Notes under the pieces: generated by a model
Told to the model about the DNA's origin: nothing
Database searches by the model: none
What the model saw: only the letters and a program-made list of their open reading frames with translations
Part shown: positions 1 to 21,625 of the stretch, piece by piece
How positions within the stretch are numbered: position 1 is the first letter of the stretch
Layout: every line of letters starts with the position of its first letter
Source: a virus
Lineage: Duplodnaviria > Heunggongvirae > Uroviricota > Caudoviricetes
Strand: one strand, 5' to 3'
Length of the DNA: 21,625 nucleotides
Virus record (IMG/VR): IMGVR_UViG_2563366928_000011
Translations under genes and position numbers: made by a program

Positions 1-248
1 TCACCACCATTTGCACATAAAGCAGCCATGTACAACTGGTAGTTGAACAGGCGGGTAGACCGTTCGTTCAGTAAATACCTGATATTTCCGCCAACGAGAA
101 ATTGCGTTGGCTGGCAGAGTGCAAATTTGCACGATAACATAACCCATTGATTCTTTCGAAAACCCGCAATGCAGGAAGCCGGATAACACCATTTTTATAG
201 CTCCGCTCCCTTCAAAGTGAGGGGTAATTTGCCAAAACAGAGAGAGCA

Positions 249-536
249 TTACTGTCTCTGGCAATCTTTATCGCGATAACGCCTGAAGTACCCTCTCGCT
301 TCCTCATCCATACCAAGAGCCGAATGAGTCCGCTTAACTGCCTGTCTTAAATCTCCGAATCTGTCTGTAGTTGCTGGTGGGCGTGCCGCCTTACGGATAC
401 ATTCAGAGCGTCTGTTTGCTGCATGTTCACGTTCTTTATCGCCATCTGCCAGCATCATGACTTCTGCCCATCGTGCGGCAGCTCTCCGGTATAGCCCTTT
501 TGACTCCAGCTCTTCAGCTTTCCTGTCCTTTATCAT
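249..536 (-). CDS. PerC-family (Pch-like) transcriptional regulator, putative
   Basis: 95-aa ORF. The N-terminal segment EELESKGLYRRAAARW resembles the conserved core of PerC/Pch prophage-borne regulators (from memory, not searched). ATG at 536 is preceded by GAGG and a TATAAT-like box. Confidence 0.55.
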   Translation of the reverse strand: MIKDRKAEELESKGLYRRAAARWAEVMMLADGDKEREHAANRRSECIRKAARPPATTDRFGDLRQAVKRTHSALGMDEEARGYFRRYRDKDCQRQ

Positions 537-570
537 TTCTGCCTCTCAGATTATATAGATAAGCAAAAAG

Positions 571-690
571 GTGTTGGTTCAGTTGGTTCAATTTGTAAAG
601 AGCGTTGTTTTTATTGTGTTTTTTCTAAAATATTGAACCAACATCAACTCATTTTGAACCAACACAGCCCAGCTCTGAACCAACAACACA
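571..690. promoter_or_regulatory. Operator-like repeat array in divergent intergenic region (TTGGTTCA x2 inverted; TGAACCAACA x3 direct at 21-bp phasing)
   Basis: Read directly: TTGGTTCA at 574-581 and 583-590; TGAACCAACA at 634-643, 655-664 and 676-685. Lies between the divergent starts at 536 (minus) and 787 (plus). Confidence 0.5.
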
Positions 691-786
691 GCGATAGATT
701 TGCGATTGGTCCGTTATTTTCTGGCTGATATTTGAGCGTATAACAGTGTTATACAGTGGTATACTGTATGGATATTACTCACTGAT

Positions 787-1227
787 ATGGTCTTTGCAAT
801 GAGCAAATCTAATCTGATCGCGTTCCGCATCCCATCTGAATTGCAGGATGAGTTTAATCGGTCTGTTCTCGCTTCTGGAGGGGATAAAACCTCCTGGCTT
901 GTTGATGCGATTCGCATGAAGCTGGGACAGCCGGAAAAGTCTATTGATTCACGAATACTTGGGCTGGTGGAGCGCATGGAAAAAGCCGCAGCATCGCTTA
1001 TTGCCGGAAAGCCGAACACCCCACCAAAGCCATATAACGAAACGGCAGTTATAAAGATCATTGCCGATACCATCCGACAGGGATTTGATAATGGGCGTGT
1101 GATAGCTGAACGGCTCAATGAAGCAGGCTACCAAACAAAAGCTGGTAAAGCGTGGGATAAAGACATTTACAGCGCGTGGAAGCGTCAGGGTAACAATATT
1201 AAAAGAATCAATACGCTGCTTCAGTAA
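787..1227 (+). CDS. Hypothetical DNA-binding protein (RHH-like N-terminus, recombinase-type DNA-binding motif at C-terminus)
   Basis: 146-aa ORF, the only convincing plus-strand gene in the left half. LIAFRIPSELQDEFNRSV looks like a ribbon-helix-helix strand plus helix. VIAERLNEAGYQTKAGKAWDKDIY resembles the recombinase-domain DNA-binding motif. No clear RBS; start could be the internal ATG at 799. Confidence 0.5.
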   Translation: MVFAMSKSNLIAFRIPSELQDEFNRSVLASGGDKTSWLVDAIRMKLGQPEKSIDSRILGLVERMEKAAASLIAGKPNTPPKPYNETAVIKIIADTIRQGFDNGRVIAERLNEAGYQTKAGKAWDKDIYSAWKRQGNNIKRINTLLQ

Positions 1228-1256
1228 TTGATCAGTGTATAAATGATATTTATCGC

Positions 1257-2279
1257 TCAATCGCTCCCTTTCCGCCCTTCAGCTACAGGGTCGTTGTCGG
1301 CGATAACAAAACCTAAGTCCTGAGAGAATCTCTCTCGTGGGAATCCTTTAGCAGGTAAACCCATTGAATCATATCCACATCCGGGAACATTTGGTTTAGA
1401 GTCAATAAGGTCTGCAATTTGCCGAAGCCATGTTGATCCCGGACCAAGTCGTTTAACTAAGTACCAGATAATACAGATCGCGCTAAAAATCCTCTCGCAA
1501 CTCTCTGGATGGAGATTAAGTCCGTCAAAGTATTCATTATCCGGTACTGGAACTCGGGGATGCTTTCTATTCCATATTCTGGAATGGTGAGCGCAACGAT
1601 TCCTTATGAGATTAAGGCACTTCAACCATTTTGCAAATGTCTGCTTATTATCAATGCCAAAACGACGTATAATTTTCCCCTGCATATGACCATTAAGCAT
1701 CGCATAATATTTAGACATCTGACCAAAATCCCAGGTCTCCACCGCCACCCAAAATGGAATCTCCTTGCCTTGGCTTCGATGCCATTCAATACAGTCATCT
1801 CTGCTTTCGTCTAATTTTACTTTTTGCTTATACACCCAATGCTCGAAGGCAGATGAGAATTTTGGATTAATGTATTTTGATGACATGTAGGCAAGTGGAT
1901 CATTGCGACCAACCTCATGCGCGATGACTGAACGAACATGAATCTCTATTCTTTCGATAGCATCAATCATCAAAAGACGCAGTTTTTTGTCAAAAAGATA
2001 TAGATCGTACGTCTTCTCGAAACTGGTACCAGTAAGAAATCGGTCTGTTCTGTACGAAAGACCTTTATCTGTTGTCGCAATAATTCTTGATGGGTACCAA
2101 AAACCTGACAATCGATAATATCCAACCTGCGACAGCTTACGTATCGCACGATTTCGATCATTGATAATCATGCCACGTTCAAGTAGCAATCCTAGCAATT
2201 CGTGATAGTCCTTATGAGGCTTTGCGGCAATCATAGTGGCGAAACAAAAGATAATAAAAGGCCCGACCGTGAAACTCAC
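1257..2279 (-). CDS. Abi_2 family (AbiD/AbiF-like) abortive infection protein
   Basis: 340-aa ORF. N-terminal LLERGMIINDRNRAIRKLSQVGYYRLSGFWYP matches the characteristic Abi_2 N-terminal motif. Start uncertain: GTG at 2279 or ATG at 2234. Confidence 0.7.
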   Translation of the reverse strand: MSFTVGPFIIFCFATMIAAKPHKDYHELLGLLLERGMIINDRNRAIRKLSQVGYYRLSGFWYPSRIIATTDKGLSYRTDRFLTGTSFEKTYDLYLFDKKLRLLMIDAIERIEIHVRSVIAHEVGRNDPLAYMSSKYINPKFSSAFEHWVYKQKVKLDESRDDCIEWHRSQGKEIPFWVAVETWDFGQMSKYYAMLNGHMQGKIIRRFGIDNKQTFAKWLKCLNLIRNRCAHHSRIWNRKHPRVPVPDNEYFDGLNLHPESCERIFSAICIIWYLVKRLGPGSTWLRQIADLIDSKPNVPGCGYDSMGLPAKGFPRERFSQDLGFVIADNDPVAEGRKGSD

Positions 2280-2610
2280 ATGCCTGAAATCGGCGGCGGA
2301 GAAACAGAGGATCGGGCTCGGTTGCCTGTAACTCTATCCGAAGTTATCCACATGTCAATGCACAGTTACTTAGGAAACTAACATAGGTACTATCATCACT
2401 CACGAAAAACCACTATATGTGGTTTTTATTCATATCGTTATCCACTACAGGCTGTGTCAATAACTTTTACCTATTAATTGGGTAATTTCTACATTTTCCT
2501 ATGCTGTCTAGTTTCTCTACTGAAAAGTTGGCACTCCTTAATCGCTTTTCGGTTAATACTATCGGTCTTCATATTGCCAGCAGCATACGCCATCCGATAA
2601 TTTCGATGCT

Positions 2611-2995
2611 ACGCGCGCGTACTTGTCGCAAAATATCAGGCAAAGGCCAGATTCAGAACGTCGTGATAACCACCAGCACAACATGAGATGTCATGTAACA
2701 CGATTTATCACATCAGATACATGTGATTGGTGTACCCGCATAAAACATCGTCATAGCGCGTCCTGTGCGCATATACGCCGATAATCAACACATCACCACC
2801 ACTCTGTCTCGTGTAGAGAACAGTTTCATGGTATCCCCCGCCATCGTGTGCGTACTGGTCGGACGTAGTTGCAAAAATTTTGCAACTGATACCCCTCGCG
2901 CGCGTACTGGTCACGAAATTGGTGTTTTGCTGTGGCAGTGATATCAGAAAAATCTTCCTGTTTCACATAAAGCGGATATGCGCGTACTGTAACGG
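2611..2995. repeat. Four dispersed copies of a GCGTACT(G/T)GTC motif in a noncoding stretch
   Basis: Read directly: GCGCGTACTTGTCG about 2615-2628; GTGCGTACTGGTCGG about 2848-2862; GCGCGTACTGGTCACG about 2898-2913; TGCGCGTACTGTAACGG about 2979-2995. Lies in the ORF-poor 2280-3126 interval. Confidence 0.35.
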
Positions 2996-3126
2996 CCCCA
3001 TCAACTGGGAGCGGATTTGAGCCCCGAATGTGTAGGCAATGTCACTTAACGTTTGTCGCATACCTTCCAGAAAAAGCGATTCATGAATAATAGGGGCATG
3101 AATGCCCGGCGTACCGGGCTTATTAG

Positions 3127-3825
3127 TTAATTTGGTGCTTTAGGGTCAACATTAAAAGTTATATCACCTTCTGTATTTTTCCCGGCATAGCTAGCGGCTA
3201 TTCTCGCCAACCCTTTGTAATCAGCAATTCCATCAGACTGTTGCGAGACGACTGAGCTACCAACTTTCCATAACATATTAATCTGCCGATTATTGAGATA
3301 AGCCTTGGCATCAAACGACTGGAGTATCACCCCTGCGCCGTAGAACGTGTCCGTCACAGTTGTGTTATACGCGCCAGTAATTCCATAAGTAGGCGTATAA
3401 ACTGTTGTTGCCGTTCCAGTGGTATTAGCTGTACCGTAGCCACCACCATAACTATTGAACGTGGTGTTAGAGTTTCCGTACGTTGTTGCTGAGCTCACAC
3501 CAGTTTGCCCGTATATTGGGATGGTTACATTACGAGTATTTGAAATGGCCCCGCTTCTCAAAAAGTTCAAGAGAATTACCTGGTCAGCCAATTTTTCATC
3601 TTTAACTTGTGTATATCCTTGGCTTGATAAACTGGCGGCTACTACCGTAGCTATTTGAGTGTATTCAATCTGTTTGGTGTTCCAAAGTTCTTGGCTTGCG
3701 GGGATGATCAAGAACTTCTTACCGACAGATTGCCCGGAAGATAAAGCATTGACCGTTACTAACGGTTTTTGTACGCATCCAGCCAATAATGACAGGGATA
3801 ATATTAAAAGAAGATTTTTAATCAT
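3127..3825 (-). CDS. Lipoprotein with Thr/Gly/Tyr-rich repetitive region (function unknown)
   Basis: 232-aa ORF. Signal peptide with lipobox MIKNLLLILSLSLLAGC. GGTGA RBS upstream of ATG at 3825. Central low-complexity T/G/Y/N-rich tract. Confidence 0.65.
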   Translation of the reverse strand: MIKNLLLILSLSLLAGCVQKPLVTVNALSSGQSVGKKFLIIPASQELWNTKQIEYTQIATVVAASLSSQGYTQVKDEKLADQVILLNFLRSGAISNTRNVTIPIYGQTGVSSATTYGNSNTTFNSYGGGYGTANTTGTATTVYTPTYGITGAYNTTVTDTFYGAGVILQSFDAKAYLNNRQINMLWKVGSSVVSQQSDGIADYKGLARIAASYAGKNTEGDITFNVDPKAPN

Positions 3826-3975
3826 GATAATCTCACCTAAGAATTGCGTGGTTATAAATTATCATCACTGTAAGCGAATGTAAGCCACAGGCTCGTAATG
3901 TGATATGGAATTTTGATAGTTGGCTCAATATCAGTATGCCGTCCTTGGCTATTATGGTTTTGTTAGTTAGAGCGT

Positions 3976-6702
3976 CTATTCCCATTCGCTAACATCTTTC
4001 ATGCCACTGAGGGTAGCTACAATCCCGGCCCTTGTCAGTTTCACGAATTCTTCAGCCCCAACGGCATCACGAATTGCTTTCATGGCAATTTTATTGGCCG
4101 AAAATCGTTTCTCTGCTGCGGCGATCGCTGCTGGTGATGCCCCTGCGCGCACTGCTTTTGTAGCTTCCTGAACGGCTTTCTCTATCGCATATCGACCACT
4201 TCTTGTCGCCCCAATCTTAGCCACAGCATTTCTTAGCGCGCCACCAGCAACCAAACCACTTATCGAACCAATTACACCACCGCCAAAGCCTCCAGCGATC
4301 GCACCTGACTGTTGAACTCCGTTCATAATCACGCCGACGATCTTTGGAAGGCCTGAATCGAGCGTTTTGAGAGCCTCAGTTGTTCTTCCCGTGCGCTCTA
4401 CGTATCGCTGCGGTCTGGTACTGGCTTTAGCGAGTACACCGAACTCTTTCATCATTCTACCGAGATCTGGCGCATGACGACTGATGGCGTTTACATTCTG
4501 CTGGGTCATGAGCTTGGCAAAATACTGGATACCTGACTCTTCACCGATTCCTCCCTTCTCTCCCTGCGCCACAGCATGCTGAAGAATAGATGCTATTGCA
4601 GGTTGGCGTTCTGCTTCCGGCAGCGCGGAGATAAGACGGTGAAAAGCTCCCGTTCCAGTGTTTGCGGATGCCTTAAGCGTATCGGCACCTTTTCTTACCA
4701 TAGCGTCTGATGCGAGATCTCGACCAAAAACAGATTCGGCATTTTGTTTGGCGATAATGTAACTTTTAGAGAGATCGTTAGCTTTCTGCCATTCTGTGAG
4801 GAAGTTTCCTTTTTCAGCCATGATGCGCATGTCATCAGTGATAGCTCTGCGCATTTCTCCGGCAATCCGGGCGGCATTGGCCTTACCTGCCCGGGTGTTT
4901 GCTTGTTCAGCATCAGCAAACTTAGTACGCCATGCCTTCATCCCGTCGAAGGTTATGCCGCCACCTTGGTTGTTGGCAGCCTGAAACTGTTTCATCTCCG
5001 GGCTGAGTGGAACATTGGCTGCTTTTTCTGCTTGGACGACAGCCATCCCATTACTCATTTTCATCCTTTCGCGTGGCATCGTGCTTCGCAGTTCTGCCCA
5101 TGCCATATTCTCTGCTGTTTTCATATCACTGAGGCTCGCGATGATGCGCTCTTTAATTGCTGCGCTTTTTTCTGATGCGCTTCCAGACTCAGCACCGAAA
5201 TCAGACAACTGCTTATTCAACTTTGAGGATATTTCATTGAAGGCCGTAAGGTGAGCATCCTGAACATTCCCAGGAGTTGATGCCAGAACACCTTCTGCTT
5301 GGGCAATTCCACGACTACCTGAGCGCATTCCAGGCGTCAGGGTGTTGATATTAATACCAGTGATTTTCGCCGCCTTAGCGACATCATCTCTGACGTTTGA
5401 TGCCTGCGATGCGATATGCTCTCGGCCTACGGCAGAACGCGCTGCTTTCGATACATCATTGGCGGTTTCCAGAGTATTTGCTGCCCCTAACACATGGCCT
5501 GATTGATTTGTATTACTCCGCAATACATCTCGCATTACGTCACTGGCTGTCTGTCCGCTCTTTATTAAAGCGCGTGCTCCTAGCGATCCTGCTAGGCCAA
5601 TACCTGTCTCTTTTGCTAGGTCTTCTGGGCTGATCTGCCCGTTCTTTTGGGCGTTCACCAATGTACCTGGCAGGTTTTCTGCCAACATACTAGCCACCTT
5701 TGTGGCCGCACGTTCAGCACGTGGAGCGTTGGCAACTGAAGAAGCTGCGGTAGCTGCCTTTCCTGCACCTAATCCTGTAATAAGGTAAGGTGCTAGCTGC
5801 TCACCAGCCTGCGCGTATGGATCTGTAGGTTGGTCTACTGGGCGAAAGACAGGTGATATGGGCGTGTATGTGCCATCACCCACACCAAGCTTCTGAGCTG
5901 CCCATGCTCCGGCTGATTGCGCCGCATTGACTACCCCCACGCCTGCGTCCATTACATCAAACGGTATATTAGCAATCCCTCTGGCCATCTGCTCTGGCGC
6001 AGCTTTCAGTCCTGGCGAAAGATATTCCATCTCAGGATTAAGGTTAGACTTGGCTACTTGCTGCTGCGGTTCCCCGGCATTTTCATCGGCGAGAAACTGA
6101 GCTCTTTTCTGCTCCCATGAACTGGCTGTTGGTAGTCCTGCTTCTATGTTCTTAAATTGCTGACGTTTTGCTTCCCATGCAGAAATATCTCCCACCTGAG
6201 AGATTTCTTTATCAAGCTCTGAGTAGTCAGGCTGCTGAAGATTGCGATGTTGACTGGTTTGTGCAAACTGCAAGATTTCACTGTCATCAGGGATTATTCC
6301 GGCATCTGCAAATTTACTTACGTAATTAGCCGTTTCATCTGGCAGTGTAGATTTACCGTTTCTGACGGCATTAATACGAGCATAGCCAGAATTATACCCA
6401 GCCAATGCCATACCTATATCACCAAATCGCTTCATTCCTTTATTGAGATGGTTTGCTGCGATATCCATTTGCTTTTCAAATGGCAGTGAGCGCGGATCTG
6501 TTCCACGATAACCAGCATCACTCATTACTGAGGGCATCAGTTGAGCAAATCCTCTAGCTCCTTTCGGTGACTCGGCACTTCCGTTACCACTAGATTCATT
6601 GCCAACTAATGTTTCCATCGTCCCTGATGGGAAACCATATTTTTCATCGAGATGACGGGAATAGGCTTTCTGTTTTTCTGTCAGTTGTGCCATCATTGCC
6701 AT
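3976..6702 (-). CDS. Large virion/ejection-type protein with N-terminal SLT lytic transglycosylase domain
   Basis: 908-aa ORF. N-terminus carries SLT-like motifs (GNESSGNGSAE..GARGFAQLMPS and ALAGYNSGYARI). Long Ala/Gly/Gln-rich helical remainder. Last gene of a four-gene cassette; start overlaps the stop of the upstream gene. Confidence 0.75.
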   Translation of the reverse strand: MAMMAQLTEKQKAYSRHLDEKYGFPSGTMETLVGNESSGNGSAESPKGARGFAQLMPSVMSDAGYRGTDPRSLPFEKQMDIAANHLNKGMKRFGDIGMALAGYNSGYARINAVRNGKSTLPDETANYVSKFADAGIIPDDSEILQFAQTSQHRNLQQPDYSELDKEISQVGDISAWEAKRQQFKNIEAGLPTASSWEQKRAQFLADENAGEPQQQVAKSNLNPEMEYLSPGLKAAPEQMARGIANIPFDVMDAGVGVVNAAQSAGAWAAQKLGVGDGTYTPISPVFRPVDQPTDPYAQAGEQLAPYLITGLGAGKAATAASSVANAPRAERAATKVASMLAENLPGTLVNAQKNGQISPEDLAKETGIGLAGSLGARALIKSGQTASDVMRDVLRSNTNQSGHVLGAANTLETANDVSKAARSAVGREHIASQASNVRDDVAKAAKITGININTLTPGMRSGSRGIAQAEGVLASTPGNVQDAHLTAFNEISSKLNKQLSDFGAESGSASEKSAAIKERIIASLSDMKTAENMAWAELRSTMPRERMKMSNGMAVVQAEKAANVPLSPEMKQFQAANNQGGGITFDGMKAWRTKFADAEQANTRAGKANAARIAGEMRRAITDDMRIMAEKGNFLTEWQKANDLSKSYIIAKQNAESVFGRDLASDAMVRKGADTLKASANTGTGAFHRLISALPEAERQPAIASILQHAVAQGEKGGIGEESGIQYFAKLMTQQNVNAISRHAPDLGRMMKEFGVLAKASTRPQRYVERTGRTTEALKTLDSGLPKIVGVIMNGVQQSGAIAGGFGGGVIGSISGLVAGGALRNAVAKIGATRSGRYAIEKAVQEATKAVRAGASPAAIAAAEKRFSANKIAMKAIRDAVGAEEFVKLTRAGIVATLSGMKDVSEWE

Positions 6703-8012
6703 CCCTTAAGTTTTGCCTGATAGTAACTTTCCGGCAGATAGCCATGTGCGGTCACATAATCCTTAACCAGTGAAGGATCCTGCAACAGCATTTTGGTATC
6801 AGTTTCTTCGTCCTTAGATTTGGTTACAGGAATACCGAGCCCGGCAATCTGTCGTTTCTGCATTCGAATAATTACGTCCTGCGCTTTATTCAACTCTCGC
6901 AAAAATGCCTCATTGCTGGTTGCTGACTTAATGCCATTTTGAGATTGCATAAGGGCAGCCCTTTCCCCTTCGGTTGGGTTAGAGCCAAAAGTCCCTTTGA
7001 GGCTAGGCAGAATAACCTTTAGGTTGTATTCATCAGCTTTGGCGCGTAGGCTTCGTGTGTCTTCTGCTACATCAGGAAGGAATCCAAACCCCAGCGTCAG
7101 GGGGTTATAGTTCTGCGAGCGGGTAACGGCCGAAGGATGTTTCCCTACAATTCCCGCCAGTTCATGACCCACTTCAAGCGCAGAGTTCAAGGAGTCGATG
7201 TTACCTGCAACAGTATTAATTTTATCGTTCATCTTCTCCACTTTCGCCTGCTGTACCTTGCTCAGTTCAGCATTGAGCTTGTCTCTCTCGATGTCATTTT
7301 GAGCACGTCCAAGTCGTGCTTTCAGAACCATTTCTCTCGTGCGTAGTTGGTTATCGGATAGGACTTTGAACTGCTCCATATCGAGACGTCGATTACCCTG
7401 TTCCGCATTAACCTGAGCATTATATGCGGATGTATCTGCGTTCTGCTGTGCAATGCTCTGCCCTTGCTGCTTCTCTTGAACACTAAAGTAACTATTTGGA
7501 TCAGCATGGAGGTGGATGAGGTCAGTGATTCTGTTGAATTCCTGTGGGTCATTCTGCCAAGACTGATAAACCTCTTCAGCAGGAAGACCAAATCGCTGTA
7601 ATACTGGATTTGCCTGCTGAATGGCCTTCTGCATGATCAGTGGATCTCCAGTTTGTGACGCAAGACGCAGATTCATGGCAGCGTCAGCGGTCTGTCGATT
7701 TTGCTCAGCATCAATGAATCCCATCTGTTTTTGAGAATCAGCCATAAACTGGGGATACTGGGCCATTAACTTCTGCACGCCAACACGATCATTATTAGCT
7801 ACCGCACTACCCAACCGTGCCTGATATTCTTTTAACTGCTGGGAAATTTGCGCCTGCTGATTAATCTCAGCAACGCCTCTTAGCCCCTGTAGCGCCATTA
7901 AACCTACGTTTGGCTGCTGCTGATACTGCACAGGCTGAGGAACGGAAGAACGAGGAGCATTATCATTTTGCGGTGCCATGCTAGGCAGCCCGCCAAGTTG
8001 CCATGTCGCCAT
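6693..8012 (-). CDS. Ejection/DNA-transfer-type protein, putative (P22 gp20-like by size and position)
   Basis: 439-aa ORF. Q/A/N-rich, predicted coiled-coil character. Tightly packed between the 225-aa and 908-aa genes. Assignment rests on architecture, not on a search. Confidence 0.6.
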   Translation of the reverse strand: MATWQLGGLPSMAPQNDNAPRSSVPQPVQYQQQPNVGLMALQGLRGVAEINQQAQISQQLKEYQARLGSAVANNDRVGVQKLMAQYPQFMADSQKQMGFIDAEQNRQTADAAMNLRLASQTGDPLIMQKAIQQANPVLQRFGLPAEEVYQSWQNDPQEFNRITDLIHLHADPNSYFSVQEKQQGQSIAQQNADTSAYNAQVNAEQGNRRLDMEQFKVLSDNQLRTREMVLKARLGRAQNDIERDKLNAELSKVQQAKVEKMNDKINTVAGNIDSLNSALEVGHELAGIVGKHPSAVTRSQNYNPLTLGFGFLPDVAEDTRSLRAKADEYNLKVILPSLKGTFGSNPTEGERAALMQSQNGIKSATSNEAFLRELNKAQDVIIRMQKRQIAGLGIPVTKSKDEETDTKMLLQDPSLVKDYVTAHGYLPESYYQAKLKGWQ

Positions 8013-8689
8013 TAGAATCCAAGCCCCCCAACAAGACCAATAAGCCCACCACCAATAGCGCCGGCCGCAGTTCCTATTCCAGGAACAACGGAACCAAGTT
8101 GCGCACCCGCTAAAGCGCCTGATGCTGCCCCACCAATACCACGCGCAAGACTGGATGGCTGCTGCGCCTGACCTGCACGAATAGCGCCAAGCCCCTGCAA
8201 GAGTTGTCCGGTATTATTGGCGTAGTTTTGCCCTGCCGTTGCCTGCCCTGATGCCGCATTCATCCCGACATTTAGCAGGTTTCCATAATTTTGCATTTGC
8301 CCACTGAGCCAATTGTTATAAAGCATGGGCGCAATGGAAGATAACTGGTTACTGGTAGCTGTTGAGCCAAGCCCCCCGGTAGCTTCTGCTGAGACAAGGT
8401 TCTGATAACGGGCCTGATCTGCCTGTGTTTTATATAAACCAGAACCAAAGAAATCATTCGCGGCTTTATTCTGCCCTTCCAGAGTCATCAGTCCTTGCAG
8501 TTGTTGTAAAGCAGGCAATCCGACTTCTGCATACGGCTTGAGATTATTCATCACCGTATTCCACTGCTCGCGCTGCAAATCAATTGCCTGCTGCTGGGCC
8601 TTCGCCTGAGCTTTAGAGGCACCACCATCACCGCCTTTTTCGTATACGGCACGATTGAGATGTTTATGAGCTATATGGGTAATTAACAT
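8012..8689 (-). CDS. Ejection/DNA-transfer-type protein, putative (P22 gp7-like by size and position)
   Basis: 225-aa ORF. Gly/Ala-rich with hydrophobic Gly-zipper C-terminus (GGLIGLVGGLGF). ATG at 8689 overlaps the upstream stop as ATGTTAA. Confidence 0.55.
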   Translation of the reverse strand: MLITHIAHKHLNRAVYEKGGDGGASKAQAKAQQQAIDLQREQWNTVMNNLKPYAEVGLPALQQLQGLMTLEGQNKAANDFFGSGLYKTQADQARYQNLVSAEATGGLGSTATSNQLSSIAPMLYNNWLSGQMQNYGNLLNVGMNAASGQATAGQNYANNTGQLLQGLGAIRAGQAQQPSSLARGIGGAASGALAGAQLGSVVPGIGTAAGAIGGGLIGLVGGLGF

Positions 8690-9144
8690 TCGCTGAATTC
8701 CTTATATTGTTGCCGAGTTAACTGATAAAGCGTTACGCCGACGGGTTTACCACATCTGATATAAGCATCATCAAGGTGACCAACACGGGTAGCGCCAAGC
8801 AAACGGATAATTGCCCGTCCATATTTTGTGGTGTCAGGAACCATAGTGATGCTGTTAAGGAATGGTGAGTTTTCGAGAAGCCACTTGCAGAATAATCGAT
8901 GCCCTTGCAGTGCATATTCACCACGGAATCCGGGGTCGTACACCGCATGGCATTCAACAACGCTATGCCAGAAGTTACGCACTTCATGAACGCCAGCCAG
9001 CACTAATCCTTCGTAGATGCCGAGATATACCGCATCAGGCTTGATGTAGTACGTGTGCCCCGGCTCAACAATATTTTCGGTATTGCCTGGCTCGTTAAGA
9101 AAGGCCTGTAATCGCACAGGGTTATCAATAAATTTTAGTTCCAT
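8683..9144 (-). CDS. Hypothetical protein, first large gene of the ejection-like cassette (gp14-like position)
   Basis: 153-aa ORF with protein-like composition, 16 nt downstream of the small RHH-like ORF. No motif recognised. Confidence 0.55.
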   Translation of the reverse strand: MELKFIDNPVRLQAFLNEPGNTENIVEPGHTYYIKPDAVYLGIYEGLVLAGVHEVRNFWHSVVECHAVYDPGFRGEYALQGHRLFCKWLLENSPFLNSITMVPDTTKYGRAIIRLLGATRVGHLDDAYIRCGKPVGVTLYQLTRQQYKEFSEC

Positions 9145-9160
9145 GCGATGCCATCCATTT

Positions 9161-9322
9161 TCACATACAGCCTGCCAGCGCCTTATCTATTAACCCTCGT
9201 GCAATTTCATGCAGAGTTGGCGCTACTCCAATTCCTGATTTTTTACGCTGCTCTTCCTGAATTTTCTTTATCGCTTCCATTTGCTTCTCACTTATCAATA
9301 CCGGCTTTACTGAAATAGCCAT
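9161..9322 (-). CDS. Small RHH-like putative regulator (53 aa, below ORF-track cutoff)
   Basis: Own translation of the minus strand: MAISVKPVLISEKQMEAIKKIQEEQRKKSGIGVAPTLHEIARGLIDKALAGCM. ATG 9322-9320, TGA 9163-9161. AAGGGGG RBS 5 nt upstream. Strand-helix-helix pattern. Confidence 0.4.
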   Translation of the reverse strand: MAISVKPVLISEKQMEAIKKIQEEQRKKSGIGVAPTLHEIARGLIDKALAGCM

Positions 9323-9335
9323 AACGCCCCCTTAG

Positions 9336-9355
9336 AACTGTATAAAACAACAGTT
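9336..9355. promoter_or_regulatory. Palindrome AACTGT-N8-ACAGTT immediately upstream of the small RHH ORF
   Basis: Read directly: AACTGT 9336-9341 and ACAGTT 9350-9355. Candidate operator for autoregulation. Confidence 0.3.
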
Positions 9356-9417
9356 ATTATAGTTTCACAAATCGCAATATTCATCATTGTAATTGCAAAA
9401 TATGAAACAAATAGCAC

Positions 9418-9449
9418 AAAAAAATGCCACCGCTCAGTAGCTGGTGGCA
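9418..9449 (-). terminator. Intrinsic terminator for the leftward satellite operon
   Basis: On the minus strand: 7-bp stem TGCCACC/GGTGGCA with 11-nt loop followed by TTTTTTT (plus-strand A-run 9418-9424, hairpin 9425-9449). Confidence 0.5.
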
Positions 9450-9815
9450 TCGTTCTGTATGTCAGGTTTTGACAGGTTTTTTATGGACTCTAAAAACTAT
9501 ATTTATGGTGTCGCATTACTCTTCACGGCAGGTGCTTTTCAGTTCTGCCCTTGCTTCTGGCTCCATTGGTAATTTGATTCGCGATCAGCTATGCGGATGG
9601 TTTGCTGAACAGGCATAACAACATCTCAGAGGCTATTTTTTGAACTACGAAAATTTCGTAGGTCTCTCCTTCAAAAACGTCACGCCCTTGTACACTGGAT
9701 TTTACAAAAGTCTCGTAAAACTCTTTGCTGTTCTGGGCTACGTGCCAAACCGCAGCGAATACCTCCGTCTGCCAGATGAGCAAAACATACCTTATAAAGA
9801 AAATCGCTGTTTTTG

Positions 9816-9920
9816 CTGTACCACCTGTACCACCATGTCACAAACCCTTGTGTGGCGCGGCCTGCAGGTGGTACAGGTGGGTAAAAATGACCTCTCCCCA
9901 CCTGTACAGACCTGTACCAT
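9816..9920. repeat. Iteron cluster A (CTGTACCACC / GGTGGTACAGG motifs incl. 14-bp perfect inverted repeat)
   Basis: CCACCTGTACCACC at 9821-9834 and its exact reverse complement GGTGGTACAGGTGG at 9867-9880. Further copies at 9816-9825, 9898-9908 and 9911-9919. Confidence 0.55.
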
Positions 9921-9924
9921 TTAT

Positions 9925-10662
9925 TTAATTTTTACTCATAGCAGCACATAATCCCTTTTTTGAAATATTGAAAAATGCGTTCATTCTTCCCGCTGGCTTA
10001 ACCTTGTAGCCGCTTGCCACCATCGCCGCAATAAATGCTCCGTTGGGGATATAGTGCGGGTGATCACTGTGCTGGTGGTTTATCTGGTTATATCGCTCCA
10101 CTTCATGCTTCAACGTGTCAGATGTGGGGTTATCCTGCGGGAAGCTCTCAATCTGGGCATTACTCATCCCGTTGTCTCTGATCCATCTCAGGCAGCTTTT
10201 CGCCGATACGATAAATGACGGGTTATCAAGCGGTTTTTCCCAGTCCGCATTCCGGTTGTGGAGCGCCAGTCCGTCAAGGTTAAATTGTGGGTATTCAGCG
10301 GTAATTACTGTCACTGCGTGGCGGATTTCAGTCTCGTCACAACATGGCTCATCTCCCACACCAGCAGGGTAATAATCTGAACCACCGGGACTGATACAGC
10401 GTTTACCACTGAAAGGCCATTGCTTCGCCATTTCGGGTGTTGAGTGATTACCGTCGCTCCGTTCGCGCTGTGCCTCTGTCCACTGGCTGGCATATTCAGT
10501 AAATGAAACCCTTTGCCCCTGACGCATCCAGTGCGCAATCATAATTAAAGTGCGTTCCAGACTTTGGATGTCGCCAGCATTCCCGCACTGTGTAGCGAAA
10601 CTTTTTAATTCTTCGCGCTCCGTTCTGGTCATTCCCTGCGGTATGCAATAGTTATTGCTCAT
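9925..10662 (-). CDS. Hypothetical protein (245 aa), cargo gene downstream of primase
   Basis: ORF with Cys/His/Trp-containing, protein-like composition. Start ATG at 10662 overlaps the stop of the 76-aa ORF. No family recognised. Confidence 0.55.
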   Translation of the reverse strand: MSNNYCIPQGMTRTEREELKSFATQCGNAGDIQSLERTLIMIAHWMRQGQRVSFTEYASQWTEAQRERSDGNHSTPEMAKQWPFSGKRCISPGGSDYYPAGVGDEPCCDETEIRHAVTVITAEYPQFNLDGLALHNRNADWEKPLDNPSFIVSAKSCLRWIRDNGMSNAQIESFPQDNPTSDTLKHEVERYNQINHQHSDHPHYIPNGAFIAAMVASGYKVKPAGRMNAFFNISKKGLCAAMSKN

Positions 10663-10882
10663 GTTTTACCTCTCTGATTTCTGCTGCCATATCTGTTGGC
10701 TCTATACAGCCGTCCCGACTTGCCACGCAGGGAATAATGATTTCAACGGTATCGCCGTCAATACACATTTCAACATTCGCCCATGCCGCAATGGGTAGCC
10801 AGTCTGAACGCCCCTCAAACCGTAGCTGCCAGCCAGAGGAAGAAGCTAACTGGCGCACTTTGTAAAATGGTGTGCTCATCAT
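10652..10882 (-). CDS. Hypothetical small protein (76 aa)
   Basis: ORF translationally coupled to the 245-aa gene. Lies immediately downstream of iteron cluster B. Confidence 0.45.
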   Translation of the reverse strand: MMSTPFYKVRQLASSSGWQLRFEGRSDWLPIAAWANVEMCIDGDTVEIIIPCVASRDGCIEPTDMAAEIREVKHEQ

Positions 10883-10926
10883 TGGTTGTTCCCTCTCAGC
10901 CAGCCAGAAGAAATGCGTTTGTTAAT

Positions 10927-11029
10927 GGTATAGGTGGTACAGGTCTGGTATAGGTAAGATATTGACCTGTACCACTATAACACATTGTTTTTAATGATGA
11001 ATTAGCAAAGTGGTATAGGTGGTACAGGT
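10927..11029. repeat. Iteron cluster B (two direct copies of GGTATAGGTGGTACAGGT plus partial and inverted copies)
   Basis: GGTATAGGTGGTACAGGT at 10927-10944 and 11012-11029. Partial GGTATAGGT at 10947-10955. Inverted CCTGTACCAC at 10966-10975. Shares the 13-mer AGGTGGTACAGGT with cluster A. Confidence 0.55.
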
Positions 11030-11058
11030 AAAAACGATCTTCTTGTAAAAAGACTATA

Positions 11059-13413
11059 TTAAAAAACATCATAACCCCCCATACCGATCAGACGGGCAAA
11101 CGCAGCCTGTAGAACTCCGACCTCTGGTAGTTCGTAGAACACGCCATTCCCTCGGTCTGGTCTTCCATGCTTCACCAGCCCCATTTGTGCAAGTGATTTA
11201 CCCAGTAGTGATCTGGCAGCTGGTTCTTTAAGCTTTTCCCCACGCTCAAGCGACCACGCTACAAACCGACTAACCATATCCTTTGCAAACAAACGGACTT
11301 CGCCATTAAACGGAGGTTCATTGATTAGCTCGCCATAAAGAAACAATTCAACGCCAGACAGCCCCAGCAAGATTTCTTCACGTAAGGCATCGGTCTGTGG
11401 CGCTCGTTGAGGGTCAAAACCTGAGAGATCCACCCCTTTAAGATGCCAAAGCAACTTTGCGGCACCGCCATCATTAAGCCAACTGTACAGCCGATCAAAA
11501 TACTCCCGGCTCTGTGCTTTTTCAGGAGATGGCTCAAGCACGAGATAGCGACGCTCTCTTATCCCTGCCTGTAATACCTGTGTGCTGTTACTGGCAAATA
11601 TCAACCGGGCAAAATTCGGCATTGGTTCAGCATCAATTCCCTTGCGCTCAAGGTTAAACGTCGGTTCGCTAATAATCGCTTTAAGTCTGTCAGCTTCAGA
11701 CGGCTTGTGGATCGTCACTTCGTCAGCAAATACCAGTAGCTTGTTAGCAAGTATTGAATTGAAGCGCCCTGAAATATGTCCCGCCCCGTTAATGTGGGCG
11801 GCGTACTGCCCCAGTATTTGCAGCAGCGGTTTAACCGTTGTGCCTTTCCCTGTGCCCGGGACAGATTTCATCACGATTGCCACGGACGGTTTTTCATCAG
11901 GCTTTTGGATAATGTGCGCCATCCACTGGATAAGATATTGGTATGCCTCTTCATTACCGGCACAGACAACCTGCAACAGGTGATTAAGGTATACCGTGCA
12001 ATCTCCTTCAATTGGTTCCAGTGCCAGCCCCTCATACAGATTAAAAACATCGTCAGGGCATTTGTCTGGTACTGGATAAAATCCTACGCCTCCTGGCTTG
12101 TAGTTCTTCCCACTCCATGACAGCCACGCCGATCCCGCCAGCTTTCTGGCGACTCTCGGTTTATGATGAAAATAATGCTGAAATTGTGATAAATCCTCGA
12201 AAACGTGCGATACACCGCCGGTTTGAGAAGGCTTTAGCGACACCACCTTGTGTTTCCCGCCGATGGTGACATGCGTAAACGTCCGGTTGATTTCTTCGAG
12301 GACAGCAATTTCATCATCGCTTAACACCTCGCCAGAACTGATCTCATTCAGCGCCCCGACTGACTGTTTGTGATTTTTCACCTGCGCCCCTTTCCCCCGT
12401 GGCTGGTACATCGAATCTTTAAATGCTGCTGTGGCTGCCGCCAGCCCGTGTTGTTGGTGATAGTCGTTCCAGTCGGCTTTATAGTCAGTCGGTGGCAGAG
12501 ACACCCTGCCAGCTACGGAAATAGCGGCCCTCTCTGCGGCATCTTTCCCCGTGTTGATCCCTCCACTTTCTGAGTCTCCTTGCTGGTGATCGTTATCTGC
12601 GGCAATGATGATTTGTGCCTGCGGATATGTTCTGCGCATGACTTCCGCTACTGGCAACAGGTTGCCAGCGTCGATTGCTGCCACTGTCATTGCGTCAGGG
12701 CGAATTAAATGGCACGACAGGGCGGTAGCCACCCCCTCAGCAATTATGATGCTGTGAGGTCGTTTCTGTGCGTTTATGGCGTGATATGCCCCCCGCTTTG
12801 CCGAACCTGTCAGGAGTCTTTTTTCACCATGTGAGGTAATAGTCTGTGCTGCTGTGACTGCGCCGGATTTATCCACCAGCGCCAGCAACAGAGATCCATC
12901 GGGCAACACGGGGAATGTAAAATCACCTACCCCTTTCGCAACCAGATAATCAGATTTGCCGTTTACAGCCTTTCTGCGCATGTCATCAAACTGACGGGAA
13001 AACGTATCCCGTCTTTGTTGTTCGTCCTTCTCTGCCCTTTTCAGGCGCTCCTGTTCGCGTCGCTGGCGCTCGGTTTCCAGTTGTTCCCGTTTCTGGCTGG
13101 TGGCTTCTGGTGTTTCCGTTGTCCGGTAATCAATACCCAGAACATCAGCGGCAAGAAGCGCCGCCTCTGTTGTGTCGCAGTTATTTACGCGTTTAATTAA
13201 ATCCAGCCCATCACCAGCGCCGCACTGATTACAGATGAAGCTACCGCGCCCGTTGTCATCGAACCGGAATCGATCTTTTCCCCCACATGCAGGGCAGGGA
13301 GCATGACGGCGCGGAGAGTCAGGGACATTTATGTTCAGGCAGCCCAGCACATGAGGCCAGTTGTTTTCAGACGCACTGATAACCTGACGGATAAGATCAA
13401 TGTTTCGCATCAC
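11059..13413 (-). CDS. P4-family primase-helicase (zinc-binding + TOPRIM + P-loop NTPase)
   Basis: 784-aa ORF. Zn-ribbon CPACGGKDRFRFDD..FICNQCG. TOPRIM signature IIIAEGVATALS and AADND. Walker A VPGTGKGT in the C-terminal half. Likely start is ATG at 13410 after a GGGG RBS. Confidence 0.9.
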   Translation of the reverse strand: MMRNIDLIRQVISASENNWPHVLGCLNINVPDSPRRHAPCPACGGKDRFRFDDNGRGSFICNQCGAGDGLDLIKRVNNCDTTEAALLAADVLGIDYRTTETPEATSQKREQLETERQRREQERLKRAEKDEQQRRDTFSRQFDDMRRKAVNGKSDYLVAKGVGDFTFPVLPDGSLLLALVDKSGAVTAAQTITSHGEKRLLTGSAKRGAYHAINAQKRPHSIIIAEGVATALSCHLIRPDAMTVAAIDAGNLLPVAEVMRRTYPQAQIIIAADNDHQQGDSESGGINTGKDAAERAAISVAGRVSLPPTDYKADWNDYHQQHGLAAATAAFKDSMYQPRGKGAQVKNHKQSVGALNEISSGEVLSDDEIAVLEEINRTFTHVTIGGKHKVVSLKPSQTGGVSHVFEDLSQFQHYFHHKPRVARKLAGSAWLSWSGKNYKPGGVGFYPVPDKCPDDVFNLYEGLALEPIEGDCTVYLNHLLQVVCAGNEEAYQYLIQWMAHIIQKPDEKPSVAIVMKSVPGTGKGTTVKPLLQILGQYAAHINGAGHISGRFNSILANKLLVFADEVTIHKPSEADRLKAIISEPTFNLERKGIDAEPMPNFARLIFASNSTQVLQAGIRERRYLVLEPSPEKAQSREYFDRLYSWLNDGGAAKLLWHLKGVDLSGFDPQRAPQTDALREEILLGLSGVELFLYGELINEPPFNGEVRLFAKDMVSRFVAWSLERGEKLKEPAARSLLGKSLAQMGLVKHGRPDRGNGVFYELPEVGVLQAAFARLIGMGGYDVF

Positions 13414-13768
13414 CGTACCCCACGTGGTCTATAGCGTTTGCGATATGGCTAACCAGCATCTGCCACTTGGTTATTCCGTAATCAGTCAGCATGCCATCAT
13501 TGTTTAGCCACATATCAAATTCAGCGGTTGTCGCAAGTTTCCACTTATCGCCGTGGACAGTCCTCATTGCTGGGTACATGAATGCGCAAATCAGATCACA
13601 AACATCTGACGGCTTCAGAGATGTAGTAATGGTGCGTCCCTCTGGCGTCTGAATTGCCATTTTCTCTTCACCAGTAGAATGAAGGTTATGAATCCACACA
13701 GCACCAGCAATCTTTGCCACCTGCTCTCCGATTGCGGAGCTAAGCGCCATTTCTGCATTTTCACGCAT
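13397..13768 (-). CDS. Hypothetical protein (123 aa)
   Basis: ATG at 13768 preceded by GGGAGG and overlapping the upstream stop. Stop overlaps the primase start. Confidence 0.55.
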   Translation of the reverse strand: MRENAEMALSSAIGEQVAKIAGAVWIHNLHSTGEEKMAIQTPEGRTITTSLKPSDVCDLICAFMYPAMRTVHGDKWKLATTAEFDMWLNNDGMLTDYGITKWQMLVSHIANAIDHVGYGDAKH

Positions 13769-14102
13769 GAGAACCTCCCGCTACAGTTGCGCCCATGTCA
13801 TTAACCATGCTTTGCCATATCTCACGCCCGACGCCAGTCAATCCGTCCTTAGTGACGCAACGCTCAAGAAGCTCGATCCCCACGGTTTCCCACTGCGGGT
13901 AGAACACTTTCATGGCTGCCAGTGTGTAGCTATCGATCAGGCTGCGAACGCCTTTTACTCCATTGACGATTTCCACACGTACGGCCTCGCCGTCCGCATC
14001 AACCATGAAATAGTCCCCGCCGCTGGTGGAGGTAATGTGGTTATACAGTGCCGACGCATACTTATTTGCCAGCGCATTCAGTCGGAAATTTTTAGTAATC
14101 AT
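13761..14102 (-). CDS. Hypothetical protein (113 aa)
   Basis: ATG at 14102 preceded by GGAG. 10-nt gap to the upstream gene. Confidence 0.55.
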   Translation of the reverse strand: MITKNFRLNALANKYASALYNHITSTSGGDYFMVDADGEAVRVEIVNGVKGVRSLIDSYTLAAMKVFYPQWETVGIELLERCVTKDGLTGVGREIWQSMVNDMGATVAGGSHA

Positions 14103-14112
14103 GGCTCCATCC

Positions 14113-14715
14113 TCAGTGCGTCACTGGTTCCGCTGGCATGCCGTTTTCATTCAGTTCAGCTATAAAGCTGTTGTGAAGTTCAGCAAGCGTTTCACGACCA
14201 AATGGAGTCAGTGCTCCTTGTTCCACATCCATCATGGCTCTGTAGAAAATGATGGCGCGTTCTGTGCCAGACTCGATGCCAAAACGTTCTATCATCGCTC
14301 CCTCAATGTTGTTTGCCATAGCGAGGCGCTCTGCTACTGGATACAGCGGCATGGCGACGATGCCGTTGGAATAAACAGCCACTTCGGAAGGATTGCCAGT
14401 ATCATCAATGATGCTGACAGTGCCGTTTTCCTCTCTCATTTCCAGCATGAATACTGTTGCGATCAGCCATCTCCACATAATGACGTTATGCTGTGATGTG
14501 TAATCGAAATATCCCTGGTTGCCGCCATCGGCAATAGCGAGATGTATTGACATACCTTCATCTGGTTTATCGTCATAATCCCCGGCATCCAGACGATTTA
14601 CGGCATCAATATATGAGACGGCCTCAACGCGTTCTGTCATGCCATCGTTGCTGCGGTACATGATGTTTACGCCGTCAGGCGTTGCTTCTGCATGGAAAGT
14701 TAAGAAATTATTCAT
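14113..14715 (-). CDS. Hypothetical strongly acidic protein (about 200 aa)
   Basis: Start revised from the track ORF (14820) to ATG at 14715: GAGG RBS and ATGAATAA overlap with the upstream stop. Many Asp/Glu, very few Lys. Confidence 0.5.
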   Translation of the reverse strand: MNNFLTFHAEATPDGVNIMYRSNDGMTERVEAVSYIDAVNRLDAGDYDDKPDEGMSIHLAIADGGNQGYFDYTSQHNVIMWRWLIATVFMLEMREENGTVSIIDDTGNPSEVAVYSNGIVAMPLYPVAERLAMANNIEGAMIERFGIESGTERAIIFYRAMMDVEQGALTPFGRETLAELHNSFIAELNENGMPAEPVTH

Positions 14716-14929
14716 GTTTCGCCTCGCCTGAATGATTCTGTAACTCATATTTGCCCAACAATTCGTCCGCTTCCTGAATAGCTTCTGGTACGCCATTGAG
14801 CAGTGACATAACCGCGCCAATCATTAACTTGTCTCTGTTGCTGGGGCTGGCCCCTTCAAGCCAGAACCCTAAAACAGTCTGAACCTGTTCGATGCGACAT
14901 TGCGCTTCAATGAGCTGGATGTTGGTCAT
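14708..14929 (-). CDS. Hypothetical small protein (73 aa)
   Basis: ATG at 14929 overlaps the upstream TGA (ATGA). GGAG RBS. Confidence 0.5.
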   Translation of the reverse strand: MTNIQLIEAQCRIEQVQTVLGFWLEGASPSNRDKLMIGAVMSLLNGVPEAIQEADELLGKYELQNHSGEAKHE

Positions 14930-15189
14930 TTCGCACTCTCCACATCGATTAAACCGATATCTATCAGGGAGGTAACTTTTTGTAGCCAGCTATTGATTAC
15001 TGTCGCCTGTTCCCCTCCCACCGAGGGAACAATCTCATTCATCACATGAACCAGACCTGTGCGCGCTCTGGTAAGCCGTTCAGTCGCGCAATCTGCGGGA
15101 GTGAATGTGTCTGGATATGGCTCTTCACGCCCCAGCAATGATTCAATTTCCAGCTCACACGGATGACGATAAATTAAGTTGATATTCAT
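14926..15189 (-). CDS. Hypothetical small acidic protein (87 aa)
   Basis: ATG at 15189 overlaps the upstream TGA. GGGGGTGA RBS. Confidence 0.5.
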   Translation of the reverse strand: MNINLIYRHPCELEIESLLGREEPYPDTFTPADCATERLTRARTGLVHVMNEIVPSVGGEQATVINSWLQKVTSLIDIGLIDVESAK

Positions 15190-15380
15190 TTTTCACCCCC
15201 AAGAATTACCAGCTCGGCACGGGCATCGTTAACCAAAGATGAGCACGCTTTAATCGCATCCACGACATCAGCAGCGTCCATTTCTTCAGCCGAAAGACTG
15301 ACAGCAACCAGGACAGCCGCTGCTTGCTCGATTAATTGAAGTGCGGACGTAAGGCGAGGGGTATTAATTGAGTTATTCAT
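15186..15380 (-). CDS. Hypothetical small protein (about 64 aa)
   Basis: Start revised from 15437 to ATG at 15380: GGGGG RBS and ATGAATAA overlap with the stop of the upstream reading frame. Confidence 0.45.
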   Translation of the reverse strand: MNNSINTPRLTSALQLIEQAAAVLVAVSLSAEEMDAADVVDAIKACSSLVNDARAELVILGGEK

Positions 15381-16440
15381 TGGTTGCCCCCGTTTTTCCT
15401 GGCATTTCGCCACCTTCCAGCAGGAAATGAACGTCACGAACGGCGAGATCCAATATCGCGAGTAACGCCTTCAGTCTTTCGTCTCGTGAGGGAGAGTTGC
15501 TCACCAGAATGTCGTTAATCACTTCTGTCAGTGTGATGATCTGGCTTGTGCGTTCGAGGGGATCCATATGCACATCGTAGGTTTTAATCATGTGCCACCT
15601 CCATGCGGATACGACCAGCAAAAAAGCAGATGTGATCGCGCACCAGAGAACGGCGAGCATCGCGTTCAGACTCGGCAGCAATATGATGAATTTTGGCGGT
15701 AATTGTCGGGCAATCGCGGCGAACTGCGGCGATAATCCAGATAAATTGCGGTTTTTGGGTAGGGGTAGTAGCCAGCATGTGGCAGCCTCCATTCGATAGC
15801 ATGTAACGCTACCACCGGAAACGCCAATTTCGCTGGTGGTAGCCCAGACAGGGTTGGCGTAACCGGCTCGAATGGATACCGGCGCTTCCGAAGAAGCCCC
15901 TGCCTGAGCCACCATTGATTGACAAAGGCGCTGGATTATACACCAACGCCCAAAAAATGGGTGAGTCAGACCTACGACATAAAAAAAGACGCTCGGCGCG
16001 TCATATGTCGCCATTCGATTTACCAGGACGCCAATCCCGGCACCCGTTTTATGAGGTGCCTTATAACCATAAACCGTGTTGCCGCATAACGGCAAGCTCT
16101 TTTTTATGGACTCCGAAAACTCACTATTGGAAGAACCAGAAGCACAGTACATCGCGCTCATTTCGTTAACGTCACGCGCGTGGACGAATGTTTTTGTGGA
16201 GTCACTACACGAGCGGAAGACATCATCTACGACCAGAAATTTTCTGGCGCAGCCGCTGACCTTCTCAAGGCTAATATCATCGCCCGAGATTTCTGGTATG
16301 GTTAAGGCATCCGTTCCGACCACCAGCAAATGATAAACTTTGCTTGTATCTGCTGTATTAATGCCTGACTTTGCCGTCATATTTCTGGATTTTGGCGACA
16401 TGCCAGCCAGTGAAAATGTCTTCTTCTGGACGGGTATCAT
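15373..16440 (-). CDS. Hypothetical protein; long ORF of uncertain internal structure
   Basis: ATG at 16440 with GGAGG RBS and ATGA overlap with the upstream stop. First ~170 residues look protein-like. Residues ~170-283 are W/C/S-rich (junk-like). Last 72 aa are again protein-like with their own GGAGG RBS (ATG 15591). Confidence 0.4.
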
Positions 16441-16616
16441 TGGTTAACCTCCGCGAACTCCTTCATGAAACGCGCCAGCGGTTGTACGCATGGCGATTGA
16501 TACCCGTCGCGATAAAACGTCACTCGGTTGTGAGACACGCTTTCGACAGTAACGAGTGCTCCGTGGGCATCTTTGTAGCGTTTTTGTGGTTGTGGTGTTC
16601 CTGTTGGCTTAGACAT
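16437..16616 (-). CDS. Hypothetical small protein (about 59 aa)
   Basis: Start revised from 16703 to ATG at 16616: GGAGG RBS and ATGTCTAA overlap with the antirepressor-like gene stop. Confidence 0.45.
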   Translation of the reverse strand: MSKPTGTPQPQKRYKDAHGALVTVESVSHNRVTFYRDGYQSPCVQPLARFMKEFAEVNQ

Positions 16617-17442
16617 TGAGCGCCTCCAGACGCTTGGCGAGCCAGCGTTGCGACAGGCGGGTGAGTTCTCCTTTGCGCTGCTCATATTCCATGCCCATAT
16701 CAATTAACGTGATATTGGTGCTTTCGAGATATGAGAGGTGCTCAAGCTGTTCTGCGTTCATATGGTCGCGAGGTTCGCCAGAATAGCCATTTATCCGCGC
16801 CCACTGCTTAGCAGTTAGCCCACCAAGAACGATACGAGAAATCATATTGCTCTCGTTTGTGTAGTGGTGTTGCTGCGTCGTTTTCCCCATCTCGGCACGG
16901 GCCATATTCAGCGCATCGCACATTGGCTTAAAGTTGTTTGCGGCACTGATACGGGCTTTTAGCTGGCGACGATAGCGGGCGGCGATTTCAGGCACGCTAC
17001 GCTGTAATTCTTCCTCGCACTGGATGAAATAACGGCGGATAGCGCGACCCTGATCATTGCGTTCGATCATTGCCAGTTCTTTCGCCATTCCGACACTTAA
17101 CAGATAGTCTTTGCCGGGTCTGCCAGAGTGCTTTATCTTGCTGTAAGCCGCGCCATTCGGGCTTTTCCCCAAATTTGGGGAAATTGTTTTATGGACTGAG
17201 TAATCGTGCCCAATGGTGAAGTCATATTCAGAGATGCGATCAGTGATCCATGTAGAGAAGTCTTTTCCCACGCCCAACGCTTTGTGTAACGCTTTTGCGC
17301 TAACAATATTGGTTTCACGCCCACCGATATGACCAGGAATAACCGGGACAATTGCGGCAAATTCATTACCGTTAATTGTGCTCAGAGAGGCGTTCAGATG
17401 AGGGGCGGCCTCAGAAATTAATCTGCTTTTTTCGATGTTCAT
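16609..17442 (-). CDS. Phage antirepressor-like protein (AntA/KilA-type N-terminal domain)
   Basis: 277-aa ORF. KDYLLSVGMAKELAMIERNDQGRAIRRYFIQCEEEL is typical of phage antirepressor/Bro-N-KilA-type domains (from memory). GGAG RBS before ATG at 17442. Confidence 0.65.
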   Translation of the reverse strand: MNIEKSRLISEAAPHLNASLSTINGNEFAAIVPVIPGHIGGRETNIVSAKALHKALGVGKDFSTWITDRISEYDFTIGHDYSVHKTISPNLGKSPNGAAYSKIKHSGRPGKDYLLSVGMAKELAMIERNDQGRAIRRYFIQCEEELQRSVPEIAARYRRQLKARISAANNFKPMCDALNMARAEMGKTTQQHHYTNESNMISRIVLGGLTAKQWARINGYSGEPRDHMNAEQLEHLSYLESTNITLIDMGMEYEQRKGELTRLSQRWLAKRLEALNV

Positions 17443-17454
17443 TTTCAGTCTCCG

Positions 17455-17886
17455 TTAGGCGGCGTTAAACGCGTCCGGGTAGAGTTTCAGAATGTCGGCA
17501 ATTTCCTGCTGAGAAAGTCCGTTGTGATCATTTATGTTCGCAAGATGGTTAATATGAGTGATCACTTTCAGAACATCACCACGGCAGGAGAAACGGTAGC
17601 GAAGGTGTGTTCCGATACCATCAGGATTCTTTTCGTCGATACGCTCCAGAGTGATTCCAAGCTGGCGTTCTAACTCTGTTGCATAGTTACGACCAGAAGA
17701 CAGACGGCAGTAGCGAAGAATGTCATTTTCTGTCCATCCCTCTATACCAGTACGCAGCATATAGACTCTGGCACGATGCTTTTTCGGTGTGCGCTTTGGT
17801 GCTTGAAGGGATTTTGTAAGGGGCGTAACATCAGATACACGAATATCTGAATTAGCCGCCTGTAATGGGCGGTTTTTCTTTTCCAT
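17455..17886 (-). CDS. Hypothetical protein (143 aa), basic N-terminus
   Basis: ATG at 17886 overlaps the AlpA stop (TGATG). GAGGTGG RBS. Confidence 0.55.
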   Translation of the reverse strand: MEKKNRPLQAANSDIRVSDVTPLTKSLQAPKRTPKKHRARVYMLRTGIEGWTENDILRYCRLSSGRNYATELERQLGITLERIDEKNPDGIGTHLRYRFSCRGDVLKVITHINHLANINDHNGLSQQEIADILKLYPDAFNAA

Positions 17887-18089
17887 CAGGCCACCTCGTC
17901 TCTAGATTCTAATATACACTTCTCAATCCATTCATCTATTTCAGACTCAACAAAAGCAATTGCCCGACTTCCAATTTTTACCTGTTTAGGGAACCTCCCC
18001 TGACTAATAAGACGATAAATCCATGCTTTGCTATAACCAGTTCGCCTTTGAACTTCAGAGAGACGAATTAATGAATTGTAATTAGCCAT
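17886..18089 (-). CDS. alpA: AlpA-family transcriptional regulator / excisionase-like
   Basis: 67-aa ORF. IRLSEVQRRTGYSKAWIYRLISQGRFPKQVKIGSRAIAFVESEIDEWI is the classic AlpA/phage-excisionase HTH pattern. First gene of the leftward operon. Confidence 0.8.
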   Translation of the reverse strand: MANYNSLIRLSEVQRRTGYSKAWIYRLISQGRFPKQVKIGSRAIAFVESEIDEWIEKCILESRDEVA

Positions 18090-18311
18090 TTATTAATATC
18101 CTGTACTAATGACGCAATAACTCCCTCCTGCAACGAATGGCGAGAGTTTTATTTGCGTCAAATGTCGAATACGCCAAAGACCACAATATGAAAAACATAT
18201 TGCGGTCTTTTATAAAAGATAGTCAGATTGTTTTGGTTTGTTTGCTCCACAAGGGTAGAGCTACCCTGCATTTCGGCAGGATCACGCTATTAGGCGTGAC
18301 ATCCAGTAGTT

Positions 18312-18376
18312 TTAAAGAACAATTGCGCTTTGTCAGCGCCAAAGCCTGTTAAAGAACATTCCGCTTTGTCAGCGAC
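18312..18376. promoter_or_regulatory. Two direct repeats (TTAAAGAACA..CGCTTTGTCAGCG) upstream of alpA
   Basis: Copy 1 at 18312-18340 and copy 2 at 18349-18376. Copy 1 contains an internal GCGCT/AGCGC palindrome. Nearby hairpins GGGTAG-AG-CTACCC (about 18252-18265) and TCACGC-N6-GCGTGA (about 18280-18297). Confidence 0.4.
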
Positions 18377-18607
18377 GTAGAAGGCTCAATACACCTTCGT
18401 TTATAAAAGAGCGATTGCCCTTCTCCAGGGCTAACTGTTAAATAGCAATCCTCTGTGAGTTTTTATCAATCTACTCCCCTATACTTTAGTAAACCTCTGT
18501 ATACTTGTGGGTCTTCCCCTGTTGTGGTGGGTGGTACATAATTGAGTGATTTTCAAACACCACACAGTACCTTTATGGTGTCTCTTTTTACATGAGAGGG
18601 AATTCTT

Positions 18608-19126
18608 ATGAGTGTGCCGCAAACAAAAGCTGAACTGCTTTTAGCTATTGATAAAAATTTTAGTAAATTAATTAGTTACCTCAACACAATCCCACCAGAA
18701 ATTACTTCAGATAAATCAATGGACGGACACGCCAAAGGAACGGAGATGAGTGTTCGTGATCTCGTTTCGTATCTGCTTGGATGGAATGCTCTTGTTGTAA
18801 AGTGGATCGCTTCTGATGCTAAAGGTCTGCCTGTCGATTTTCCGGAAACTGGCTATAAATGGAATCAGCTTGGCCTTCTTGCTCAAAAATTTTACTCAGA
18901 TTACAGTGAGTTAAGTTATGAGTTGTTAGTAGCTGAACTTCAGACTGTAAAAAATGAGATTGTGAACCTTATTAATGATCGTACCGATGATATTTTGTAT
19001 GGAAGACCATGGTACACAAAATGGACGATGGGGAGAATGATCTCATTTAACACATCTTCGCCTTACGCCAACGCTAATGGAAGATTAAGAAAGTGGGCAA
19101 AAAATAATAATATCAGTTTAAAGTAA
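18608..19126 (+). CDS. ClbS/DfsB-family (DUF1706) four-helix-bundle protein
   Basis: 172-aa ORF. Matches remembered ClbS-type motifs (GHAKGT..SV.DLVSYL.GW, WN.LG.LAQKFY, GRPWYTKWT.GRMI.FNT.SPY). Lower GC than surroundings. Confidence 0.7.
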   Translation: MSVPQTKAELLLAIDKNFSKLISYLNTIPPEITSDKSMDGHAKGTEMSVRDLVSYLLGWNALVVKWIASDAKGLPVDFPETGYKWNQLGLLAQKFYSDYSELSYELLVAELQTVKNEIVNLINDRTDDILYGRPWYTKWTMGRMISFNTSSPYANANGRLRKWAKNNNISLK

Positions 19127-19144
19127 GCTTCAGAATGAAATTAT

Positions 19145-20365
19145 ATGGACGAAAAATCCCTCTATGCCCATATCCTTAACCTGACTGCACCATGGCAGGT
19201 TAAATCCCTTACCCTCGATGAAAATGCAGGTTCCGTTACTGTTACAGTCGGAATTGCTGAAAATACTCAGTTAACCTGTCCGACCTGCAGGAAATCCTGT
19301 TCTGTTCACGATCACCGACATCGTAAATGGCGCCACCTTGATACCTGCCAGTTCATGACATTAGTAGAAGCCGATGTTCCCCGCGTTATGTGCCCGGAGC
19401 ATGGCTGCCAGACTCTGCCTGTACCGTGGGCAGGTTCCGGCAGTCGGTACACTCTGCTGTTCGAATCGTTCGTGCTCTCATGGCTTAAAATCAGCACCGT
19501 TGATGCGGTCAGAAAACAACTTAAACTTAGCTGGAATGCCGTTGACGGCATCATGACCCGCGCGGTTAAGCGAGGCCTGTCGCGGATTAAAAAGCCTTTA
19601 TCAGTGCGTCATATGAATGTAGACGAAGTCGCCTTTAAAAAAGGGCATAGGTATATAACCGTGGTATCTGATCGCGACGGGCGGGCACTGGCATTAACCG
19701 ATGATCGTGGCACAGAGAGTCTTGCCAGCTATCTCCGTTCGCTTACTGACAGTCAGTTGTTGGCCATCAAAACACTGTCGATGGACATGAATGCGGGCTA
19801 TATAAGAGCAGCGCGTATCCATTTACCCAATGCGGTCGAGAAAATCGCCTTCGATCGCTTCCATGTGGCGAAGCAACTGGGCGAAGTGGTTGATAAAACC
19901 CGCCAGAATGAACATCCGCACCTCCCTGTTGAAAGTCGTCGTCAGGCCAAAGGTACCCGCTTCCTGTGGCAGTACAGCGACAAATGGATGACTGAGTCCC
20001 GGCAGGAAAAGCTGATGTGGTTGCGGGAACAGATGCAACAGACAAGCCAGTGCTGGACACTGAAAGAGCTGGCAAAAAATATCTGGGATCGCCCCTGGAG
20101 CACAGAACGCAGGAATGACTGGTTGCAGTGGATATCGCTGGCGTCTGAATGTGATGTGCCGATGATGAAAAACGCAGCGAAAACCATTAAAAAACGGTTA
20201 TACGGAATACTGAATGCAATGCGTCATCGCGTCTCGAATGGAAATGCGGAGGCGCTGAACAGCAAGATCAGACTGCTGAGGATAAAGGCCAGGGGATACC
20301 GAAACCGGGAACGCTTTAAACTGGGAGTTATGTTCCACTATGGGAAACTGAATATGGCGTACTGA
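19145..20365 (+). CDS. ISL3-family transposase
   Basis: 406-aa ORF. N-terminal C2C2 zinc-finger region (CPTCRKSC...CPEHGC) followed by a DDE-type core typical of ISL3 transposases. Bounded by the inverted repeats above. Confidence 0.85.
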   Translation: MDEKSLYAHILNLTAPWQVKSLTLDENAGSVTVTVGIAENTQLTCPTCRKSCSVHDHRHRKWRHLDTCQFMTLVEADVPRVMCPEHGCQTLPVPWAGSGSRYTLLFESFVLSWLKISTVDAVRKQLKLSWNAVDGIMTRAVKRGLSRIKKPLSVRHMNVDEVAFKKGHRYITVVSDRDGRALALTDDRGTESLASYLRSLTDSQLLAIKTLSMDMNAGYIRAARIHLPNAVEKIAFDRFHVAKQLGEVVDKTRQNEHPHLPVESRRQAKGTRFLWQYSDKWMTESRQEKLMWLREQMQQTSQCWTLKELAKNIWDRPWSTERRNDWLQWISLASECDVPMMKNAAKTIKKRLYGILNAMRHRVSNGNAEALNSKIRLLRIKARGYRNRERFKLGVMFHYGKLNMAY

Positions 20366-20410
20366 GTCTTCCCACCATGATCGGGGAAGACCCATACTTG
20401 TCCAGTTGTT

Positions 20411-21625
20411 TCATGCGTGTTTTTCAAACACCATATGCACCACATTTCCGCCATGCTCGAGAGAATCCATATAGTCGGCATACCATTGAAGCATCTCCCG
20501 CCTTCCATCCAGATATTGCGCATGGTTGTATGTGCCACGAATTGAGTTCTTATCAACGTGAGCGAGCTGCGTTTCTATCCACGCGGTGTTATAGCCCTGC
20601 TCATGCAAAATCGTACTCATAGTGTGCCGGAACCCATGACCAGTTACACGTCCAGCGTAGCCAATGCGCTTAAACACTTGGTTTATGCTGGCCTCGCTCA
20701 TTGTTTTCCTTGGATCATTGCGCCCGGGAAACATAAGAGGGTAATTGCCTGTTATTTCTCTAATCTTCCCAATAAGCGAAAGAGCCTGCTCAGACAATGG
20801 CACAATATGAGTCCGCCGCATTTTCATACGTGAAGCGGGTATCTCCCAGATAGCCTTGTTGAAATCAATTTCATCCCATAATGCGCCACGTAGTTCGCCA
20901 GTCCGCAAGCCGGTGATAATCAGTAGACGAGCCGCCATAACAACCAATGCGCTTCCTGAGTAACTGGACAATGCCTTGAAAAAATCAGGTAATTCTTTGG
21001 CTGTAAGGAAAGGGTAATGATTAGATTCATGGCCTTGCATCGCGCTAGTAAGGTCTGGTGCAGGGTTATACTCTGCGCGACCAGTGACTATTGCATAGCG
21101 GAAAACTTCCCCGCACCGTTGCCTCACTTTTTTGGCTTTTTCTGTAGCACCGCGCCCCTCGATGCGACGCAGCACATTCAGAAGTTCAAGTGGTTTGATT
21201 TCGGCGATGGGTTTTTTGCCAATGTAAGGGAACACATCTTTGTTGAAGGCTTCGAGGATGTCTGAAGCATAACCAGCAGACCATTTTTTTAATTTGCTGC
21301 TGTGCCACTCAAGGGCAATATCTTTGAAGGTGTTGTTTAACTGCGTTTCCCGGGCAATCTTTTCCTCTCGTTTCGCTTCCATCGGATCGATACCACCAGC
21401 GATACCTCTTTTCGCATCTTCACGTTTTGCCCTAGCATCGGCTAGAGTAACCTCAGGATAAACACCTAGTGCCAATAGCTTCTCTTTACCAGCTACACGA
21501 TATTTAAGTCGCCAGTATTTACCTCCATTAGGTTTTACCAAGAGATACAAACCGCCACCATCGGCCAGCTTGTAAGCCTTCTCTTTTGGCTTGGCTGTGT
21601 CTATTTGACGGGCATTGAGTTTCAC
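20411..21625 (-). CDS. P4-type tyrosine integrase (site-specific recombinase)
   Basis: 404-aa ORF reaching the window edge; GTG at 21625 may be the start. N-terminal arm-binding pattern AKPKEKAYKLADGGGLYLLVKPNGGKYWRLKYR. C-terminal catalytic region HGFRHTMSTILHEQG...RGTYNHAQY (Arg/His/Tyr). Confidence 0.9.
   Translation of the reverse strand: MKLNARQIDTAKPKEKAYKLADGGGLYLLVKPNGGKYWRLKYRVAGKEKLLALGVYPEVTLADARAKREDAKRGIAGGIDPMEAKREEKIARETQLNNTFKDIALEWHSSKLKKWSAGYASDILEAFNKDVFPYIGKKPIAEIKPLELLNVLRRIEGRGATEKAKKVRQRCGEVFRYAIVTGRAEYNPAPDLTSAMQGHESNHYPFLTAKELPDFFKALSSYSGSALVVMAARLLIITGLRTGELRGALWDEIDFNKAIWEIPASRMKMRRTHIVPLSEQALSLIGKIREITGNYPLMFPGRNDPRKTMSEASINQVFKRIGYAGRVTGHGFRHTMSTILHEQGYNTAWIETQLAHVDKNSIRGTYNHAQYLDGRREMLQWYADYMDSLEHGGNVVHMVFEKHA

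Follow-up and report, generated by a model that had tools for sequence, protein, structure and literature searches.

A phased 9-bp repeat array beside perC in an Escherichia coli chromosomal island: a probable orphan half-origin of the PICI/SaPI type

Which protein reads the phased repeats that lie between a perC gene and the gene of a 146-aa protein, and what purpose do they serve? The window, by which we mean the whole analysed stretch of 21,625 nucleotides, is nearly the whole of a ~20-kb, P4-like phage-inducible chromosomal island (PICI) of E. coli that is integrated at the tRNA-Thr gene thrW beside proA. Its gene content and one-directional layout match those described for Gram-negative PICIs, among whose listed accessory genes is perC (PMC6092414). 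Comparisons of this array with its relatives indicate that it is probably an iteron half-origin of the PICI/SaPI type that has been orphaned, i.e. that resides in an island without its cognate Rep in cis. The apparent operator of a neighbouring regulator would thereby be re-assigned to the replication of a phage satellite.

Geometry of the array

The intergenic region and its two flanking genes contain the following features.

249-536, minus strand: PerC-family gene (Pfam PerC, E=3e-33), start codon 37 bp from the tandem iterons
573-581 and 582-590, minus strand: tandem iteron set of two GTTGGTTCA 9-mers that abut (read as TGAACCAAC on this strand)
574-581 and 583-590: two inverted copies of TTGGTTCA, read within the 9-mers GTTGGTTCA
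591-633, no strand: AT-rich spacer of 43 bp (25-33% GC in 40-bp windows), the presumed DNA-melting region
634-643, 655-664 and 676-685, plus strand: three phased iterons TGAACCAACA, start-to-start distances of 21 and 21 bp, i.e. two helical turns
573-685, no strand: the whole unit, putatively module B, a half-origin with iterons of the kind paired with DUF927 Reps; tandem side toward the PerC gene, phased side toward cargo and Rep
738-769, plus strand: three 10-bp direct repeats and palindromes, GTATAACAGT GTTATACAGT GGTATACTGT, separate from the array
787-1227, plus strand: gene of the 146-aa protein, N-terminus ribbon-helix-helix-like by eye

The geometry given in the preliminary description was confirmed. 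TGAACCAACA starts at exactly 634, 655 and 676 with a spacing of 21 bp, and the two inverted copies of TTGGTTCA begin at 574 and 583, 9 bp apart, within 9-mers that abut. The tandem pair is arranged head-to-tail with a period of 9 bp and is inverted with respect to the phased set of three. Within the 21.6-kb window there are five exact matches to the 9-mer TGAACCAAC, and all of them fall into the 113 bp of 573-685. In dinucleotide-preserving shuffles of the window the mean number of copies was 0.19 and the maximum was 2; five or more copies were reached in 0 of 100 shuffles. The array is a genuine, non-random set of predicted protein-binding sites in helical phase.

The spacer opens with ATTTGTAAAG, which is conserved in the family of related arrays, and also contains TTGTTTT. 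Both elements are near-invariant across 16 unique aligned modules, and neither was used for selection. The count of invariant positions inside the repeats of these 16 modules is partly circular, because the modules were selected by exact matches. Most relatives contain three tandem copies, compared to two in the window; the third copy is present in L002, L003, L249, L332 and L333, and is mutated in L331. A possible degenerate sixth copy, ATTGGTCCG, which matches GTTGGTTCA in six of nine positions, is found at 706-714, 30 bp past the last phased iteron. This is roughly the position of the first oppositely oriented copy in compact double arrays. No structured RNA was detected by Rfam near 537-786. 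A literature search for the 9- and 10-mers returned just unrelated primer or oligonucleotide matches; the iterons drawn in Fig 2a of PMC6092414 lie outside the text searched.

Arrays, DUF927 proteins and Rep tails

Genome and viral-contig collections were scanned with the 18-bp tandem pair only, which returned enterobacterial and IMG/VR loci. Among these tandem-motif finds, 111 loci display the full architecture: two to four abutting copies, a gap of 34-64 bp, and then inverted copies at distances of 11, 21, 32 or 43 bp. The AT content of the gap averages 72% over 140 modules, and many loci contain 10-12 copies within about 280 bp. The spacings observed in the family uphold the earlier view of a phased protein-binding array; the operator function and the binder that had been proposed with it were not supported, as detailed below.

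For the survey of neighbours, ORFs within 3.5 kb of the arrays were clustered. The commonest neighbour is a protein of 704-943 aa, which occurs at 82 of the 111 loci. At all loci with an ORF of at least 400 aa from this top cluster, the product is a DUF927 protein and the array is located 3' of its gene (77/77); in 73 of these 77 cases the array starts 2-43 bp past the stop codon. The array-associated proteins share a C-terminal module of ~565 aa (60-90% identity) that contains DUF927 (E about 1e-47). The N-terminal attachment of this module varies between a P4-alpha-type primase and a short unrelated domain, and the array goes with the C-terminal module irrespective of the N-terminus. The DUF927 module matches 8tch, a solved 'Pathogenicity island protein' (E=2.5e-12), as well as 5dgk, the helicase of SCCmec. 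By this homology, the DUF927 protein is a replicative helicase and initiator of the SaPI-Rep type.

In order to avoid selecting on the array, 80 further viral-contig loci were gathered by the helicase core alone; 78 of them contain an intact gene and enough downstream sequence. At least three exact copies of TGAACCAAC, starting 24-39 bp past the stop codon, follow 71 of the 78 intact Rep genes. The seven exceptions are altered in the last ~35 residues of Rep and form four tail classes. Each of these classes has its own 9-mer, which is present in 8-12 copies and in the same layout. The following pairs of Rep tail and iteron were found.

GMLTPPxSGRG[YF]QRKSPRIxGRQ with iteron TGAACCAAC: 71 loci
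GMLTPSADGKKFQRKSPRIQGRQ with iteron TGAACCACC: L267
GMLTPPTSGRGYQGRVREGGRQ with iteron TGAGACAAC: L262
GMLEASQDRY[RK]RKALK with iteron TAACCCGT: L269, L270 and L283
GMLEPGKDRFKKKAVRV with iteron TGAACCCGT: L281 and L316

Across the 78 intact genes, each of the five tail classes goes, without exception, with one of five iteron classes, and the helicase cores are at least 78% identical. The 9-mer covaries with the C-terminal tail of the DUF927 helicase, i.e. with the presumed recognition region of the initiator, and not with the 146-aa protein or PerC. In SaPIs, specificity resides in the variable part of Rep. Such a one-to-one pairing is what one would expect of a 9-mer that is recognised by the Rep C-terminus, and TGAACCAAC is very probably an iteron of a DUF927 Rep. 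More precisely, it would be the recognition site of one DUF927 (SaPI-Rep-like) helicase class, read by the last ~40 residues. The Rep proposed as the partner of the window array has the tail that contains SGRGYQRKSPRI. If this holds, the tail-iteron code of five classes and five 9-mers predicts which islands cross-replicate or are incompatible.

A proposed split origin and the exchange of a cassette

In compact islands, rep is followed back to back by two modules, A and B, which make up one large, imperfect palindrome. The tandem side of module A points toward rep, and its phased copies are 11 and 21 bp apart; module B is inverted, with a gap of 43 bp and a spacing of 21 bp. Modules that combine this gap with 21/21 spacing mostly lie away from Rep (17 of 19) or constitute the outer half of double arrays. 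The window array has the spacing of module B, and it is oriented as in compact double arrays (e.g. L130) and in the split arrays of L249, L205 and L223, where two arrays lie ~8 kb apart. From this layout we infer that the window array is a module B that was parted from its module A by inserted cargo.

The remainder of the island is organised as follows.

3976-9144: P22-like ejection cargo, comprising DUF2824 (gp14-like), gp7, Inj_translocase (gp20-like) and a protein of 908 aa whose N-terminal part is an SLT lytic transglycosylase domain
9722-12573: cassette that differs from the sibling island L249 (10315-12427 therein), comprising the DUF5906 C-terminus, the GGTACAGGT clusters and two small ORFs
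9816-9919: second GGTACAGGT iteron cluster, ~1 kb from the first
10926-11032: presumed own origin of the island, ACCTGTACC/ACCTATACC iterons (GGTACAGGT/GGTATAGGT) in both orientations, flanking an AT-rich stretch, ~30 bp past the stop codon of the primase-helicase gene
11059-13413, minus strand: island primase-helicase with Zn-ribbon, Toprim and DUF5906 domains
15832-16059, minus strand: two Rfam matches within the region of the Ash-family gene, C4 antisense RNA at 79.5 bits and isrK at 67.1 bits
18509-20393: insertion of 1.9 kb compared to the otherwise identical L001 and L249, between the AlpA-like gene and int
20411-21625: P4-type integrase gene at the island end opposite perC

A gene for an AlpA-like HTH protein is located near the integrase gene, and an AntA/B antirepressor gene and the Ash-family gene lie between it and the primase-helicase gene. 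At the perC end, the order is lipoprotein gene, Abi_2 gene, 146-aa gene, array and PerC gene. The island contains no capsid or terminase genes. The ejection genes are an unusual cargo for a PICI and hint at a P22-like helper. Comparison of the region with 50,697 phage records by megablast and blastn gave no match; the element is a chromosomal island and not a catalogued phage. The insertion at 18509-20393 consists of a DUF1706 gene (18608-19126) and an ISL3-family transposase gene (19145-20365). The stretch 2280-3126 between the Abi and lipoprotein genes is poor in ORFs and contains GC-rich direct repeats CGCGCGCGTACTnGTC at ~2612, 2841 and 2893; a similar stretch is found in L003. In L001, both island ends carry the sequence ATACCCCCA(A/T)AAGTACCCCCA, at 19968-19988 and at 39765-39785, a little beyond the positions that correspond to the window ends; these repeats are candidate arm-type sites of the island integrase. 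A fragment of another integrase gene lies just past the perC end in L001.

The window array is located 10.4 kb from the stop codon of the primase-helicase gene and adjoins perC; it does not immediately follow an initiator gene. Residues 1-352 of the window primase-helicase are 85% identical to an array-associated Rep (L174), and the C-terminal 430 residues, which comprise DUF5906, have no similarity to array-associated Reps. A tblastn search for DUF927 across the window gave no match (E of at least 1.1). A cognate initiator does not accompany the array in the same element. The GGTACAGGT clusters at 10926-11032 and 9816-9919 are presumably the island's own two-part origin. The window primase was also considered as the user of the array; this reading was rejected because of the DUF5906 C-terminus, the primase's own GGTACAGGT iterons directly 3' of the gene, and a cassette swap in the sibling island L249.

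L249 occupies the same thrW site, and its flanks are 98-99% identical to the window (blastn). Its equivalent segment encodes the C-terminus of a 'TOPRIM and DUF927' Rep, WP_001719727.1, and a proximal TGAACCAAC array comes next; furthermore, L249 carries the same distal array beside perC. Since the two islands differ in one Rep/iteron segment, the initiator C-terminus and the iterons were exchanged as one cassette. Initiator and origin thus move together between islands that are otherwise 98-99% identical.

These findings probably reflect two events. In the lineage of the window, ~8 kb of cargo (the ejection, lipoprotein, Abi and 146-aa genes) would separate A and B, so that module B would come to lie beside perC. 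In addition, a DUF5906 helicase module, together with GGTACAGGT iterons of its own, would have taken the place of the Rep C-terminus and module A, and the distal array would have been left behind. With the cargo split and the exchange of Rep and module A, 573-685 would be an orphan half-origin. Such an exchange would strand half-origins beside perC, a virulence-regulator gene.

The DUF5906 cassette is present in 119 E. coli genomes; sequences in this species diverge too little to separate selective retention of orphan arrays from hitch-hiking. Together with the module that comprises perC, the array and the 146-aa gene, it occurs at two att sites, thrW and yicC-dinD (L331 and L332). The same module is also found in a degraded remnant (L333). 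At least some of the genomes with the DUF5906 cassette have no other match to the array region; the source genome NZ_OZ546925.1 has a second one. Relatives of the DUF5906 C-terminus in viral contigs amount to three identical loci, which are too few for a second covariation series.

Known origins and alternative explanations

In Gram-negative PICIs, the origin is the region immediately 3' of the replication gene, and the pri-rep-ori region of EcCICFT073 drives plasmid maintenance, which is lowered by deletion of the origin (PMC6092414, Fillol-Salom et al. 2018). In the CFT073 sequence, two CTGTCTACC units that abut open the tested origin 14 bp past the pri stop codon, ahead of an AT-rich gap and of copies in inverted orientation. 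The window array, with 573-590 and 634-685 on either side of its spacer, is of the same design with another iteron. EcCICFT073 and the array family have in common an origin 3' of a fused primase/rep, which opens, some tens of bp past the stop codon, with two or three 9-bp copies that abut. Both EcCICFT073 and the window island contain int, an alpA-like gene, pri-rep, late-gene cargo and perC. They differ in the iteron, which is TGAACCAAC in the window and CTGTCTACC in EcCICFT073. The partner of the array is a DUF927 helicase, whereas the EcCICFT073 protein is known here by its RefSeq label 'DNA primase family protein'. Moreover, the window copy lies 10 kb from the replication gene, beside perC, in an island with no cognate Rep.

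In the SaPI origin, which follows rep on its 3' side, iterons surround an AT-rich core (PMC6092414), and the array family is alike in this respect. Furthermore, the DUF927 partner family is homologous to the 'Pathogenicity island protein' 8tch. In contrast to SaPIs, the host clade and the length and sequence of the iteron are different, Rep is often fused to a P4-alpha-type primase, and the origin can be split by cargo.

The likeness to P4 concerns the primase N-terminus (Zn-ribbon and Toprim), which is 33-37% identical to P4 alpha, and the C4 and isrK RNAs of the window, which resemble the CI/seqA immunity RNA system of P4. According to the P4 annotation, crr lies 46 bp 3' of alpha and contains short iterons in both orientations; the array family is similarly placed. 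P4 uses two cis-acting iteron regions several kb apart, both of which it needs; L249, L205 and L223 have two arrays ~8 kb apart, which may or may not depend on each other. The type I iterons of P4, which are bound by the alpha C-terminal domain, have the sequence TGTTCACC, however, and not TGAACCAAC, and the helicase/DNA-binding module of P4 is unrelated to DUF927. An identity of the array with P4 type I iterons had been considered due to the resemblance of GGTGAACA to GTGAACCA, and was rejected; the P4 sequence and annotation show another site and another helicase module. Plasmid iteron origins and lambda ori combine phased repeats (~21-22 bp) beside an AT-rich unwinding element with a dedicated initiator. 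Compared to these origins, the initiator of the array family is itself a helicase of the SF3/DUF927 type, and the repeats are 9 bp long and include abutting tandem copies. The array is a known kind of element, a PICI/SaPI-type iteron origin, in an unusual orphan configuration.

In this reading, the two sets of the 9-bp site flank an AT-rich region that would melt. The array would not be expected to be fired by the island's own initiator; its binding, and perhaps its use, would require that a DUF927 Rep of the matching class be supplied in trans. The architecture of the arrays, their genomic association with DUF927 genes, the covariation and the cassette swap are established; binding by Rep, origin function, and the present inactivity or trans-dependence of the array are what we infer from sequence comparison. 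Two findings speak against an origin. The copy is ~10.4 kb away from the replication gene of the island instead of directly 3' of it, and the module of perC, array and 146-aa gene persists in many islands with the non-cognate DUF5906 Rep. This persistence could mean that the array has a Rep-independent role, such as control of the perC promoter.

The preliminary description had regarded the array as an operator for the 146-aa protein, which would control the divergent promoters of perC and its own gene by cooperative binding. The array indeed sits between the two genes, and the succession of a gene, the array and the 146-aa gene recurs across genera (L025, L045, L055, L084, L094, L111 and L124). 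Moreover, omega, ParR and other ribbon-helix-helix proteins bind short repeats arranged in arrays; Pfam detects only weak C-terminal matches in the 146-aa protein, to HTH_62 and Recombinase (E about 0.03-0.07). Against an operator stands the independent occurrence of array and gene. In L002 and L003, perC is followed by three copies in tandem and three in phase, whose spacers have diverged, without a 146-aa gene next to them; likewise, no match to the 146-aa protein was found in the sequence examined around most of the 77 Rep-adjacent loci. Conversely, the repeat is absent upstream of the orthologues in L133, L203, L170 and L156 (66-70% identical). All four retain an element GTATAACAnnGTTATACAGTGGTATAC, which corresponds to 738-769 of the window, and have cGTATAACAnnGTTATACAGTGGTATACTGTAT directly before the start codon. 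In the window, the repeats at 738-769 overlap an extended -10-like sequence TGGTATACT (757-765) just 5' of the 146-aa gene, and an element of this type sits immediately 5' of every 146-aa orthologue, array or no array. In other genera it is replaced by GTCTTACnnnGTCTTAC with GTCTTAC repeats, and the TGAACCAAC copies, where present, are unchanged. The promoter-proximal repeats thus change from GTATAACA to GTCTTAC, and the protein diverges to 50-70% identity, while the 9-mer is invariant and covaries with the Rep tail instead. Because orthologues without the array keep repeats of the 738-769 type, this element is a better candidate operator than the array, and it is likely the operator and promoter of the 146-aa gene. 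The repeats of a ribbon-helix-helix operator should overlap the promoter of the regulator gene and occur and vary together with that gene; it is the repeats at 738-769, and not the array, that stay and change with the gene. An operator function of the array for the 146-aa protein is very unlikely, and the 146-aa gene is cargo and not a partner of the array. Of the divergent setting that had been described, the location stands; a role in divergent promoters looks secondary, with the 146-aa gene as cargo between origin halves.

A related proposal, which we consider unlikely, is that the distal array is mainly the control region of perC and is bound by PerC, by a regulator of the island or the helper phage, or by the DUF927 Rep as an activator or repressor at the -35 position. 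It is favoured by the distance of 37 bp between start codon and tandem copies, which is the same in the window, L002, L003, L131, L162, L194 and L205, and by the retention of the module in islands with a non-cognate Rep. In addition, a good TATAAT lies upstream of perC (minus strand, ~550-555) with no recognisable -35 element, and the last iteron occupies the -35 position; a strict sigma-70 scan of 400-900 detected no canonical promoter pair. However, most of the arrays in the loci surveyed have no PerC-gene match nearby, and in compact islands (L208 and L219) perC is 0.5-1 kb away from the array. The architecture and the conserved spacer elements are identical to those of Rep-proximal origin modules, and nothing in the analysis ties PerC to DNA binding. 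A role in perC transcription could add to the origin assignment and would not displace it. A packaging site (pac or cos) or a partition centromere of the island is a highly improbable assignment, even though satellites need a packaging signal and R1 parC-type centromeres are phased repeat arrays bound by ribbon-helix-helix proteins: no terminase or partition ATPase match was found among the window ORFs scanned against Pfam, the array is tightly coupled in position and covaries in sequence with a replication helicase, and it matches the validated layout of PICI origins. Practically negligible is the probability of arm-type sites for the tyrosine integrase or an AlpA-like excision factor as part of attL/attR. 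The array is near the int-distal end of the island and arm-type sites, such as those annotated in P4, consist of short direct repeats, but the motif is confined to 573-685 and absent from the int-proximal end, so that repeats in both att arms near the core are missing. The array is separated from the island end by perC and a distance of more than 550 bp, and in compact islands it adjoins rep and not att. Another repeat, ATACCCCCAnAAGTACCCCCA (TACCCCCA), is present at both island ends of L001 and is the better fit. Integrase arm sites were rejected on these grounds.

The preferred reading, an orphan half-origin of the PICI/SaPI type, may be extended to its possible use, albeit in a form that we regard as rather unlikely as a whole. 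The palindromic A+B origin would be a preferred insertion point for cargo, and its halves, ~8 kb apart, would cooperate by Rep-mediated looping like ori and crr of P4. A stranded half would, as a decoy or handcuffing site, titrate the Rep that competing islands produce, or would allow replication in trans by a co-resident DUF927 island, or would couple perC expression to such a Rep. If the orphan sites still bind a foreign Rep, they offer a route for interference or cooperation between co-resident satellites; if they do not, the array is an ordinary origin of an already described kind.

Two further observations concern the 146-aa gene. In a check for RgdR, no called gene of the window, that of the 146-aa protein included, was found to encode an RGDR or RDGR motif; the matches to these motifs in the window are confined to a stop-interrupted frame and the transposase. 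In Pantoea coffeiphila (L045, 4438-6400), the unit of module B and 146-aa gene is tandemly duplicated; array and gene are each present as two identical copies at a distance of 1.25 kb.

Follow-up and report, generated by a model that had tools for sequence, protein, structure and literature searches.

Does the abortive-infection gene at positions 1257-2279 of this stretch act alone, or does it have a partner? The window (the whole 21,625-nucleotide stretch analysed, IMG/VR record IMGVR_UViG_2563366928_000011) carries one such gene, abi, on its minus strand. The gene is routinely annotated "Abi family protein" and tallied as a one-gene defence system. An earlier note on this DNA likewise took abi for a solitary defence locus whose cofactor and regulation were unclear.

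The open reading frame listing gives a frame of 340 codons with a GTG start at 1257-2279 on the minus strand, and its product includes QVGYYRLSGFWYPSR. The frame exists as previously described, but the start was revised: it is very probably ATG 2234 (325 aa) and not GTG 2279. In RefSeq the identical E. coli sequence is "Abi family protein" WP_016234630.1, which starts at the window's ATG 2234. Alignments with homologues of 41-75% identity begin at the Met of the same codon, and GTG 2279 lies within a conserved leader RNA structure. On these grounds the gene was placed as follows.

1257-2234, minus strand: abi gene, from ATG 2234-2232 to stop codon 1257-1259 (included), encoding a 325-aa AbiD/AbiF-family (Abi_2) HEPN protein.

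No evident Shine-Dalgarno sequence was read before ATG 2234. Among 5426 complete E. coli genomes, about 74-76 have the exact allele.

The earlier assignment to the Abi_2 family (AbiD/AbiF type) was confirmed, and the YYRLSGFWYP context that had suggested it is present. A PF07751 HMM search, proposed there as a check, matched end to end (profile positions 2-184 of 184) with E 2.3e-52 and 178.4 bits, well above the cut-off of 25.6. The product also matches the PADLOC AbiD model (E 6.9e-58) and PHROG 2158 'abortive infection resistance protein', and no NCBIfam model matched it. Using phmmer against PDB sequences, the single real relative is 8vz6_A (E 3.9e-36, residues 4-301), labelled "PbAbiF dimer bound to ncRNA" in Foldseek. 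An AlphaFold2 model was built on 28 homologues (pLDDT 89.9), and 8vz6_A is its sole PDB match below 1e-3 in Foldseek (E 4.9e-16, TM 0.74/0.81, 318 columns). The HEPN motif R-N-x3-H is kept as R211-N-R-C-A-H216 and aligns to RNSCCH of PbAbiF (R210/H215); R211, N212, A215 and H216 are invariant among 28 homologues. PbAbiF R210 and H215, and R202 and H207 of the Clostridioides difficile protein, are needed for activity (PMC12373285). The profile, sequence and structure matches and the invariant motif identify the abi product as an AbiF-type HEPN protein that is full-length, retains its catalytic motif and is predicted to be an RNase.

A structured leader separates a candidate promoter from the start codon. 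Its parts, and a second hairpin farther upstream, are these.

2331-2358, minus strand: sigma-70-like promoter, with TTGACA at 2358-2353, a 16-nt spacer and TAGAGT at 2336-2331.
2242-2325, minus strand: structured leader RNA, candidate AbiFr-like antitoxin and attenuator, drawn from covariance model R1, fold and covariation.
2317-2310 paired with 2268-2261, minus strand: P1, the GC-rich outer helix.
2309-2307 (CUC) opposite 2269 (C), minus strand: internal loop.
2306-2298 paired with 2278-2270, minus strand: P2, the inner helix, with an extended apical hairpin as cap.
2259-2242, minus strand: U-rich tail, UUUUAUUAUCUUUUGUUU, directly after GC-rich P1 and so of intrinsic-terminator shape.
2405-2427, minus strand: short AU-flanked hairpin, AAAAACCAC-AUAUA-GUGGUUUUU, read directly from the sequence.

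The promoter was called in a consensus scan by consensus match alone (10 of 12 positions), and the region around it has no overall enrichment for sigma-70-like sites. Transcription from it would begin near 2324, where the conserved bases of the RNA begin. Homologous loci have TTGACA..TATTAT-type hexamers at an equal distance from the RNA motif. The leader element is about 70 nt long and ends about 8 nt 5′ of the start codon; its outer helix closes 26 nt before the ATG. The minimum free energy fold of the window sequence alone reproduced P1, the base of P2 and the extended apical hairpin. The folding z-score is modest (-1.42), so the case for the RNA is built on covariation and association and not on thermodynamics. 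The P1 stem and U-tract were not called by a terminator scan limited to loops of 3-8 nt. The hairpin at 2427-2405 was not called by that scan either; with low confidence, it could act as a weak terminator in both directions and so shield the abi cassette from upstream transcription.

Conservation of the leader was assessed at 80 loci with homologues of 41-68% identity, from Pseudomonas, Desulfobulbales, Vibrio, Pasteurellaceae, Enterobacterales and others. A conserved element is evident in the raw upstream sequences of the Pseudomonas, Desulfobulbales, Vibrio and Enterobacterales homologues. Its consensus is AAYCGNGCCCGAUCCYCUG, a variable hairpin, then UAYGRUCGGGCCUUCUUGUUUCUGG, and the protein match starts within a few to ~45 nt. 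The consensus structure has an 8-bp P1, an asymmetric internal loop (CYC opposite Y), a 9-bp P2 and a variable cap. For a 37-sequence alignment, RNAalifold returned exactly the structure drawn by eye, and standard pairs fill 91.7% of cells, against 30-45% when the 3′ partner is slid. Compensatory changes occur at 11 of 17 pairs, and none of 500 shuffles equalled the observed covariation score. Among 70 distinct R1 matches 13 of 17 pairs are compensatory, in an alignment that leans towards the structure because it was fitted to the model. The unpaired bases C16-C17, U20-G21 and A56 are invariant and conserved across classes of Proteobacteria.

Model R1 was trained on the alignment, which includes the window sequence and 36 of the 80 loci. 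With filters off, it found a single significant site in the window, 2325-2242 on the gene strand (52.1 bits, E 1.7e-13). At 75 of the 80 loci it found one match, in each case immediately upstream of the gene and on its strand, and no match occurred elsewhere in the 437 kb of these loci. Five loci have no R1 match; one of them has no upstream sequence and three are Pasteurellaceae copies. Viewed by eye, the three Pasteurellaceae copies follow the common plan, but their outer helix is a different one, GGCGUAGCC...GCUACGUCC.

R1 scored 61.1 bits upstream of a second abi allele, absent from its training set, in the same island slot of another strain. It found nothing in the island copy that has ImmA/IrrE cargo in the slot. 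Upstream of abi, no tandem repeats of the ToxI type were found. The description of abi as solitary, with cofactor and regulation unclear, was therefore set aside: a promoter-proximal covarying RNA lies directly upstream of it here, as in 75 of 80 homologous loci. This leader RNA, which is without annotation in any record examined, is the probable antitoxin partner, so abi is probably not solitary.

The leader was compared with the Rfam abiF motif, RF03085 (gathering score 37 bits; positive control phage phiC2, 37.6 bits). No RF03085 match was found in window 1-4500 at E≤1 or in 2200-3130 at E≤10, and none in 20 homologous loci or, at E≤10, in L022. Searches of the window and of homologous loci with Rfam returned neither abiF nor any other family. 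The window RNA is treated as a structurally distinct variant of the RNA associated with AbiF and not as a member of RF03085, because that model is silent here while the phiC2 control works. The native locus of the 8VZ6 protein was recovered, and its upstream RNA, ACCCGCCAAGCCUCUCAACGAUGCUCAAAUGUGCGGGUCGUUUUAUUUUUAUACA followed by AUG, is by eye close to the RF03085 consensus as seen in the phiC2 control match. R1 matches this PbAbiF RNA weakly (13.3 bits, E 0.033). Human-gut phage contigs with Abi_2 proteins 30-35% identical to the window protein carry intermediate-looking RNAs (CCUCUG...CAAG; R1 E about 1e-5). Common descent of the window RNA and the PbAbiF RNA is plausible but not established, since RF03085 is silent on the first and R1 is weak on the second.

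We tentatively raise the possibility that the leader defines an AbiF antitoxin RNA class with a structure of its own, found widely in Proteobacteria but missing from Rfam, and marked by an outer clamp helix, a CCUCUG/YAYG internal loop and a freely varying inner hairpin. Its architecture differs from that of the 37-nt abiF hairpin of Bacteroidota and Firmicutes. The proteobacterial RNA variant may already have been described in Zilberzwige-Tal et al. 2025. If the inner hairpin tolerates any sequence and the protein reads the clamp and loop only, such an RNA would be a natural intermediate, from AbiF to Cas13, for studying the gain of a variable, guide-like segment.

Systems of the AbiD/AbiF group are type III toxin-antitoxins in which an upstream small ncRNA binds the protein and blocks its HEPN site; in the characterised relatives, an RNA so placed serves as both antitoxin and attenuator (PMC13064643, PMC12737573, PMC12373285). 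In C. difficile, RCd22 has a promoter in common with abiF, most transcripts end at a terminator before the gene, and the RNA neutralises AbiF in cis and in trans (PMC12373285). The order of promoter, RNA and gene in the window matches the layout of AbiF/ncRNA systems (PbAbiF-AbiFr and C. difficile AbiF-RCd22). With a conserved RNA just upstream as the likely antitoxin, the locus would be an ordinary member of this recently characterised RNA-protein toxin-antitoxin family. On balance we favour an AbiF-type type III toxin-antitoxin/abortive-infection module, carried as exchangeable cargo of an EcCIMP1-family island, and hold the whole account, mechanism included, to be reasonably probable. Toxicity, antitoxin activity and phage defence of the locus are all matters that we infer, the abortive-infection role from family membership only.

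Under the mechanism proposed by analogy with PbAbiF-AbiFr and C. difficile AbiF-RCd22, transcription would start at ~2324 and mostly halt at the stem and U-tract, giving an abundant small RNA. Occasional read-through would produce abi mRNA, from which little AbiF would be made because it has no obvious Shine-Dalgarno sequence. AbiF would form a dimer with one RNA per monomer, and the single-stranded conserved RNA bases would occlude the HEPN site. The trigger could be host transcription shut-off by infection, or a phage factor that displaces or destroys the labile RNA. Free AbiF would then cut cellular and phage RNA, arresting growth and aborting the infection. Addiction of this kind would help to keep the island in place as well. 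A construct used to clone or score abi but lacking 2235-2360 would probably be toxic or misleading.

The carrier is a ~20-kb element between proA/tRNA-Thr and yagU. Its genes include an integrase, an AlpA-type HTH regulator, an AntA antirepressor, Ash, a Toprim/DUF5906 primase, DUF2824, three P22-type ejection ("DNA transfer") proteins, a lipoprotein-like gene and PerC (249-536). EcCIMP1 of E. coli MP1 has the same site, the same gene order and five identical protein accessions; experiments have verified it as a phage-inducible chromosomal island that the P22-like phage Kapi1 mobilises (PMC11773190). By site and gene content the carrier is assigned here to the EcCIMP1 family of such islands. 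No tRNA or att remnant was detected within the window using ARAGORN. In EcCIMP1 the slot equivalent to the abi position holds only a small HTH gene. Since the same slot has other content there, abi and its RNA are assigned as exchangeable accessory cargo of the island family, with the limits below.

1195-2546 (approximate), no strand: exchangeable abi cassette, from the alignment of seven island copies and blastn coverage classes.

The left junction lies within the 3′ end of a convergent 146-aa ORF (787-1227), whose C-terminus is not the same in the window as in L002. At the right junction, abi-bearing and other-cargo copies become alignable. The locus had been placed "beside the regulators"; this stands for PerC, which has a family match, and fails for the 146-aa ORF, which has none in Pfam or NCBIfam. 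The 146-aa ORF was also considered as a partner and rejected; it is present in copies with other cargo and therefore counts as backbone. EcCIMP1-type islands would offer a cargo slot that exchanges candidate defence genes.

Residence on a mobilisable EcCIMP1-type island (PMC11773190) also invites a reading in which the toxin-antitoxin pair serves mainly for addiction and stabilisation of the island rather than for defence, and may hinder or favour the island's own helper phage. The prophage-borne C. difficile AbiF offers a parallel, as no anti-phage activity could be shown for it and a role in maintenance was suggested (PMC12373285). We regard this reading as possible but doubtful. Lactococcal AbiD, AbiD1 and AbiF were discovered via phage-resistance phenotypes (PMC13064643), and alternative cargo in the same slot is the pattern of anti-phage hotspots in P2-like phages and P4-like satellites (PMC9122126). 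Island addiction is moreover compatible with defence and with the same biochemistry, and both roles could hold.

The main alternative is a purely cis-acting leader. The RNA would then attenuate transcription or control translation so that abi expression stays low; it would have no antitoxin role in trans, and something else would keep the protein inactive. The GC-rich stem followed by UUUUAUUAU resembles an intrinsic terminator, and the ATG has no visible Shine-Dalgarno sequence before it. There are precedents in AbiD1, whose mRNA is bound by a phage protein that controls its translation (PMC13064643), and in RCd22, which also works in cis via termination (PMC12373285). A plain terminator, however, would not need the invariant unpaired bases of the leader. 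In both characterised AbiF systems the RNA also binds and neutralises the protein in trans, and the abi protein is a full-length homologue of RNA-bound PbAbiF. An exclusively cis-acting leader is on this evidence unlikely.

An 850-bp ORF-poor region with repeated motifs had been described as following the gene. The region (2280-3126) is indeed ORF-poor, with a longest ORF of 68 aa and none with a family match, and repeats are enriched in it; but it lies upstream of abi, because the gene is on the minus strand. Five GCGCGTACTG-like repeats (≤1 mismatch) lie in 2615-2989, all on the plus strand, at 2615, 2756, 2848, 2900 and 2980. Over the whole window such matches to GCGCGTACTG number 8 where 0.92 are expected, a count that none of 100 shuffles attained. 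The repeats fall in different reading frames. In blastn against complete E. coli genomes, 128 records cover ≥80% of the 2235-3126 query and ~75 records have abi itself; the portion that travels with abi is window 2235 to ~2546 (~310 bp). The remainder is mainly one block.

2547-3020 (left edge ~2547/2603), no strand: non-coding island backbone, found in ~548 of 5426 E. coli genomes, mostly without annotation.

In the seven-copy alignment and four further contexts, this block is retained beside ImmA/IrrE and a small membrane protein, a small HTH gene, the second abi allele, and island remnants. Between copies it shows indels of 1, 2 and 6-7 nt at homopolymer runs. Neither its small ORFs nor a stitched conceptual translation gave a significant Pfam match (best DUF7777, E 0.23). 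The region has no match in Rfam or in the phage collection, and in the plasmid collection it matches a single record, a 4.9-Mb E. coli. A decayed partner gene in 2547-3126 was considered and rejected. The frameshifting indels, the differing repeat frames and the lack of a family match indicate that 2547-3126 is non-coding or long dead, and not specific to abi. The block at 2547-3020 is accordingly described as conserved non-coding island backbone and not as an abi cofactor. The ORF-poor region as a whole is mostly such backbone, unrelated to abi and present whatever the cargo, and so the wrong place for a cofactor search. A solitary single-gene Abi with its cofactor or regulator hidden in the ORF-poor repeat region would agree with the repeats being real and with the finding of no partner protein gene specific to the cassette, but it is highly improbable, since the ~548 genomes with the repeat region have other cargo or none, which makes it not abi-specific, and the covarying conserved RNA is much nearer to abi.

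The gene was thus already annotated, and the type of system to which it is assigned is structurally characterised. New are the unannotated probable RNA partner in E. coli and other Proteobacteria, its divergence from the Rfam motif, and the location in an EcCIMP1-family cargo slot. Among known systems, the ToxIN/AbiQ type III systems are alike in having an RNA antitoxin just upstream of the toxin with a terminator between, and in being abortive-infection systems. They differ in the toxin, as the ToxN/AbiQ fold is unrelated and not HEPN, and in the antitoxin, which there is a tandem repeat array processed by the toxin; the window RNA has no tandem repeats. The lactococcal AbiD, AbiD1 and AbiF proteins share the Pfam family and the PADLOC AbiD model, and upstream non-coding sequence is required there (PMC13064643). 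Unlike abi, they are plasmid-borne in Firmicutes, with known phage-resistance phenotypes and triggers (bIL66 Orf1 for AbiD1).

In C. difficile AbiFCd-RCd22 an Abi_2 toxin also lies on a mobile element, with one promoter for RNA and gene and a terminator between them, and the HEPN R and H are required for toxicity there (PMC12373285). AbiFCd and the window protein are ~29% identical by tblastn. RCd22 has two tandem RF03085 motifs and a separate terminator hairpin, whereas the window has one motif whose outer helix is apparently the terminator stem.

PbAbiF-AbiFr, a Prevotellaceae AbiF bound to its ncRNA (PDB 8VZ6), was described by Zilberzwige-Tal et al. 2025, and the account used here follows the summaries in PMC12737573 and PMC13064643. 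Homology to PbAbiF extends over the full length of the protein, with the HEPN R-N-x3-H at the aligned position and a predicted fold at TM 0.74-0.81. At both loci the promoter is followed by one small structured RNA and then the start codon; the RNA contains a CCCG/CGGG clamp helix whose 5′ strand runs straight into a conserved CCUCU, and it has a U-rich tail ahead of the ATG. The proteins are ~29% identical in amino acids in the structural alignment. In the Pb RNA, which is the 37-nt abiF hairpin of Rfam, the inner part is a 3-bp helix and a loop, whereas the window RNA has a covarying inner hairpin of at least 9 bp; the 3′ internal loop is CAAAUGU in the Pb RNA and YAYG in the window RNA class. 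The window system also differs in its proteobacterial host and phage-satellite carrier, and would add an E. coli satellite-borne example to a family so far characterised in Prevotellaceae, Clostridioides and Lactococcus.

The island occupying the window has virion protein genes of its own, of P22 type, at 3976–9144 on the minus strand:

Within 3976–9144, minus strand: DUF2824 protein, gp14-like
Within 3976–9144, minus strand: gp7-like protein
Within 3976–9144, minus strand: gp20-like protein
Within 3976–9144, minus strand: gp16-like DNA-transfer protein of 908 aa that begins with an SLT lytic transglycosylase domain at its N-terminus

The island lacks genes for capsid, terminase, and tail. Ejection proteins of its own look unusual on a phage satellite; for such proteins, the EcCIMP1 paper offers a role in packaging as a suggestion only (PMC11773190). 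Two further features lie elsewhere in the window:

249–536, minus strand: PerC-family protein
18608–20365, plus strand: DUF1706 gene and ISL3-family transposase, between an HTH regulator and the integrase gene

The PerC-family protein matches the NCBIfam ANR negative-regulator model weakly (26.2 bits, below the 32-bit cut-off), which agrees with the reported role of the PerC-like protein of EcCIMP1 as a repressor, not an activator, of LEE expression (PMC11773190). The DUF1706 gene and transposase are an insertion relative to the otherwise matching island of isolate AF14, so the window strain differs from its best 8-kb match.

Between a 146-aa ORF and a non-coding backbone, alternative cargo is carried strain by strain (window 1195–2546 compared with island copies L002, L003, and L090–L094):

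Cargo 1: the abi allele of the window
Cargo 2: a second abi allele, 51% identical in amino acids to that of the window
Cargo 3: an ImmA/IrrE metallopeptidase and a 125-aa membrane protein
Cargo 4: a 52-aa HTH gene only, as in EcCIMP1

Within the island family, the slot thereby behaves as a small hotspot for cargo would. The adjoining non-coding block (2547–3020, ~470 bp) is present in about 548 of 5,426 complete E. coli genomes, is 95–99% conserved, and is almost always left without annotation. It contains five GCGCGTACTG-like repeats on the same strand, along with a longer repeat of 23 nt that occurs three times. Differences between copies of the block are homopolymer-length indels, and island remnants retain it too. 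It could represent iterons, operator sites, a packaging site, or dead coding sequence.

From the promoter through the initial ~20 nt of the leader RNA, the candidate antitoxin, the abi allele of the window and the second allele are about 89% identical in nucleotides (window 2305–2360; L003 3729–3808); beyond this they diverge sharply. Recombination between the alleles seems to have joined them within the RNA gene, where the 5′ strand of its outer helix, P1, ends. Ahead of the start codon of abi, neither the window (2235–2259) nor several relatives have a recognizable Shine-Dalgarno sequence. In its place, many relatives from Pseudomonas have CUGGRACAUGGAAGUUG in common, and their AUG/UUG starts are ambiguous. 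Together, these sequence features suggest that abi translation initiation is deliberately poor or regulated.

R1, the covariance model of the leader RNA, found no match in three Pasteurellaceae loci (L073, L078, and L083). By eye, all three have the same RNA plan some 90 nt ahead of the abi homolog. Their outer helix differs (GGCGUAGCC...GCUACGUCC), CCCUG and CAAG are conserved, and the insert is larger and forms two hairpins. The RNA family extends beyond what R1 covers. An Rfam-type abiF hairpin is found in Prevotella ruminicola at the locus of a relative of PbAbiF, the RNA-bound Prevotellaceae AbiF (L088, 1113–1185). Directly after its conserved CUCUC, ~45 nt that form additional hairpins are inserted, so the loop of the known abiF motif tolerates large insertions. 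This insertion occupies the same place as the variable inner hairpin of the proteobacterial RNA.

Follow-up and report, generated by a model that had tools for sequence, protein, structure and literature searches.

Phage P22 carries sieA directly after gene 16, on the opposite strand. Its product, SieA (phrog_7745), is a polytopic inner-membrane protein expressed from its own promoter, and it blocks P22-type injection by an action on gp16/gp20 (PMC10883804). Other phage-encoded superinfection blockers are small outer-membrane lipoproteins encoded among tail or structural genes. Examples are Cor (phi80, N15 and T1) and Llp (T5), which are about 60-80 aa long and act on FhuA.

Outside phages, the outer-membrane lipoprotein TraT (243 aa) is encoded in the tra operons of IncF plasmids and exerts conjugative surface exclusion as well as complement resistance. 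TraT is a decameric ring, described as a 'cork' in the outer membrane, and has an LptE-like core, transmembrane helices and a long beta-hairpin (PMC11733297; 10.1101/2025.05.27.656304). The number of amphipathic transmembrane helices is given as three per protomer in one report (PMC11733297) and as two in the other (10.1101/2025.05.27.656304).

Further ring-forming or plug lipoproteins of the outer membrane include PelC, CsgG and LptE. PelC is a 12-mer ring and CsgG a 9-mer, in which beta-hairpins inserted in the core, two per protomer, build a transmembrane barrel. DUF4136 (PF13590) is represented by the solved structures of BT2437 (PDB 4f54) and BDI_1242 (PDB 4l8n). It is a family without known function, for which literature searches gave nothing relevant, so membership in it explains no mechanism.

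In this study, we analyzed a lipoprotein gene in a 21,625-nucleotide stretch of viral DNA (IMGVR_UViG_2563366928_000011), hereafter referred to as the window. We propose, with a probability of roughly 40%, that its product is an oligomeric ring or barrel lipoprotein of the outer membrane that excludes phages at the DNA-delivery step. The gene and its surroundings are as follows.

3104..3119, no strand assigned: GC-rich stem-loop GCCCGG-CGTA-CCGGGC, terminator-like, 8 nt past the stop codon
3127..3825, minus strand: coding sequence of the 232-aa lipoprotein, WP_000594596.1 ('hypothetical protein' in RefSeq, 'Lipoprotein' in UniRef)
3775..3825, minus strand: signal peptide and lipobox, aa 1-17 (L14-A15-G16-C17, +2 Val), read from the sequence
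3826..3975, minus strand: spacer of 150 bp between the gp16-like gene and the lipoprotein gene, with a conserved block and a weak sigma70-like match
3832..3837, minus strand: Shine-Dalgarno sequence GGTGAG, 6 nt 5' of the ATG, kept in island homologues
3976..6702, minus strand: gp16-like ejection protein, 908 aa, with an N-terminal SLT lytic-transglycosylase domain (SLT 1.1e-12)
6693..8012, minus strand: gp20-like ejection protein (Inj_translocase; Pfam 9.4e-22)
8012..8689, minus strand: gp7-like ejection protein (Pfam 6.6e-73)
8683..9144, minus strand: gp14-like DUF2824 protein, the first large gene of the cassette (Pfam 1.5e-61)

The element that carries these genes is a P4-like integrase/AlpA/primase island, found at tRNA-Thr next to proA in E. 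coli. Its genes are, in order, a P4-type integrase, an ISL3 insertion (in the window), AlpA and an AntA/B-family gene. An 'ash' region with C4 antisense RNA and isrK follows, then a Zn-ribbon/Toprim/DUF5906 primase, and next come a P22-type ejection cassette, the lipoprotein gene, AbiD and PerC. The cassette consists of a 53-aa ORF and the genes for DUF2824/gp14, gp7, gp20 and the SLT-gp16-like protein, homologues of which carry PF26808 (Phage_P22_gp16). Literature searches gave nothing relevant on satellites that carry ejection proteins. The AbiD gene, of an anti-phage type, lies about 850 bp from the lipoprotein gene, and a PerC-family regulator is encoded in the same island.

The original prediction had placed the gene immediately after the ejection cassette, at the position where P22-type prophages carry exclusion or conversion genes. 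The first part is correct: the gene follows the last ejection gene at a distance of 150 bp and shares its strand. The identity of the element as a P22-type prophage was rejected, given its P4-like integrase, AlpA and primase and the lack of any identified capsid, portal, tail or tailspike gene within the window. The positional argument is still valid because sieA of P22 directly follows gene 16 and because a homologue from Serratia occupies exactly this slot in a P22-like prophage (see below). The likeness to SieA lies in the slot and in the proposed block of DNA delivery by short-tailed phages. The two proteins are unrelated in sequence and fold, and the lipoprotein gene, unlike sieA, is on the same strand as its gp16 gene.

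The gene and the cassette travel together. Of 5426 complete E. coli genomes, 74 contain the whole lipoprotein region and 72 the cassette, a near 1:1 co-occurrence, and related primase islands of other Enterobacteriaceae always keep the order of cassette, then lipoprotein. The gp20/gp16 pair of a sister island in E. coli 042 is a different one, and this island is without the lipoprotein gene. Its slot holds a gene for a 129-aa protein with four hydrophobic helices (4-TM), on the opposite strand and arranged like sieA of P22.

The reading frame called at positions 3127-3825 (minus strand, ATG start) is real, as originally proposed: it has an ATG, a Shine-Dalgarno sequence, a dN/dS of ~0.04 and a family of 3875 cluster representatives. 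The gene is under strong purifying selection. The dN/dS of about 0.04 was obtained against homologues 86-89% identical in protein (dN 0.06-0.07, dS about 1.5-1.9), a set in which synonymous sites are saturated. With a GC content of about 0.43-0.45, the gene differs from the gp16-like gene (about 0.50). The terminator-like stem-loop at 3104-3119 marks the end of the leftward gene block, and the spacer contains a conserved block, GCTTACATTCGCTTACAGTGATGATAATTTATAACCAC, at about 3848-3885 when compared with island homologues. A weak sigma70-like match at 3978-3951 on the minus strand is a putative promoter only, and a sigma70 consensus scan of the 150-bp spacer gave a score no better than shuffled sequence and no convincing promoter. 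A phage moron would be expected to have its own promoter and terminator and a composition unlike that of its neighbours. The gene has the terminator-like hairpin and a lower GC, its spacer has no more than the weak sigma70 match, and the prophages with T7-type modules described below are without the spacer.

The N-terminus, MIKNLLLILSLSLLAGC, reads as a class-II signal peptide: Lys marks the n-region, the h-region is rich in Leu, and the lipobox L-A-G-C, which ends at Cys17, agrees with the pattern [LVI][ASTVI][GAS]C at residues 14-17. Cys17 is conserved in at least 90% of 26 aligned homologues, so that the earlier assignment to lipoproteins holds. Residue +2 is Val and residue +3 is Gln; Asp is absent from +2, and with it the Lol avoidance signal. 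The +2 rule is the established basis for outer-membrane sorting of lipoproteins. Because residue +2 is Val, the mature protein is expected, judging from its sequence, in the outer membrane.

The signal peptide also bears on whether the protein could be a sixth member of the cassette, packaged in the virion and ejected with gp7, gp20 and gp16. We consider this extremely improbable. The gene is tightly linked to the ejection genes and follows them on the same strand, as such a component might, but a signal peptide with a lipobox destines a protein for export and lipidation, and these are incompatible with capsid assembly in the cytoplasm. In addition, the protein has chromosomal relatives in many phyla and is absent from P22 and other sequenced phages. 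A tblastn search of 50,697 phage genomes (INPHARED) gave zero matches.

The lipoprotein belongs to a large family. A profile search of 1.84 billion representatives yielded 3875 clusters at E<=1e-3 and 669 at E<=1e-30, with members almost all 210-260 aa long. The query scored 14.2 bits with Pfam DUF4136, below the gathering threshold of 32.8 bits (E 0.062). However, PF13590 was matched by 14 of the 26 aligned homologues at E<=0.01 (best 1.3e-15), and phmmer linked the query to PF13590-annotated proteins with E values down to 1e-22. DUF4136 membership thus holds transitively, at the superfamily level. Sequence comparisons place the protein in a large, mostly chromosomal and uncharacterised branch of DUF4136 that bears a hairpin, and they mark the branch with the motifs GQTGVSS and PTYGITG as a distinct subfamily.

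Relatives 25-33% identical to the query were found by genome scan in MAGs or genomes labelled as Desulfobulbus, Pirellulales, Akkermansia, Nitrospirae, Kiritimatiellia, Methylococcales, Photobacterium, Nitrosospira and others. Neighbour clustering revealed no common neighbour gene across 31 distant chromosomal loci. A crude search located a recombinase, primase or reverse transcriptase near only 2 of 38 distant loci, so the family as a whole is not borne by mobile elements.

Searches against families of defined function were negative. The query had zero matches in NCBIfam, no PHROG match at E<=0.1 and no match in PADLOC. The original prediction had suggested a homology search against Cor, Llp and TraT-type exclusion lipoproteins; none of these was reached, PHROG being null and the TraT Pfam score sub-threshold. 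Cor or Llp identity was rejected, as there was no PHROG match and a single homologue matched phrog_1119 (Cor) at the signal peptide only (residues 1-26). SieA identity was rejected as well: the query did not match phrog_7745, with which the P22 SieA control scored 9.2e-109. TraT (PF05818) gave 12.9 bits against a threshold of 31 bits, none of the 26 homologues matched it, and the predicted structure lacks the transmembrane helices of TraT, so that this identity too was rejected. A profile-profile comparison (hhalign) detected TraT with 83% probability (E 8.5e-6) over the N-terminal 78 columns, a value that is partly due to the signal peptide included in them and that was obtained with a shallow TraT profile, since the TraT search gave only proteins at least 80% identical to its query.

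An AlphaFold2 monomer model was built with the 26-sequence alignment (mean pLDDT 85, pTM 0.66). It has an alpha/beta core and a single, very long beta-hairpin with strands at residues 82-127 and 130-172 and a tip at G128-G129. Helices are predicted in the signal peptide, in the core (52-67 and 201-212) and in two short segments (45-50 and 173-179), and the central insertion is all beta. Foldseek matched the model to 4l8n, DUF4136, TraT, PelC and LptE. The predicted core resembles those of ring-forming outer-membrane lipoproteins (PelC, TraT, DUF4136 BT2437, CsgG and LptE), and the model shows both the fold of BT2437 (4f54) and the TraT-type combination of an LptE-like alpha/beta core with a long beta-hairpin. 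The hairpin itself aligned with the pore-state stems of CDTb, epsilon toxin, iota Ib, lysenin, aerolysin and anthrax PA. In the BFVD library of viral structures there was no meaningful match (every TM-score <0.2). Matches of the single protein to transthyretin and ERGIC-53 in a PDB sequence search (E about 0.07-1), and a lone glucanase match in a PDB profile search, were judged spurious.

The exposed part of the predicted hairpin coincides with an unusual segment of the protein, in which two motifs could be defined.

3352..3531, minus strand: charge-free Thr/Gly/Tyr-rich segment, aa 99-158, exposed part of the predicted beta-hairpin (AF2 pLDDT 73-87)
3475..3519, minus strand: motif 1, P103-x-[WFY]-G-Q-T-G-V-S-S-x-T-T-x-G117, on the ascending strand (from alignments)
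3373..3405, minus strand: motif 2, T141-x-Y-x-P-T-Y-G-I-T-G151, on the descending strand (from alignments)

Residues 99-158 form a 60-residue run with zero charged residues, 58% of which are Thr, Gly or Tyr. The original prediction had quoted part of it, TTYGNSNTTFNSYGGGYGTANTTGTATTVYTPTYGITGAYNTTV (residues 114-157), as a repetitive core of low complexity. The composition is indeed biased, but TRF detected no tandem repeat at the DNA level, and the tract is the best conserved part of the protein, for which reason a disordered low-complexity linker was rejected. Compared with the Serratia, Rouxiella and T7-module homologues, it evolves 2-4 times more slowly than its flanks.

Nearly all invariant columns of the 26-homologue alignment fall within the tract, and the motifs can be abbreviated as GQTGVSS..TT.G and PTYGITG. 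Invariant residues are P103, G106, Q107, T108, G109, T115, G117 and G127, and, in the second half, T141, P145, T146, Y147, G148, T150 and G151. In the wider family (164 representatives), conservation was 100% for G106, G109 and G151, 96% or more for P103, T108, T115, T141, P145, Y147 and G148, 94% for Q107 and 91% for G117; charged residues were essentially absent from positions 99-154. The descending strand has two distinct faces. One is purely Thr, Ser or Gly (positions 136, 138, 140, 142, 144, 146, 148 and 150), so that a Thr ladder runs along the even positions 136-150. The other consists of Tyr, Ile, Pro and Gly (137, 143, 145, 147 and 149). This conservation pattern supports the hairpin architecture predicted by AlphaFold2. 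Alignment and model together indicate that the tract is a conserved structural element of the lipoprotein, predicted as a charge-free amphipathic hairpin on a core of the LptE/PelC/TraT/DUF4136 type. The hairpin tip is longer by 4+5 residues in the enterobacterial phage clade than in most of the family.

Several known proteins can be compared with this model. TraT resembles it as an outer-membrane lipoprotein of a mobile element, in size (243 vs 232 aa), in the weak collinear profile match across the N-terminal half and in having a membrane-type insertion in mid-chain together with a long beta-hairpin. However, Gly/Ala-rich transmembrane helices are absent from the query model, so no alpha-helical barrel is expected. 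Its insertion is instead the charge-free Thr/Tyr/Gly beta-hairpin with its own invariant motifs, its genes come from phages and islands rather than tra operons, and a target, should it have one, would be a phage rather than a mating pair. The model thus suggests a member of the TraT/LptE fold group in which a beta-hairpin stem replaces the helical barrel of TraT. By analogy, a hairpin-built barrel of the CsgG kind is the architecture that we propose, with one hairpin per protomer as opposed to two in CsgG. The query has no sequence similarity to PelC, CsgG or LptE, and no pel, csg or lpt partner genes are nearby. The beta-barrel pore-forming toxins (aerolysin, epsilon toxin, lysenin, anthrax PA, CDTb/Ib) share the long, Ser/Thr-rich amphipathic beta-hairpin; the match is confined to it (TM-scores 0.10-0.17), and these proteins differ in fold, lipid anchor and biology. 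Compared with Cor and Llp, the query is three times larger, has another fold and lacks homology, and the similarity is limited to being a phage lipoprotein of the outer membrane near tail or structural genes. DUF4136 is its home at the superfamily level.

The genomic context of the closer relatives is different from that of the chromosomal family: every closer relative with usable context is in a prophage or an integrase island. The Serratia homologue is 62% identical, and the gene order in its P22-like prophage is tail accessory, gp14, gp7, gp20, SLT-gp16, lipoprotein, arc (opposite strand) and tailspike. Homologues 39-42% identical occur in prophages with T7-type modules, directly after the gene for a 1129-aa or a 921-aa protein. 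The 1129-aa neighbour is a T7-gp16-type 'internal virion protein with endolysin domain' (phrog_342, 6.7e-214), and tail-fibre or tailspike genes are located downstream, with the N-terminal domain of the T7 tail fibre on the proteins scanned. In Rouxiella, a 46% identical homologue is encoded between gpK (JAB and NlpC/P60) and gpI/J of a lambda-like tail module, in which a second small lipoprotein gene accompanies it. Tape-measure genes adjoin the homologue in two other viral contigs, and homologues were also detected in viral contigs from metagenomes. Among more distant relatives, one is in a Vibrio integrase island with a reverse transcriptase directly upstream, and others are in an integrase/AlpA/primase island and in a phage-like contig. 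A theme that recurs in these settings is a position beside genes for envelope-breaching DNA-delivery proteins, many of which have a muralytic domain.

This theme argues against passive cargo, i.e., a copy of a housekeeping DUF4136-type lipoprotein picked up by chance and without a function specific to mobile elements. A large chromosomal family without conserved neighbours is what such an origin would draw on. However, the gene is under strong purifying selection within mobile elements, at least four phage or island architectures unrelated to one another have it independently, each time beside penetration genes, and the hairpin tip of the enterobacterial phage clade carries a 4+5-residue extension peculiar to that clade. 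We therefore give this explanation little credence.

The muralytic domains suggest a different possibility, that the lipoprotein is an immunity or inhibitor protein, like MliC/PliC or the T6SS Tsi proteins, directed against the peptidoglycan hydrolase of the adjacent virion protein. By neutralising the incoming SLT or lysin domain in the periplasm, it would offer a specific mechanism for exclusion. Indeed, the adjacent gene in most mobile-element contexts has a muralytic domain or PHROG match: SLT on the gp16-like protein, the endolysin domain of the T7-gp16-type protein, NlpC/P60 in lambda gpK, PHROG matches of a tape-measure protein to tail-associated lysin and endolysin families, and an endolysin match of an adaptor protein. 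The downstream position also resembles effector-immunity gene pairs, which are established for the T6SS. On the other hand, the MliC, Ivy and Pli families have no Pfam match to the query, the long membrane-type hairpin would be left unexplained, and the partner enzyme is absent beside chromosomal relatives. The adjacency to lysin domains may also merely mirror adjacency to DNA-delivery proteins. We regard this inhibitor role as improbable.

Exclusion by an outer-membrane ring, the reading preferred here, would proceed as follows. The lipoprotein would be processed by Sec, Lgt and LspA and taken to the outer membrane by the Lol pathway, where it may form a homo-oligomeric ring whose hairpins act as a beta-barrel stem in, or attached to, the outer membrane. 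Ring assembly is suggested because the structural neighbours are 9- to 12-mer rings and because the hairpin resembles toxin stems. Temperate phages and satellite-like islands may have captured the gene from the widespread chromosomal lipoprotein family and put it beside genes whose products penetrate the envelope when DNA is delivered. The product would then exclude superinfecting phages at the envelope, stopping them at or just after adsorption, and the most plausible targets would be short-tailed phages with gp7/gp20/gp16-type conduits. Its site of action would be the outer membrane or the periplasm, that of SieA being the inner membrane.

Evidence that points to exclusion includes the sieA slot, the adjacency to ejection genes, the co-occurrence with the cassette, the 4-TM protein of E. 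coli 042, AbiD and the reverse transcriptase. On the opposite side, no protein shown to exclude phages is homologous to it in sequence, PHROG, PADLOC and INPHARED gave no hit, and the 150-bp spacer gave no convincing sigma70 promoter. The family is broad (3875 clusters) and mostly chromosomal, without a conserved neighbour, so that its ancestral role was probably a housekeeping one in the envelope, and the phage copies may simply keep this role. Several phages also embed the gene in a late operon, with no room for a promoter of its own, and such copies differ from classical exclusion morons, which are expressed in the lysogen. Of the exclusion lipoprotein originally proposed, the position, the association with mobile elements and a fold link to TraT are therefore retained, and membership in the Cor, Llp, SieA or TraT families is not.

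The late-operon copies raise the question of whether the protein serves only to protect progeny, as in the second role of T5 Llp, with no part in the lysogen. Expressed late, together with the virion genes, it would alter the outer-membrane fragments and vesicles that lysis leaves behind, which would keep new particles from ejecting their DNA into debris. In the T7-module prophages, the start of the gene overlaps the stop of the upstream late structural gene or lies 11 bp past it, and the copy in the lambda-like prophage is embedded between tail genes. P22 is reported to be inactivated by outer membrane vesicles (PMC7541932), which is in line with a benefit of this kind. However, in the window the ejection cassette is the only set of virion genes on the element, and its terminator-like hairpin and conserved 150-bp spacer fit independent expression better. 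Progeny protection as the sole function thus seems quite improbable. Under the exclusion reading, copies co-transcribed with late genes might in addition spare progeny wasteful ejection into debris, as Llp of T5 does.

A more specific version of exclusion can be formulated, which we offer as a tentative and rather doubtful proposal. It views the proteins as a hitherto unrecognised phage- and satellite-borne family of outer-membrane ring or beta-barrel lipoproteins, a structural sister group of TraT. They would obstruct, in the periplasm or at the outer membrane, the trans-envelope conduit through which short-tailed phages eject their DNA, perhaps by engaging the lysin-bearing gp16-type protein. 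If this were true, conjugative surface exclusion and phage superinfection exclusion would share a fold superfamily, the TraT/LptE/PelC fold group would extend to phage biology, and the first outer-membrane-level injection blocker of podoviruses would have been described. It would also provide the first function for the hairpin-bearing DUF4136 branch with its thousands of members. A second, structurally unrelated protein in the sieA slot, acting from the outer membrane, would offer a handle on how the gp7/gp20/gp16 conduit crosses the envelope.

The distribution of the gene among E. coli isolates is relevant to one more explanation, in which the protein is a lysogenic-conversion factor that benefits the carrier host through an altered outer membrane and excludes no phages. 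The properties proposed for it are serum or complement resistance, as reported for TraT, Bor and Iss, barrier function and stress tolerance. The predicted core fold is TraT-like and LptE-like, a blood culture is the source of the best-matching E. coli record and human isolates make up most of the E. coli records listed, a PerC-family regulator is encoded in the same island, and a general role in the envelope is implied by the chromosomal location and wide spread of the ancestral family. However, homologues also occur in Serratia and Rouxiella prophages and in viral contigs from metagenomes, Bor and Iss have no sequence similarity to the query and the similarity to TraT is sub-threshold, and the repeated placement beside DNA-delivery genes would be left unexplained. 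We consider this envelope role possible but unlikely, and prefer phage exclusion at the DNA-delivery step. The gene is present in about 1.4% of complete E. coli genomes, many of them from human clinical isolates, and if its product excludes phages, it could alter the host range of therapeutic phages.

Considered as a whole, the window (1-21625) is occupied by a P4-like integrative island with an integrase, AlpA, the C4 and isrK RNAs and an alpha-type primase. This observation concerns the entire element and takes in, besides the window, the sister loci L001, L005-L010 and L063-L066. The island carries a P22-type ejection-protein cassette, composed of a 53-aa ORF, DUF2824/gp14, gp7, gp20 and SLT-gp16. 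No capsid, portal or tail genes were identified within the window, and no sid, delta or psu gene is annotated in the RefSeq locus that matches the island. The island may be a satellite that brings its own ejection proteins, supplying them to a P22-like helper; a search of the literature returned no account of satellites with ejection proteins.

The full cassette occurs in 72 of 5426 complete E. coli genomes. Partial matches were found in approximately 600 further E. coli genomes, including E. coli 042, and among the matches listed these extend from the gp14/gp7/start-of-gp20 region down to DUF2824 alone. The gp20-like ejection gene is intact in the window (439 aa), whereas in E. coli AF14 it is annotated as frameshifted (L001 23794-25114), so the cassette is in decay in some of its copies.

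Two RNA features were detected in the 'ash' region:
15832-15919, minus strand, C4 antisense RNA (79.5 bits)
15982-16059, minus strand, isrK (67.1 bits)
Both lie within a 355-aa ORF annotated as an 'ash family protein' (15373-16440), which makes this ORF call doubtful. The island probably uses an RNA immunity system of the P4/P1 type.

The interval between AlpA and the integrase contains an insertion (18608-20365) with two genes:
18608-19126, plus strand, DUF1706 passenger gene carried with the transposase
19145-20365, plus strand, ISL3-family transposase
The otherwise near-identical AF14 locus has only about 430 bp at this place.

At the other end of the window, beyond the lipoprotein gene, two genes form the island's cargo or defence end:
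249-536, minus strand, PerC-family regulator
1257-2279, minus strand, Abi_2/AbiD abortive-infection gene (PADLOC AbiD, 6.9e-58)
About 850 bp separate the lipoprotein gene from the AbiD gene downstream of it, and no gene is annotated in this interval (2280-3126) in the matching RefSeq locus. A 121-bp piece of it (2900-3020) is found alone, at 95-100% identity, in approximately 460 more E. coli genomes without the lipoprotein, and may represent conserved backbone or junction sequence of the island.

Upstream of the lipoprotein gene, the spacer contains conserved sequence (3848-3885 and 3945-3965, minus strand; alignment A3, which includes this spacer). All island versions retain a direct repeat there, GCTTACAT/GCTTACAG, together with an AT-rich block, although synonymous sites in the lipoprotein coding sequence are saturated. 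In addition, a GCCA(A/T)GGAnGGC motif directly follows the gp16 stop codon and is kept even in a Serratia P22-like prophage. It could act as a site of regulation or of RNA processing.

Small proteins were noted at two other loci:
L066 (E. coli 042 sister island) 5227-5616, plus strand, 129-aa protein with four hydrophobic segments, in the post-gp16 slot
L061 (Rouxiella lambda-like prophage) 9708-10106, plus strand, second small lipoprotein (phrog_890)
The 129-aa protein has no PHROG match; its gene is on the opposite strand and shares both position and orientation with P22 sieA, making it a candidate SieA analogue. In Rouxiella, the phrog_890 lipoprotein immediately follows the lipoprotein homologue, and together they constitute a two-lipoprotein insertion in the gpK-gpI interval of a lambda-like tail module.

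Follow-up and report, generated by a model that had tools for sequence, protein, structure and literature searches.

The four consecutive minus-strand genes at 3976–9144 of the stretch of DNA analysed here (21,625 nucleotides, hereafter the window) form, as judged from sequence comparison, a complete and intact P22-type gp14/gp7/gp20/gp16 DNA-ejection module of true homologues. The same comparison identifies the window as a variant of EcCIMP1, a phage-inducible chromosomal island (PICI) of E. coli at tRNA-Thr. The cassette is best explained as a late, "operon I"-like module of an EcCIMP1-family PICI, a satellite of P22-like (Lederbergvirus) podophages. We consider it probable that the module supplies an SOS-induced ejectosome that is loaded into helper capsids, which suggests that the satellite equips hijacked virus particles with its own DNA-injection machinery.

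EcCIMP1 is a published PICI that is induced and transduced by the P22-like podophage Kapi1, and its excision, circularisation and transduction occur only with this helper (PMC11773190). The window was 98.7% identical to EcCIMP1 across positions 2547–9724, and the tRNA-Thr/proA island of E. coli AF14 was 100% identical to the window, barring an inserted IS and an indel of 1 nt. The preliminary description of this DNA had called the cassette an orphan, whereas it is part of an element family that is already known and named. The tyrosine integrase (20411–21625, minus strand; Pfam) marked the tRNA-Thr end of the island, where tRNA-Thr and proA adjoin in the identical island L001; the window ends at the integrase start codon. 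The backbone also contained an AlpA-family regulator (17886–18089, minus strand; Pfam Phage_AlpA, E=7.4e-20) and a PICI primase/helicase with Zn-ribbon, Toprim and DUF5906 domains (11059–13413, minus strand; Pfam, phrog_2249). AlpA has been demonstrated to be the master activator of EcCIMP1 (PMC11773190). At 15832–16059 on the minus strand, Rfam identified a C4 antisense RNA (15832–15919) and isrK (15982–16059) at the gathering threshold, with 79.5 and 67.1 bits; both lay inside an ORF annotated as "ash family", whose Pfam Phage_ASH domain overlaps this stretch. The two RNAs constitute a P4/P1-type RNA immunity region belonging to the backbone.

Homology of the cassette to the P22 ejection genes

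All four genes matched the P22-type ejection module in searches of Pfam and PHROGs, and their ORFs agreed exactly with those assigned to this module beforehand. The homologue of gp14, the P22 "head assembly protein" (8683–9144, minus strand, 153 aa), matched Pfam DUF2824 (E=1.5e-61) and phrog_651, labelled head morphogenesis in PHROGs. Its AlphaFold2 model (pLDDT 92) matched SpeG and other GNATs in Foldseek (E=1.6e-9, TM 0.75–0.79), and a GNAT acetyltransferase fold is thus predicted for it. The gp7 homologue, an ejection protein (8012–8689, minus strand, 225 aa), matched P22_gp7 (E=6.6e-73) and phrog_598 ("DNA ejection"), and its C-terminus is visibly glycine-rich and hydrophobic, in line with the membrane-like character noticed previously. 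The gp20 homologue, an ejection protein and component of the periplasmic conduit (6693–8012, minus strand, 439 aa), matched Inj_translocase (E=9.4e-22) together with phrog_917 and phrog_2534, and its PHROGs label was "released from the phage upon host infection". The preliminary description had regarded only these three as matching well; they do, and the fourth gene (3976–6702, minus strand, 908 aa) matched as well, with phrog_770 covering residues 189–864 (E=2e-121).

This fourth protein is an SLT::gp16 fusion. The N-terminal SLT motif recognised earlier corresponded to Pfam SLT at residues 17–119 (E=1.1e-12), so that the lytic transglycosylase domain occupies nt 6346–6654 and the gp16-type "DNA transfer protein" nt 4111–6138. 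PF01464 and PF26808 (Phage_P22_gp16) were both precomputed on its homologues, and the SLT signature residues E36-S37, Q54, Y103 and G106 were invariant in 15/15 SLT::gp16 proteins. PGAP, NCBI's annotation pipeline, places the start two codons later, giving 906 aa. In P22, gp14, gp7, gp20 and gp16 comprise 151, 229, 471 and 609 aa and are followed by sieA (PMC4837284); the order and sizes of the present cassette fit this arrangement, and its gp16 bears the SLT domain. Capsid, portal, terminase, tail and lysis genes were absent from the window according to Pfam, PHROGs and the PGAP annotation of the identical island, in agreement with the earlier observation that morphogenesis genes are missing. 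The suggestion that the cassette is a co-opted envelope-breaching device found no support, as no secretion-system or export domain was recognisable in its genes. In the EcCIMP1 paper, the cassette genes were listed as "DNA transfer/DUF2824" packaging candidates (PMC11773190).

Control and boundaries of the operon

The operon is led by a small conserved gene, orf53 (9161–9322, minus strand, 53 aa), delimited as an ORF and by cross-genus alignment, with an identity of 72–100% between genera and a dN/dS of 0.02–0.03. Its AlphaFold2 model (pLDDT 79.5) showed an extended N-terminus and, after it, two helices. The top fold matches were TCP-domain transcription-factor–DNA complexes, which we take to be ribbon-helix-helix-like, and the VapB12 antitoxin, all of them non-significant (E=3.5–8). 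The small ORF proposed in the preliminary description is therefore real and conserved, while the model is only suggestive of its being a ribbon-helix-helix DNA-binding protein.

Upstream of orf53, a TATAAT -10 hexamer (9356–9361, minus strand) was invariant in 10/10 aligned variants, and no good -35 hexamer was present 17–18 nt from it. Between this hexamer and the ribosome-binding site lay the palindrome AACTGTTGTTTTATACAGTT (9336–9355, minus strand), with the core CTGT-N8-ACAG at 9338–9353. This core occurred only once in the window; it was located 29–31 nt upstream of the orf53 ATG in 14/15 PICI loci, and the 304 kb of these 15 loci contained a single further site. The palindrome is best read as a putative LexA/SOS box, with the E. 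coli version showing 6 mismatches to the 20-nt consensus. The palindrome had been described as the private operator of the small ORF; it exists, but it is SOS-box-like. SaPI operon I is controlled by LexA (PMC5052747), and the ejection operon likewise has an SOS-type box.

A Rho-independent terminator (9416–9441, minus strand; stem 9441–9426 followed by a T-run in the terminator scan) insulates the ejection operon from the primase operon upstream; its stem sequences varied across relatives while the T-run was kept in all. The terminator, the invariant -10 hexamer and the CTGT-N8-ACAG box were kept together in 14/15 islands. Upstream of the terminator, alignment of 10 PICI variants revealed the conserved motif AGTTTTTAGAGTCCATAAAAAA (9477–9498, minus strand), which occurs twice in two relatives. 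A repeat search located direct and inverted GGTACAGGTGG-type repeats, clustered directly downstream of the replication genes (9816–9919, minus strand), comprising the families D1, D2, I1 and I4–I6 and including 14-nt perfectly complementary arms; their position makes these repeats candidates for a PICI replication origin or for regulatory iterons.

Immediately after gp16, an ORF encoded a 232-aa lipoprotein with the lipobox LLAGC (3127–3825, minus strand). This gene probably either ends the ejection operon or has a weak promoter of its own, and a bidirectional terminator-like hairpin (3094–3119, terminator scan) closes the operon. The lipoprotein had no family match in Pfam or PHROGs; it was 100% identical in EcCIMP1, 93% in island L026 and 88% in island L032, with a dN/dS of 0.04, and is a candidate superinfection-exclusion factor.

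Conservation and distribution of the cassette

The cassette was intact in 10/11 E. coli copies. In these ten, all five genes had identical lengths without internal stops, and 42 polymorphic codons were synonymous-only versus 20 that were amino-acid-changing; the remaining near-identical copy, L001, carried a 1-nt frameshift in gp20. Among the Escherichia, Citrobacter, Leclercia and metagenome copies, the dN/dS of the cassette was 0.04–0.14, a comparison that takes in unsaturated pairs (dS 0.06–0.6) as well as some saturated between-genus pairs. These codon patterns indicate strong purifying selection on the cassette.

The slot of the cassette was the same in PICIs of Citrobacter, Leclercia and Serratia. 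All copies of at least 78% identity with a readable upstream context were located in a PICI backbone (int, AlpA, AntA, Ash, primase, SSB/ProQ/PerC) that lacked structural genes, and gp16 relatives of at most 57% identity were all found in complete P22-like prophages. The orf53-gp14-gp7 segment was present at a coverage of at least 80% in 253 of the 5,426 complete E. coli genomes (~4.7%), and 72 of the 5,426 carried the gp20/gp16 allele of the window. E. coli allele B encodes a gp20 of 473 aa, a gp16 of 701 aa and a SieA-like protein in the slot that the conserved lipoprotein occupies in the window, with the breakpoint within gp20. Allele C and the Serratia PICIs retained only gp20 and gp16 behind the same orf53. 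Between sister islands, the gp20/gp16 pair has been swapped for other types. Identity to Kapi1 was 84% for gp14 (Kapi1_055), 58% for gp7, 26% for gp20 and 25% for gp16, and the best identity among the 50,697 genomes of sequenced phage isolates was 52% for gp16 and 28.5% for gp20. Truncated P22-like remnants were observed in several of the E. coli O157:H7 genomes sampled; in the one examined, that of EDL933, gp20 was truncated, the needle gene was a pseudogene and gp16 was missing.

Role of the cassette in the satellite

For the satellite-supplied ejectosome, DNA damage would lead to LexA cleavage and de-repress the dedicated promoter (TATAAT plus SOS box) simultaneously with induction of the helper prophage, and orf53, gp14, gp7, gp20 and SLT::gp16 would then be produced. 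The three ejection proteins would co-assemble into procapsids built by the helper, and gp14, with its predicted GNAT fold, may assist this loading. Upon ejection into the next cell, the proteins would form a trans-envelope conduit, with gp7 at the outer membrane, gp20 across the periplasm and gp16 at the inner membrane, its SLT domain cutting the peptidoglycan, and the satellite DNA would pass through. Complete foreign E-protein sets, only 22–26% identical, were reported to assemble into working P22 virions; gp16 and gp20 must be cognate, non-cognate P22/Sf6 hybrid combinations being non-functional, and changes in both proteins escape SieA exclusion (PMC10461980). Since the matched gp20 and gp16 of the satellite are only ~25% identical to those of the helper, delivery would be independent of the helper ejectosome. 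They would probably also evade SieA-type exclusion, which targets these two proteins, and the satellite could thereby enter carriers of P22-like prophages, its best future hosts. Kapi1 has no recognisable SieA, with only small secreted proteins encoded downstream of its gp16, so this rationale is general and not tied to the only known helper.

A satellite with its own ejectosome, one of the possibilities raised in the preliminary description, fits all the comparative evidence and the mobilisation of EcCIMP1 by a P22-like podophage, with particle incorporation as a step that we infer. Kapi1 transduces EcCIMP1 at a low rate (~4.8e3 particles per ml; PMC11773190), which counts against this reading: either the cassette is not obviously transfer-enhancing or the natural helper is a phage other than Kapi1. 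Also counted against it were the presence of a Kapi1-like prophage in only 2/21 EcCIMP1 strains (PMC11773190), the lack of a recognisable SieA in Kapi1, the mismatches in the SOS box, the L001 frameshift and the saturated dS of some between-genus pairs.

Alternatively, the cassette could act like SaPI operon I in helper interference, with its ejection proteins competing with those of the helper for places in the procapsid; given the need for a cognate gp16/gp20 pair, helper virions with mixed sets would be unable to inject and helper spread would fall. The packaging/interference operon position, the SOS-type control, the failure of non-cognate pairs in P22/Sf6 hybrids (PMC10461980) and the divergence of gp20 and gp16 from Kapi1 are consistent with such a role. 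It is unlikely, however, as Kapi1 titres after induction were unchanged by EcCIMP1 (PMC11773190), poisoned particles would fail equally at delivering satellite DNA, and the conserved full matched set of gp7, gp20, gp16 and gp14 goes beyond the needs of a poison.

The ejection proteins might instead be provided in trans for defective or incompatible P22-like prophages whose ejection genes are lost or unsuitable, much as alpA_1 of EcCIMP1 can replace the helper's excisionase by cross-complementing Kapi1 xis (PMC11773190). The O157:H7 remnants, including that of EDL933 without gp16, and the absence of Kapi1-like prophages from most EcCIMP1 strains argue for this insurance. We regard it as rather improbable, since remnants without ejection genes usually lack capsid genes too, making packaging impossible; moreover, it overlaps with the ejectosome explanation and does not exclude it.

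Kapi1 lysogens carrying EcCIMP1 were more immune to superinfection, and the island was found to have no known defence system (PMC11773190), as would be expected if the cassette proteins or the adjacent lipoprotein stopped DNA entry by P22-like phages in the resident cell. The gene after gp16, SieA-like or lipoprotein, also points in this direction, but it accounts for the immunity more simply than gp7, gp20 and gp16 do. The ejection proteins lack signal peptides, LexA probably represses them in uninduced cells, and the conservation of gp14 would be left unexplained; a defensive role of the cassette is accordingly quite doubtful.

That the genes are a decayed prophage stump of P22-like origin lying by chance beside the island, as once proposed, is already contradicted despite their phage descent and the one frameshifted gp20. 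Intact copies under purifying selection, clean boundaries with their own promoter and terminator, a constant position across differing PICI backbones of four genera and alleles that were swapped yet always complete speak against it, and the real stump in EDL933 has another appearance altogether.

The ejection-protein cassette and its island

Five consecutive open reading frames of 53, 153, 225, 439, and 908 aa were found on the minus strand, orf53 at 9161-9322 being followed by the four cassette genes at 3976-9144. In the preliminary description the four had been taken, from their sizes and order, for a P22-type ejection module, and searches of Pfam and PHROGs showed that all of them are true homologues of P22 gp14, gp7, gp20, and gp16. 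The 153-aa protein belongs to DUF2824, the Pfam family of P22 gp14, the 225-aa protein matched P22_gp7 (Pfam, E=6.6e-73, positions 19-229 of the 230-position profile), and the 439-aa protein matched Inj_translocase, the gp20 family (Pfam, E=9.4e-22), as well as phrog_917 and phrog_2534. The SLT motif noticed earlier at the N-terminus of the 908-aa protein was recovered by Pfam as an SLT domain at residues 17-119, with 48 bits against a cut-off of 21.3 bits, while residues 189-864 matched the gp16-type “DNA transfer protein” domain (phrog_770, E=2e-121), and PF26808 Phage_P22_gp16 was assigned to the cluster homologues of this protein. The catalytic Glu-Ser pair E36-S37, together with Q54 and Y103, was invariant among 15 SLT::gp16 proteins, and from the score above threshold and the Glu-Ser motif the N-terminus is predicted to be a lytic transglycosylase of the SLT/GH23 type. 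A sequence search of all four cassette proteins against PDB chains gave no match.

The genes are arranged in the order 14-7-20-16 in one transcription unit, in which successive frames between gp14 and gp16 either overlap or adjoin and a 16-nt gap separates orf53 from gp14. The same order, followed by sieA, is found in P22, where the proteins have 151, 229, 471, and 609 aa (PMC4837284); the four families, their order, and the overlapping or abutting frames are common to the P22-like module and the cassette. The P22 module lies between the tail-needle and tailspike genes of the virion operon, whereas the cassette does not; orf53 and an SOS-type promoter of its own stand before it, and it resides in a satellite. 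Capsid, portal, terminase, tail, and lysis families were absent from the searches of the window and from the PGAP annotation of the island of E. coli AF14, in agreement with the earlier observation that morphogenesis genes are lacking. Neither portal, coat, gp4, gp10, or gp26 genes upstream nor a tailspike gene downstream were present in the window or in the AF14 island. Because the virion-assembly genes are absent around the cassette, the module is homologous to that of a phage and yet lies outside any phage.

The label “orphan” could not be kept, since the cassette belongs to a satellite of the EcCIMP1 family. The AF14 island, located between tRNA-Thr/proA and yagU, was 100% identical to the window save for a 1.9-kb ISL3/DUF1706 insertion and one base in gp20. 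In order, the backbone runs from integrase, AlpA, PM1773-like, AntA/B, DUF4222, “ash”, and small ORFs through a Zn-ribbon/Toprim primase to the cassette, which is followed by a lipoprotein, AbiD, and PerC. Tyrosine integrase domains were found at one end, where the AF14 island abuts tRNA-Thr, adjoining a Phage_AlpA regulator (E=7.4e-20); the island has its own primase with Zn_Ribbon_Prim, Toprim_3, and DUF5906 domains, and its size of about 20 kb without the IS falls in the range of about 10-20 kb for phage-inducible chromosomal islands (PICIs), with no capsid, tail, terminase, or lysis families found. No copy of the EcCIMP1 att core TCCTATTATC was present in the window because the window begins and ends inside the island. 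The cassette genes were without recognisable secretion-system or export domains and their setting is a satellite, and on these grounds the proposed co-opted envelope-breaching device was rejected, as was a tailocin-like or secretion-system-like one.

EcCIMP1 is a 19,963-bp PICI of E. coli MP1 inserted at the same site (Pick, Stadel and Raivio, ISME J 2025; PMC11773190). It was excised and circularised only with the temperate podophage vB_EcoP_Kapi1, int and alpA were needed, and Kapi1 transduced it (PMC11773190). Helper dependence was thus demonstrated in the EcCIMP1/Kapi1 pair, and the variant in the window has another primase domain and an IS between alpA and int. The two islands have in common the tRNA-Thr site between proA and yagU and the genes int, alpA, PM1773-like, antA/B, DUF4222, ash, small ORFs, orf53, the cassette, and the lipoprotein. 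The cassette proteins were 98-99.6% identical in amino acids to those of EcCIMP1, orf53 and the lipoprotein were 100% identical, and DNA identity was 98.7% across window 2547-9724. The segment 9725-12388, which contains additional ORFs of 245, 76, and 58 aa, could not be aligned to EcCIMP1, and in its C-terminal half the primase has DUF5906 in the window but DUF927 in EcCIMP1; from both observations, the replication module was exchanged between sister islands. The accessory end holds AbiD and a 146-aa ORF in the window and alpA_1 and a pRiA4b-like gene in EcCIMP1, which also lacks the ISL3/DUF1706 insertion. In the paper of these authors the genes of the cassette figure as hypothetical “DNA transfer/DUF2824” candidates for packaging, and the word “ejection” is absent from it (PMC11773190).

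Intactness, selection and exchange of the cassette

Ten E. coli copies were compared, namely those of the window, of MP1, and of eight sampled genomes. In all 10 the region measured 5,347 bp, only terminal stops were present, and no gene was flagged as a pseudogene; among the polymorphic codons, 42 were synonymous-only and 20 changed the amino acid. The only disrupted copy was of the AF14 type, with a 1-nt indel in gp20 (L001 22718-24038, NZ_OZ546925.1) that is annotated as frameshifted and may reflect either genuine inactivation or a mistake in the assembly. Between the Escherichia copies and those of Citrobacter, Leclercia, and metagenomes described below, pairwise dN/dS was 0.02-0.03 for orf53, and the four cassette genes gave 0.04-0.14, unsaturated pairs (dS 0.06-0.6) included. 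The comparison of dN/dS and conservation proposed at the outset therefore showed the cassette to be intact and under purifying selection in strains without structural genes, and truncations, pseudogenes, and relaxed selection, by which a decayed remnant is recognised, were not found in the cassette of the window.

A true stump was seen in O157:H7 EDL933 (L041 9100-11916), adjoining intS and tRNA-Arg. It contained truncated gp20, gp7, gp14, and a tail-needle pseudogene, and gp16 was missing. A similar DUF2824 fragment was observed in several other sampled O157:H7 genomes. The contrast with EDL933, the intact ORFs, and the dN/dS of 0.04-0.14 contradict the suggestion that the cassette itself is the stump of a decayed podovirus prophage.

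Copies at 78-89% protein identity were found in Citrobacter freundii, C. portucalensis, Leclercia adecarboxylata, and metagenome and IMG/VR contigs. Wherever their upstream region was readable, they lay in a PICI-type backbone with DUF927 primase, SSB, ProQ, a 329-aa ORF, and sometimes PerC, which differs in part from the backbone of the window; the orf53 homologue always preceded the cassette, and structural genes were never present. All examined relatives with no more than 57% identity to the 908-aa protein came from complete P22-like prophages, in which portal, scaffold, coat, gp4, gp10, needle, and tailspike genes were present; the hosts were Serratia, Tatumella, E. coli, and Arsenophonus. 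The SLT::gp16 fusion, which is shared with genuine prophages from Serratia, Tatumella, and E. coli as well as with phages Dewey and Huey, is therefore a normal variant among phages; the satellite copies group apart. The best match among 50,697 sequenced phage genomes was 52% for gp16 and 28.5% for gp20, which sets the upper limit of the likeness between the cassette and sequenced phage isolates.

The gp20 and gp16 genes of the window are replaced by other types in sister islands. Islands with allele B, found in IMG/VR and E. coli genomes, have the backbone of the window and orf53, gp14, and gp7 proteins 97-100% identical to its own. Their gp20 (473 aa) is identical to that of the window over the first ~55 residues and ~49% identical thereafter, a switch that marks a recombination breakpoint inside gp20, and their gp16 is a 701-aa protein of an unrelated type (phrog_770) with no SLT domain. 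The allele B proteins are likewise distant from sequenced phages, with best matches of 67% for gp16 and 53% for gp20. In allele C, found in E. coli strain 165 between yicC and dinD, gp20 (488 aa) and gp16 (701 aa) come right after orf53, and gp14 and gp7 are absent; PICIs of Serratia carry orf53, gp20 (448 aa), and a third SLT::gp16 type (943 aa, 37-40% identical to that of the window), again with no gp14 or gp7. Comparison of the alleles showed that orf53 and a matched gp20/gp16 pair are the common denominator. Among 5,426 complete E. coli genomes, orf53-gp14-gp7 was present at a coverage of at least 80% in 253 (4.7%) and the gp20/SLT::gp16 allele of the window in 72 (1.3%). In a Klebsiella michiganensis island (L052 10001-12649), the orf53 homologue was followed by a 605-aa phrog_7694 protein, which resembles tail-injection transglycosylases and tape-measure proteins, and then by a 168-aa TerS-like protein.

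The orf53 promoter, gp14 and the slot after gp16

The 600-bp spacer 5' of orf53 was read in the direction in which the cassette is transcribed. It starts, just after the replication genes, with a cluster of direct and inverted GGTACAGGTGG repeats (9816-9919, minus strand), a candidate for the satellite replication origin, which is followed by a conserved 22-nt motif. A rho-independent terminator (9441-9416) comes next, with a stem that varies among relatives and a T-run that is kept, and then an invariant TATAAT (9361-9356) with no good -35 hexamer, both on the minus strand. Two bases past the TATAAT begins the palindrome AACTGTTGTTTTATACAGTT on the same strand, whose core, CTGT-N8-ACAG (9338-9353), is that of the E. 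coli LexA box. This site is the sole one of its kind in the window, and only one further CTGT-N8-ACAG was found in the 304 kb of the 15 island loci. The box was located 29-31 nt 5' of the orf53 ATG in 14 of the 15 islands and departed from the 20-nt consensus at 3-6 positions; the single exception was the Klebsiella L052 island, in which the SOS-box core is degenerate and ejection proteins are absent.

A search with the 20-nt LexA consensus at three mismatches or fewer gave no match in the window, the E. coli box having six mismatches, and the site is therefore read as a LexA box from its core motif, position, and conservation, not from the full consensus. The operator overlaps the orf53 promoter, as is required of members of the LexA regulon, and LexA control of this promoter is predicted. 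The next terminator-like hairpin after the promoter was found at 3094-3119, beyond the lipoprotein gene. From the overlapping frames, the terminator, and the promoter with its box, we infer a terminator-insulated, SOS-de-repressed operon of orf53, gp14, gp7, gp20, gp16, and possibly the lipoprotein. The text of the MP1 transcriptome paper does not state which EcCIMP1 genes respond to Kapi1.

The orf53 protein had no Pfam match, and its model consists of an extended N-terminus and two helices. The fold matched TCP-domain and VapB12 structures at a weak, non-significant level (E=3.5-8), and by this model orf53 may be a ribbon-helix-helix co-regulator. The most conserved component of the cassette was gp14 (8683-9144, minus strand), with 72-85% identity across Enterobacterales. 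This DUF2824 protein, known in P22 as the “head assembly protein”, was confidently predicted to have a GNAT acetyltransferase fold, with a model pLDDT of 92 and Foldseek matches to SpeG and other acetyltransferases (E=1.6e-9, TM 0.75-0.79). The modelled fold hints that gp14 modifies its clients rather than merely chaperoning them, with an enzymatic role in the maturation of the ejection proteins.

Directly 3' of gp16 the window has a conserved 232-aa lipoprotein (3127-3825, minus strand) without a family match. The same slot was seen to hold a SieA-like membrane protein in allele B and small lipoproteins in P22-like prophages with SLT::gp16. The 232-aa lipoprotein is a candidate for the cause of the superinfection immunity reported for EcCIMP1 (PMC11773190). 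The allele B gene encodes a 204-aa multi-pass membrane protein (IMG/VR E. coli island L037, 13546-14160, minus strand) with a weak SieA-like match to phrog_7745 (E=4.4e-4) and lies on the opposite strand after the alternative gp16, an arrangement that matches gene 16 followed by sieA in P22. From this position and similarity, it would be a satellite-borne superinfection-exclusion gene.

Putative role in helper-derived particles

In P22, the ejection proteins are assembled into procapsids and, after adsorption, exit the virion and form the conduit for DNA entry. Whole foreign sets of these proteins with gp16 22-26% and gp20 21-50% identical to those of P22 were incorporated into its virions and functional, provided that gp16 and gp20 matched each other, and the prophage exclusion protein SieA acted on gp16 and gp20 and was escaped by other alleles or point mutants (Leavitt et al., PMC10461980). 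Kapi1 is a Lederbergvirus (P22-like) with its own 14-7-20-16 module, to which the cassette was 84% (gp14), 58% (gp7), 26% (gp20), and 25% (gp16) identical. Recent capture of the cassette from Kapi1 was rejected, since only a stretch of ~400 bp in gp14 was ~90% identical in DNA and gp20 and gp16 were at ~25%. The results of Leavitt et al. make it feasible that the satellite set is loaded into Kapi1-type capsids, and the cognate pairing and the targeting by SieA give a satellite reason to carry a complete, matched, and divergent set.

The identity of the cassette genes, their maintenance, their context, and the layout of their regulatory region are shown by the comparisons above; we infer that the satellite-encoded proteins enter particles, which they would leave on infection, and that the satellite benefits from their incorporation. 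In the most likely mechanism, the set would be loaded into Kapi1-type capsids, with SOS control timing its synthesis to procapsid assembly, and the SLT domain would cut peptidoglycan locally, as T7 gp16 does (PMC8954989). Delivery of the satellite DNA would be freed from the ejectosome of the helper, and the divergent set would evade exclusion systems adapted to the types of prophage resident in the recipient. Satellites of the EcCIMP1 family would in this way re-arm hijacked podovirus particles with their own SOS-induced ejectosome. We put forward only tentatively the stronger reading that satellites set the DNA-delivery step and have joined the arms race with exclusion systems. Sensitivity to SieA-type exclusion would then be set by the satellite and not by the helper, and the swaps of the gp20/gp16 pair and the adjacent exclusion-gene slot would be the record of a three-way arms race among satellites, P22-like prophages, and their exclusion systems. 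Against re-arming speak the rarity of transduction by Kapi1 (~4.8e3 particles per ml), the lack of a Kapi1-like prophage in most strains with EcCIMP1, and the lack of an obvious SieA in Kapi1.

Less likely, the cassette instead interferes with the helper by forming mixed, non-cognate ejectosomes, but Kapi1 titres are not lowered by EcCIMP1, and such poisoning would disable the satellite's own particles too. Insurance against helpers that have no ejection genes is an unlikely purpose of the cassette and overlaps with the re-arming of particles. A role of the cassette in defence would fit the raised superinfection immunity of EcCIMP1 lysogens, for which no known defence system accounts; it is nevertheless unlikely, as the immunity is more readily credited to the lipoprotein or the SieA-like gene in the same slot, and the ejection proteins are cytoplasmic and probably LexA-repressed. 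A dead remnant is contradicted by the intact copies, the low dN/dS, the PICI contexts across genera, and the contrast with EDL933.

Among known systems, the cassette operon resembles SaPI operon I, which is LexA-controlled, in lying downstream of the replication module under SOS-box-type control (PMC5052747), LexA control of the cassette being predicted. The products of both are directed at particle production by the helper, for the cassette presumably so; SaPIs, however, code for TerS, CpmA/B, and Pti proteins and for no ejection proteins. The SLT::gp16 protein has in common with T7 gp16 an N-terminal SLT domain, a catalytic Glu near residue 36-37, and the nature of an inner-membrane ejection protein (PMC8954989), but no sequence relation was detectable outside the SLT domain, the remainder being P22-type gp16.

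In published accounts, satellites steal capsids, resize capsids, redirect packaging, or build their own heads. Capsid-forming PICIs (cf-PICIs), the subject of work by Alqurainy and colleagues in 2023, reportedly code for capsid, portal, and connector proteins and borrow tails. Like the cf-PICIs and other satellites with genes for virion components, the island in the window would encode part of the particle and take the rest from its helper; whereas cf-PICIs code for heads, it would supply only the internal ejection proteins and borrow all else. No description of satellites that bring their own genome-injection proteins was found in the searched literature, where only unrelated or staphylococcal work was met. 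The EcCIMP1 element family is published and PGAP labels two of the cassette genes “phage DNA ejection protein”, and the finding is therefore not categorically new. New against the literature found are the recognition of a complete P22-type ejectosome set under selection in satellites of several genera, its distance from the set of the helper, its swapped alleles, and its SOS-type promoter. The cassette represents a new kind of satellite cargo, and the strategy of piracy is possibly new.

If re-arming is true, it would be a form of piracy other than the redirection of capsid size or of packaging and the formation of capsids, none such having been found described for any satellite, and it would explain the “packaging module” of a PICI family whose members occur in ~4.7% of complete E. 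coli genomes as well as in Citrobacter, Leclercia, and Serratia. The ejection step would be a target of the conflict among satellite, helper, and host prophage, and the naturally interchangeable ejectosome alleles could be used to study the assembly of the P22-type conduit and the block by SieA. Among the cargo of the islands are AbiD and PerC-like regulators, and for the horizontal transfer of the islands the cassette may set the host range. EcCIMP1 and Kapi1 already constitute a genetic system for experiments on the role of the cassette.

The island in the window shares with satellite P4 the integrase, the alpA-like regulator, the alpha-like Zn-ribbon/Toprim primase, and the C4/CI-type antisense RNA region. 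It has none of the genes sid, delta, psu, and epsilon, and its presumed helper is a podophage, not a P2-like myophage. The accessory end is filled by the AbiD/Abi_2 abortive-infection gene (1257-2279, minus strand; PADLOC AbiD, E=6.9e-58) and a PerC-family regulator (249-536, minus strand), where EcCIMP1 has other cargo. The 1.9-kb insertion (18509-20393), absent from the AF14 island, is situated between alpA and int and contains a DUF1706 gene (18608-19126) and an ISL3-family transposase (19145-20365), both on the plus strand; it may break the link between the integrase and the regulatory region. Rfam matches to the C4 antisense RNA (15832-15919, minus strand, 79.5 bits) and isrK (15982-16059, minus strand, 67.1 bits) showed that the island has a P4/P1-type RNA immunity region. 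Both RNAs were located inside the ORF of the 355-aa “ash family protein”, with the Pfam Phage_ASH domain over the same stretch, and this long “Ash” ORF may at least partly be translated RNA genes.

What the first reader, a model, noticed from the sequence alone, without database searches (positions are those of the whole stretch)
9816..11029. Two clusters of an AGGTGGTACAGGT iteron bracket a two-gene module directly downstream of the primase
The 13-mer AGGTGGTACAGGT occurs at 9866-9878, 10932-10944 and 11017-11029, with inverted copies at 9821-9834 and 10966-10975. Cluster A contains a perfect 14-bp inverted repeat (CCACCTGTACCACC / GGTGGTACAGGTGG). By analogy with P4, whose primase binds iterons at both ori and crr, these are candidate origin or cis-replication sites, or packaging sites, for the island. 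Their position also defines the enclosed 76-aa and 245-aa genes as a discrete cassette.
Basis: partly seen in the sequence, partly recalled or inferred. Interest (0 to 1): 0.7.

Follow-up and report, generated by a model that had tools for sequence, protein, structure and literature searches.

The report
Replication origin of a phage satellite
The repeats are almost certainly the replication origin, plus a second helper site, of an E. coli phage-satellite island; they match the island's own primase-helicase and are laid out like the origin of satellite phage P4, so this is a well-supported but ordinary kind of element.

Summary
The true unit is a 9-bp iteron, TGGTAYAGG. All nine exact copies in the 21.6-kb window fall in two clusters: B (10926-11029), starting about 30 bp after the primase stop, and A (9816-9919).

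Cluster B has the spacing > 9 > 44 < 21 > 11 > 9 > around a 75% AT spacer. That spacing recurs in 10 homologous loci from other genera. It is also the spacing of the annotated P4 ori (10, 43, 22, 11, 10). Cluster A ends > 44 < 9 <, a mirror image of the start of B and like a P4 crr unit.

The iteron sequence follows the helicase/winged-helix half of the initiator:
- A 98%-identical island with a DUF927 C-terminal half carries GTTGGTTCA iterons instead.
- A 48%-identical DUF5906 primase keeps the architecture with TGGGTTAGA.

Iteron cores are 90% conserved against 46% for spacers.

In three relatives B and A are contiguous (about 210 bp). The 76-aa and 245-aa genes are therefore variable inserts inside one bipartite origin, not a cassette defined by the repeats.

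Verdict: a Gram-negative PICI-type, P4-like origin with an auxiliary site. It is a new member of a known kind. All evidence is comparative; no binding or replication was tested.

The parts
11059..13413 (-). Primase-helicase, 784 aa: Zn_Ribbon_Prim, Toprim_3, DUF5906 helicase and a C-terminal winged helix. It is the presumed initiator.
   Evidence: Pfam domains. Residues 8-338 are 33% identical to the P4 alpha N-terminus, E 4e-41. P4 alpha has the same domain order.
11062..11496 (-). C-terminal 145 residues (aa 640-784) of the primase, predicted to form a winged-helix domain. It is the presumed iteron-binding domain.
10883..11058 (.). Cluster B, the core origin. It fills the intergenic region between the primase stop and the start of the 76-aa gene and holds 6 iterons.
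   Evidence: Offsets after the primase stop are 32> 41> 85< 106> 117> 126>. The same spacing occurs in 10 other loci and in the P4 ori.
11011..11028 (.). Two tandem iterons, TGGTATAGG TGGTACAGG, at the primase-proximal end of B. They form the outer arm of a roughly 24-36-bp inverted repeat whose partner is 9810-9833.
   Evidence: D1, D2, I1.
10975..11010 (.). AT-rich 36-bp spacer of B, 75% AT. It is the presumed DNA-melting site.
   Evidence: The equivalent spacers are 61-83% AT in 6 loci, against 53% AT for the window overall.
10926..10974 (.). Three direct iterons (10926, 10935, 10946) and one inverted iteron (10966-10974) on the distal side of the AT-rich spacer.
10652..10882 (-). 76-aa gene of unknown function. 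It is a variable insert between the two origin halves and travels with DUF5906-type primases.
   Evidence: Homologues in L008, L011, L012, L014, L015 and L142. dN/dS 0.07-0.28. No family hit.
9925..10662 (-). 245-aa gene from an Enterobacterales-only uncharacterised family. It is found beside the origins of several unrelated initiators. The protein has a helical N-terminal part and a weakly supported C-terminal winged helix.
9810..9924 (.). Cluster A, the second, crr-like half. Iterons lie at 9816-9824 and 9825-9833 (tandem), 9869-9877 (opposite orientation) and 9910-9919, with a degenerate copy at 9897-9909. The 36-bp spacer at 9833-9868 is GC-rich (36% AT).
   Evidence: Offsets are 1140< 1183> 1227< 1236<. 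The ending > 43-44 < 9 < is conserved in L011, L014, L015, L017 and L141 (and, with one of the two terminal copies degenerate, in L008); L016 ends > 34 < 9 <, and L127 keeps an equivalent unit. Spacer composition.
9722..12573 (.). Specificity module that is exchanged relative to the 98%-identical sister island L003. It contains the primase helicase/WH half, B, the 76-aa gene, the 245-aa gene and A.
   Evidence: BLAST breakpoints at window 9721 and 12574. The primase N-terminus is 89% identical to the L003 protein, whereas the helicase region is 26% and the C-terminal region 27% identical.
573..684 (.). Orphan origin-like set of a different iteron: GTTGGTTCA x2, an AT-rich stretch, then TGAACCAAC x3. 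It matches the DUF927-type initiator that this island lacks.

Best explanation
The two clusters are the cis-acting replication sites of a Gram-negative PICI-type phage satellite. They match the island's own P4-alpha-like primase-helicase.

Cluster B (10926-11029) starts about 30 bp after the primase stop and is the core origin. It has two tandem 9-bp iterons (TGGTAYAGG), a 36-bp AT-rich spacer, one inverted iteron, then three direct iterons.

Cluster A (9816-9919) is a mirror-image second site, comparable to P4 crr.

Inferred mechanism:
- The C-terminal winged-helix domain of the primase-helicase binds the iterons.
- Oligomers assembled on the oppositely oriented sets melt the AT-rich spacer of B, probably with the roughly 1.1 kb between B and A looped out.
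- The SF3-type helicase is loaded and the Toprim/zinc-ribbon domain primes synthesis.

B and A are two halves of one ancestral origin of about 210 bp. In this lineage the 76-aa and 245-aa genes were inserted between the halves.

Shown here: the repeats, their non-random clustering, the conserved geometry, the co-variation with the initiator's C-terminal half, and selection on the iteron cores.

Inferred only: binding, melting, looping, and whether A is required.
For: 1. Position and form. B begins about 30 bp 3' of the primase stop and consists of iteron sets flanking a 75% AT spacer. That is the organisation reported for Gram-negative PICI origins, where the EcCICFT073 rep-ori segment drove plasmid replication (PMC6092414; PMC10111431).

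2. Island context. The island has int, AlpA, a primase, unidirectional genes, C4/isrK and PerC, which is the PICI layout.

3. Geometry. The spacing 9/44/21/11/9-10 is the same in the window, L008, L011, L012, L014, L015, L016 and L142, is kept with a different iteron in L017, and recurs with small variations in L127 and L141. The annotated P4 ori reads 10/43/22/11/10 in the same orientation relative to alpha. A P4 crr unit ends > 43 < 9 <, like cluster A.

4. Co-variation with the initiator.
- Sister island L003 is 97-99% identical outside 9722-12573. It has a DUF927 C-terminal half and GTTGGTTCA iterons right after its stop, with no TGGTAYAGG.
- L017, a DUF5906 primase 48% identical, keeps the geometry with TGGGTTAGA.
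- L127 and L141 encode helicase-only DUF5906 proteins, 51-53% identical and lacking the Toprim N-terminus. They keep TGGTAYAGG.
- Homologues of the 245-aa gene (64-67% identical) sit beside unrelated iterons, TCCCCACTT or AGTGAGGAG, that go with other initiators. This excludes the 245-aa protein as the iteron binder.

5. Selection.
- Iteron columns show 90% pairwise identity against 46% for other columns (p = 5e-14). The flanking genes have dS of about 0.9 up to saturation.
- Among E. coli variants, 0 of 17 differences in A and B fall in the 9-mer cores.
- In L010, which has a foreign initiator, the region homologous to A persists but every iteron is degenerate.

6. The C-terminal 145 residues of the primase model as a winged helix.
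Against: - There is no experimental evidence of binding or replication.
- The iteron sequence differs from P4's TGTTCACC.
- Cluster A is absent from L142, which has an intact primase, B and both genes. It is also absent from L012, where the primase ORF is truncated. A may therefore be dispensable or merely auxiliary.
- The spacer of A is GC-rich (34-49% AT in the enteric loci), so A is unlikely to be a melting site.
- L140 (Arsenophonus) does not keep the architecture.
- The relatives are few and partly related by descent, so the conservation statistics are not fully independent.
Confidence: 0.8

Rival explanations
1. The repeats are operator or activator sites for a transcription factor, for example the 245-aa winged-helix-like protein, the 76-aa protein or a helper-phage activator. 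On this reading they control the two operons that start just downstream of each cluster: the 76-aa/245-aa pair, and the ejection-protein operon.
For: Both clusters lie in intergenic regions upstream of co-oriented genes. The 245-aa protein has a weakly supported C-terminal winged helix. A conserved A/T-rich tract follows the last two iterons of A.
Against: - L016, L127 and L141 have the full iteron array but neither the 76-aa nor the 245-aa gene.
- Homologues of the 245-aa gene sit beside unrelated iterons.
- The iteron type changes with the initiator's C-terminal half, not with the downstream genes. The same ejection operon follows GTTGGTTCA in L003.
- No sigma-70-like promoter was found in either cluster.
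- The geometry equals that of a known origin, the P4 ori.
- A secondary regulatory effect of primase binding on read-through is not excluded.
Confidence: 0.07
2. Cluster A is a non-functional relic, a decaying duplicate half-origin left after gene insertion. On this reading only B matters.
For: A is missing from L142 although its primase is intact and both genes are present. Some A copies are degenerate in L008. The A spacer is GC-rich and is not a melting site.
Against: - The ending of A (> 43-44 < 9 <) and its iteron cores are kept across Escherichia, Salmonella, Buttiauxella, Xenorhabdus, Yersinia and an IMG/VR element, with a shorter 34-bp spacing in Citrobacter, although neighbouring synonymous sites are saturated.
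- L017 keeps A with its own changed iteron, which means A co-evolved with B.
- None of the 7 within-species differences in A falls in a core.
- A decays only where the initiator is foreign, in L010.
Confidence: 0.12
3. The repeats are packaging signals (pac or cos) recognised by a helper-phage terminase.
For: Satellites must carry a packaging signal somewhere, and none has been identified in this window. This is general knowledge, not a tool result.
Against: - The same iteron family serves elements with different packaging systems: a P4-like element (L016), elements with HK97-type capsid and TerL genes (L127, L141), and an island with P22-type ejection genes (the window).
- The iterons track the initiator gene instead.
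- There is no similarity to phage DNA in the INPHARED collection.
Confidence: 0.02
4. The repeats are recombination boundaries that mobilise the 76-aa/245-aa pair as a cassette.
For: Gene content between B and A varies among relatives (0, 1 or 2 genes). The 245-aa gene appears beside other origin types, once with a relic of A attached, in L010.
Against: - No recombinase is associated with the pair.
- The two genes occur separately.
- B and A exist contiguously, without cargo, as a complete origin-like array.
- The exchanged unit relative to L003 is larger and ends inside the primase gene.
- Ordinary homologous or illegitimate recombination within origin regions is enough to explain the pattern.
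Confidence: 0.04

Closest known systems
Satellite phage P4 ori and crr, bound by the alpha primase-helicase
   Same: - The initiator has the same domain order (Zn_Ribbon_Prim, Toprim_3, DUF5906 helicase, C-terminal DNA-binding region) and a homologous N-terminus, 33% identical.
- Short 8-9-bp iterons occur in both orientations.
- Cluster B has the P4 ori spacing, 9/44/21/11/9 against 10/43/22/11/10, in the same orientation relative to the primase gene.
- Cluster A ends > 44 < 9 <, like a crr unit (> 43 < 9 <), and is inverted relative to B as crr is relative to ori.
- An iteron site lies directly 3' of the primase gene. In P4 that site is crr, 46 bp after the alpha stop.
   Different: - The iteron sequence differs: TGGTAYAGG against TGTTCACC.
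- The C-terminal domain is not detectably Pox_D5 / P4 origin-binding-domain, and there is no D5_N hit.
- In P4, ori and crr are 4.5-5 kb apart on opposite sides of the alpha operon and crr is a 2 x 120-bp duplication. Here both sites are 3' of the primase, contiguous in some relatives, and A is single.
- The island lacks sid, psu and delta.
Gram-negative PICI replication origins, such as EcCICFT073 (Fillol-Salom et al. 2018, PMC6092414)
   Same: - The origin lies immediately 3' of the pri/rep gene.
- Two sets of iterons flank an AT-rich region.
- The island has int, alpA and pri, is transcribed in one direction, and carries PerC and a late zone.
   Different: - The papers read here (searched by term only) mention neither this iteron sequence nor a second mirror-image cluster separated from the core origin by genes. 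Their figures and iteron lists could not be read.
- It was not tested whether the EcCICFT073 initiator is of the DUF5906 type.
SaPI origins (Gram-positive PICIs)
   Same: The origin lies 3' of rep, with iteron sets flanking an AT-rich stretch and rep-ori specificity pairs. This rests on my own knowledge and on PMC6092414.
   Different: The initiators are unrelated in sequence, the iterons and host are different, and there is no crr-like second site.
The DUF927-type origin of the sister island (L003)
   Same: The backbone is the same, at 97-99% identity. The origin sits in the same position after the initiator stop, with iteron sets flanking an AT-rich spacer and a second, inverted copy elsewhere in the island.
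   Different: The iteron is GTTGGTTCA, in a 3 + 3 arrangement with a 52-bp interval. The second copy lies 9.2 kb away, near PerC. There are no 76-aa or 245-aa genes.

Membership tests
Gram-negative PICI origin of replication | Located immediately 3' of the replication initiator (pri/rep) gene | tested here: met
   The first iteron starts 32 bp after the primase stop codon. The definition comes from PMC6092414 and PMC10111431.
Gram-negative PICI origin of replication | [quoted passage not shown] | tested here: met
   In B, 2 iterons are followed by a 36-bp spacer of 75% AT and then 1 + 3 iterons.
Gram-negative PICI origin of replication | Host element is a PICI: int, alpA, pri, unidirectional transcription, specific att site | tested here: met
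   The window encodes an AlpA (17886-18089), a tyrosine integrase and the primase, all on one strand. Related copies are integrated at thrW or at yicC.
Gram-negative PICI origin of replication | Initiator-dependent autonomous replication of a pri-ori segment | not testable with these tools
   This needs a plasmid maintenance assay like the one used for EcCICFT073.
P4-type ori/crr system | Alpha-type multifunctional initiator (primase, SF3 helicase, C-terminal origin-binding domain) | tested here: inconclusive
P4-type ori/crr system | Type-1 octamer iterons TGTTCACC | tested here: not met
   The iteron here is TGGTAYAGG (core CTGTACCA). The P4 repeats are taken from the record annotation.
P4-type ori/crr system | Ori architecture of 2 direct, 1 inverted and 3 direct iterons with start-to-start spacing of about 10/43/22/11/10 | tested here: met
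   The window has 9/44/21/11/9. The same holds in the window and 10 homologous loci (with small variations in L127 and L141).
P4-type ori/crr system | A second cis site carrying the same iterons, inverted relative to ori | tested here: met
   Cluster A ends > 44 < 9 <, and a P4 crr unit ends > 43 < 9 <. A is single rather than a 2 x 120-bp duplication, and it lies on the same side of the primase gene as B.
P4-type ori/crr system | Both sites bound by the initiator and required in cis | not testable with these tools
   EMSA, footprinting and deletion analysis are needed. The absence of A from L142 argues that A is not always required.
P4-like satellite (element level) | Carries sid, psu, delta and epsilon together with alpha | tested here: not met
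   None of these was found among the window proteins that were scanned. L016, a relative with the same iterons, does carry Ogr_Delta and Derepression domains.

The most novel reading that the evidence does not exclude
The origin is a split, P4-ori/crr-like bipartite origin whose interior acts as a landing pad for small origin-embedded genes. On this reading the 76-aa protein and the 245-aa winged-helix-like protein are origin-coupled regulators. They could be Cnr-like modulators of primase binding and copy number, or hijackers of the helper or host replisome. Primase-mediated looping between B and A would control their expression or action. The same logic, two inverted iteron sites of which one can be left orphaned after a module swap, would also explain the orphan GTTGGTTCA site at 573-684.
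Probability: 0.15. Interest if true: 0.55.

Novelty: new member of a known kind. Interest (0 to 1): 0.35.

Why it matters
- It gives a precise, testable map of the replicon of an E. coli satellite island present in about 130-144 of 5,426 complete genomes: the initiator, 10 iterons, the probable melting site and an auxiliary site.
- P4-type origin geometry is conserved across PICI-like, capsid-encoding and P4-like satellites, even where the iteron sequence and the DNA-binding domain have diverged.
- The helicase/winged-helix half and its iterons move together as an exchangeable specificity module.
- These points help with annotating satellite origins, predicting replication incompatibility or cross-activation between co-resident islands, and building mini-replicons.
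- It does not reveal a new kind of system.

Tried and rejected
- Scan of IMG/VR with the 17-mer CTGTACCACCTRTACCA. It returned at least 120 hits, nearly all single matches in unrelated environmental contigs; I read these as chance or glycine-rich coding repeats, without inspecting them individually. Only L127 had the origin architecture.
- Scan of genome contigs with the primase C-terminal half. It gave only 2 loci, so the look-up of encoding contigs on protein hits was used instead.
- The 245-aa and 76-aa proteins have no informative family match: none in Pfam, NCBIfam or PADLOC, and in PHROGs only one weak match of the 245-aa protein to an unknown-function family (E 6e-4). The 245-aa family also has no PDB sequence match and no useful BFVD fold match. 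AFDB50 was unavailable.
- Idea that the 245-aa winged helix is a paralogue of the primase C-terminal domain. Rejected: hhalign probability 0.2%.
- Idea that the 245-aa protein binds the iterons. Rejected: its homologues accompany unrelated iterons.
- Hairpins in the A spacer. Individually they are not significant (P 0.01-0.55). A combined P of about 0.01 is my own estimate, and the sequences are related. I left this as a weak observation.
- Promoter and terminator scan of 9100-11300. No promoter was found in either cluster, and the counts do not exceed shuffles.
- Phage collection. There is no DNA similarity to the region except a 39-nt match at 9636-9674 to the ant genes of P1-like phages.
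- Literature. No paper was found on PICIs carrying ejection proteins. The iteron sequences of Fig. 2a of PMC6092414 are not in the text that is held. The classic P4 ori/crr papers are not in the library.
Full report
**Observation**

The 13-mer AGGTGGTACAGGT is exact at 9866-9878, 10932-10944 and 11017-11029. With up to 2 mismatches there are 9 hits, 8 of them in the two clusters, against 0.23 expected; 0 of 100 shuffles reach 9.

The repeated unit is a 9-bp iteron, TGGTAYAGG. GGTAYAGGT occurs nine times in the 21.6-kb window, always in cluster A (9816-9919) or cluster B (10926-11029). The perfect 14-bp inverted repeat in A is confirmed (I5).

All genes here are on the minus strand. The order is primase (11059-13413), B, a 76-aa gene (10652-10882), a 245-aa gene (9925-10662), then A.

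**Context**

The window is an E. coli integrative island. Near-identical copies sit at tRNA-Thr/proA (strain AF14) or next to yicC (strain PK5).

In the direction of transcription it carries:
- an integrase and AlpA;
- AntA, DUF4222 and Ash genes, with C4 and isrK RNAs;
- the primase;
- the region under study;
- P22-type ejection proteins, AbiD and PerC.

This is the published layout of Gram-negative PICIs: int, alpA and pri transcribed in one direction, an origin downstream of pri, a Bro zone with C4/isrK, and a variable late zone (PMC6092414; PMC10111431). The module occurs at 97% identity or more in 130 of 5,426 complete E. coli genomes.

**The initiator**

The 784-aa protein has Zn_Ribbon_Prim, Toprim_3 and DUF5906 domains. 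Residues 8-338 are 33% identical to P4 alpha (E 4e-41). P4 alpha has the same domain order plus D5_N and a C-terminal Pox_D5 origin-binding domain.

**Architecture**

Read in the primase sense, copies of CTGTACCA (up to 1 mismatch) lie at these offsets after the stop codon:
- B: 32> 41> 85< 106> 117> 126>
- A: 1140< 1183> 1227< 1236<

The spacer of B between the tandem pair and the inverted copy is 36 bp and 75% AT. The corresponding spacer of A is 36% AT.

The start of B (> 9 > 44 <) and the end of A (> 44 < 9 <) are mirror images. Their outer arms form an inverted repeat that extends beyond the iterons (I1).

**Comparison with P4**

I used the repeat annotation of the P4 record and read it in the alpha sense.
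- P4 ori is > 10 > 43 < 22 > 11 > 10 >, essentially the geometry of B.
- Each crr unit is < 14 > 18 > 43 < 9 <, ending like A.
- crr is inverted relative to ori, as A is relative to B.
- P4 crr lies 46 bp after the alpha stop.

The differences are:
- the iteron sequence;
- both sites here lie on the same side of the primase gene;
- A is single rather than duplicated.

**Relatives**

| Locus | Source | Initiator | Between B and A | Cluster A |
|---|---|---|---|---|
| window | E. coli | DUF5906 primase, 784 aa | 76-aa + 245-aa genes | present |
| L008 | Raoultella | DUF5906 primase | both genes | present |
| L014 | Salmonella | DUF5906 primase | both genes | present |
| L011/L013 | Buttiauxella | DUF5906 primase | both genes | present |
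| L142 | Enterobacter | DUF5906 primase, intact | both genes | absent |
| L012 | Pantoea | DUF5906 ORF, truncated | 74-aa gene only | absent |
| L015 | Xenorhabdus | DUF5906 primase | 73-aa gene only | present |
| L016 | Citrobacter, P4-like element | DUF5906 primase | none (contiguous, about 210 bp) | present |
| L127 | IMG/VR element with capsid, portal and TerL genes | helicase-only DUF5906 | none (contiguous) | present |
| L141 | Yersinia | helicase-only DUF5906 | none (contiguous) | present |
| L017 | E. coli | DUF5906 primase, 48% identical | none | present |

L017 keeps the whole architecture, including A, but with the iteron TGGGTTAGA. L140 (Arsenophonus) does not keep the architecture.

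B is therefore the invariant core, and A is usually but not always present. The genes between the two halves are variable inserts.

**Co-variation with the initiator**

Sister island L003 is 97-99% identical to the window outside 9722-12573. Its initiator shares the N-terminal 339 residues at 89% identity. It then switches to an unrelated DUF927 helicase and C-terminus, 26-27% identical.

Right after that gene's stop, L003 has GTTGGTTCA x3, an AT-rich stretch, then TGAACCAAC x3. It has no TGGTAYAGG and no 76-aa or 245-aa genes.

Conversely, the window's helicase and C-terminal regions are 88-90% identical to L008, while its N-terminus is only 53% identical. The iterons therefore travel with the helicase/winged-helix half.

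Homologues of the 245-aa gene (64-67% identical) lie directly after unrelated origins:
- TCCCCACTT iterons with RepA-family helicases in L005-L007;
- AGTGAGGAG iterons in L010.

The 245-aa protein is therefore not the iteron binder. In L010 the region homologous to A persists, but every iteron in it is degenerate.

**Selection**

- Across seven loci, iteron columns of B show 90% pairwise identity against 46% for other columns (Mann-Whitney p = 5e-14).
- The flanking genes have dS from about 0.9 to saturation and dN/dS of 0.07-0.28, so both are real genes.
- In two divergent E. coli copies, none of the 17 differences in A and B falls in a 9-mer core. I estimate P at about 0.002 from the 31% of positions that are core.

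**Interpretation**

B is the origin proper and A is a crr-like auxiliary half-site. Both are recognised by the winged-helix end of the island's primase-helicase, and melting occurs in the AT-rich spacer of B. Binding, looping and the need for A are inferred, not shown.

The rival readings are disfavoured for these reasons:
- **Transcriptional operators.** The arrays exist without the enclosed genes. They track the initiator rather than the downstream operons.
- **Packaging site.** The same iterons serve elements with different packaging systems.
- **Cassette boundaries.** The two genes are separable, and the exchanged unit ends inside the primase gene.
- **A as a relic.** A co-evolves with B in L017 and decays only beside a foreign initiator.

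**The enclosed genes**

**Novelty**

An origin downstream of pri, with iterons flanking an AT-rich stretch, is already the accepted organisation of Gram-negative PICIs, and P4 ori/crr is classical. This analysis adds four points:
- the specific iteron;
- the conservation of P4-ori geometry across several satellite types;
- the bipartite origin split by insert genes;
- the modular exchange of the helicase/winged-helix half together with its iterons.

I rate this a new member of a known kind, of moderate to low interest.

Noticed in passing
window 573-684 (also L001 13229-13349; L003 3573-3693 and 12762-12872): There is a second origin-like array built from a different iteron: GTTGGTTCA x2-3, an AT-rich stretch, then TGAACCAAC x3. 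It lies between PerC and a 146-aa ORF. The same iterons follow the DUF927 initiator of sister island L003, which therefore has two mutually inverted copies 9.2 kb apart, a pair resembling P4 ori and crr. In the window island the array has no matching initiator. It is probably an orphan left by the module swap, or a target for a DUF927 protein supplied by another resident island.
   Followed up: partly
window 3976-9144 (-): The satellite-like island carries a full set of P22-type DNA-ejection proteins: gp14-like DUF2824, gp7, gp20 (Inj_translocase) and a 908-aa gp16-like protein with an SLT lytic transglycosylase domain. No capsid, tail or terminase genes are present. This fits the variable 'late zone' described for Gram-negative PICIs. 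I found no paper on satellites that supply their own ejection proteins.
   Followed up: partly
window ~12574 (inside the primase gene): The primase is a mosaic. Its N-terminal 339 residues are 89% identical to the DUF927 protein of L003 but only 53% identical to the Raoultella DUF5906 primase. The helicase/C-terminal half shows the opposite pattern: 26-27% to L003 and 88-90% to Raoultella. This marks a recombination junction between the Toprim and helicase domains.
   Followed up: yes
window ~18509-20393: An ISL3-family transposase (19145-20365) and a DUF1706 gene (18608-19126) are inserted between alpA and int, with an apparent 8-bp target duplication. The insertion is absent from L003 and falls in the part of the window that the otherwise identical AF14 copy does not cover.
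   Followed up: partly
window 15832-15919 (-) and 15982-16059 (-): Rfam detects a C4 antisense RNA and an isrK RNA inside the Ash-family ORF. They are the counterparts of the P4 CI/seqA RNA immunity system and have been noted before in Gram-negative PICIs (PMC10111431).
   Followed up: no
window 9636-9674: A 39-nt stretch is 95% identical to the ant1/ant2 region of P1-like phages RCS47 and phi456. It contains the near-palindrome CTACGAAAATTTCGTAG (9645-9661). It lies in the backbone shared with L003, just outside the swapped module.
   Followed up: no
window 10899-10912 and 10828-10841; L016 5893-5912 and 6310-6330; also L008, L011, L015, L017: The motif GCCAGCCAGAA (TTCTGGCTGGC on the coding strand) recurs just upstream of the first gene after the origin in several loci. 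In L016 two inverted copies flank the whole origin composite. Its function is unknown.
   Followed up: no
window 9833-9868 and the equivalent spacers in L008, L011, L014, L016 and L127: The spacer of cluster A is GC-rich. It often contains CCGCGCC and a short palindrome whose sequence varies between loci. Each palindrome alone is not significant (P 0.01-0.55), but they are collectively more frequent than in the B spacers.
   Followed up: partly
window 9925-10662 (-); L005-L007, L010, L014, L142: The 245-aa protein family always sits directly after the origin, whatever the initiator type (DUF5906, RepA-family helicase, or an unknown one). It is usually followed by SSB or ProQ/FinO genes. This suggests a replication-linked accessory function.
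   Followed up: partly
window 1257-2279 (-): An AbiD-type abortive-infection gene (PADLOC AbiD, E 7e-58; Pfam Abi_2) lies in the cargo end of the island, next to PerC.
   Followed up: no

Follow-up and report, generated by a model that had tools for sequence, protein, structure and literature searches.

Overlapping genes between alpA and the primase as the probable early/replication operon of a P4-like satellite of Escherichia coli

Between alpA and the primase in a viral DNA window of 21,625 nucleotides (the whole stretch that was analysed), almost all gene starts on the minus strand lie within or next to the preceding stop. A sequence-only reading took this run for a leftward operon of fifteen genes marked by a recurring ATGnnTAA junction, which raises the question of what kind of operon this is and whether its junctions carry a signal. 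The cluster lies on an island that is matched at 100% by one in an E. coli chromosome, carrying int, alpA and primase and integrated at tRNA-Thr next to proA. Of the genes of canonical P4-like satellites, those for tyrosine integrase, AlpA/Vis and alpha-type primase-helicase are present. The overlapping run is nothing out of the ordinary: it is the early/replication operon of an E. coli phage satellite of the P4-like kind, and its centre is the known P4 eta/kil/CI immunity design, of which this is one further member. We consider it probable that the whole alpA-to-primase region is the regulatory and replication operon of an E. coli P4-like satellite (an island of the Gram-negative PICI type) that follows the P4 'left operon' design. 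The figure of fifteen genes does not hold, since RefSeq annotates 11 CDS in the identical locus and our own count is 13 ORFs (two nested in a longer one) and two RNA genes; these two small-RNA genes and an internal promoter had been taken for protein-coding genes. The genes from alpA to the long central ORF are as follows.

17886–18089, minus strand: alpA, first gene of the cluster, 67 aa (Pfam Phage_AlpA, 7.4e-20)
17455–17886, minus strand: ORF of 143 aa, named 'PM1773 family' by RefSeq
16609–17442, minus strand: AntA/AntB antirepressor-family gene, 277 aa (Pfam AntA, 2.6e-21)
16437–16616, minus strand: DUF4222 gene, 59 aa (Pfam DUF4222, 5.8e-25)
15373–16440, minus strand: eta-like ORF, 355 aa, annotated 'ash family protein', a P4 eta-type leader ORF

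The alpA gene holds the position of P4 vis; a consensus scan found no promoter upstream of it. The PM1773-family ORF has homologues in 17 loci (73–99% identity) and gave no match in Pfam, PDB or PADLOC. Inside the eta-like ORF, between 16095 and 15832, the supposedly plain coding chain is broken by a promoter, a terminator and two RNA genes, followed by a target site.

16066–16095, minus strand: predicted PLE-like sigma-70 promoter, TTGCCG-18 nt-TATGGT
15982–16059, minus strand: isrK / P4 seqA-type leader RNA (Rfam RF01394, 67.1 bits; gathering score 50 bits)
15832–15919, minus strand: C4 / P4 CI-type antisense immunity RNA (Rfam RF01695, 79.5 bits; gathering score 45 bits)
15776–15796, minus strand: seqC-like target TCGAATGGA, overlapping the GGAGG Shine-Dalgarno sequence and ATG (15778) of icd

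IsrK corresponds to seqA, and C4 to CI, in P4-like prophages (PMC3632133, PMC4825925), and the pair lies inside the 'ash' ORF here as it does in P4 and 13 related loci. The promoter, which we infer to be active, lies 6 nt upstream of the isrK 5' end; 14 of the 15 loci keep it, and its P4 counterpart in this position reads TTGCCT...TATAGT. The isrK terminator, a hairpin followed by U7 (15981–16002) that the consensus scan also picked up, is conserved with compensatory changes, and both promoter and terminator are kept in P4.

The C4 match covers the full-length two-hairpin fold (model positions 1–87 of 87) and carries the specificity loop UAUCCAUUCGAG at 15867–15878. The seqC-like target is a 9-nt perfect complement of this loop, 35 nt past the C4 3' end, and a seqA-like target lies within isrK at 16009–16020; the loop sequence UCCAUUCGA is complementary both to UCGAAUGGA at the icd Shine-Dalgarno sequence and to UCGAAUGG in isrK. 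The same arrangement is found in all 15 loci compared, where the loop of C4 hairpin 2 has 8–15 nt of complementarity to a site 33–38 nt downstream that covers the icd Shine-Dalgarno sequence. Across these loci, P4 included, the loop co-varies with both of its targets, with at least 11 distinct loop sequences each accompanied by matching targets.

The long ORF around these elements resembles P4 eta in that it encloses the promoter, seqA/isrK and CI/C4 and starts within the upstream stop, here as an ATGA overlap with the end of DUF4222. It also spans icd in another frame and includes a small ORF, orf72, in frame as its C-terminus, running 72 codons beyond the icd stop. P4 has a Kil/Icd frame nested in frame at the eta C-terminus, an arrangement shared by L010–L017, L021 and L022, but in the ORF studied here the icd ATG (15778) falls in a different frame, and given this the P4 model may not be transferable in detail to this lineage.

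A more novel reading is that the eta leader of this E. coli lineage has been remodelled into a three-layer overlapping switch with a captured pac region that doubles as packaging signal, a reading that we regard as somewhat unlikely. On this account the leader ORF, which crosses icd in another frame and continues in its own frame into the next small gene, would make two translation routes converge on the ATGATTAA/ATGAATAA junctions, with eta read-through serving transcripts from the upstream promoter and termination-reinitiation at icd serving those from the internal promoter. The ORF would also have acquired, in its 5' part, the pac-site region from the small-terminase gene of a P22-like helper and, if so, the regulatory leader would double as the packaging signal of the satellite.

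It is less likely still that the 355-aa ORF is a genuine Ash/Bro-family regulatory protein whose amino acid sequence matters, with the RNA matches as secondary features of a real gene. In each of the 15 loci exactly one frame, of 217–387 codons, runs open through isrK and C4, the ORF has a good Shine-Dalgarno sequence and an ATGA-coupled start, P4 Eta is reported to be translated, and PHROG families label such ORFs as regulators. However, the sole conserved 'protein domain' (Pfam PF10554, Phage_ASH) is limited to aa 124–232, which is exactly the isrK–C4 stretch, and it is confined to the RNA stretch likewise in 10 other loci, including P4 eta. Comparison with a second immunity allele showed differences without codon-position bias (35/31/29, against 18/16/43 for the downstream gene orf200), with 23 synonymous and 72 non-synonymous changes. 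Furthermore, the N-terminal parts vary in length and sequence between loci and lack a domain, and the frame passes through icd out of frame in this lineage. On the other side, the P4-type reading draws on the open frame across both RNAs, which could be partly inherited rather than selected. The remaining genes of the P4-type operon are listed below.

15584–15778, minus strand: gene for an Icd/Kil-like inhibitor of host cell division, 64 aa from ATG 15778 (NCBIfam NF033153, phage_ICD_like)
15373–15591, minus strand: orf72, ATG overlapping the icd stop (ATGATTAA), GGAGG 7 nt upstream
15186–15380, minus strand: orf64, start overlapping the eta-like/orf72 stop as ATGAATAA (RefSeq annotation)
14926–15189, minus strand: orf87, ATGA junction
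14708–14929, minus strand: orf73, ATGA junction (phrog_20558)
14113–14715, minus strand: orf200, start overlapping the orf73 stop (ATGAATAA; phrog_1515, 5.7e-47)
13761–14102, minus strand: orf113, preceded by a 10-nt spacer, GGATGGAGCC (phrog_37628, 7.6e-50)
13397–13768, minus strand: orf123, start overlapping the orf113 stop (ATGCGTGA; RefSeq annotation)
11059–13410, minus strand: P4 alpha-type primase/helicase, last gene of the chain (Pfam Zn_Ribbon_Prim, Toprim_3, DUF5906; RefSeq annotation)

The icd-like match scores 69.9 bits (E = 1.3e-19; curated cut-off 25 bits), and the gene, at 71–98% identity in 16 loci, has its P4 homologue in the C-terminal (Kil) portion of eta. Together with the AntA/AntB antirepressor-type protein, this division inhibitor fits the label of an early anti-host or anti-helper module given to the cluster earlier; the accompanying picture of many anonymous small proteins does not fit, the centre being a P4-type RNA immunity switch made up of PLE-like promoter, isrK/seqA leader, C4/CI RNA and eta-like ORF.

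Among the downstream ORFs, orf200 has 550 homologues across Enterobacteriaceae and divergence biased to third positions; orf113 has homologues in 11 loci, orf87 in 8 other genera (26–54% identity) and orf64 in locus L019 (61% identity). Two ORFs are clade-restricted and our tests did not establish that they are coding: orf72 is confined to the E. coli/Salmonella clade, where diversity is too low to prove coding, and orf123 is limited to close relatives (L006 and L009), with orf113 elsewhere meeting the primase directly via ATGcgTAA.

It can be seen from the coordinates that 10 of the 12 protein junctions from alpA to the primase overlap, the remaining two being short spacers of 12 nt before antA/B (CGGAGACTGAAA) and 10 nt before orf113, each bearing a GGAG ribosome-binding site; this bears out the earlier claim of near-universal overlap. 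The 8-nt junctions previously singled out are also present on the minus strand, ATGAATAA at 14708–14715 and 15373–15380, ATGATTAA at 15584–15591 and ATGTCTAA, where the DUF4222 start overlaps the antA/B stop, at 16609–16616, and we found a fifth, ATGCGTGA, at 13761–13768. The other overlaps on this strand are three of the ATGA type (16437–16440, 15186–15189 and 14926–14929), one TGATG (17884–17888), in which the alpA TGA stop shares 1 nt with the next ATG, and a 14-nt overlap (13397–13410) between the primase ATG at 13410 and the orf123 stop. Shine-Dalgarno-like motifs lie 5–12 nt upstream of starts in the cluster. Ribosome-binding sites of the GGAGG type had been ascribed to most starts; GGAGG itself is found 7–12 nt upstream of five of them, and the others have GGAG, GAGG or G-rich runs.

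The ATGnnTAA string is, however, no special signal. In one of the two usable phases no overlap can be shorter than eight nucleotides, and ATGnnTAA, ATGA and TGATG are simply the shortest overlaps that the genetic code permits in the two possible reading phases. ATGNNTRA is not enriched in the window (39 matches against 31.9 ± 5.1 in shuffles), and five of its ten minus-strand matches within the region are not junctions. The ATGTTAA at 8683–8689, cited as a further case of the same type, does occur there on the minus strand, but it is a 7-nt overlap in the phase of ATGA and TGATG.

The lack of enrichment would also be expected if the overlaps were a neutral by-product of compaction and start/stop replacement, with no regulatory role and each gene initiating independently on its own Shine-Dalgarno sequence. 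Simulated neutral start/stop replacement reproduces the genome-wide excess of 4-nt and 1-nt overlaps (PMC3887535), every start here has its own Shine-Dalgarno-like motif, and the 8-nt icd/orf72 junction looks like a former ATGA junction that has lost 1 nt. Against this, only about 15% of co-directional gene pairs overlap in typical prokaryotic genomes (PMC6728339), and 10 of 12 is a marked excess (binomial P = 2.8e-7). Moreover, the same kinds of junction are found at homologous positions in 18 related loci whose sequences have diverged, as the reading of a coupled operon required. TRATG is present after alpA in 18 of 18 loci, the GGAG-bearing spacer before antA/B in 14 of 16, and ATGA at the starts of orf87 and orf73 in 14 of 14 and 12 of 12, respectively. 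The 8-nt antA/B–DUF4222 junction is kept in 9 of 9 loci while its middle bases vary (tc, tt, cg, ac, aa), and the orf73/orf200 junction is ATGA in most other genera. The geometry is thus kept across more than 10 enterobacterial genera in related islands while flanks and 'nn' bases change, and is therefore not due to chance. Since homologous P4 and P1 junctions are also reported to be functionally coupled, we judge a purely neutral origin to be improbable. Least probable of all, and by our estimate very unlikely, is a single leftward operon of some 15 small protein genes forming a strongly coupled early anti-host/anti-helper module without internal regulatory elements. In its favour are the real overlaps and Shine-Dalgarno motifs, the presence of Icd-like and AntA/B-type genes and the conserved junctions. 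Against it, RefSeq has only the 11 CDS, the chain is broken by two Rfam RNA genes, a terminator and a conserved promoter, and what matches the 'ash' protein family is those RNAs in translation.

Tight stop/start overlaps with an upstream Shine-Dalgarno sequence are an accepted signature of termination-reinitiation coupling (PMC6728339), and the junctions here combine an overlap or very short spacer with a Shine-Dalgarno sequence inside the upstream gene. In the P4-type operon, such coupling most likely puts everything as far as the primase under two control points, the RNA-masked start of icd and the upstream entry at alpA. Transcripts begun at the internal promoter (16095–16066) would pass through the isrK/seqA leader and its terminator to the C4/CI-type RNA which, once processed, would pair through its hairpin loop with the leader site and with the Shine-Dalgarno sequence of icd, the first downstream gene. 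As orf72, orf64, orf87, orf73, orf200, orf113, orf123 and the primase each start inside, or no more than 10 nt from, the previous stop, blocking the icd start should prevent translation of the entire mRNA. Such a transcript would be exposed to premature termination and no primase would be made, which would amount to satellite immunity. On transcripts from a promoter upstream of alpA, ribosomes would be passed from alpA through PM1773, antA/B and DUF4222 to the eta-like ORF and would read across promoter, terminator and both RNA genes. This translation should suppress termination and bring ribosomes to the same ATGAATAA junction (15373–15380), turning on the small genes and the primase. We infer promoter activity, RNA processing, actual coupling and polarity (Rho-type) termination from P4 and P1.

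The P4 left operon runs PLL-vis-PLE-eta/kil-seqA-CI-seqC-epsilon-orf151-cnr-alpha. Common to both elements are an AlpA/Vis-type first gene, a long eta-like ORF ATGA-coupled to the upstream gene (vis/eta in P4), promoter, seqA/isrK leader and CI/C4 RNA inside eta, a seqC-type target on the Kil/Icd-like Shine-Dalgarno sequence, and a primase as last gene; P4 has 8-nt overlaps of its own at eta/epsilon and epsilon/orf151. Unlike P4, the island has three extra genes between alpA and eta (PM1773, antA/B and DUF4222), an eta of 355 rather than 199 aa that is fused in frame to a further small ORF, and no detectable homologues of epsilon, orf151 or cnr among its downstream small genes. Its annotated products include P22-type ejection genes, an Abi gene and perC, whereas sid, delta and psu are not on that annotation list.

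In the P1/P7 immI operon (c4-icd-ant), likewise, a C4-family RNA is cut from the same transcript whose downstream ribosome-binding site it blocks, and the genes behind depend on translation of the first one, which encodes an Icd-type division inhibitor, icd being required for ant expression in P1 (PMC8201110). The coupled downstream gene there is the antirepressor ant, whereas here the AntA/B-type gene lies upstream and the chain ends in the primase. Salmonella Gifsy-1 isrK-orf45-anrP also has an isrK-family leader and terminator upstream of translationally linked small genes, and a stable RNA downstream of IsrK, but Gifsy-1 is a lambdoid prophage in which IsrK acts in trans by opening the orf45 ribosome-binding site (PMC4825925).

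Gram-negative PICIs are divided into integration, Bro, replication and late zones (Mageeney et al. 2023, PMC10111431). The island shares with them int-alpA, a Bro zone that has AntA and Phage_ASH hits and contains the C4/isrK RNAs, and a primase/DUF5906 replication zone followed by captured phage late genes, its own late-gene cargo being a P22-type ejection cassette. The long ORF also contains, at 16186–16292 on the plus strand and thus antisense to the operon, a segment that stems from gene 3, the small-terminase gene, of P22-like phages. Its identity is 91% to terS nt 268–374 of phages CurroJimenez/IME10 and 86% to P22 gene 3, and the stretch homologous to the P22 pac site lies within it; other island variants have a bare P22-type pac-like 22-mer at this position.

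The 355-aa ORF of the leftward cluster that is annotated as an 'ash family protein' has Phage_ASH (PF10554) as its sole Pfam domain, and this domain (aa 124–232, window 15745–16071) covers exactly the stretch from isrK to C4. In published work, IsrK is equated with the seqA RNA of P4 and C4 with its CI RNA (PMC3632133, PMC4825925). The features of this region, all on the minus strand, are:

15373–16440, eta-like ORF, annotated as 'ash family protein' (355 aa)
16095–16066, PLE-like internal promoter, TTGCCG-18 nt-TATGGT, 6 nt upstream of the isrK 5' end
15982–16059, isrK, within the 'ash family' ORF (Rfam, 67.1 bits)
16020–16009, seqA-like site
15832–15919, C4 antisense RNA, within the 'ash family' ORF (Rfam, 79.5 bits)
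15867–15878, C4 loop
15796–15776, seqC-like target with Shine-Dalgarno sequence and ATG
15584–15778, Icd-like gene, in a frame other than that of the eta-like ORF (NF033153)

PF10554 also maps exactly onto isrK and C4 in 10/10 related loci, P4 eta among them; as a family it is therefore, for the most part, a description of translated RNA genes. RefSeq naming of the same DNA varies, from a 355-aa 'ash family protein' to a truncated pseudogene plus an Icd-like gene. We conclude that the sole conserved domain of the 'ash family protein' results from translating two regulatory RNA genes and a promoter. The main value of this result is corrective, the RefSeq/Pfam annotation being spread over more than 1,000 E. 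coli genomes.

The PLE-like promoter sequence is conserved in 14/15 loci, with a P4 counterpart at the same place (TTGCCT...TATAGT), and the isrK terminator hairpin and its U7 tract are also conserved, with compensatory changes present. A scan for a consensus sigma-70 promoter upstream of alpA gave none that was convincing. An inverted repeat, TTGCCGCATAACGGCAA (16079–16095), overlaps the -35 element of the minus-strand PLE-like promoter; on the plus strand a T-run comes after it, an arrangement that is terminator-like for antisense transcription. Alternatively, the repeat could be an operator.

The RNA regions of the window, P4 and 13 further loci were compared. In all of them the hairpin-2 loop of C4 has two complementary sites, one 33–38 nt downstream of the RNA, overlapping the Shine-Dalgarno sequence of the icd-like gene, and another within the single-stranded part of isrK. 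No fewer than 11 distinct loop sequences were found, each with matching targets of its own. The loop/target pairs of these 15 loci define 11 or more immunity specificities. Their co-variation, like the conserved promoter and terminator, speaks for a functional RNA switch. Relative to E. coli copies that are 89–91% identical, nearly all divergence of the window lies within 16080–15781, where differences are distributed flatly over the three codon positions (35/31/29), compared with 18/16/43 in the small gene orf200. This block looks like an immunity-allele swap.

Despite the flat codon-position spectrum, exactly one frame, of 217–387 codons, is open across both RNAs in 15/15 loci, in a constant register relative to C4. 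In this the window matches the arrangement reported for P4 eta. The part of PMC10111431 that deals with Forti et al. (1999) describes eta as enclosing a constitutive promoter, seqA and CI, Kil as a truncated Eta that is produced on read-through, and full-length Eta as translated from the upstream promoter only. We place P4 eta at 2740–3339 of the P4 locus, with an ATGA overlap with vis at its start and the Kil/Icd-like part in frame. The window extends this design, with alpA, PM1773, antA/B and DUF4222 chained by a 1-nt overlap, a 12-nt spacer and an 8-nt overlap, and DUF4222 overlapping the eta-like ORF by 4 nt. The eta frame of P4 and most other genera stops at the same codon as icd/kil, but that of the window and its E. 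coli relatives runs on. Here the icd ATG follows the Shine-Dalgarno sequence at a spacing shorter by 1 nt, which puts icd out of frame with eta. In the window, eta takes an alternative frame through icd, enters orf72 in frame and stops at 15373; the icd/orf72 junction (GGAGGTGGCACATGATTAA) is the post-icd junction of other genera (GGAGGTGGCAGCATGA) minus one base. The sequence ATGATTAA is therefore the meeting point of two possible translation routes, eta read-through and icd termination–reinitiation.

The sequence-only reading had described the cluster as a fifteen-gene operon with a recurring ATGnnTAA junction; the gene count finds no support, RefSeq having 11 CDS between alpA and the primase gene. 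Every motif occurrence that it listed is present on the minus strand (ATGAATAA at 14708–14715 and 15373–15380, ATGATTAA at 15584–15591, ATGTCTAA at 16609–16616, and ATGTTAA at 8683–8689), and Shine-Dalgarno-like motifs lie upstream of essentially all starts. ATGTTAA, which had been counted as the same junction type, is 7 nt long, in the ATGA phase and distinct from the 8-nt type, and a fifth 8-nt junction, ATGCGTGA at 13761–13768, had been overlooked. The other junctions from alpA to the primase gene, on the minus strand, are:

17884–17888, TGATG junction
16437–16440, 15186–15189 and 14926–14929, three ATGA junctions
13410, primase ATG, with a 14-nt overlap
two GGAG-bearing spacers, of 12 nt and 10 nt

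Taken together, 10/12 protein junctions overlap. In most prokaryotic groups the overlapping share of co-directional gene pairs is about 15% (PMC6728339); against this background our count gives P = 2.8e-7. The string ATGNNTRA occurs 39 times in the window compared with 31.9 +/- 5.1 times in shuffles, and half of its minus-strand matches within the region are non-junctions; it was accordingly rejected as an enriched sequence motif. The overlap geometry is more than chance, whereas the string is not. Enumeration of the possible overlaps showed that 2 nt and 5 nt are impossible, and therefore 8 nt is the minimum in one reading phase, with 1 and 4 nt the shortest in the other. Since 9/10 overlaps in the region are minimal for their own phase, ATGnnTAA is no dedicated signal. 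Of all overlaps genome-wide, about 45% are 4 nt long and about 15% are 1 nt long (PMC3887535). The share of 8-nt overlaps here (5/10) is on the high side, its significance hinging on the background frequency of the 8-nt class. Start/stop overlaps in themselves are textbook. Tandem paralogy of orf72, orf64 and orf73 as the source of the repeated junctions was rejected, as BLASTP similarity among them is nil.

Conservation was assessed in 14 loci from an orf200-homologue search (Escherichia, Kluyvera, Scandinavium, Shimwellia, Kosakonia, Enterobacter, Lonsdalea, Klebsiella, Cedecea, Atlantibacter and others) and four diverged E. coli copies. Gene order is kept: alpA, PM1773, antA/B, (DUF4222), RNA region, icd, variable small ORFs, orf200, (orf113), primase.

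Junctions at homologous positions in related loci. For orf64 of L009, the 'orf355N' rows and some icd rows, where the nearest stop is in the wrong frame, annotations were used instead.
alpA/PM1773, TRATG, 18/18 loci
antA/B/DUF4222, ATGnnTAA with nn = tc, tt, cg, ac or aa, 9/9 loci
orf87 start, ATGA, 14/14 loci
orf73 start, ATGA, 12/12 loci
orf113/primase, ATGcgTAA (ATGcgTAG in L020), 9 loci

At the start of orf200, ATGAATAA is confined to the E. coli clade and most other genera have ATGA; in P4, vis and eta are joined by ATGA, and the eta/epsilon and epsilon/orf151 pairs overlap by 8 nt. The same junction types at homologous positions indicate that junction geometry is conserved across genera, and on this point the sequence-only reading, which had proposed conservation in related islands as its own test, survives. 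The start of orf123 is ATGCGTGA (13761–13768), and in relatives that lack this gene the primase start is ATGCGTAA, right after orf113; orf123 (junctions 13761–13768 and 13397–13413) looks like an insertion that duplicated the junction.

By analogy with the left operon of P4 and the immI operon of P1, like which the locus would work, the most likely mechanism is a two-entry coupled chain under the C4-type RNA. To the observed anatomy, family matches, co-variation and conservation it adds promoter activity, RNA processing, coupling and polarity, which we infer. Pervasive coupling would make the whole chain, down to the primase gene, dependent on two entry points. On transcripts from the internal promoter, the icd start site would be the only entry and would be masked by the C4-type RNA; the overlapping downstream genes of the untranslated transcript would then have no efficient initiation, and the transcript would end prematurely, as in P4 and P1, giving immunity. 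On transcripts from upstream of alpA, ribosomes would be handed along the chain and through the eta-like ORF, where they would override the terminator and arrive at orf64 and the genes behind it. The overlap chain is best read as the wiring by which one antisense RNA governs the replication genes of the satellite. Promoter, leader, RNA loop, two targets and entry points together provide a concrete, testable map for a common enterobacterial satellite family.

For the small ORFs, Pfam and NCBIfam matches were nil, PHROGs hits were of unknown function only and PADLOC gave nothing meaningful; orf200 and PM1773 had no match in the PDB. The orf72 search returned only near-identical or frameshifted E. 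coli/Salmonella sequences, whose synonymous and non-synonymous counts are uninformative on coding.

The region 13397–18089 matches a chromosomal locus of E. coli isolate AF14 at 100% identity and is present at 80% coverage or more in 437/5,426 complete E. coli genomes. In the AF14 record the element is bounded by a tRNA-Thr gene adjoining proA and by an integrase remnant, and contains a tyrosine integrase, alpA, a primase/DUF5906 gene, P22-type DNA-ejection genes, an Abi gene and perC. This identity, site and gene content therefore indicate a P4-like satellite island of the Gram-negative PICI type. The published zone plan of Gram-negative PICIs fits, and C4/isrK matches within Bro-zone genes are noted there. 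The island differs from canonical P4 in that sid, delta and psu are not annotated, the small genes are different and eta is remodelled. Further features of the window are:

249–536, PerC-family regulator gene, and 1257–2279, AbiD-type abortive-infection protein gene (PADLOC AbiD, 6.9e-58), cargo at the island's far end
3976–9144, P22-type DNA-ejection cassette (DUF2824 gene, two ejection-protein genes, lytic transglycosylase domain protein)
18608–19126, DUF1706 gene, and 19145–20365, ISL3-family transposase, within a 1,885-bp insertion

The middle gene of the cassette (6693–8012) is intact in the window and frameshifted according to the annotation of the near-identical AF14 record. Between int and alpA, the Rfam int-alpA RNA (RF02996) is found in L005 (685–751), L008 (346–412) and six other loci; the int/alpA module of the window has none at gathering score.

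A 107-bp plus-strand segment, 16186–16292, lies inside and antisense to the eta-like ORF. Its identity is 91% with nt 268–374 of the small-terminase gene in P22-like coliphages and 86% with gene 3 of P22, and the homology extends to the part of the gene in which the P22 pac site lies (AAGATTTATCTG; PMC10996546). In its right-hand part, the window and the E. coli variant L005 follow different phage terS alleles. Upstream of the RNA region, at the corresponding position, two other loci carry the bare 22-mer GAAGATTTATnnGnnGTCGTTA of the P22 gene-3 pac region (L008 3470–3491, L019 3429–3450, plus strand of the loci), with flanking terS homology absent and in the orientation opposite to the window's fragment. 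Together with the P22-type ejection genes, these sequences suggest mimicry of the pac site of a P22-like helper, that is, a putative packaging signal; if functional, it would point to P22-like phages as helpers.

The window corresponds to the AF14 locus plus the 1,885-bp ISL3/DUF1706 insertion (18509–20393), which lies immediately 3' of the integrase gene, ~420 nt upstream of alpA, with an 8-bp duplication at its flanks; the rest of the window is 99.97% identical to AF14.

Follow-up and report, generated by a model that had tools for sequence, protein, structure and literature searches.

An eta-type open frame of 355 codons probably serves as the leader of a P4-type RNA immunity module in an EcCIMP1-like island

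The 355-codon ORF at positions 15373-16440 of the DNA analysed here (the window, a 21,625-nt viral stretch) represents a regulatory module of known type with an unusual arrangement of frames; it is neither a sequencing error nor an ordinary protein. Most probably, the interval is where a P4-type satellite, here an EcCIMP1-like phage-inducible chromosomal island (PICI), carries its immunity and early-leader module, and the long ORF is the eta-type frame of that module. The P4-type system itself is known; what is new is the frame variant carried by the window's clade. RefSeq names this interval either as a single "ash family protein" or as a pseudogene with Icd, and under both descriptions the regulatory module goes unrecorded, with its two RNA genes, its predicted internal promoter and its pair of small genes that are nested or overlapping.

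Elements within the long ORF

On the strand of the ORF, its 1068 nt contain 16 and 19 stops in the two alternative frames, and the length of the ORF is far beyond chance. Its putative translation start lies at 16440, where the initial annotation had noted a good RBS; GGAGG is indeed found at 16452-16448, 7 nt ahead of the ATG, and this start codon shares an ATGA overlap with the stop of DUF4222, the gene upstream. The elements of the interval are as follows.

15373..16440 (-): eta-like ("Ash family") long ORF, 355 codons, ATG start; putative translated leader spanning all listed elements
16437..16452 (-): putative translational-coupling junction GGAGGTTAACCAATGA, with the SD, the long-ORF ATG and, overlapping it, the TGA that ends the upstream DUF4222 gene
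16186..16292 (+): fragment of a P22 gp3-type small-terminase gene, 107 bp, antisense to the N-terminal third of the long ORF
16186-16207: pac-like 22-mer GAATGTTTTTGTGGAGTCACTA at the start of the terminase fragment
16066..16095 (-): predicted PLE-like promoter inside the ORF, TTGCCG 16095-16090, 18 nt, TATGGT 16071-16066
15982..16059 (-): isrK / seqA-type RNA, Rfam RF01394, 67.1 bits vs a threshold of 50
16018-16011: seqA target box TCGAATGG inside the isrK RNA
15832..15919 (-): C4 / CI-type antisense immunity RNA, Rfam RF01695, full-length, 79.5 bits vs a threshold of 45
15876-15868: seqB specificity loop UCCAUUCGA in the C4 RNA
15796-15788 (-): seqC target TCGAATGGA, running into the icd SD GGAGG (15790-15786) and ATG (15778-15776); whole element 15776..15796
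15584..15778 (-): icd/kil-like gene, 64 codons, in a frame one base behind the long ORF, NCBIfam NF033153
15373..15591 (-): orf72, 72 codons, in-frame nested gene covering the final codons of the long ORF, own SD at 15602-15598

The initial annotation had described the ORF as composite, with protein-like ends around a junk-like middle rich in W, C and S. The composite character holds, in that the middle does not evolve as a protein and that RNA genes and small genes lie inside the ORF. Residues 124-283 contain 2.8-5.9 % W, 2-3.7 % C and just 6-12 % charged residues, while both ends contain no W (0 %) and 22-26 % charged residues. The middle is therefore W/C-rich and charge-poor as described, but it is not S-rich, since serine accounts for 7-10 % of its residues versus 15 % at the N-terminus. 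The term junk is inappropriate because the middle holds two RNA genes whose Rfam matches are well above threshold. The start contexts assigned to the two small genes were both recovered: GGAGGTGGCACATG (15602-15589) lies ahead of the final 72 codons, and GGAGGCTGCCACATG (15790-15776) lies ahead of the 64-codon out-of-frame ORF, which is a real Icd-like gene.

RefSeq labels the long ORF as "ash family protein" (WP_032147413.1), and ORFs of identical structure appear either under this name or as "ash pseudogene + Icd-like". Pfam PF10554 (Phage_ASH) matches residues 124-232 (105.2 bits vs a threshold of 26, 3e-30), and this match corresponds to nt 15745-16071, which comprise the promoter -10 box, isrK, C4 and seqC. 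Phage_ASH membership of the long ORF reflects conserved RNA sequence read in a conserved frame. In P4, the model matches ORF137 (the old "ash/cI" ORF, eta) over the CI RNA and not epsilon; therefore, where Phage_ASH is taken as "epsilon" to detect P4-like satellites (PMC8628076), what is scored is the RNA immunity region. The N-terminal 123 residues had no PHROG, Pfam or NCBIfam match.

The predicted transcript start, at ~16059, coincides with the first base of the isrK match. A GGCTTGC...TAT.GT pattern occurs at a fixed distance in 22 loci including P4; in a generic consensus promoter scan, 16066-16095 scored below threshold. The isrK RNA contains an intrinsic terminator hairpin (16002-15988) followed by U7, and alone it folds no better than shuffled sequence (z = -0.78). 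The C4 RNA, which is homologous to the P4 CI region, has a minimum free energy of -47.2 kcal/mol (z = -5.8). The two names in each pair have been equated before, isrK with seqA and C4 with CI (PMC3632133). This pair of Rfam matches is also present in P4, in two related loci used for comparison (L005 and L006) and in 56-58 further loci, and the Rfam c4-a1b1 family matches the isrK region in some related loci. Loop-target pairing was assessed by direct complementarity: seqC is perfectly complementary to the C4 loop (seqB), and seqA is complementary to it as well. The three elements co-vary perfectly in 8 specificity types, and across 52 loci the loop matches the targets of its own locus better than those of other loci (8.7 vs 5.3 nt for seqC; 7.4 vs 4.7 nt).

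Constraint on the frame and on the peptide

We counted stops from the isrK start to the icd ATG (15779-16059 in the window) in 58 related loci from different species. Frame 0 contains 245 stops and frame 2 contains 147, while the eta frame contains 3 and is stop-free in 56 of the 58 loci; as these loci are related by descent, probabilities derived from the counts are overstated. In a gapless set of 25 distinct sequences, the eta frame has 0 stops versus 27.8 expected under free combination of columns, and the other frames are as expected on the same assumption (114 observed vs 126 expected; 53 vs 48). The isrK-to-C4 distances of 98, 101, 125, 128, 140, 146, 176 and 185 nt are all 2 mod 3, with a single exception of 139 nt (locus L071). 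The homologous loci, in which the initial annotation proposed to look for indels and frame changes, thus show length variants that differ by multiples of 3, apart from that one locus. An ATGA overlap with the upstream gene is found in most of 52 loci analysed, where the upstream gene is in most cases a frame of 91 codons that occupies the place of vis in P4.

The encoded peptide behaves differently from the frame. Variable columns in C4 are distributed 15/13/16 over the three codon positions, and column entropy by codon position is flat in both C4 (0.58, 0.58, 0.61) and isrK (0.54, 0.51, 0.54), whereas in icd (0.61, 0.60, 1.18) the third position has twice the entropy of the first two. Synonymous to non-synonymous counts in the RNA stretch are 0:21, 3:19, 6:30 and 5:28. 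Thus, amino-acid-level constraint is absent from the middle of the long ORF. The first 105 codons occur in the Escherichia lineage only; codons 1-48 contain 9 synonymous and 14 non-synonymous changes, an uninformative pattern, and synonymous/non-synonymous counts over the N-terminal 380 nt favoured none of the six frames. Codon-usage log-odds trained on the well-supported genes of the window were uninformative as well, since open frames score well whether coding or not. From these comparisons, selection appears to preserve the open frame and not the peptide.

An annotation artefact would account for part of these data. In that case the two RNAs, icd and orf72 would be real and the long ORF an accidental read-through picked because it is the longest, which would fit a middle free of amino-acid constraint, a Pfam Ash domain that coincides with the RNA genes, the alternation of RefSeq between two descriptions of one ORF structure and an N-terminal part unrelated between lineages. 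Our first hypothesis, that Ash is a spurious translation of RNA genes, was of this kind and was dropped when the frame was found stop-free in 8 of 8 and then in 56 of 58 loci, with frame-preserving indels. An accidental frame is difficult to reconcile with this contrast to the 245 and 147 stops of the other frames, with the zero count in the gapless set, with eight length classes that are all frame-preserving, or with the recurring ATGA overlap; moreover, P4 eta is reported to be translated (PMC10111431). We therefore consider an artefact unlikely.

A genuine 355-aa protein, an "Ash"/Bro-network regulator whose polypeptide is functional and whose overlap with the RNA genes is incidental, seems quite improbable to us. 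The ORF is long, conserved and preceded by a good SD, its Pfam match is significant, the literature takes Phage_ASH as a Bro network domain, and the Gifsy-1 ORF 3' of isrK is detectably translated (PMC4825925). Nevertheless, neither codon periodicity nor a synonymous excess is seen anywhere upstream of orf72, the "conserved" residues are conserved RNA nucleotides, and the variable residues track RNA pairing. The N-terminal 105-125 residues lack similarity between the window, L005, L006 and P4, and residues 50-85 are the antisense of the terminase fragment. The C-terminal continuation also depends on the clade, being Kil/Icd in 50 loci and the +1 frame of icd plus another gene in 8.

The eta-type frame is thus best described by the nested overlapping genes that were one of three options in the initial annotation, beside one long protein and small genes behind an upstream gene that lost its stop. 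Its suspicion that the ORF call was "probably wrong" is not borne out, because the frame is under clear selection to stay open. As a finding that would count against its reading, it had named homologues with an uninterrupted, conserved 355-aa protein, the middle included; the result is mixed, in that homologues do have an unbroken ORF, while amino-acid conservation is lacking across the middle.

Frame arrangement of icd and orf72

The NCBIfam model NF033153 (phage_ICD_like) matches the ORF 15584-15802/15778 over the full model length (E = 1.3e-19, 69.9 bits vs a cut-off of 25), and the product aligns with the kil part of P4 ORF137. The icd gene shares its frame with the long ORF in 50 of the 58 loci; in the other 8, which are species-level loci from six genera, it is out of frame. 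In the window, icd is out of frame because its SD-ATG spacer (GGAGGCTGCCAC-ATG) is 1 nt shorter than those of L005 (...GCTATG), L006 (...CACCATG) and P4 (...CATCATG). Consequently, the long frame crosses icd in the +1 frame of icd and finishes in phase with orf72. An open +1 frame across icd needs no selection, because this frame is stop-free in 70 % of the loci where it is unused.

The 1-nt difference just 5' of the icd ATG relative to P4, L005 and L006 is what one would expect to see if a recent frameshift, a lost stop, pseudogene formation or an assembly error, as raised in the initial annotation, had fused formerly separate genes. The difference lies in the non-coding SD-ATG spacer, however, and every component gene is intact. 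The 355-codon frame is open in 10 of 10 close E. coli relatives, which are independent complete genomes and include those annotated by RefSeq as "ash pseudogene + Icd", and it is open in EcCIMP1 of strain MP1; the 8 species-level loci from six genera share the arrangement. Because the arrangement recurs across independent assemblies, we regard a fusion by error as refuted, and its probability as minimal.

The ATG of orf72 overlaps the icd stop (ATGATTAA), and the orf72 stop overlaps the ATG of the next gene (ATGAATAA). We obtained no PHROG, Pfam (E <= 1) or NCBIfam match for orf72, and a search of 5.8 billion proteins returned just ~20 near-identical homologues, so that its conservation says little. 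An identification of orf72 with P4 epsilon (PF25738, Derepression) was rejected, as there was no Pfam match at E <= 1 and no BLASTP similarity, and position alone is shared: the slot after icd in L005, L006 and P4 (epsilon) holds unrelated small genes that overlap the icd/kil stop by 8-11 nt. It is conceivable, though doubtful, that the frame-shifted clade would make an Eta-Orf72 fusion, the nested gene having been swapped from kil/icd to its neighbour; we hold this idea jointly with the terminase-capture and packaging proposal given below.

Relation to known systems, proposed mechanism and the terminase fragment

The window resembles the P4 immunity region (PLE, seqA, CI RNA, seqC, eta, kil) in the order and strand of its elements, in the Rfam C4 and isrK matches, in the three-way seqA/seqB/seqC complementarity and in the placement of seqC, which overlaps the kil/icd SD in each. 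Likewise shared are a long ORF that begins upstream of the internal promoter, adjoining the stop of the preceding gene, and a small gene with an 8-nt overlap onto the kil/icd stop. In P4, 214 codons of the long frame are free of stops, starting within vis and running across PLE, seqA, CI, seqC and kil. The two differ in that kil is nested in frame in P4 eta, while in the window icd is one base off and orf72 is the gene nested in frame. The ORF start precedes isrK by 381 nt in the window, compared with ~120 nt in P4 and 75 nt for the majority of related loci; the terminase fragment lies in this additional leader. The upstream partner is DUF4222 in the window and an alpA/vis homologue in P4, and the slot after icd is occupied by orf72, which is unrelated to the P4 epsilon (PF25738).

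The immI region of P1/P7, which was compared by organization and not by sequence for P1, shares with the window a C4-family antisense RNA that arises, in the window by prediction, through processing of the operon leader, targets on both sides of C4 of which the downstream one covers the icd RBS, and an Icd-type cell-division inhibitor as the first gene. It contains ant after icd, whereas the window has no antirepressor gene there and carries antA upstream. The long upstream-coupled ORF is a P4-type and not a P1-type feature. In the isrK-orf45-anrP region of Salmonella Gifsy-1, an isrK RNA with its terminator is followed by a C4-like processed RNA (STnc1160), an order also seen in the window; the short IsrK is an activator in trans, and the ORF over the isrK/STnc1160 region is conserved in nucleotides and not in amino acids, with its translation needed in cis for the next gene (PMC4825925). 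With 45 codons, that ORF is shorter than the 355-codon frame of the window; it begins downstream of isrK, and its coupling partner is an antirepressor (PMC4825925). The PICI EcCIMP1 of E. coli MP1 (PMC11773190) has the same gene order and the same 355-codon ORF as the window, most of which matches it at 96-99 % identity. "Ash family protein" is listed there as a conserved EcCIMP1 gene, and in term searches of the paper neither the RNAs nor icd nor the pac-like segment came up.

P4 eta is reported to contain a constitutive promoter of its own and to be coupled with the homologue of alpA (PMC10111431, summarising Forti et al. 1999). Eta translation prevents termination, and translation from the upstream promoter overrides RNA-mediated termination (PMC10111431). 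By analogy, transcripts from the internal promoter of a resting island would be processed to the C4/CI RNA, which would pair with seqA and seqC, block icd translation and cause early termination, so that the downstream replication genes would stay silent. When a helper phage switches on the upstream operon (alpA, antA, DUF4222), ribosomes ending DUF4222 translation may re-initiate at the overlapping ATG at 16440 and cross the promoter, both RNA genes and seqC. Translation of the leader would stop the RNA from folding and pairing and shield it from termination, and transcription would consequently reach the primase gene. We infer the promoter, RNA processing, coupling and anti-termination from the sequence and from P4.

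The 58 loci, in which the eta frame is kept open while the peptide is unconstrained, provide comparative evidence for a P4-type, translation-dependent bypass of RNA immunity. This evidence suggests that such a bypass is general in P4-like elements and PICIs of Enterobacterales.

The terminase fragment in the leader is 86-92 % identical to terS of 117 P22-like phages (tblastn E = 5e-15). It is absent from all non-Escherichia loci examined, which shows that it is no general feature, and the leader counterpart in L005 had no phage match. We suspect, tentatively and as one proposal with the Eta-Orf72 fusion, that the extra N-terminal third may exist through capture of the pac region of a gp3-type terS, antisense and in an open frame, into the putative translated leader, and that EcCIMP1-like islands might then be packaged by gp3-type P22-like phages, with this site as the entry point. 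If true, this would answer how EcCIMP1 is packaged, a question left open by its describers, and would explain its very poor transfer by Kapi1, which has a terminase of another type. Kapi1 itself was rejected as the reader of the pac-like site, as its TerS is unrelated to gp3 and it has no DNA similarity there. The pac-like segment is a testable lead on the packaging of EcCIMP1-like islands.

Allelic patches in the fragment mirror helper terS alleles in two cases, AEDII, which is shared with an E. coli prophage, and AEQVI, which is shared with P22. As a rule, this mirroring was discarded because it fails for AEKAI, the allele seen most often, which reaches 88 % with its best phage match. The homology sets in where the annotated pac site of P22 has its left boundary, and 15 of 22 bases are identical. 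The pseudo-pac pattern taken from PMC10996546 is matched at 15 of 17 positions in the window and at 16 of 17 in relatives with AAG, and position 10 is G in all satellite copies.

RNA genes and nested genes inside the long ORF

The 355-codon ORF begins with an ATG that is preceded by GGAGG 7 nt upstream and overlaps, as ATGA, the TGA stop of the preceding DUF4222 gene. Over its length, the two other frames of this strand contain 16 and 19 stops; therefore, the open long ORF calls for an explanation. An Rfam search at curated thresholds placed two RNA genes within it, on its own strand.

Features in and around the long ORF
15373-16440, minus strand: long ORF, 355 codons, ATG start ("ash family")
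16186-16292, plus strand: P22 gp3-type small-terminase fragment, 107 bp, inside the N-terminal third of the long ORF
16095-16066, minus strand: promoter-like block TTGCCG-N18-TATGGT, conserved motif
15745-16071, minus strand: Phage_ASH (Pfam PF10554), residues 124-232, source of the RefSeq name of the ORF
15982-16059, minus strand (that of the long ORF): isrK, RF01394, 67.1 bits
16018-16011, minus strand: seqA, target box in the isrK linker, co-varying
15832-15919, minus strand (that of the long ORF): C4 antisense RNA, RF01695, 79.5 bits
15876-15868, minus strand: seqB, loop of the second C4 hairpin, co-varying
15796-15788, minus strand: seqC, target box continuing into the icd Shine-Dalgarno sequence, co-varying
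15584-15778, minus strand: icd, Icd-like cell-division inhibitor, 64 codons, out of frame, NCBIfam NF033153, E = 1.3e-19
15373-15591, minus strand: orf72, the last 72 codons of the long ORF
3976-9144, minus strand: P22-type ejection and head protein homologues, phrog_770, 917, 598 and 651

The Phage_ASH match coincides exactly with the stretch carrying isrK and C4. The initial annotation had described a composite-looking ORF, with nested overlapping genes as one of several options; this option is borne out by the icd-like ORF, orf72 with its own Shine-Dalgarno sequence and the two RNA genes. Both internal start contexts that it claimed were found, at 15790-15776 and 15602-15589. What it took for a junk-like middle is occupied by the two Rfam RNA genes and the co-varying seqA, seqB and seqC. 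Tryptophan and cysteine are indeed enriched in residues 124-283, but serine, also listed as enriched, is not; charged residues are scarce in this region. The observation is thus confirmed, and its interpretation is partly right.

All loci compared share a GGCTTGC...TAT.GT motif at a fixed distance between the frame start and isrK. In the window, transcription from the block at 16095-16066 is predicted to begin with the first base of the isrK match. Between isrK and C4, a 62-nt spacer holds a perfect TATAAT directly after TG (15935-15942, minus strand), which may act as an additional, optional promoter of the C4 RNA. A 38-nt block with this TATAAT is deleted in two comparison loci (L012 and L013), and the spacer of the related locus L005 is also short (21 nt).

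Constraint on the RNAs and on the open frame

The middle of the long ORF evolves in the manner of an RNA. When nine E. coli relatives were aligned, almost all variable positions lay within 15780-16050, and seqA, seqB and seqC change in concert. The close relatives show five specificity types, and the related loci L005 and L006 and P4 add three more; complementarity is kept in all eight, two of which use G·U pairs at seqA. Among 52 loci from other species, the match between the C4 loop and the seqC of the same locus averages 8.7 nt, compared with 5.3 nt for the seqC of other loci. Substitution counts revealed no codon periodicity in the long frame over the RNA stretch; synonymous to non-synonymous changes there were 0:21, 3:19, 6:30 and 5:28. 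In C4 and isrK, column entropy is flat across the three codon positions; in icd, it doubles at third positions.

Our first reading of the long ORF, as a spurious translation of the RNA genes, was overturned by the maintained openness of its frame, here called the eta frame after P4 eta. The ORF is intact in all ten close relatives, even where RefSeq lists an "ash pseudogene" plus an Icd-like protein, which argues against the lost stop or pseudogene proposed initially. Uninterrupted homologues with a middle conserved in amino acids had been named as evidence against a composite ORF; the ORF is uninterrupted in these ten, but its middle is without amino-acid constraint. In the eight specificity types, the eta frame is stop-free from the isrK start to the icd ATG, while each of the others contains as many as 7 stops.

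We extended the comparison to 67 loci gathered by Icd alignment from one-genome-per-species contigs, in 58 of which both RNAs were placed by Rfam. Between isrK and the icd ATG, these 58 loci contain 245 stops in frame 0, 147 in frame 2 and 3 in the eta frame. When the observed column bases of 25 distinct gapless sequences were freely combined, 27.8 eta-frame stops were expected and none was observed, compared with 126 expected and 114 observed, and 48 expected and 53 observed, in the other frames; as the 58 loci share ancestry, the implied probabilities are too small, but there is no doubt about the effect's direction and size. The isrK-to-C4 distances (98, 101, 125, 128, 140, 146, 176 and 185 nt) all equal 2 modulo 3, with L071 (139 nt), which also has an eta-frame stop, as the sole exception. 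The stop counts, the frame-preserving spacing and the flat entropy together indicate that selection acts on the openness of the eta frame, not on the peptide. The ORF call, which had been considered probably wrong, therefore marks a frame that is selectively kept open.

Among the 58 loci, eta-frame stops are confined to L046 and L071, which may be decaying copies. The same Enterobacterales loci (L016-L074) carry at least 15-21 different seqB/seqC specificity cores, a diversity that hints at many hetero-immune groups among P4-like elements and PICIs.

An EcCIMP1-like island with a P4-type immunity module

The neighbours of the long ORF include an integrase, an AlpA-type regulator, AntA/B, DUF4222, small ORFs, a P4-type primase and P22 ejection-protein homologues; phrog_651 is the head-morphogenesis homologue, and one ejection/head homologue shares 81 % DNA identity with Kapi1. 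Over most of its length (about 14 kb), the window is 96-99 % identical to EcCIMP1 (L083; NZ_CP139039, 3565000-3586500), described as a phage-inducible chromosomal island of E. coli MP1 (PMC11773190). By sequence, the window is an EcCIMP1-like PICI.

P4 has the same two Rfam matches in the same order, and isrK has been equated with P4 seqA and C4 with P4 CI RNA (PMC3632133; PMC4825925; PMC10111431). The C4 match and the adjoining downstream sequence align with a P4 segment named "put. ash gene" or "cI gene product (AA 1-137)" in old records. In P4, the eta frame stays open over 214 codons; it begins inside vis and passes PLE, seqA, CI and seqC before reaching kil. According to the summary of Forti et al. 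1999 in PMC10111431, P4 eta contains an internal constitutive promoter, whose transcripts end early through CI/seqA interactions and give rise to CI by processing. Kil is a shortened Eta; translation of full-length Eta occurs solely from the late promoter upstream, in coupling with the alpA homologue, and blocks termination. All sequence elements of this scheme are present in the window, including the RNAs, their targets, the Shine-Dalgarno overlap, the conserved promoter-like block, the coupling junction and the maintained frame; we therefore read the 355-codon ORF as probably the eta counterpart. As in P4, the internal promoter (16095-16066) would be active, its transcripts would be processed to a C4/CI-type RNA, and early termination would be lifted by translation of the eta frame. 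Gifsy-1 provides an independent precedent for a translated ORF over a C4-like RNA, with conserved nucleotides, variable amino acids and translation needed in cis (PMC4825925). In sum, a P4-type RNA immunity module occupies the interval, with a probable translated leader of the eta type running across it; systems of this kind are known, and the existing label, "ash family protein", is unhelpful.

In P4 (NC_001609, 1669-2085 and 1389-1676), Phage_ASH matches ORF137 of the eta/kil frame over the CI RNA, while epsilon belongs to a different family, PF25738. Consequently, when a P4-like satellite survey (PMC8628076) uses PF10554 as its "epsilon (Ash)" marker, what it picks up is the RNA immunity region. 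RefSeq annotates the same intact ORF in near-identical genomes (L001, L002, L011, L083) in two styles, either as a 355-aa "ash family protein" or as an "ash family protein, pseudogene, missing C-terminus" plus an "Icd-like protein" of 64 or 72 aa; these records never call orf72 as a separate gene and leave isrK and C4 unannotated.

Frame variant, extended leader and pac-like insert

The frame variant and the extended leader of the window are previously undescribed. In P4, L005, L006 and 50 of the 58 loci, the icd/kil ATG lies within the long frame and the gene is nested in it. In the window, its E. coli relatives and the remaining eight (Escherichia, Klebsiella michiganensis, Pluralibacter, Leclercia, Symbiopectobacterium, Buttiauxella, Phytobacter), icd is shifted by one base against the long frame; in the window this is because the spacer, GGAGGCTGCCAC-ATG, is one base shorter than in L005, L006 and P4. 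The long frame thus crosses icd in its +1 frame, which needs no special selection to be open, since it is stop-free in 70 % of loci not using it. The icd stop and the orf72 start overlap as ATGATTAA, which sets orf72 in the +1 frame of icd, so that the long ORF ends at the orf72 stop and has a "protein-like" C-terminal end. With its own Shine-Dalgarno sequence, orf72 has overlapping junctions at both ends; it had no family match, and the homologues found were all near-identical. In L005, L006 and P4, other small genes without relation to it occupy its slot (epsilon in P4). Downstream follow small ORFs without family match (15186-15380, 14926-15189 and 14708-14929, minus strand), each overlapping its neighbour's stop by 4-8 nt, a pattern typical of a translationally coupled early operon, here putatively leading to the primase.

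In most loci, the first ATG of the eta frame lies 75 nt upstream of isrK, in an ATGA overlap with the stop of a 91-codon upstream frame, by position the counterpart of the P4 alpA/vis homologue. The window has the same junction, but with the DUF4222 stop, and its frame starts 381 nt upstream of isrK, 306 nt (102 codons) beyond the usual site.

The most promising loose end is the pac-like insert. The segment at 16186-16292 (plus strand), which lies in the "protein-like" N-terminal end of the long ORF, is 86-92 % identical to nt 268-374 of gene 3 (small terminase) in 117 P22-like phages. The homology starts exactly where the annotated P22 pac site (22 bp) has its left edge; 15 of the 22 bases agree, and in our own comparison the pac-like segment fits 15-16 of 17 positions of the published pseudo-pac pattern. 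It may be a captured pac site for gp3-type helpers, which we regard as a lead, not a conclusion. The EcCIMP1 paper describes the packaging mechanism as unknown and transfer by Kapi1 as very inefficient (PMC11773190); the TerS of this known helper is unrelated to the gp3 type. The long ORF reads the fragment antisense, in the frame in which second codon positions coincide. Among the loci compared, the fragment was not found outside the Escherichia lineage; within it, it lies in the "ash" ORFs of about 350 complete genomes, and also in EcCIMP1.

Follow-up and report, generated by a model that had tools for sequence, protein, structure and literature searches.

An ISEc53 copy with a ClbS-like cargo gene splits a LexA-box-like site in a thrW island, and target sites of its clade point to a preference for LexA operators

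The window analyzed here, by which we mean the whole stretch of 21,625 nucleotides, carries at its right edge the gene of a P4-type tyrosine integrase of a thrW island (positions 20411 to 21625, minus strand; 404 amino acids, with the open reading frame beginning at the window edge), in which the Pfam domains Arm-DNA-bind_3, Phage_int_M, and Phage_integrase are found. In L001, an island in which the insertion site described below is empty, tRNA-Thr and proA adjoin the integrase gene. Further to the left in the window lies alpA (17886 to 18089, minus strand), which encodes a 67-amino-acid regulator of the AlpA family (Pfam Phage_AlpA, E value of 7e-20) and is the first gene of a leftward operon that lies downstream of the site described below. 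Between int and alpA is an insertion sequence (IS) of 1,885 bp (18509 to 20393) that contains two genes on the plus strand: a passenger gene (18608 to 19126) for a protein of 172 amino acids that Pfam assigns to DUF1706 (EcDfsB, of the ClbS/DfsB family), and a transposase gene (19145 to 20365; 406 amino acids). The transposase has Zn-ribbon, helix-turn-helix, and DDE domains; its Pfam matches are Zn_ribbon_ISL3, HTH_Tnp_ISL3, and DDE_Tnp_ISL3, and the hits to PF01610 (E value of 1e-58), PF13542, and PF14690 all lie above the curated cut-offs, which places it in the ISL3 family.

The ends of the element are formed by 23-bp inverted repeats, the left one (IRL, GGGTCTTCCCCTGTTGTGGTGGG) at 18509 to 18531 on the plus strand and the right one (IRR, reverse-complemented GGGTCTTCCCCGATCATGGTGGG) at 20371 to 20393 on the minus strand. 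Of their 23 positions, 19 agree, among them all of the outer 11, and they constitute the longest inverted repeat that an inverted-repeat search found in the region. Both begin with GGGTCTTCCCC, and in their length and their initial GG they correspond to repeats of the ISL3 type (roughly 15 to 40 bp, starting with GG). The element is flanked by a perfect direct repeat of 8 bp, ATACTTGT, at 18501 to 18508 and 20394 to 20401, which is present as a single copy in empty sites; 8 bp is the duplication length of the ISL3 family, and a match of 8 out of 8 at a fixed position is expected by chance about once in 65,000 cases. The original prediction had placed the element correctly but drew it one base too wide at each end (18508 to 20394), with an imperfect inverted repeat of 24 bp and a direct repeat, TACTTG, that is only the inner part of the duplication; 6 bp were seen because one flanking base had been given to each inverted repeat. 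Its distance of 11 bp from the integrase stop codon was close: the stop codon (minus strand) occupies 20411 to 20413, and the distance to it is 9 nucleotides (nt) from the end of the duplicated target and 17 nt from the end of the IS.

The passenger protein matches PF08020 (E value of 3e-54) over residues 1 to 165 of 172, a full-length match to the profile of the DUF1706 family, which has a four-helix-bundle fold, and it is named "ClbS/DfsB family" by PGAP. It is 100% identical to a protein of solved structure, EcDfsB of UTI89 (PDB 5COF), and 54% identical over its full length to ClbS (E value of 1e-55 to ClbS 6ANR). ClbS is the cyclopropane hydrolase that confers colibactin self-resistance from the pks island, and the passenger protein shares its Pfam family and length class; unlike clbS, the passenger gene is borne by an IS and lies outside any pks cluster. 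In a pairwise alignment, Tyr55 of the passenger protein (in VSYLLGW) is aligned with Tyr55 of ClbS (in VSYLIGW), which is reportedly the catalytic residue, and the tyrosine expected of ClbS-type proteins is thus conserved. All ClbS-like proteins that have been tested, with 25 to 80% identity to ClbS, gave protection from colibactin, including orphan ClbS-like proteins of pks-negative bacteria (PMC8907063). Judging from this homology, the cargo of ISEc53 most likely acts like ClbS, inactivating cyclopropane warheads of the colibactin type, and would thereby protect the DNA of the host. The passenger and transposase genes are separated by 18 bp and lie on the same strand and are therefore probably cotranscribed; upstream of the cargo gene inside the IS, no promoter-like site reached the threshold of the promoter scan. 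A candidate remnant of int in the leader of the IS, which would have marked the capture of the cargo, was rejected: the match of 18 of 20 positions between 18543 to 18562 and the 3' end of int (20414 to 20433) is attributed to chance, with BLAST reporting only an exact word of 13 nt (E value of 0.31 in a small database).

Copies whose annotation reads ISEc53 together with a ClbS/DfsB family protein match the element at 100% identity over all of its 1,885 bp; the name ISEc53 is taken from the RefSeq/PGAP label "ISL3-like element ISEc53 family" on the transposase of these identical copies. Full-length ISEc53 is present in 657 of 5,426 complete Escherichia coli genomes, on chromosomes as well as plasmids, and 724 records are at least 99% identical to the element in the window. 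Copies that are 100% identical have the same ends at at least 17 other sites, each with an 8-bp duplication of its own, and perfect 8-bp duplications were found in 18 other distinct copies. The DUF1706 gene lies inside the inverted repeats in identical copies at 29 distinct sites, which identifies ISEc53 as a transporter IS. Known ISEc53, which includes the insertion in fimB of E. coli ST131 and Nissle 1917, has the same two genes, 23-bp inverted repeats, and an 8-bp duplication, and the copy in the window differs from it in location alone. The fimB unit, with its 23-bp inverted repeats and two coding sequences, was described by Totsika et al. in 2011 (PMC3203889). The ST131 fimB copy is flanked by a 5-bp repeat because of a 3-bp deletion, whereas the repeat in the window is a perfect 8 bp.

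The flanks of the element, joined through a single ATACTTGT, are found with 100% identity in many E. coli genomes. The closest island, a near-identical thrW island in two blood isolates from the United Kingdom, differs by 4 single-nucleotide polymorphisms (SNPs) and 1 indel over 19.7 kb and has an empty site, which indicates that the insertion is recent. No ISEc53 was found at the int-alpA site of the thrW island among the complete E. coli genomes searched, nor in metagenome and viral contigs scanned for the left end or in contigs encoding the exact integrase or the exact cargo protein. We are highly confident that the window carries here an ISEc53 copy that is intact and has transposed recently. 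In this respect, the original prediction of a recent and clean insertion of an ISL3-type element with a ClbS/DfsB-like gene was borne out by the empty UK islands, by the Pfam domains and the annotation name of the transposase, and by the DUF1706 match, the identity to ClbS, and the PGAP name of the cargo. The two features by which it proposed to judge the element also recurred, with the inverted repeats unchanged at the ends of every other copy examined and the passenger gene present in every full-length copy (715 records at a coverage of at least 80%). What has to be corrected is the novelty: the element is an ordinary one, already named and widespread, and its cargo, the crystal structure, and the epidemiology are in the literature, so that the reading adds one new insertion site only. 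A preprint of 2025 describes a "clbS-like transposon," in which the gene lies beside a single ISL3 transposase on E. coli chromosomes and plasmids, and links the clbS-like gene to clonal expansions on the basis of structural similarity and distribution (bioRxiv 10.1101/2025.11.17.686825).

The closest relatives considered here, ISKox3 and ISCfr12, are ISL3-family elements of 1,316 bp whose transposases are 90% identical to that of ISEc53 at the protein level and 84 to 88% identical at the DNA level. All three elements share the outer ∼25 bp at either end, the 8-bp duplication, and a preference for CTGT-N8-ACAG targets. ISKox3 and ISCfr12 lack the passenger gene that ISEc53 carries, and the leader between IRL and the transposase start measures 67 bp in the former two and 636 bp in ISEc53. 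ISEc53 is an ISKox3/ISCfr12 backbone with a ClbS-like (DUF1706) gene placed downstream of IRL and ahead of the transposase gene.

The site into which the element inserted is itself a palindrome. Its left half-site, CTGT (18497 to 18500), and its right half-site, CCAG (20402 to 20405), are separated by the IS in the window; in L001, they form the intact site CTGT-ATACTTGT-CCAG. The reconstructed target, CTGTATACTTGTCCAG, has a CTG-N10-CAG core and is a candidate LexA box; it agrees with the LexA consensus, TACTGTATATATATACAGTA, at 13 of 20 positions by hand count, its right half-site being CCAG and not ACAG. Only two other positions of the ∼21,600 in the IS-containing window score at least 13 of 20. 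The window has a second, better box at 9336 to 9355, which directly follows a perfect TATAAT and is itself followed by a ribosome-binding site and ATG. No LexA box was found inside the IS or recreated at its junctions, the interval from 18401 to 20500 containing neither a 20-mer with at least 13 matches nor a CTG-N10-CAG core. The intact palindrome starts 5 nt after the integrase stop codon. Of 80 loci that encode related integrases, 65 have CTG-N10-CAG at a distance of 0 to 5 nt behind the stop codon, and they represent several sequence backgrounds unrelated to one another.

In the empty-site island, a promoter scan found TGGACA-17-TAAAGT on the minus strand, a bare consensus match (9 of 12) that overlaps the box and faces alpA. 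The scan did not find this promoter-like site in the window, where the IS parts the −35-like hexamer TGGACA (20399 to 20404, minus strand) from the −10-like hexamer TAAAGT (18483 to 18488, minus strand; coordinates mapped by hand), which remains on the alpA side; both are consensus matches. The box, whose position behind the integrase gene is conserved in related elements, overlaps the −35 of the promoter-like site, for which the evidence is at the level of the consensus. Since the IS splits a box that overlaps an alpA-facing promoter-like site, the insertion of ISEc53 probably removes SOS control of alpA, as far as can be judged from sequence. alpA and the genes that follow it would probably be expressed more weakly in the SOS response or be uncoupled from LexA, and the same would probably apply to induction or excision of the island; this makes more specific the altered excision control that the original prediction had suggested. 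The start of alpA lies ∼400 nt beyond the split site, and alpA may have promoters of its own.

We pooled 29 distinct left junctions of ISEc53 from genomes, plasmids, and 57 metagenome contigs; this census covers 29 sites out of more than 3,000 places and is biased toward sites that became fixed in successful clones. At positions −12 to −9, CTG was present in 28 of the 29 junctions and CTGT in 27, and CTG-N10-CAG, with CAG at +10 to +12, is spanned by each of the 18 distinct complete copies whose duplication is regular. Of the 29 sites, 28 lie precisely in CTGT-N8-ACAG LexA boxes, of which ISEc53 duplicates the central 8 bp, and most sites of ISKox3 and ISCfr12 also lie in such boxes. ISEc53 was found in the operators upstream of sbmC and dinD (both orientations in each case), umuDC, symE, and the plasmid-borne dinI-umuDC, and ISKox3 in the boxes of sbmC and tisB; other sites of the clade include a box-like sequence within IS150 and sites in prophages. 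A scan for the left end in a collection with one genome per species gave two matches only, both on Klebsiella plasmids, which added two sites. In half-sites, spacing, and AT-rich center, the logo of the targets is the same as the LexA consensus. The targeting is strong but not absolute, since the fimB site of ST131 and Nissle, ATGG-ATATATAT-ACAC, is not a LexA box. CTGT and ACAG do not belong to the element itself, an explanation that we rejected because empty sites hold the intact palindrome. We also dropped the idea that the cargo is always placed behind an SOS promoter, since both orientations occur at sbmC and dinD.

We regard the targeting pattern itself as nearly certain. Full-text literature searches found no prior report of LexA-box targeting by these ISs, and we think it somewhat more probable than otherwise that two things hold jointly, namely, that ISEc53, ISKox3, and ISCfr12 form a LexA-operator-specific IS clade with a real mechanistic preference for cuts on either side of the 8-bp spacer in CTGT-N8-ACAG, and that this preference is previously undescribed.

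How would such a target be chosen? In the island studied here, the transposase made staggered cuts 8 bp apart, so that ATACTTGT was duplicated, and the target was nonrandom, being the center of the LexA-box-like palindrome CTGT-N8-CCAG of the thrW-integrated island; we infer that the transposase complex probably reads both half-sites and the AT-rich center directly. The match to LexA boxes might instead reflect selection after near-random insertion into AT-rich DNA, with copies in dispensable SOS operators surviving or being favored. Sampled genomes are survivors, SOS genes are nonessential, and clonal spread has multiplied frequent sites, fimB and the dinI-umuD box of plasmids among them, but the register never varies from site to site, the spacer between CTGT and ACAG always being the 8 bp that are duplicated, and selection on gene function cannot dictate exactly which bases are cut. 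Moreover, there are boxes that received independent insertions in the two orientations and from two different elements, and the sites also include the box-like sequence within IS150 and those in prophages; we therefore consider selection a highly improbable explanation. Targeting could also operate through the LexA protein, if the transposase were recruited by an operator-bound LexA dimer or needed the shape that it gives to the DNA. The identity of the target logo and the LexA consensus and the many sites upstream of established SOS genes would fit this explanation, which we judge rather unlikely, as sites without a CTG half-site are used as well, at which LexA is not expected to bind (ATGG...ACAC in fimB, and ATAT...ACAG and ATGT...ACAG for ISKox3). 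Direct reading of a symmetric target consensus is, in addition, common among DDE transposases, as in Tn10 and Tn5. Direct reading by the transposase complex seems to us the more probable of the two.

Two further alternatives concern the island and the cargo. The palindrome after the integrase gene might be no operator at all but belong, for instance, to a terminator or a recombination site, and its disruption would then have no regulatory effect on the island. Terminators, too, sit directly after stop codons, and a promoter-like site known from a consensus match, with alpA 400 nt away, leaves room for this view; against it stand the retention of the CTG-N10-CAG core in the 65 of 80 related loci, whose surroundings differ completely between island types, an AT-rich center that would make a poor terminator stem, and the box at 9336 to 9355, which counts against it because it fits an SOS-regulated island. 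We hold it to be unlikely, and prefer to see the palindrome as a putative operator. As for the cargo, the DUF1706 gene might not serve colibactin resistance but encode either a factor that assists transposition or a DfsB-type protein from which a lethal peptide is made and secreted. The crystal structure of the identical protein, under the name "EcDfsB," comes from work on the Paenibacillus sibling-lethal-factor family, and its depositors discussed the protein as a possible lethal-peptide precursor (PMC4773401); the DUF1706 gene is also linked to the transposase in every case. The protein is, however, much closer to ClbS (54% identity; E value of 1e-55) than to the Paenibacillus bacteriocin precursor (E value of 8e-19), and all tested ClbS-like proteins within 25 to 80% identity gave the colibactin protection cited above. 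The gene is also dispensable for transposition, because ISKox3 and ISCfr12, which are without it, are mobile with the same target choice. Taken together, a role in lethal-peptide production or transposition seems quite improbable to us, and a ClbS-like function remains the reading that we favor.

It is the choice of target, and not the presence of the element, that makes these findings important; we did not find the LexA operator described as an IS target. If the preference is real, it would become predictable where ISEc53, ISKox3, and ISCfr12, a widespread family, land in clinical Enterobacteria, among them the ST131 lineage and the IncX3 and IncF resistance plasmids. SOS boxes would be split on chromosomes, conjugative plasmids, prophages, and satellite islands, and umuDC, sbmC, dinD, symE, tisB, and the switches of islands and prophages would be systematically rewired; IS insertion would repeatedly harm or benefit SOS genes for mutagenesis, persistence, and gyrase protection (umuDC, tisB, symE, and sbmC). 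ISEc53 would put a putative genotoxin-protection gene at promoters that respond to DNA damage, and one insertion could be enough to lock or unlock a mobile element under SOS control, of which the thrW island would be an example. The clade would also offer a simple system in which to study how a DDE transposase reads a palindrome of 16 to 20 bp.

Other mobile elements are known for the specificity of their targets: IS1397 and ISKpn1 insert into REP/BIME palindromes, elements of the IS1111 type into attC or REP sequences, and Tn7 into attTn7. Like these, the ISEc53 clade inserts in a fixed register at a recurring, mostly intergenic host sequence, and its target motif, like theirs, is also present on plasmids and prophages. 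ISEc53 is a DDE transposon of the ISL3 family with an ordinary 8-bp duplication and with no extra target-selector protein evident. Unlike the motifs of IS1397, ISKpn1, the IS1111-type elements, and Tn7, that of the ISEc53 clade is the operator of a transcription factor, the LexA box.

The insertion between int and alpA is a copy of ISEc53 that occupies 18509-20393 of the window (1,885 bp, from sequence reading and alignment of both ends). Its terminal inverted repeats, the longest inverted repeat of the region (repeat listing, I1), are 23 bp long and identical at 19 positions, including the whole outer 11 bp (GGGTCTTCCCC), and the element is flanked by an 8-bp target duplication, ATACTTGT, at 18501-18508 and 20394-20401. 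The original prediction had recognized both the inverted repeat and the intact direct repeat but gave them as 24 bp and 6 bp (TACTTG); the duplication appeared shorter because one flanking base had been assigned to each inverted repeat. Its description of an ISL3 transposase and a DUF1706 cargo gene between the repeats agrees with the Pfam assignments. Two same-strand open reading frames (ORFs) fill the element, a cargo ORF of 172 amino acids (18608-19126; DUF1706 end to end, E value of 3e-54) and a transposase ORF of 406 amino acids (19145-20365; ISL3 zinc ribbon, HTH, and DDE domains). The P4-type integrase gene (20411-21625), whose stop codon lies 9 nt from the end of the duplicated target, and alpA (17886-18089) are on the opposite strand. 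This anatomy suggests that the cargo and transposase genes are cotranscribed; a promoter scan inside the IS detected no internal promoter, and therefore flanking promoters may contribute to their expression. A stretch of the IS leader ahead of the cargo gene (18543-18562) directly matches the last integrase codons (20414-20433) at 18 of 20 positions, which is probably due to chance, since BLAST finds only a 13-nt exact word (E value of 0.31, small database).

According to the annotation of a near-identical empty-site island from isolate AF14 (L001), the window corresponds almost exactly to one thrW island (tRNA-Thr, beside proA) of 19.7 kb. It encodes int, alpA, a PM1773-family gene, antA, DUF4222, ash, a DUF5906 primase-like gene, three P22-type DNA-ejection proteins, a lytic transglycosylase, an Abi protein, and PerC. 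Genes for capsid or tail proteins are absent from this annotation over the window, and the island may therefore be a phage satellite. The joined flanks with a single ATACTTGT are found at 100% identity in many genomes, and the best matches to the whole window are two UK blood isolates, whose thrW island lacks the IS and is otherwise separated from the window by 4 SNPs and a single 1-nt indel over 19.7 kb. The insertion is thus recent, as had been proposed, and ISEc53 at this site was absent from all complete genomes, metagenome contigs, and looked-up assemblies examined. The AF14 island has one extra T (L001 11561, window 7561) that frameshifts the 439-amino-acid ejection-protein gene (6693-8012), which is intact in the window. 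In two other E. coli genomes with the same integrase (L167 and L169), the int-alpA interval is occupied by IS3-family elements, one of which takes the place of alpA; insertion sequences seem to land in this interval repeatedly.

The flanks of identical copies read ACTGT-[8-bp duplication]-IS-[8-bp duplication]-ACAGT. Target sites were sampled from 20 annotated loci, two Klebsiella plasmids, 57 metagenome contigs, two viral contigs, and 10 further assemblies (compared loci L002-L086 and L177-L186), together with the window (18497-18508 and 20394-20405). Among 29 distinct left junctions of ISEc53, 28 have CTG at -12 to -10 and 27 have CTGT at -12 to -9, and all 18 distinct complete copies whose 8-bp duplication is perfect span CTG-N10-CAG. 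The left-half consensus from per-position counts, ACTGT-ATATATAT, agrees with the E. coli LexA consensus, TACTGTATATATATACAGTA. By chance, about one position in 30,000 would fit CTGT-N8-[A/C]CAG; the window contains two other such sites, one counted on both strands, with 1.0 expected. Annotated neighbors of the sites are SOS genes (sbmC, dinD, umuDC, a divergent dinI/umuDC pair, symE, and a plasmid dinI-umuD operon), and prophage sites also occur among the targets of ISEc53, ISKox3, and ISCfr12. The element was found in both orientations at the sbmC box and at the dinD box and has no fixed orientation with respect to the SOS gene. As ISEc53 does with SOS boxes, ISKox3 occupies the sbmC and tisB boxes, and plasmid ISKox3 and ISCfr12 copies lie in perfect CTGT-N8-ACAG sites, plus two half-matches. 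The sole deviant site is fimB (ATGG-ATATATAT-ACAC), where the odd 5-bp repeat of the ST131 copy reflects a 3-bp deletion (PMC3203889); two metagenome contigs have the Nissle-type right flank, with which the duplication is again 8 bp.

Operator-specific targeting by this ISL3 clade (ISEc53, ISKox3, and ISCfr12) has strong evidence at the sequence level and seems to be unreported; full-text literature searches found no report of an IS targeting LexA boxes. Selection after insertion is ruled out as the cause of the match by the exact register at every site. The transposase could be recruited by LexA or could itself read the palindrome, and direct reading is tentatively favored because fimB and the half-sites, which LexA should not bind, are also used as targets.

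In E. coli SF-088 (L019) and one further assembly (L184), ISEc53 lies inside an IS150 transposase gene at a box-like site, AGCTGT-ATTTGTCT-CCAGTA, with the CCAG right half of the window's target. Four metagenome contigs (L038, L065, L077, and L079) combine left and right flanks from different known sites (e.g., dinD left with plasmid umuD right, and L016-type or IS150 left with fimB right); they either are chimeras that arose during assembly across the repeat or reflect genuine recombination between IS copies.

The reconstructed target in the window, CTGTATACTTGTCCAG, fits the LexA-box core and matches the 20-nt consensus at 13 positions (hand count), a score of at least 13 being reached at only two other positions in the IS-containing window. 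In 80 viral-contig loci with integrases 86 to 100% identical to that of the window (L087-L166), CTG-N10-CAG lies 0 to 5 nt past the integrase stop in 65 (e.g., TAA-CTGTATGTATAGACAG and TGA-CTGGTTGAGTATACAG; window counterpart, 20402-20410). These 65 loci have at least three unrelated downstream backgrounds, which argues for function and suggests that the alpA-side operon of these islands is headed by a candidate SOS operator conserved across the family. In the empty-site island, the promoter scan finds a promoter-like TGGACA-17-TAAAGT on the alpA strand that overlaps the box; in the window, the IS parts the two hexamers and this site is no longer found. Box scoring revealed a second, better LexA-box-like site, AACTGTTGTTTTATACAGTT (9336-9355, minus strand), directly past a perfect TATAAT and ahead of the AAGGGGG-N6-ATG of a small ORF that heads an operon with DUF2824 and P22-like ejection proteins. 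With both boxes, the island looks SOS regulated at two operon heads, one putative operator being destroyed by the IS, and its alpA operon would lose SOS control. Such a split operator would sharpen the earlier idea of altered excision control, although it would lie 400 nt from alpA. Upstream of alpA, two direct copies of ATT[G/C]CGCTTTGTCAGCG, 36 bp apart (18322-18338 and 18358-18374), each form on the minus strand a short hairpin (GCGCTGACAAAGCGC) with a T-rich run behind it; within the 400-nt leader, they could bind a regulator or act as weak terminators.

ISEc53 itself is widespread. Megablast against 5,426 complete E. coli genomes found full-length copies in 657, both on chromosomes and on plasmids; a single genome has as many as 9 places, and 724 records are at least 99% identical. 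PLSDB holds a further 203 plasmids with the full-length element. The passenger gene is present in all full-length copies and moves with the element. The cargo protein is 54% identical to ClbS over its whole length in pairwise alignment, with the catalytic Tyr55 of ClbS aligned, and by homology it would inactivate colibactin-type warheads. It is identical to PDB 5COF, the "EcDfsB" of E. coli UTI89 (PMC4773401). Silpe et al. showed that all ClbS-like proteins tested, with 25 to 80% identity to ClbS, gave E. coli protection from colibactin (PMC8907063). A 2025 preprint describes this clbS-like gene beside a single ISL3 transposase, often in pks-negative E. coli on plasmids and chromosomes, names the unit clbS-like transposon, and ties it to ST131, ST69, and ST95 expansions (10.1101/2025.11.17.686825); a study of ST95 lists both ISEc53 genes as pUTI89 and chromosome borne (PMC10783064). 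The fimB insertion of ST131 and Nissle 1917, reported in 2011 with 23-bp inverted repeats (PMC3203889), is also an ISEc53 unit. The original interpretation is therefore correct, but the element was already known and is very common, and the original prediction adds one more insertion site; the main lead is the LexA-operator-specific targeting.

Matches of 80 to 90% identity span only positions 637 to 1885 of the element and represent ISKox3 and ISCfr12. These relatives measure 1,316 bp and lack the passenger, whereas ISEc53 measures 1,885 bp and carries it; their transposases are 90% identical to that of ISEc53, and their left ends share its first ∼25 bp. From these comparisons, ISEc53 consists of an ISKox3-like backbone into which a cargo module was inserted, between the left terminal inverted repeat (IRL) and the transposase gene.
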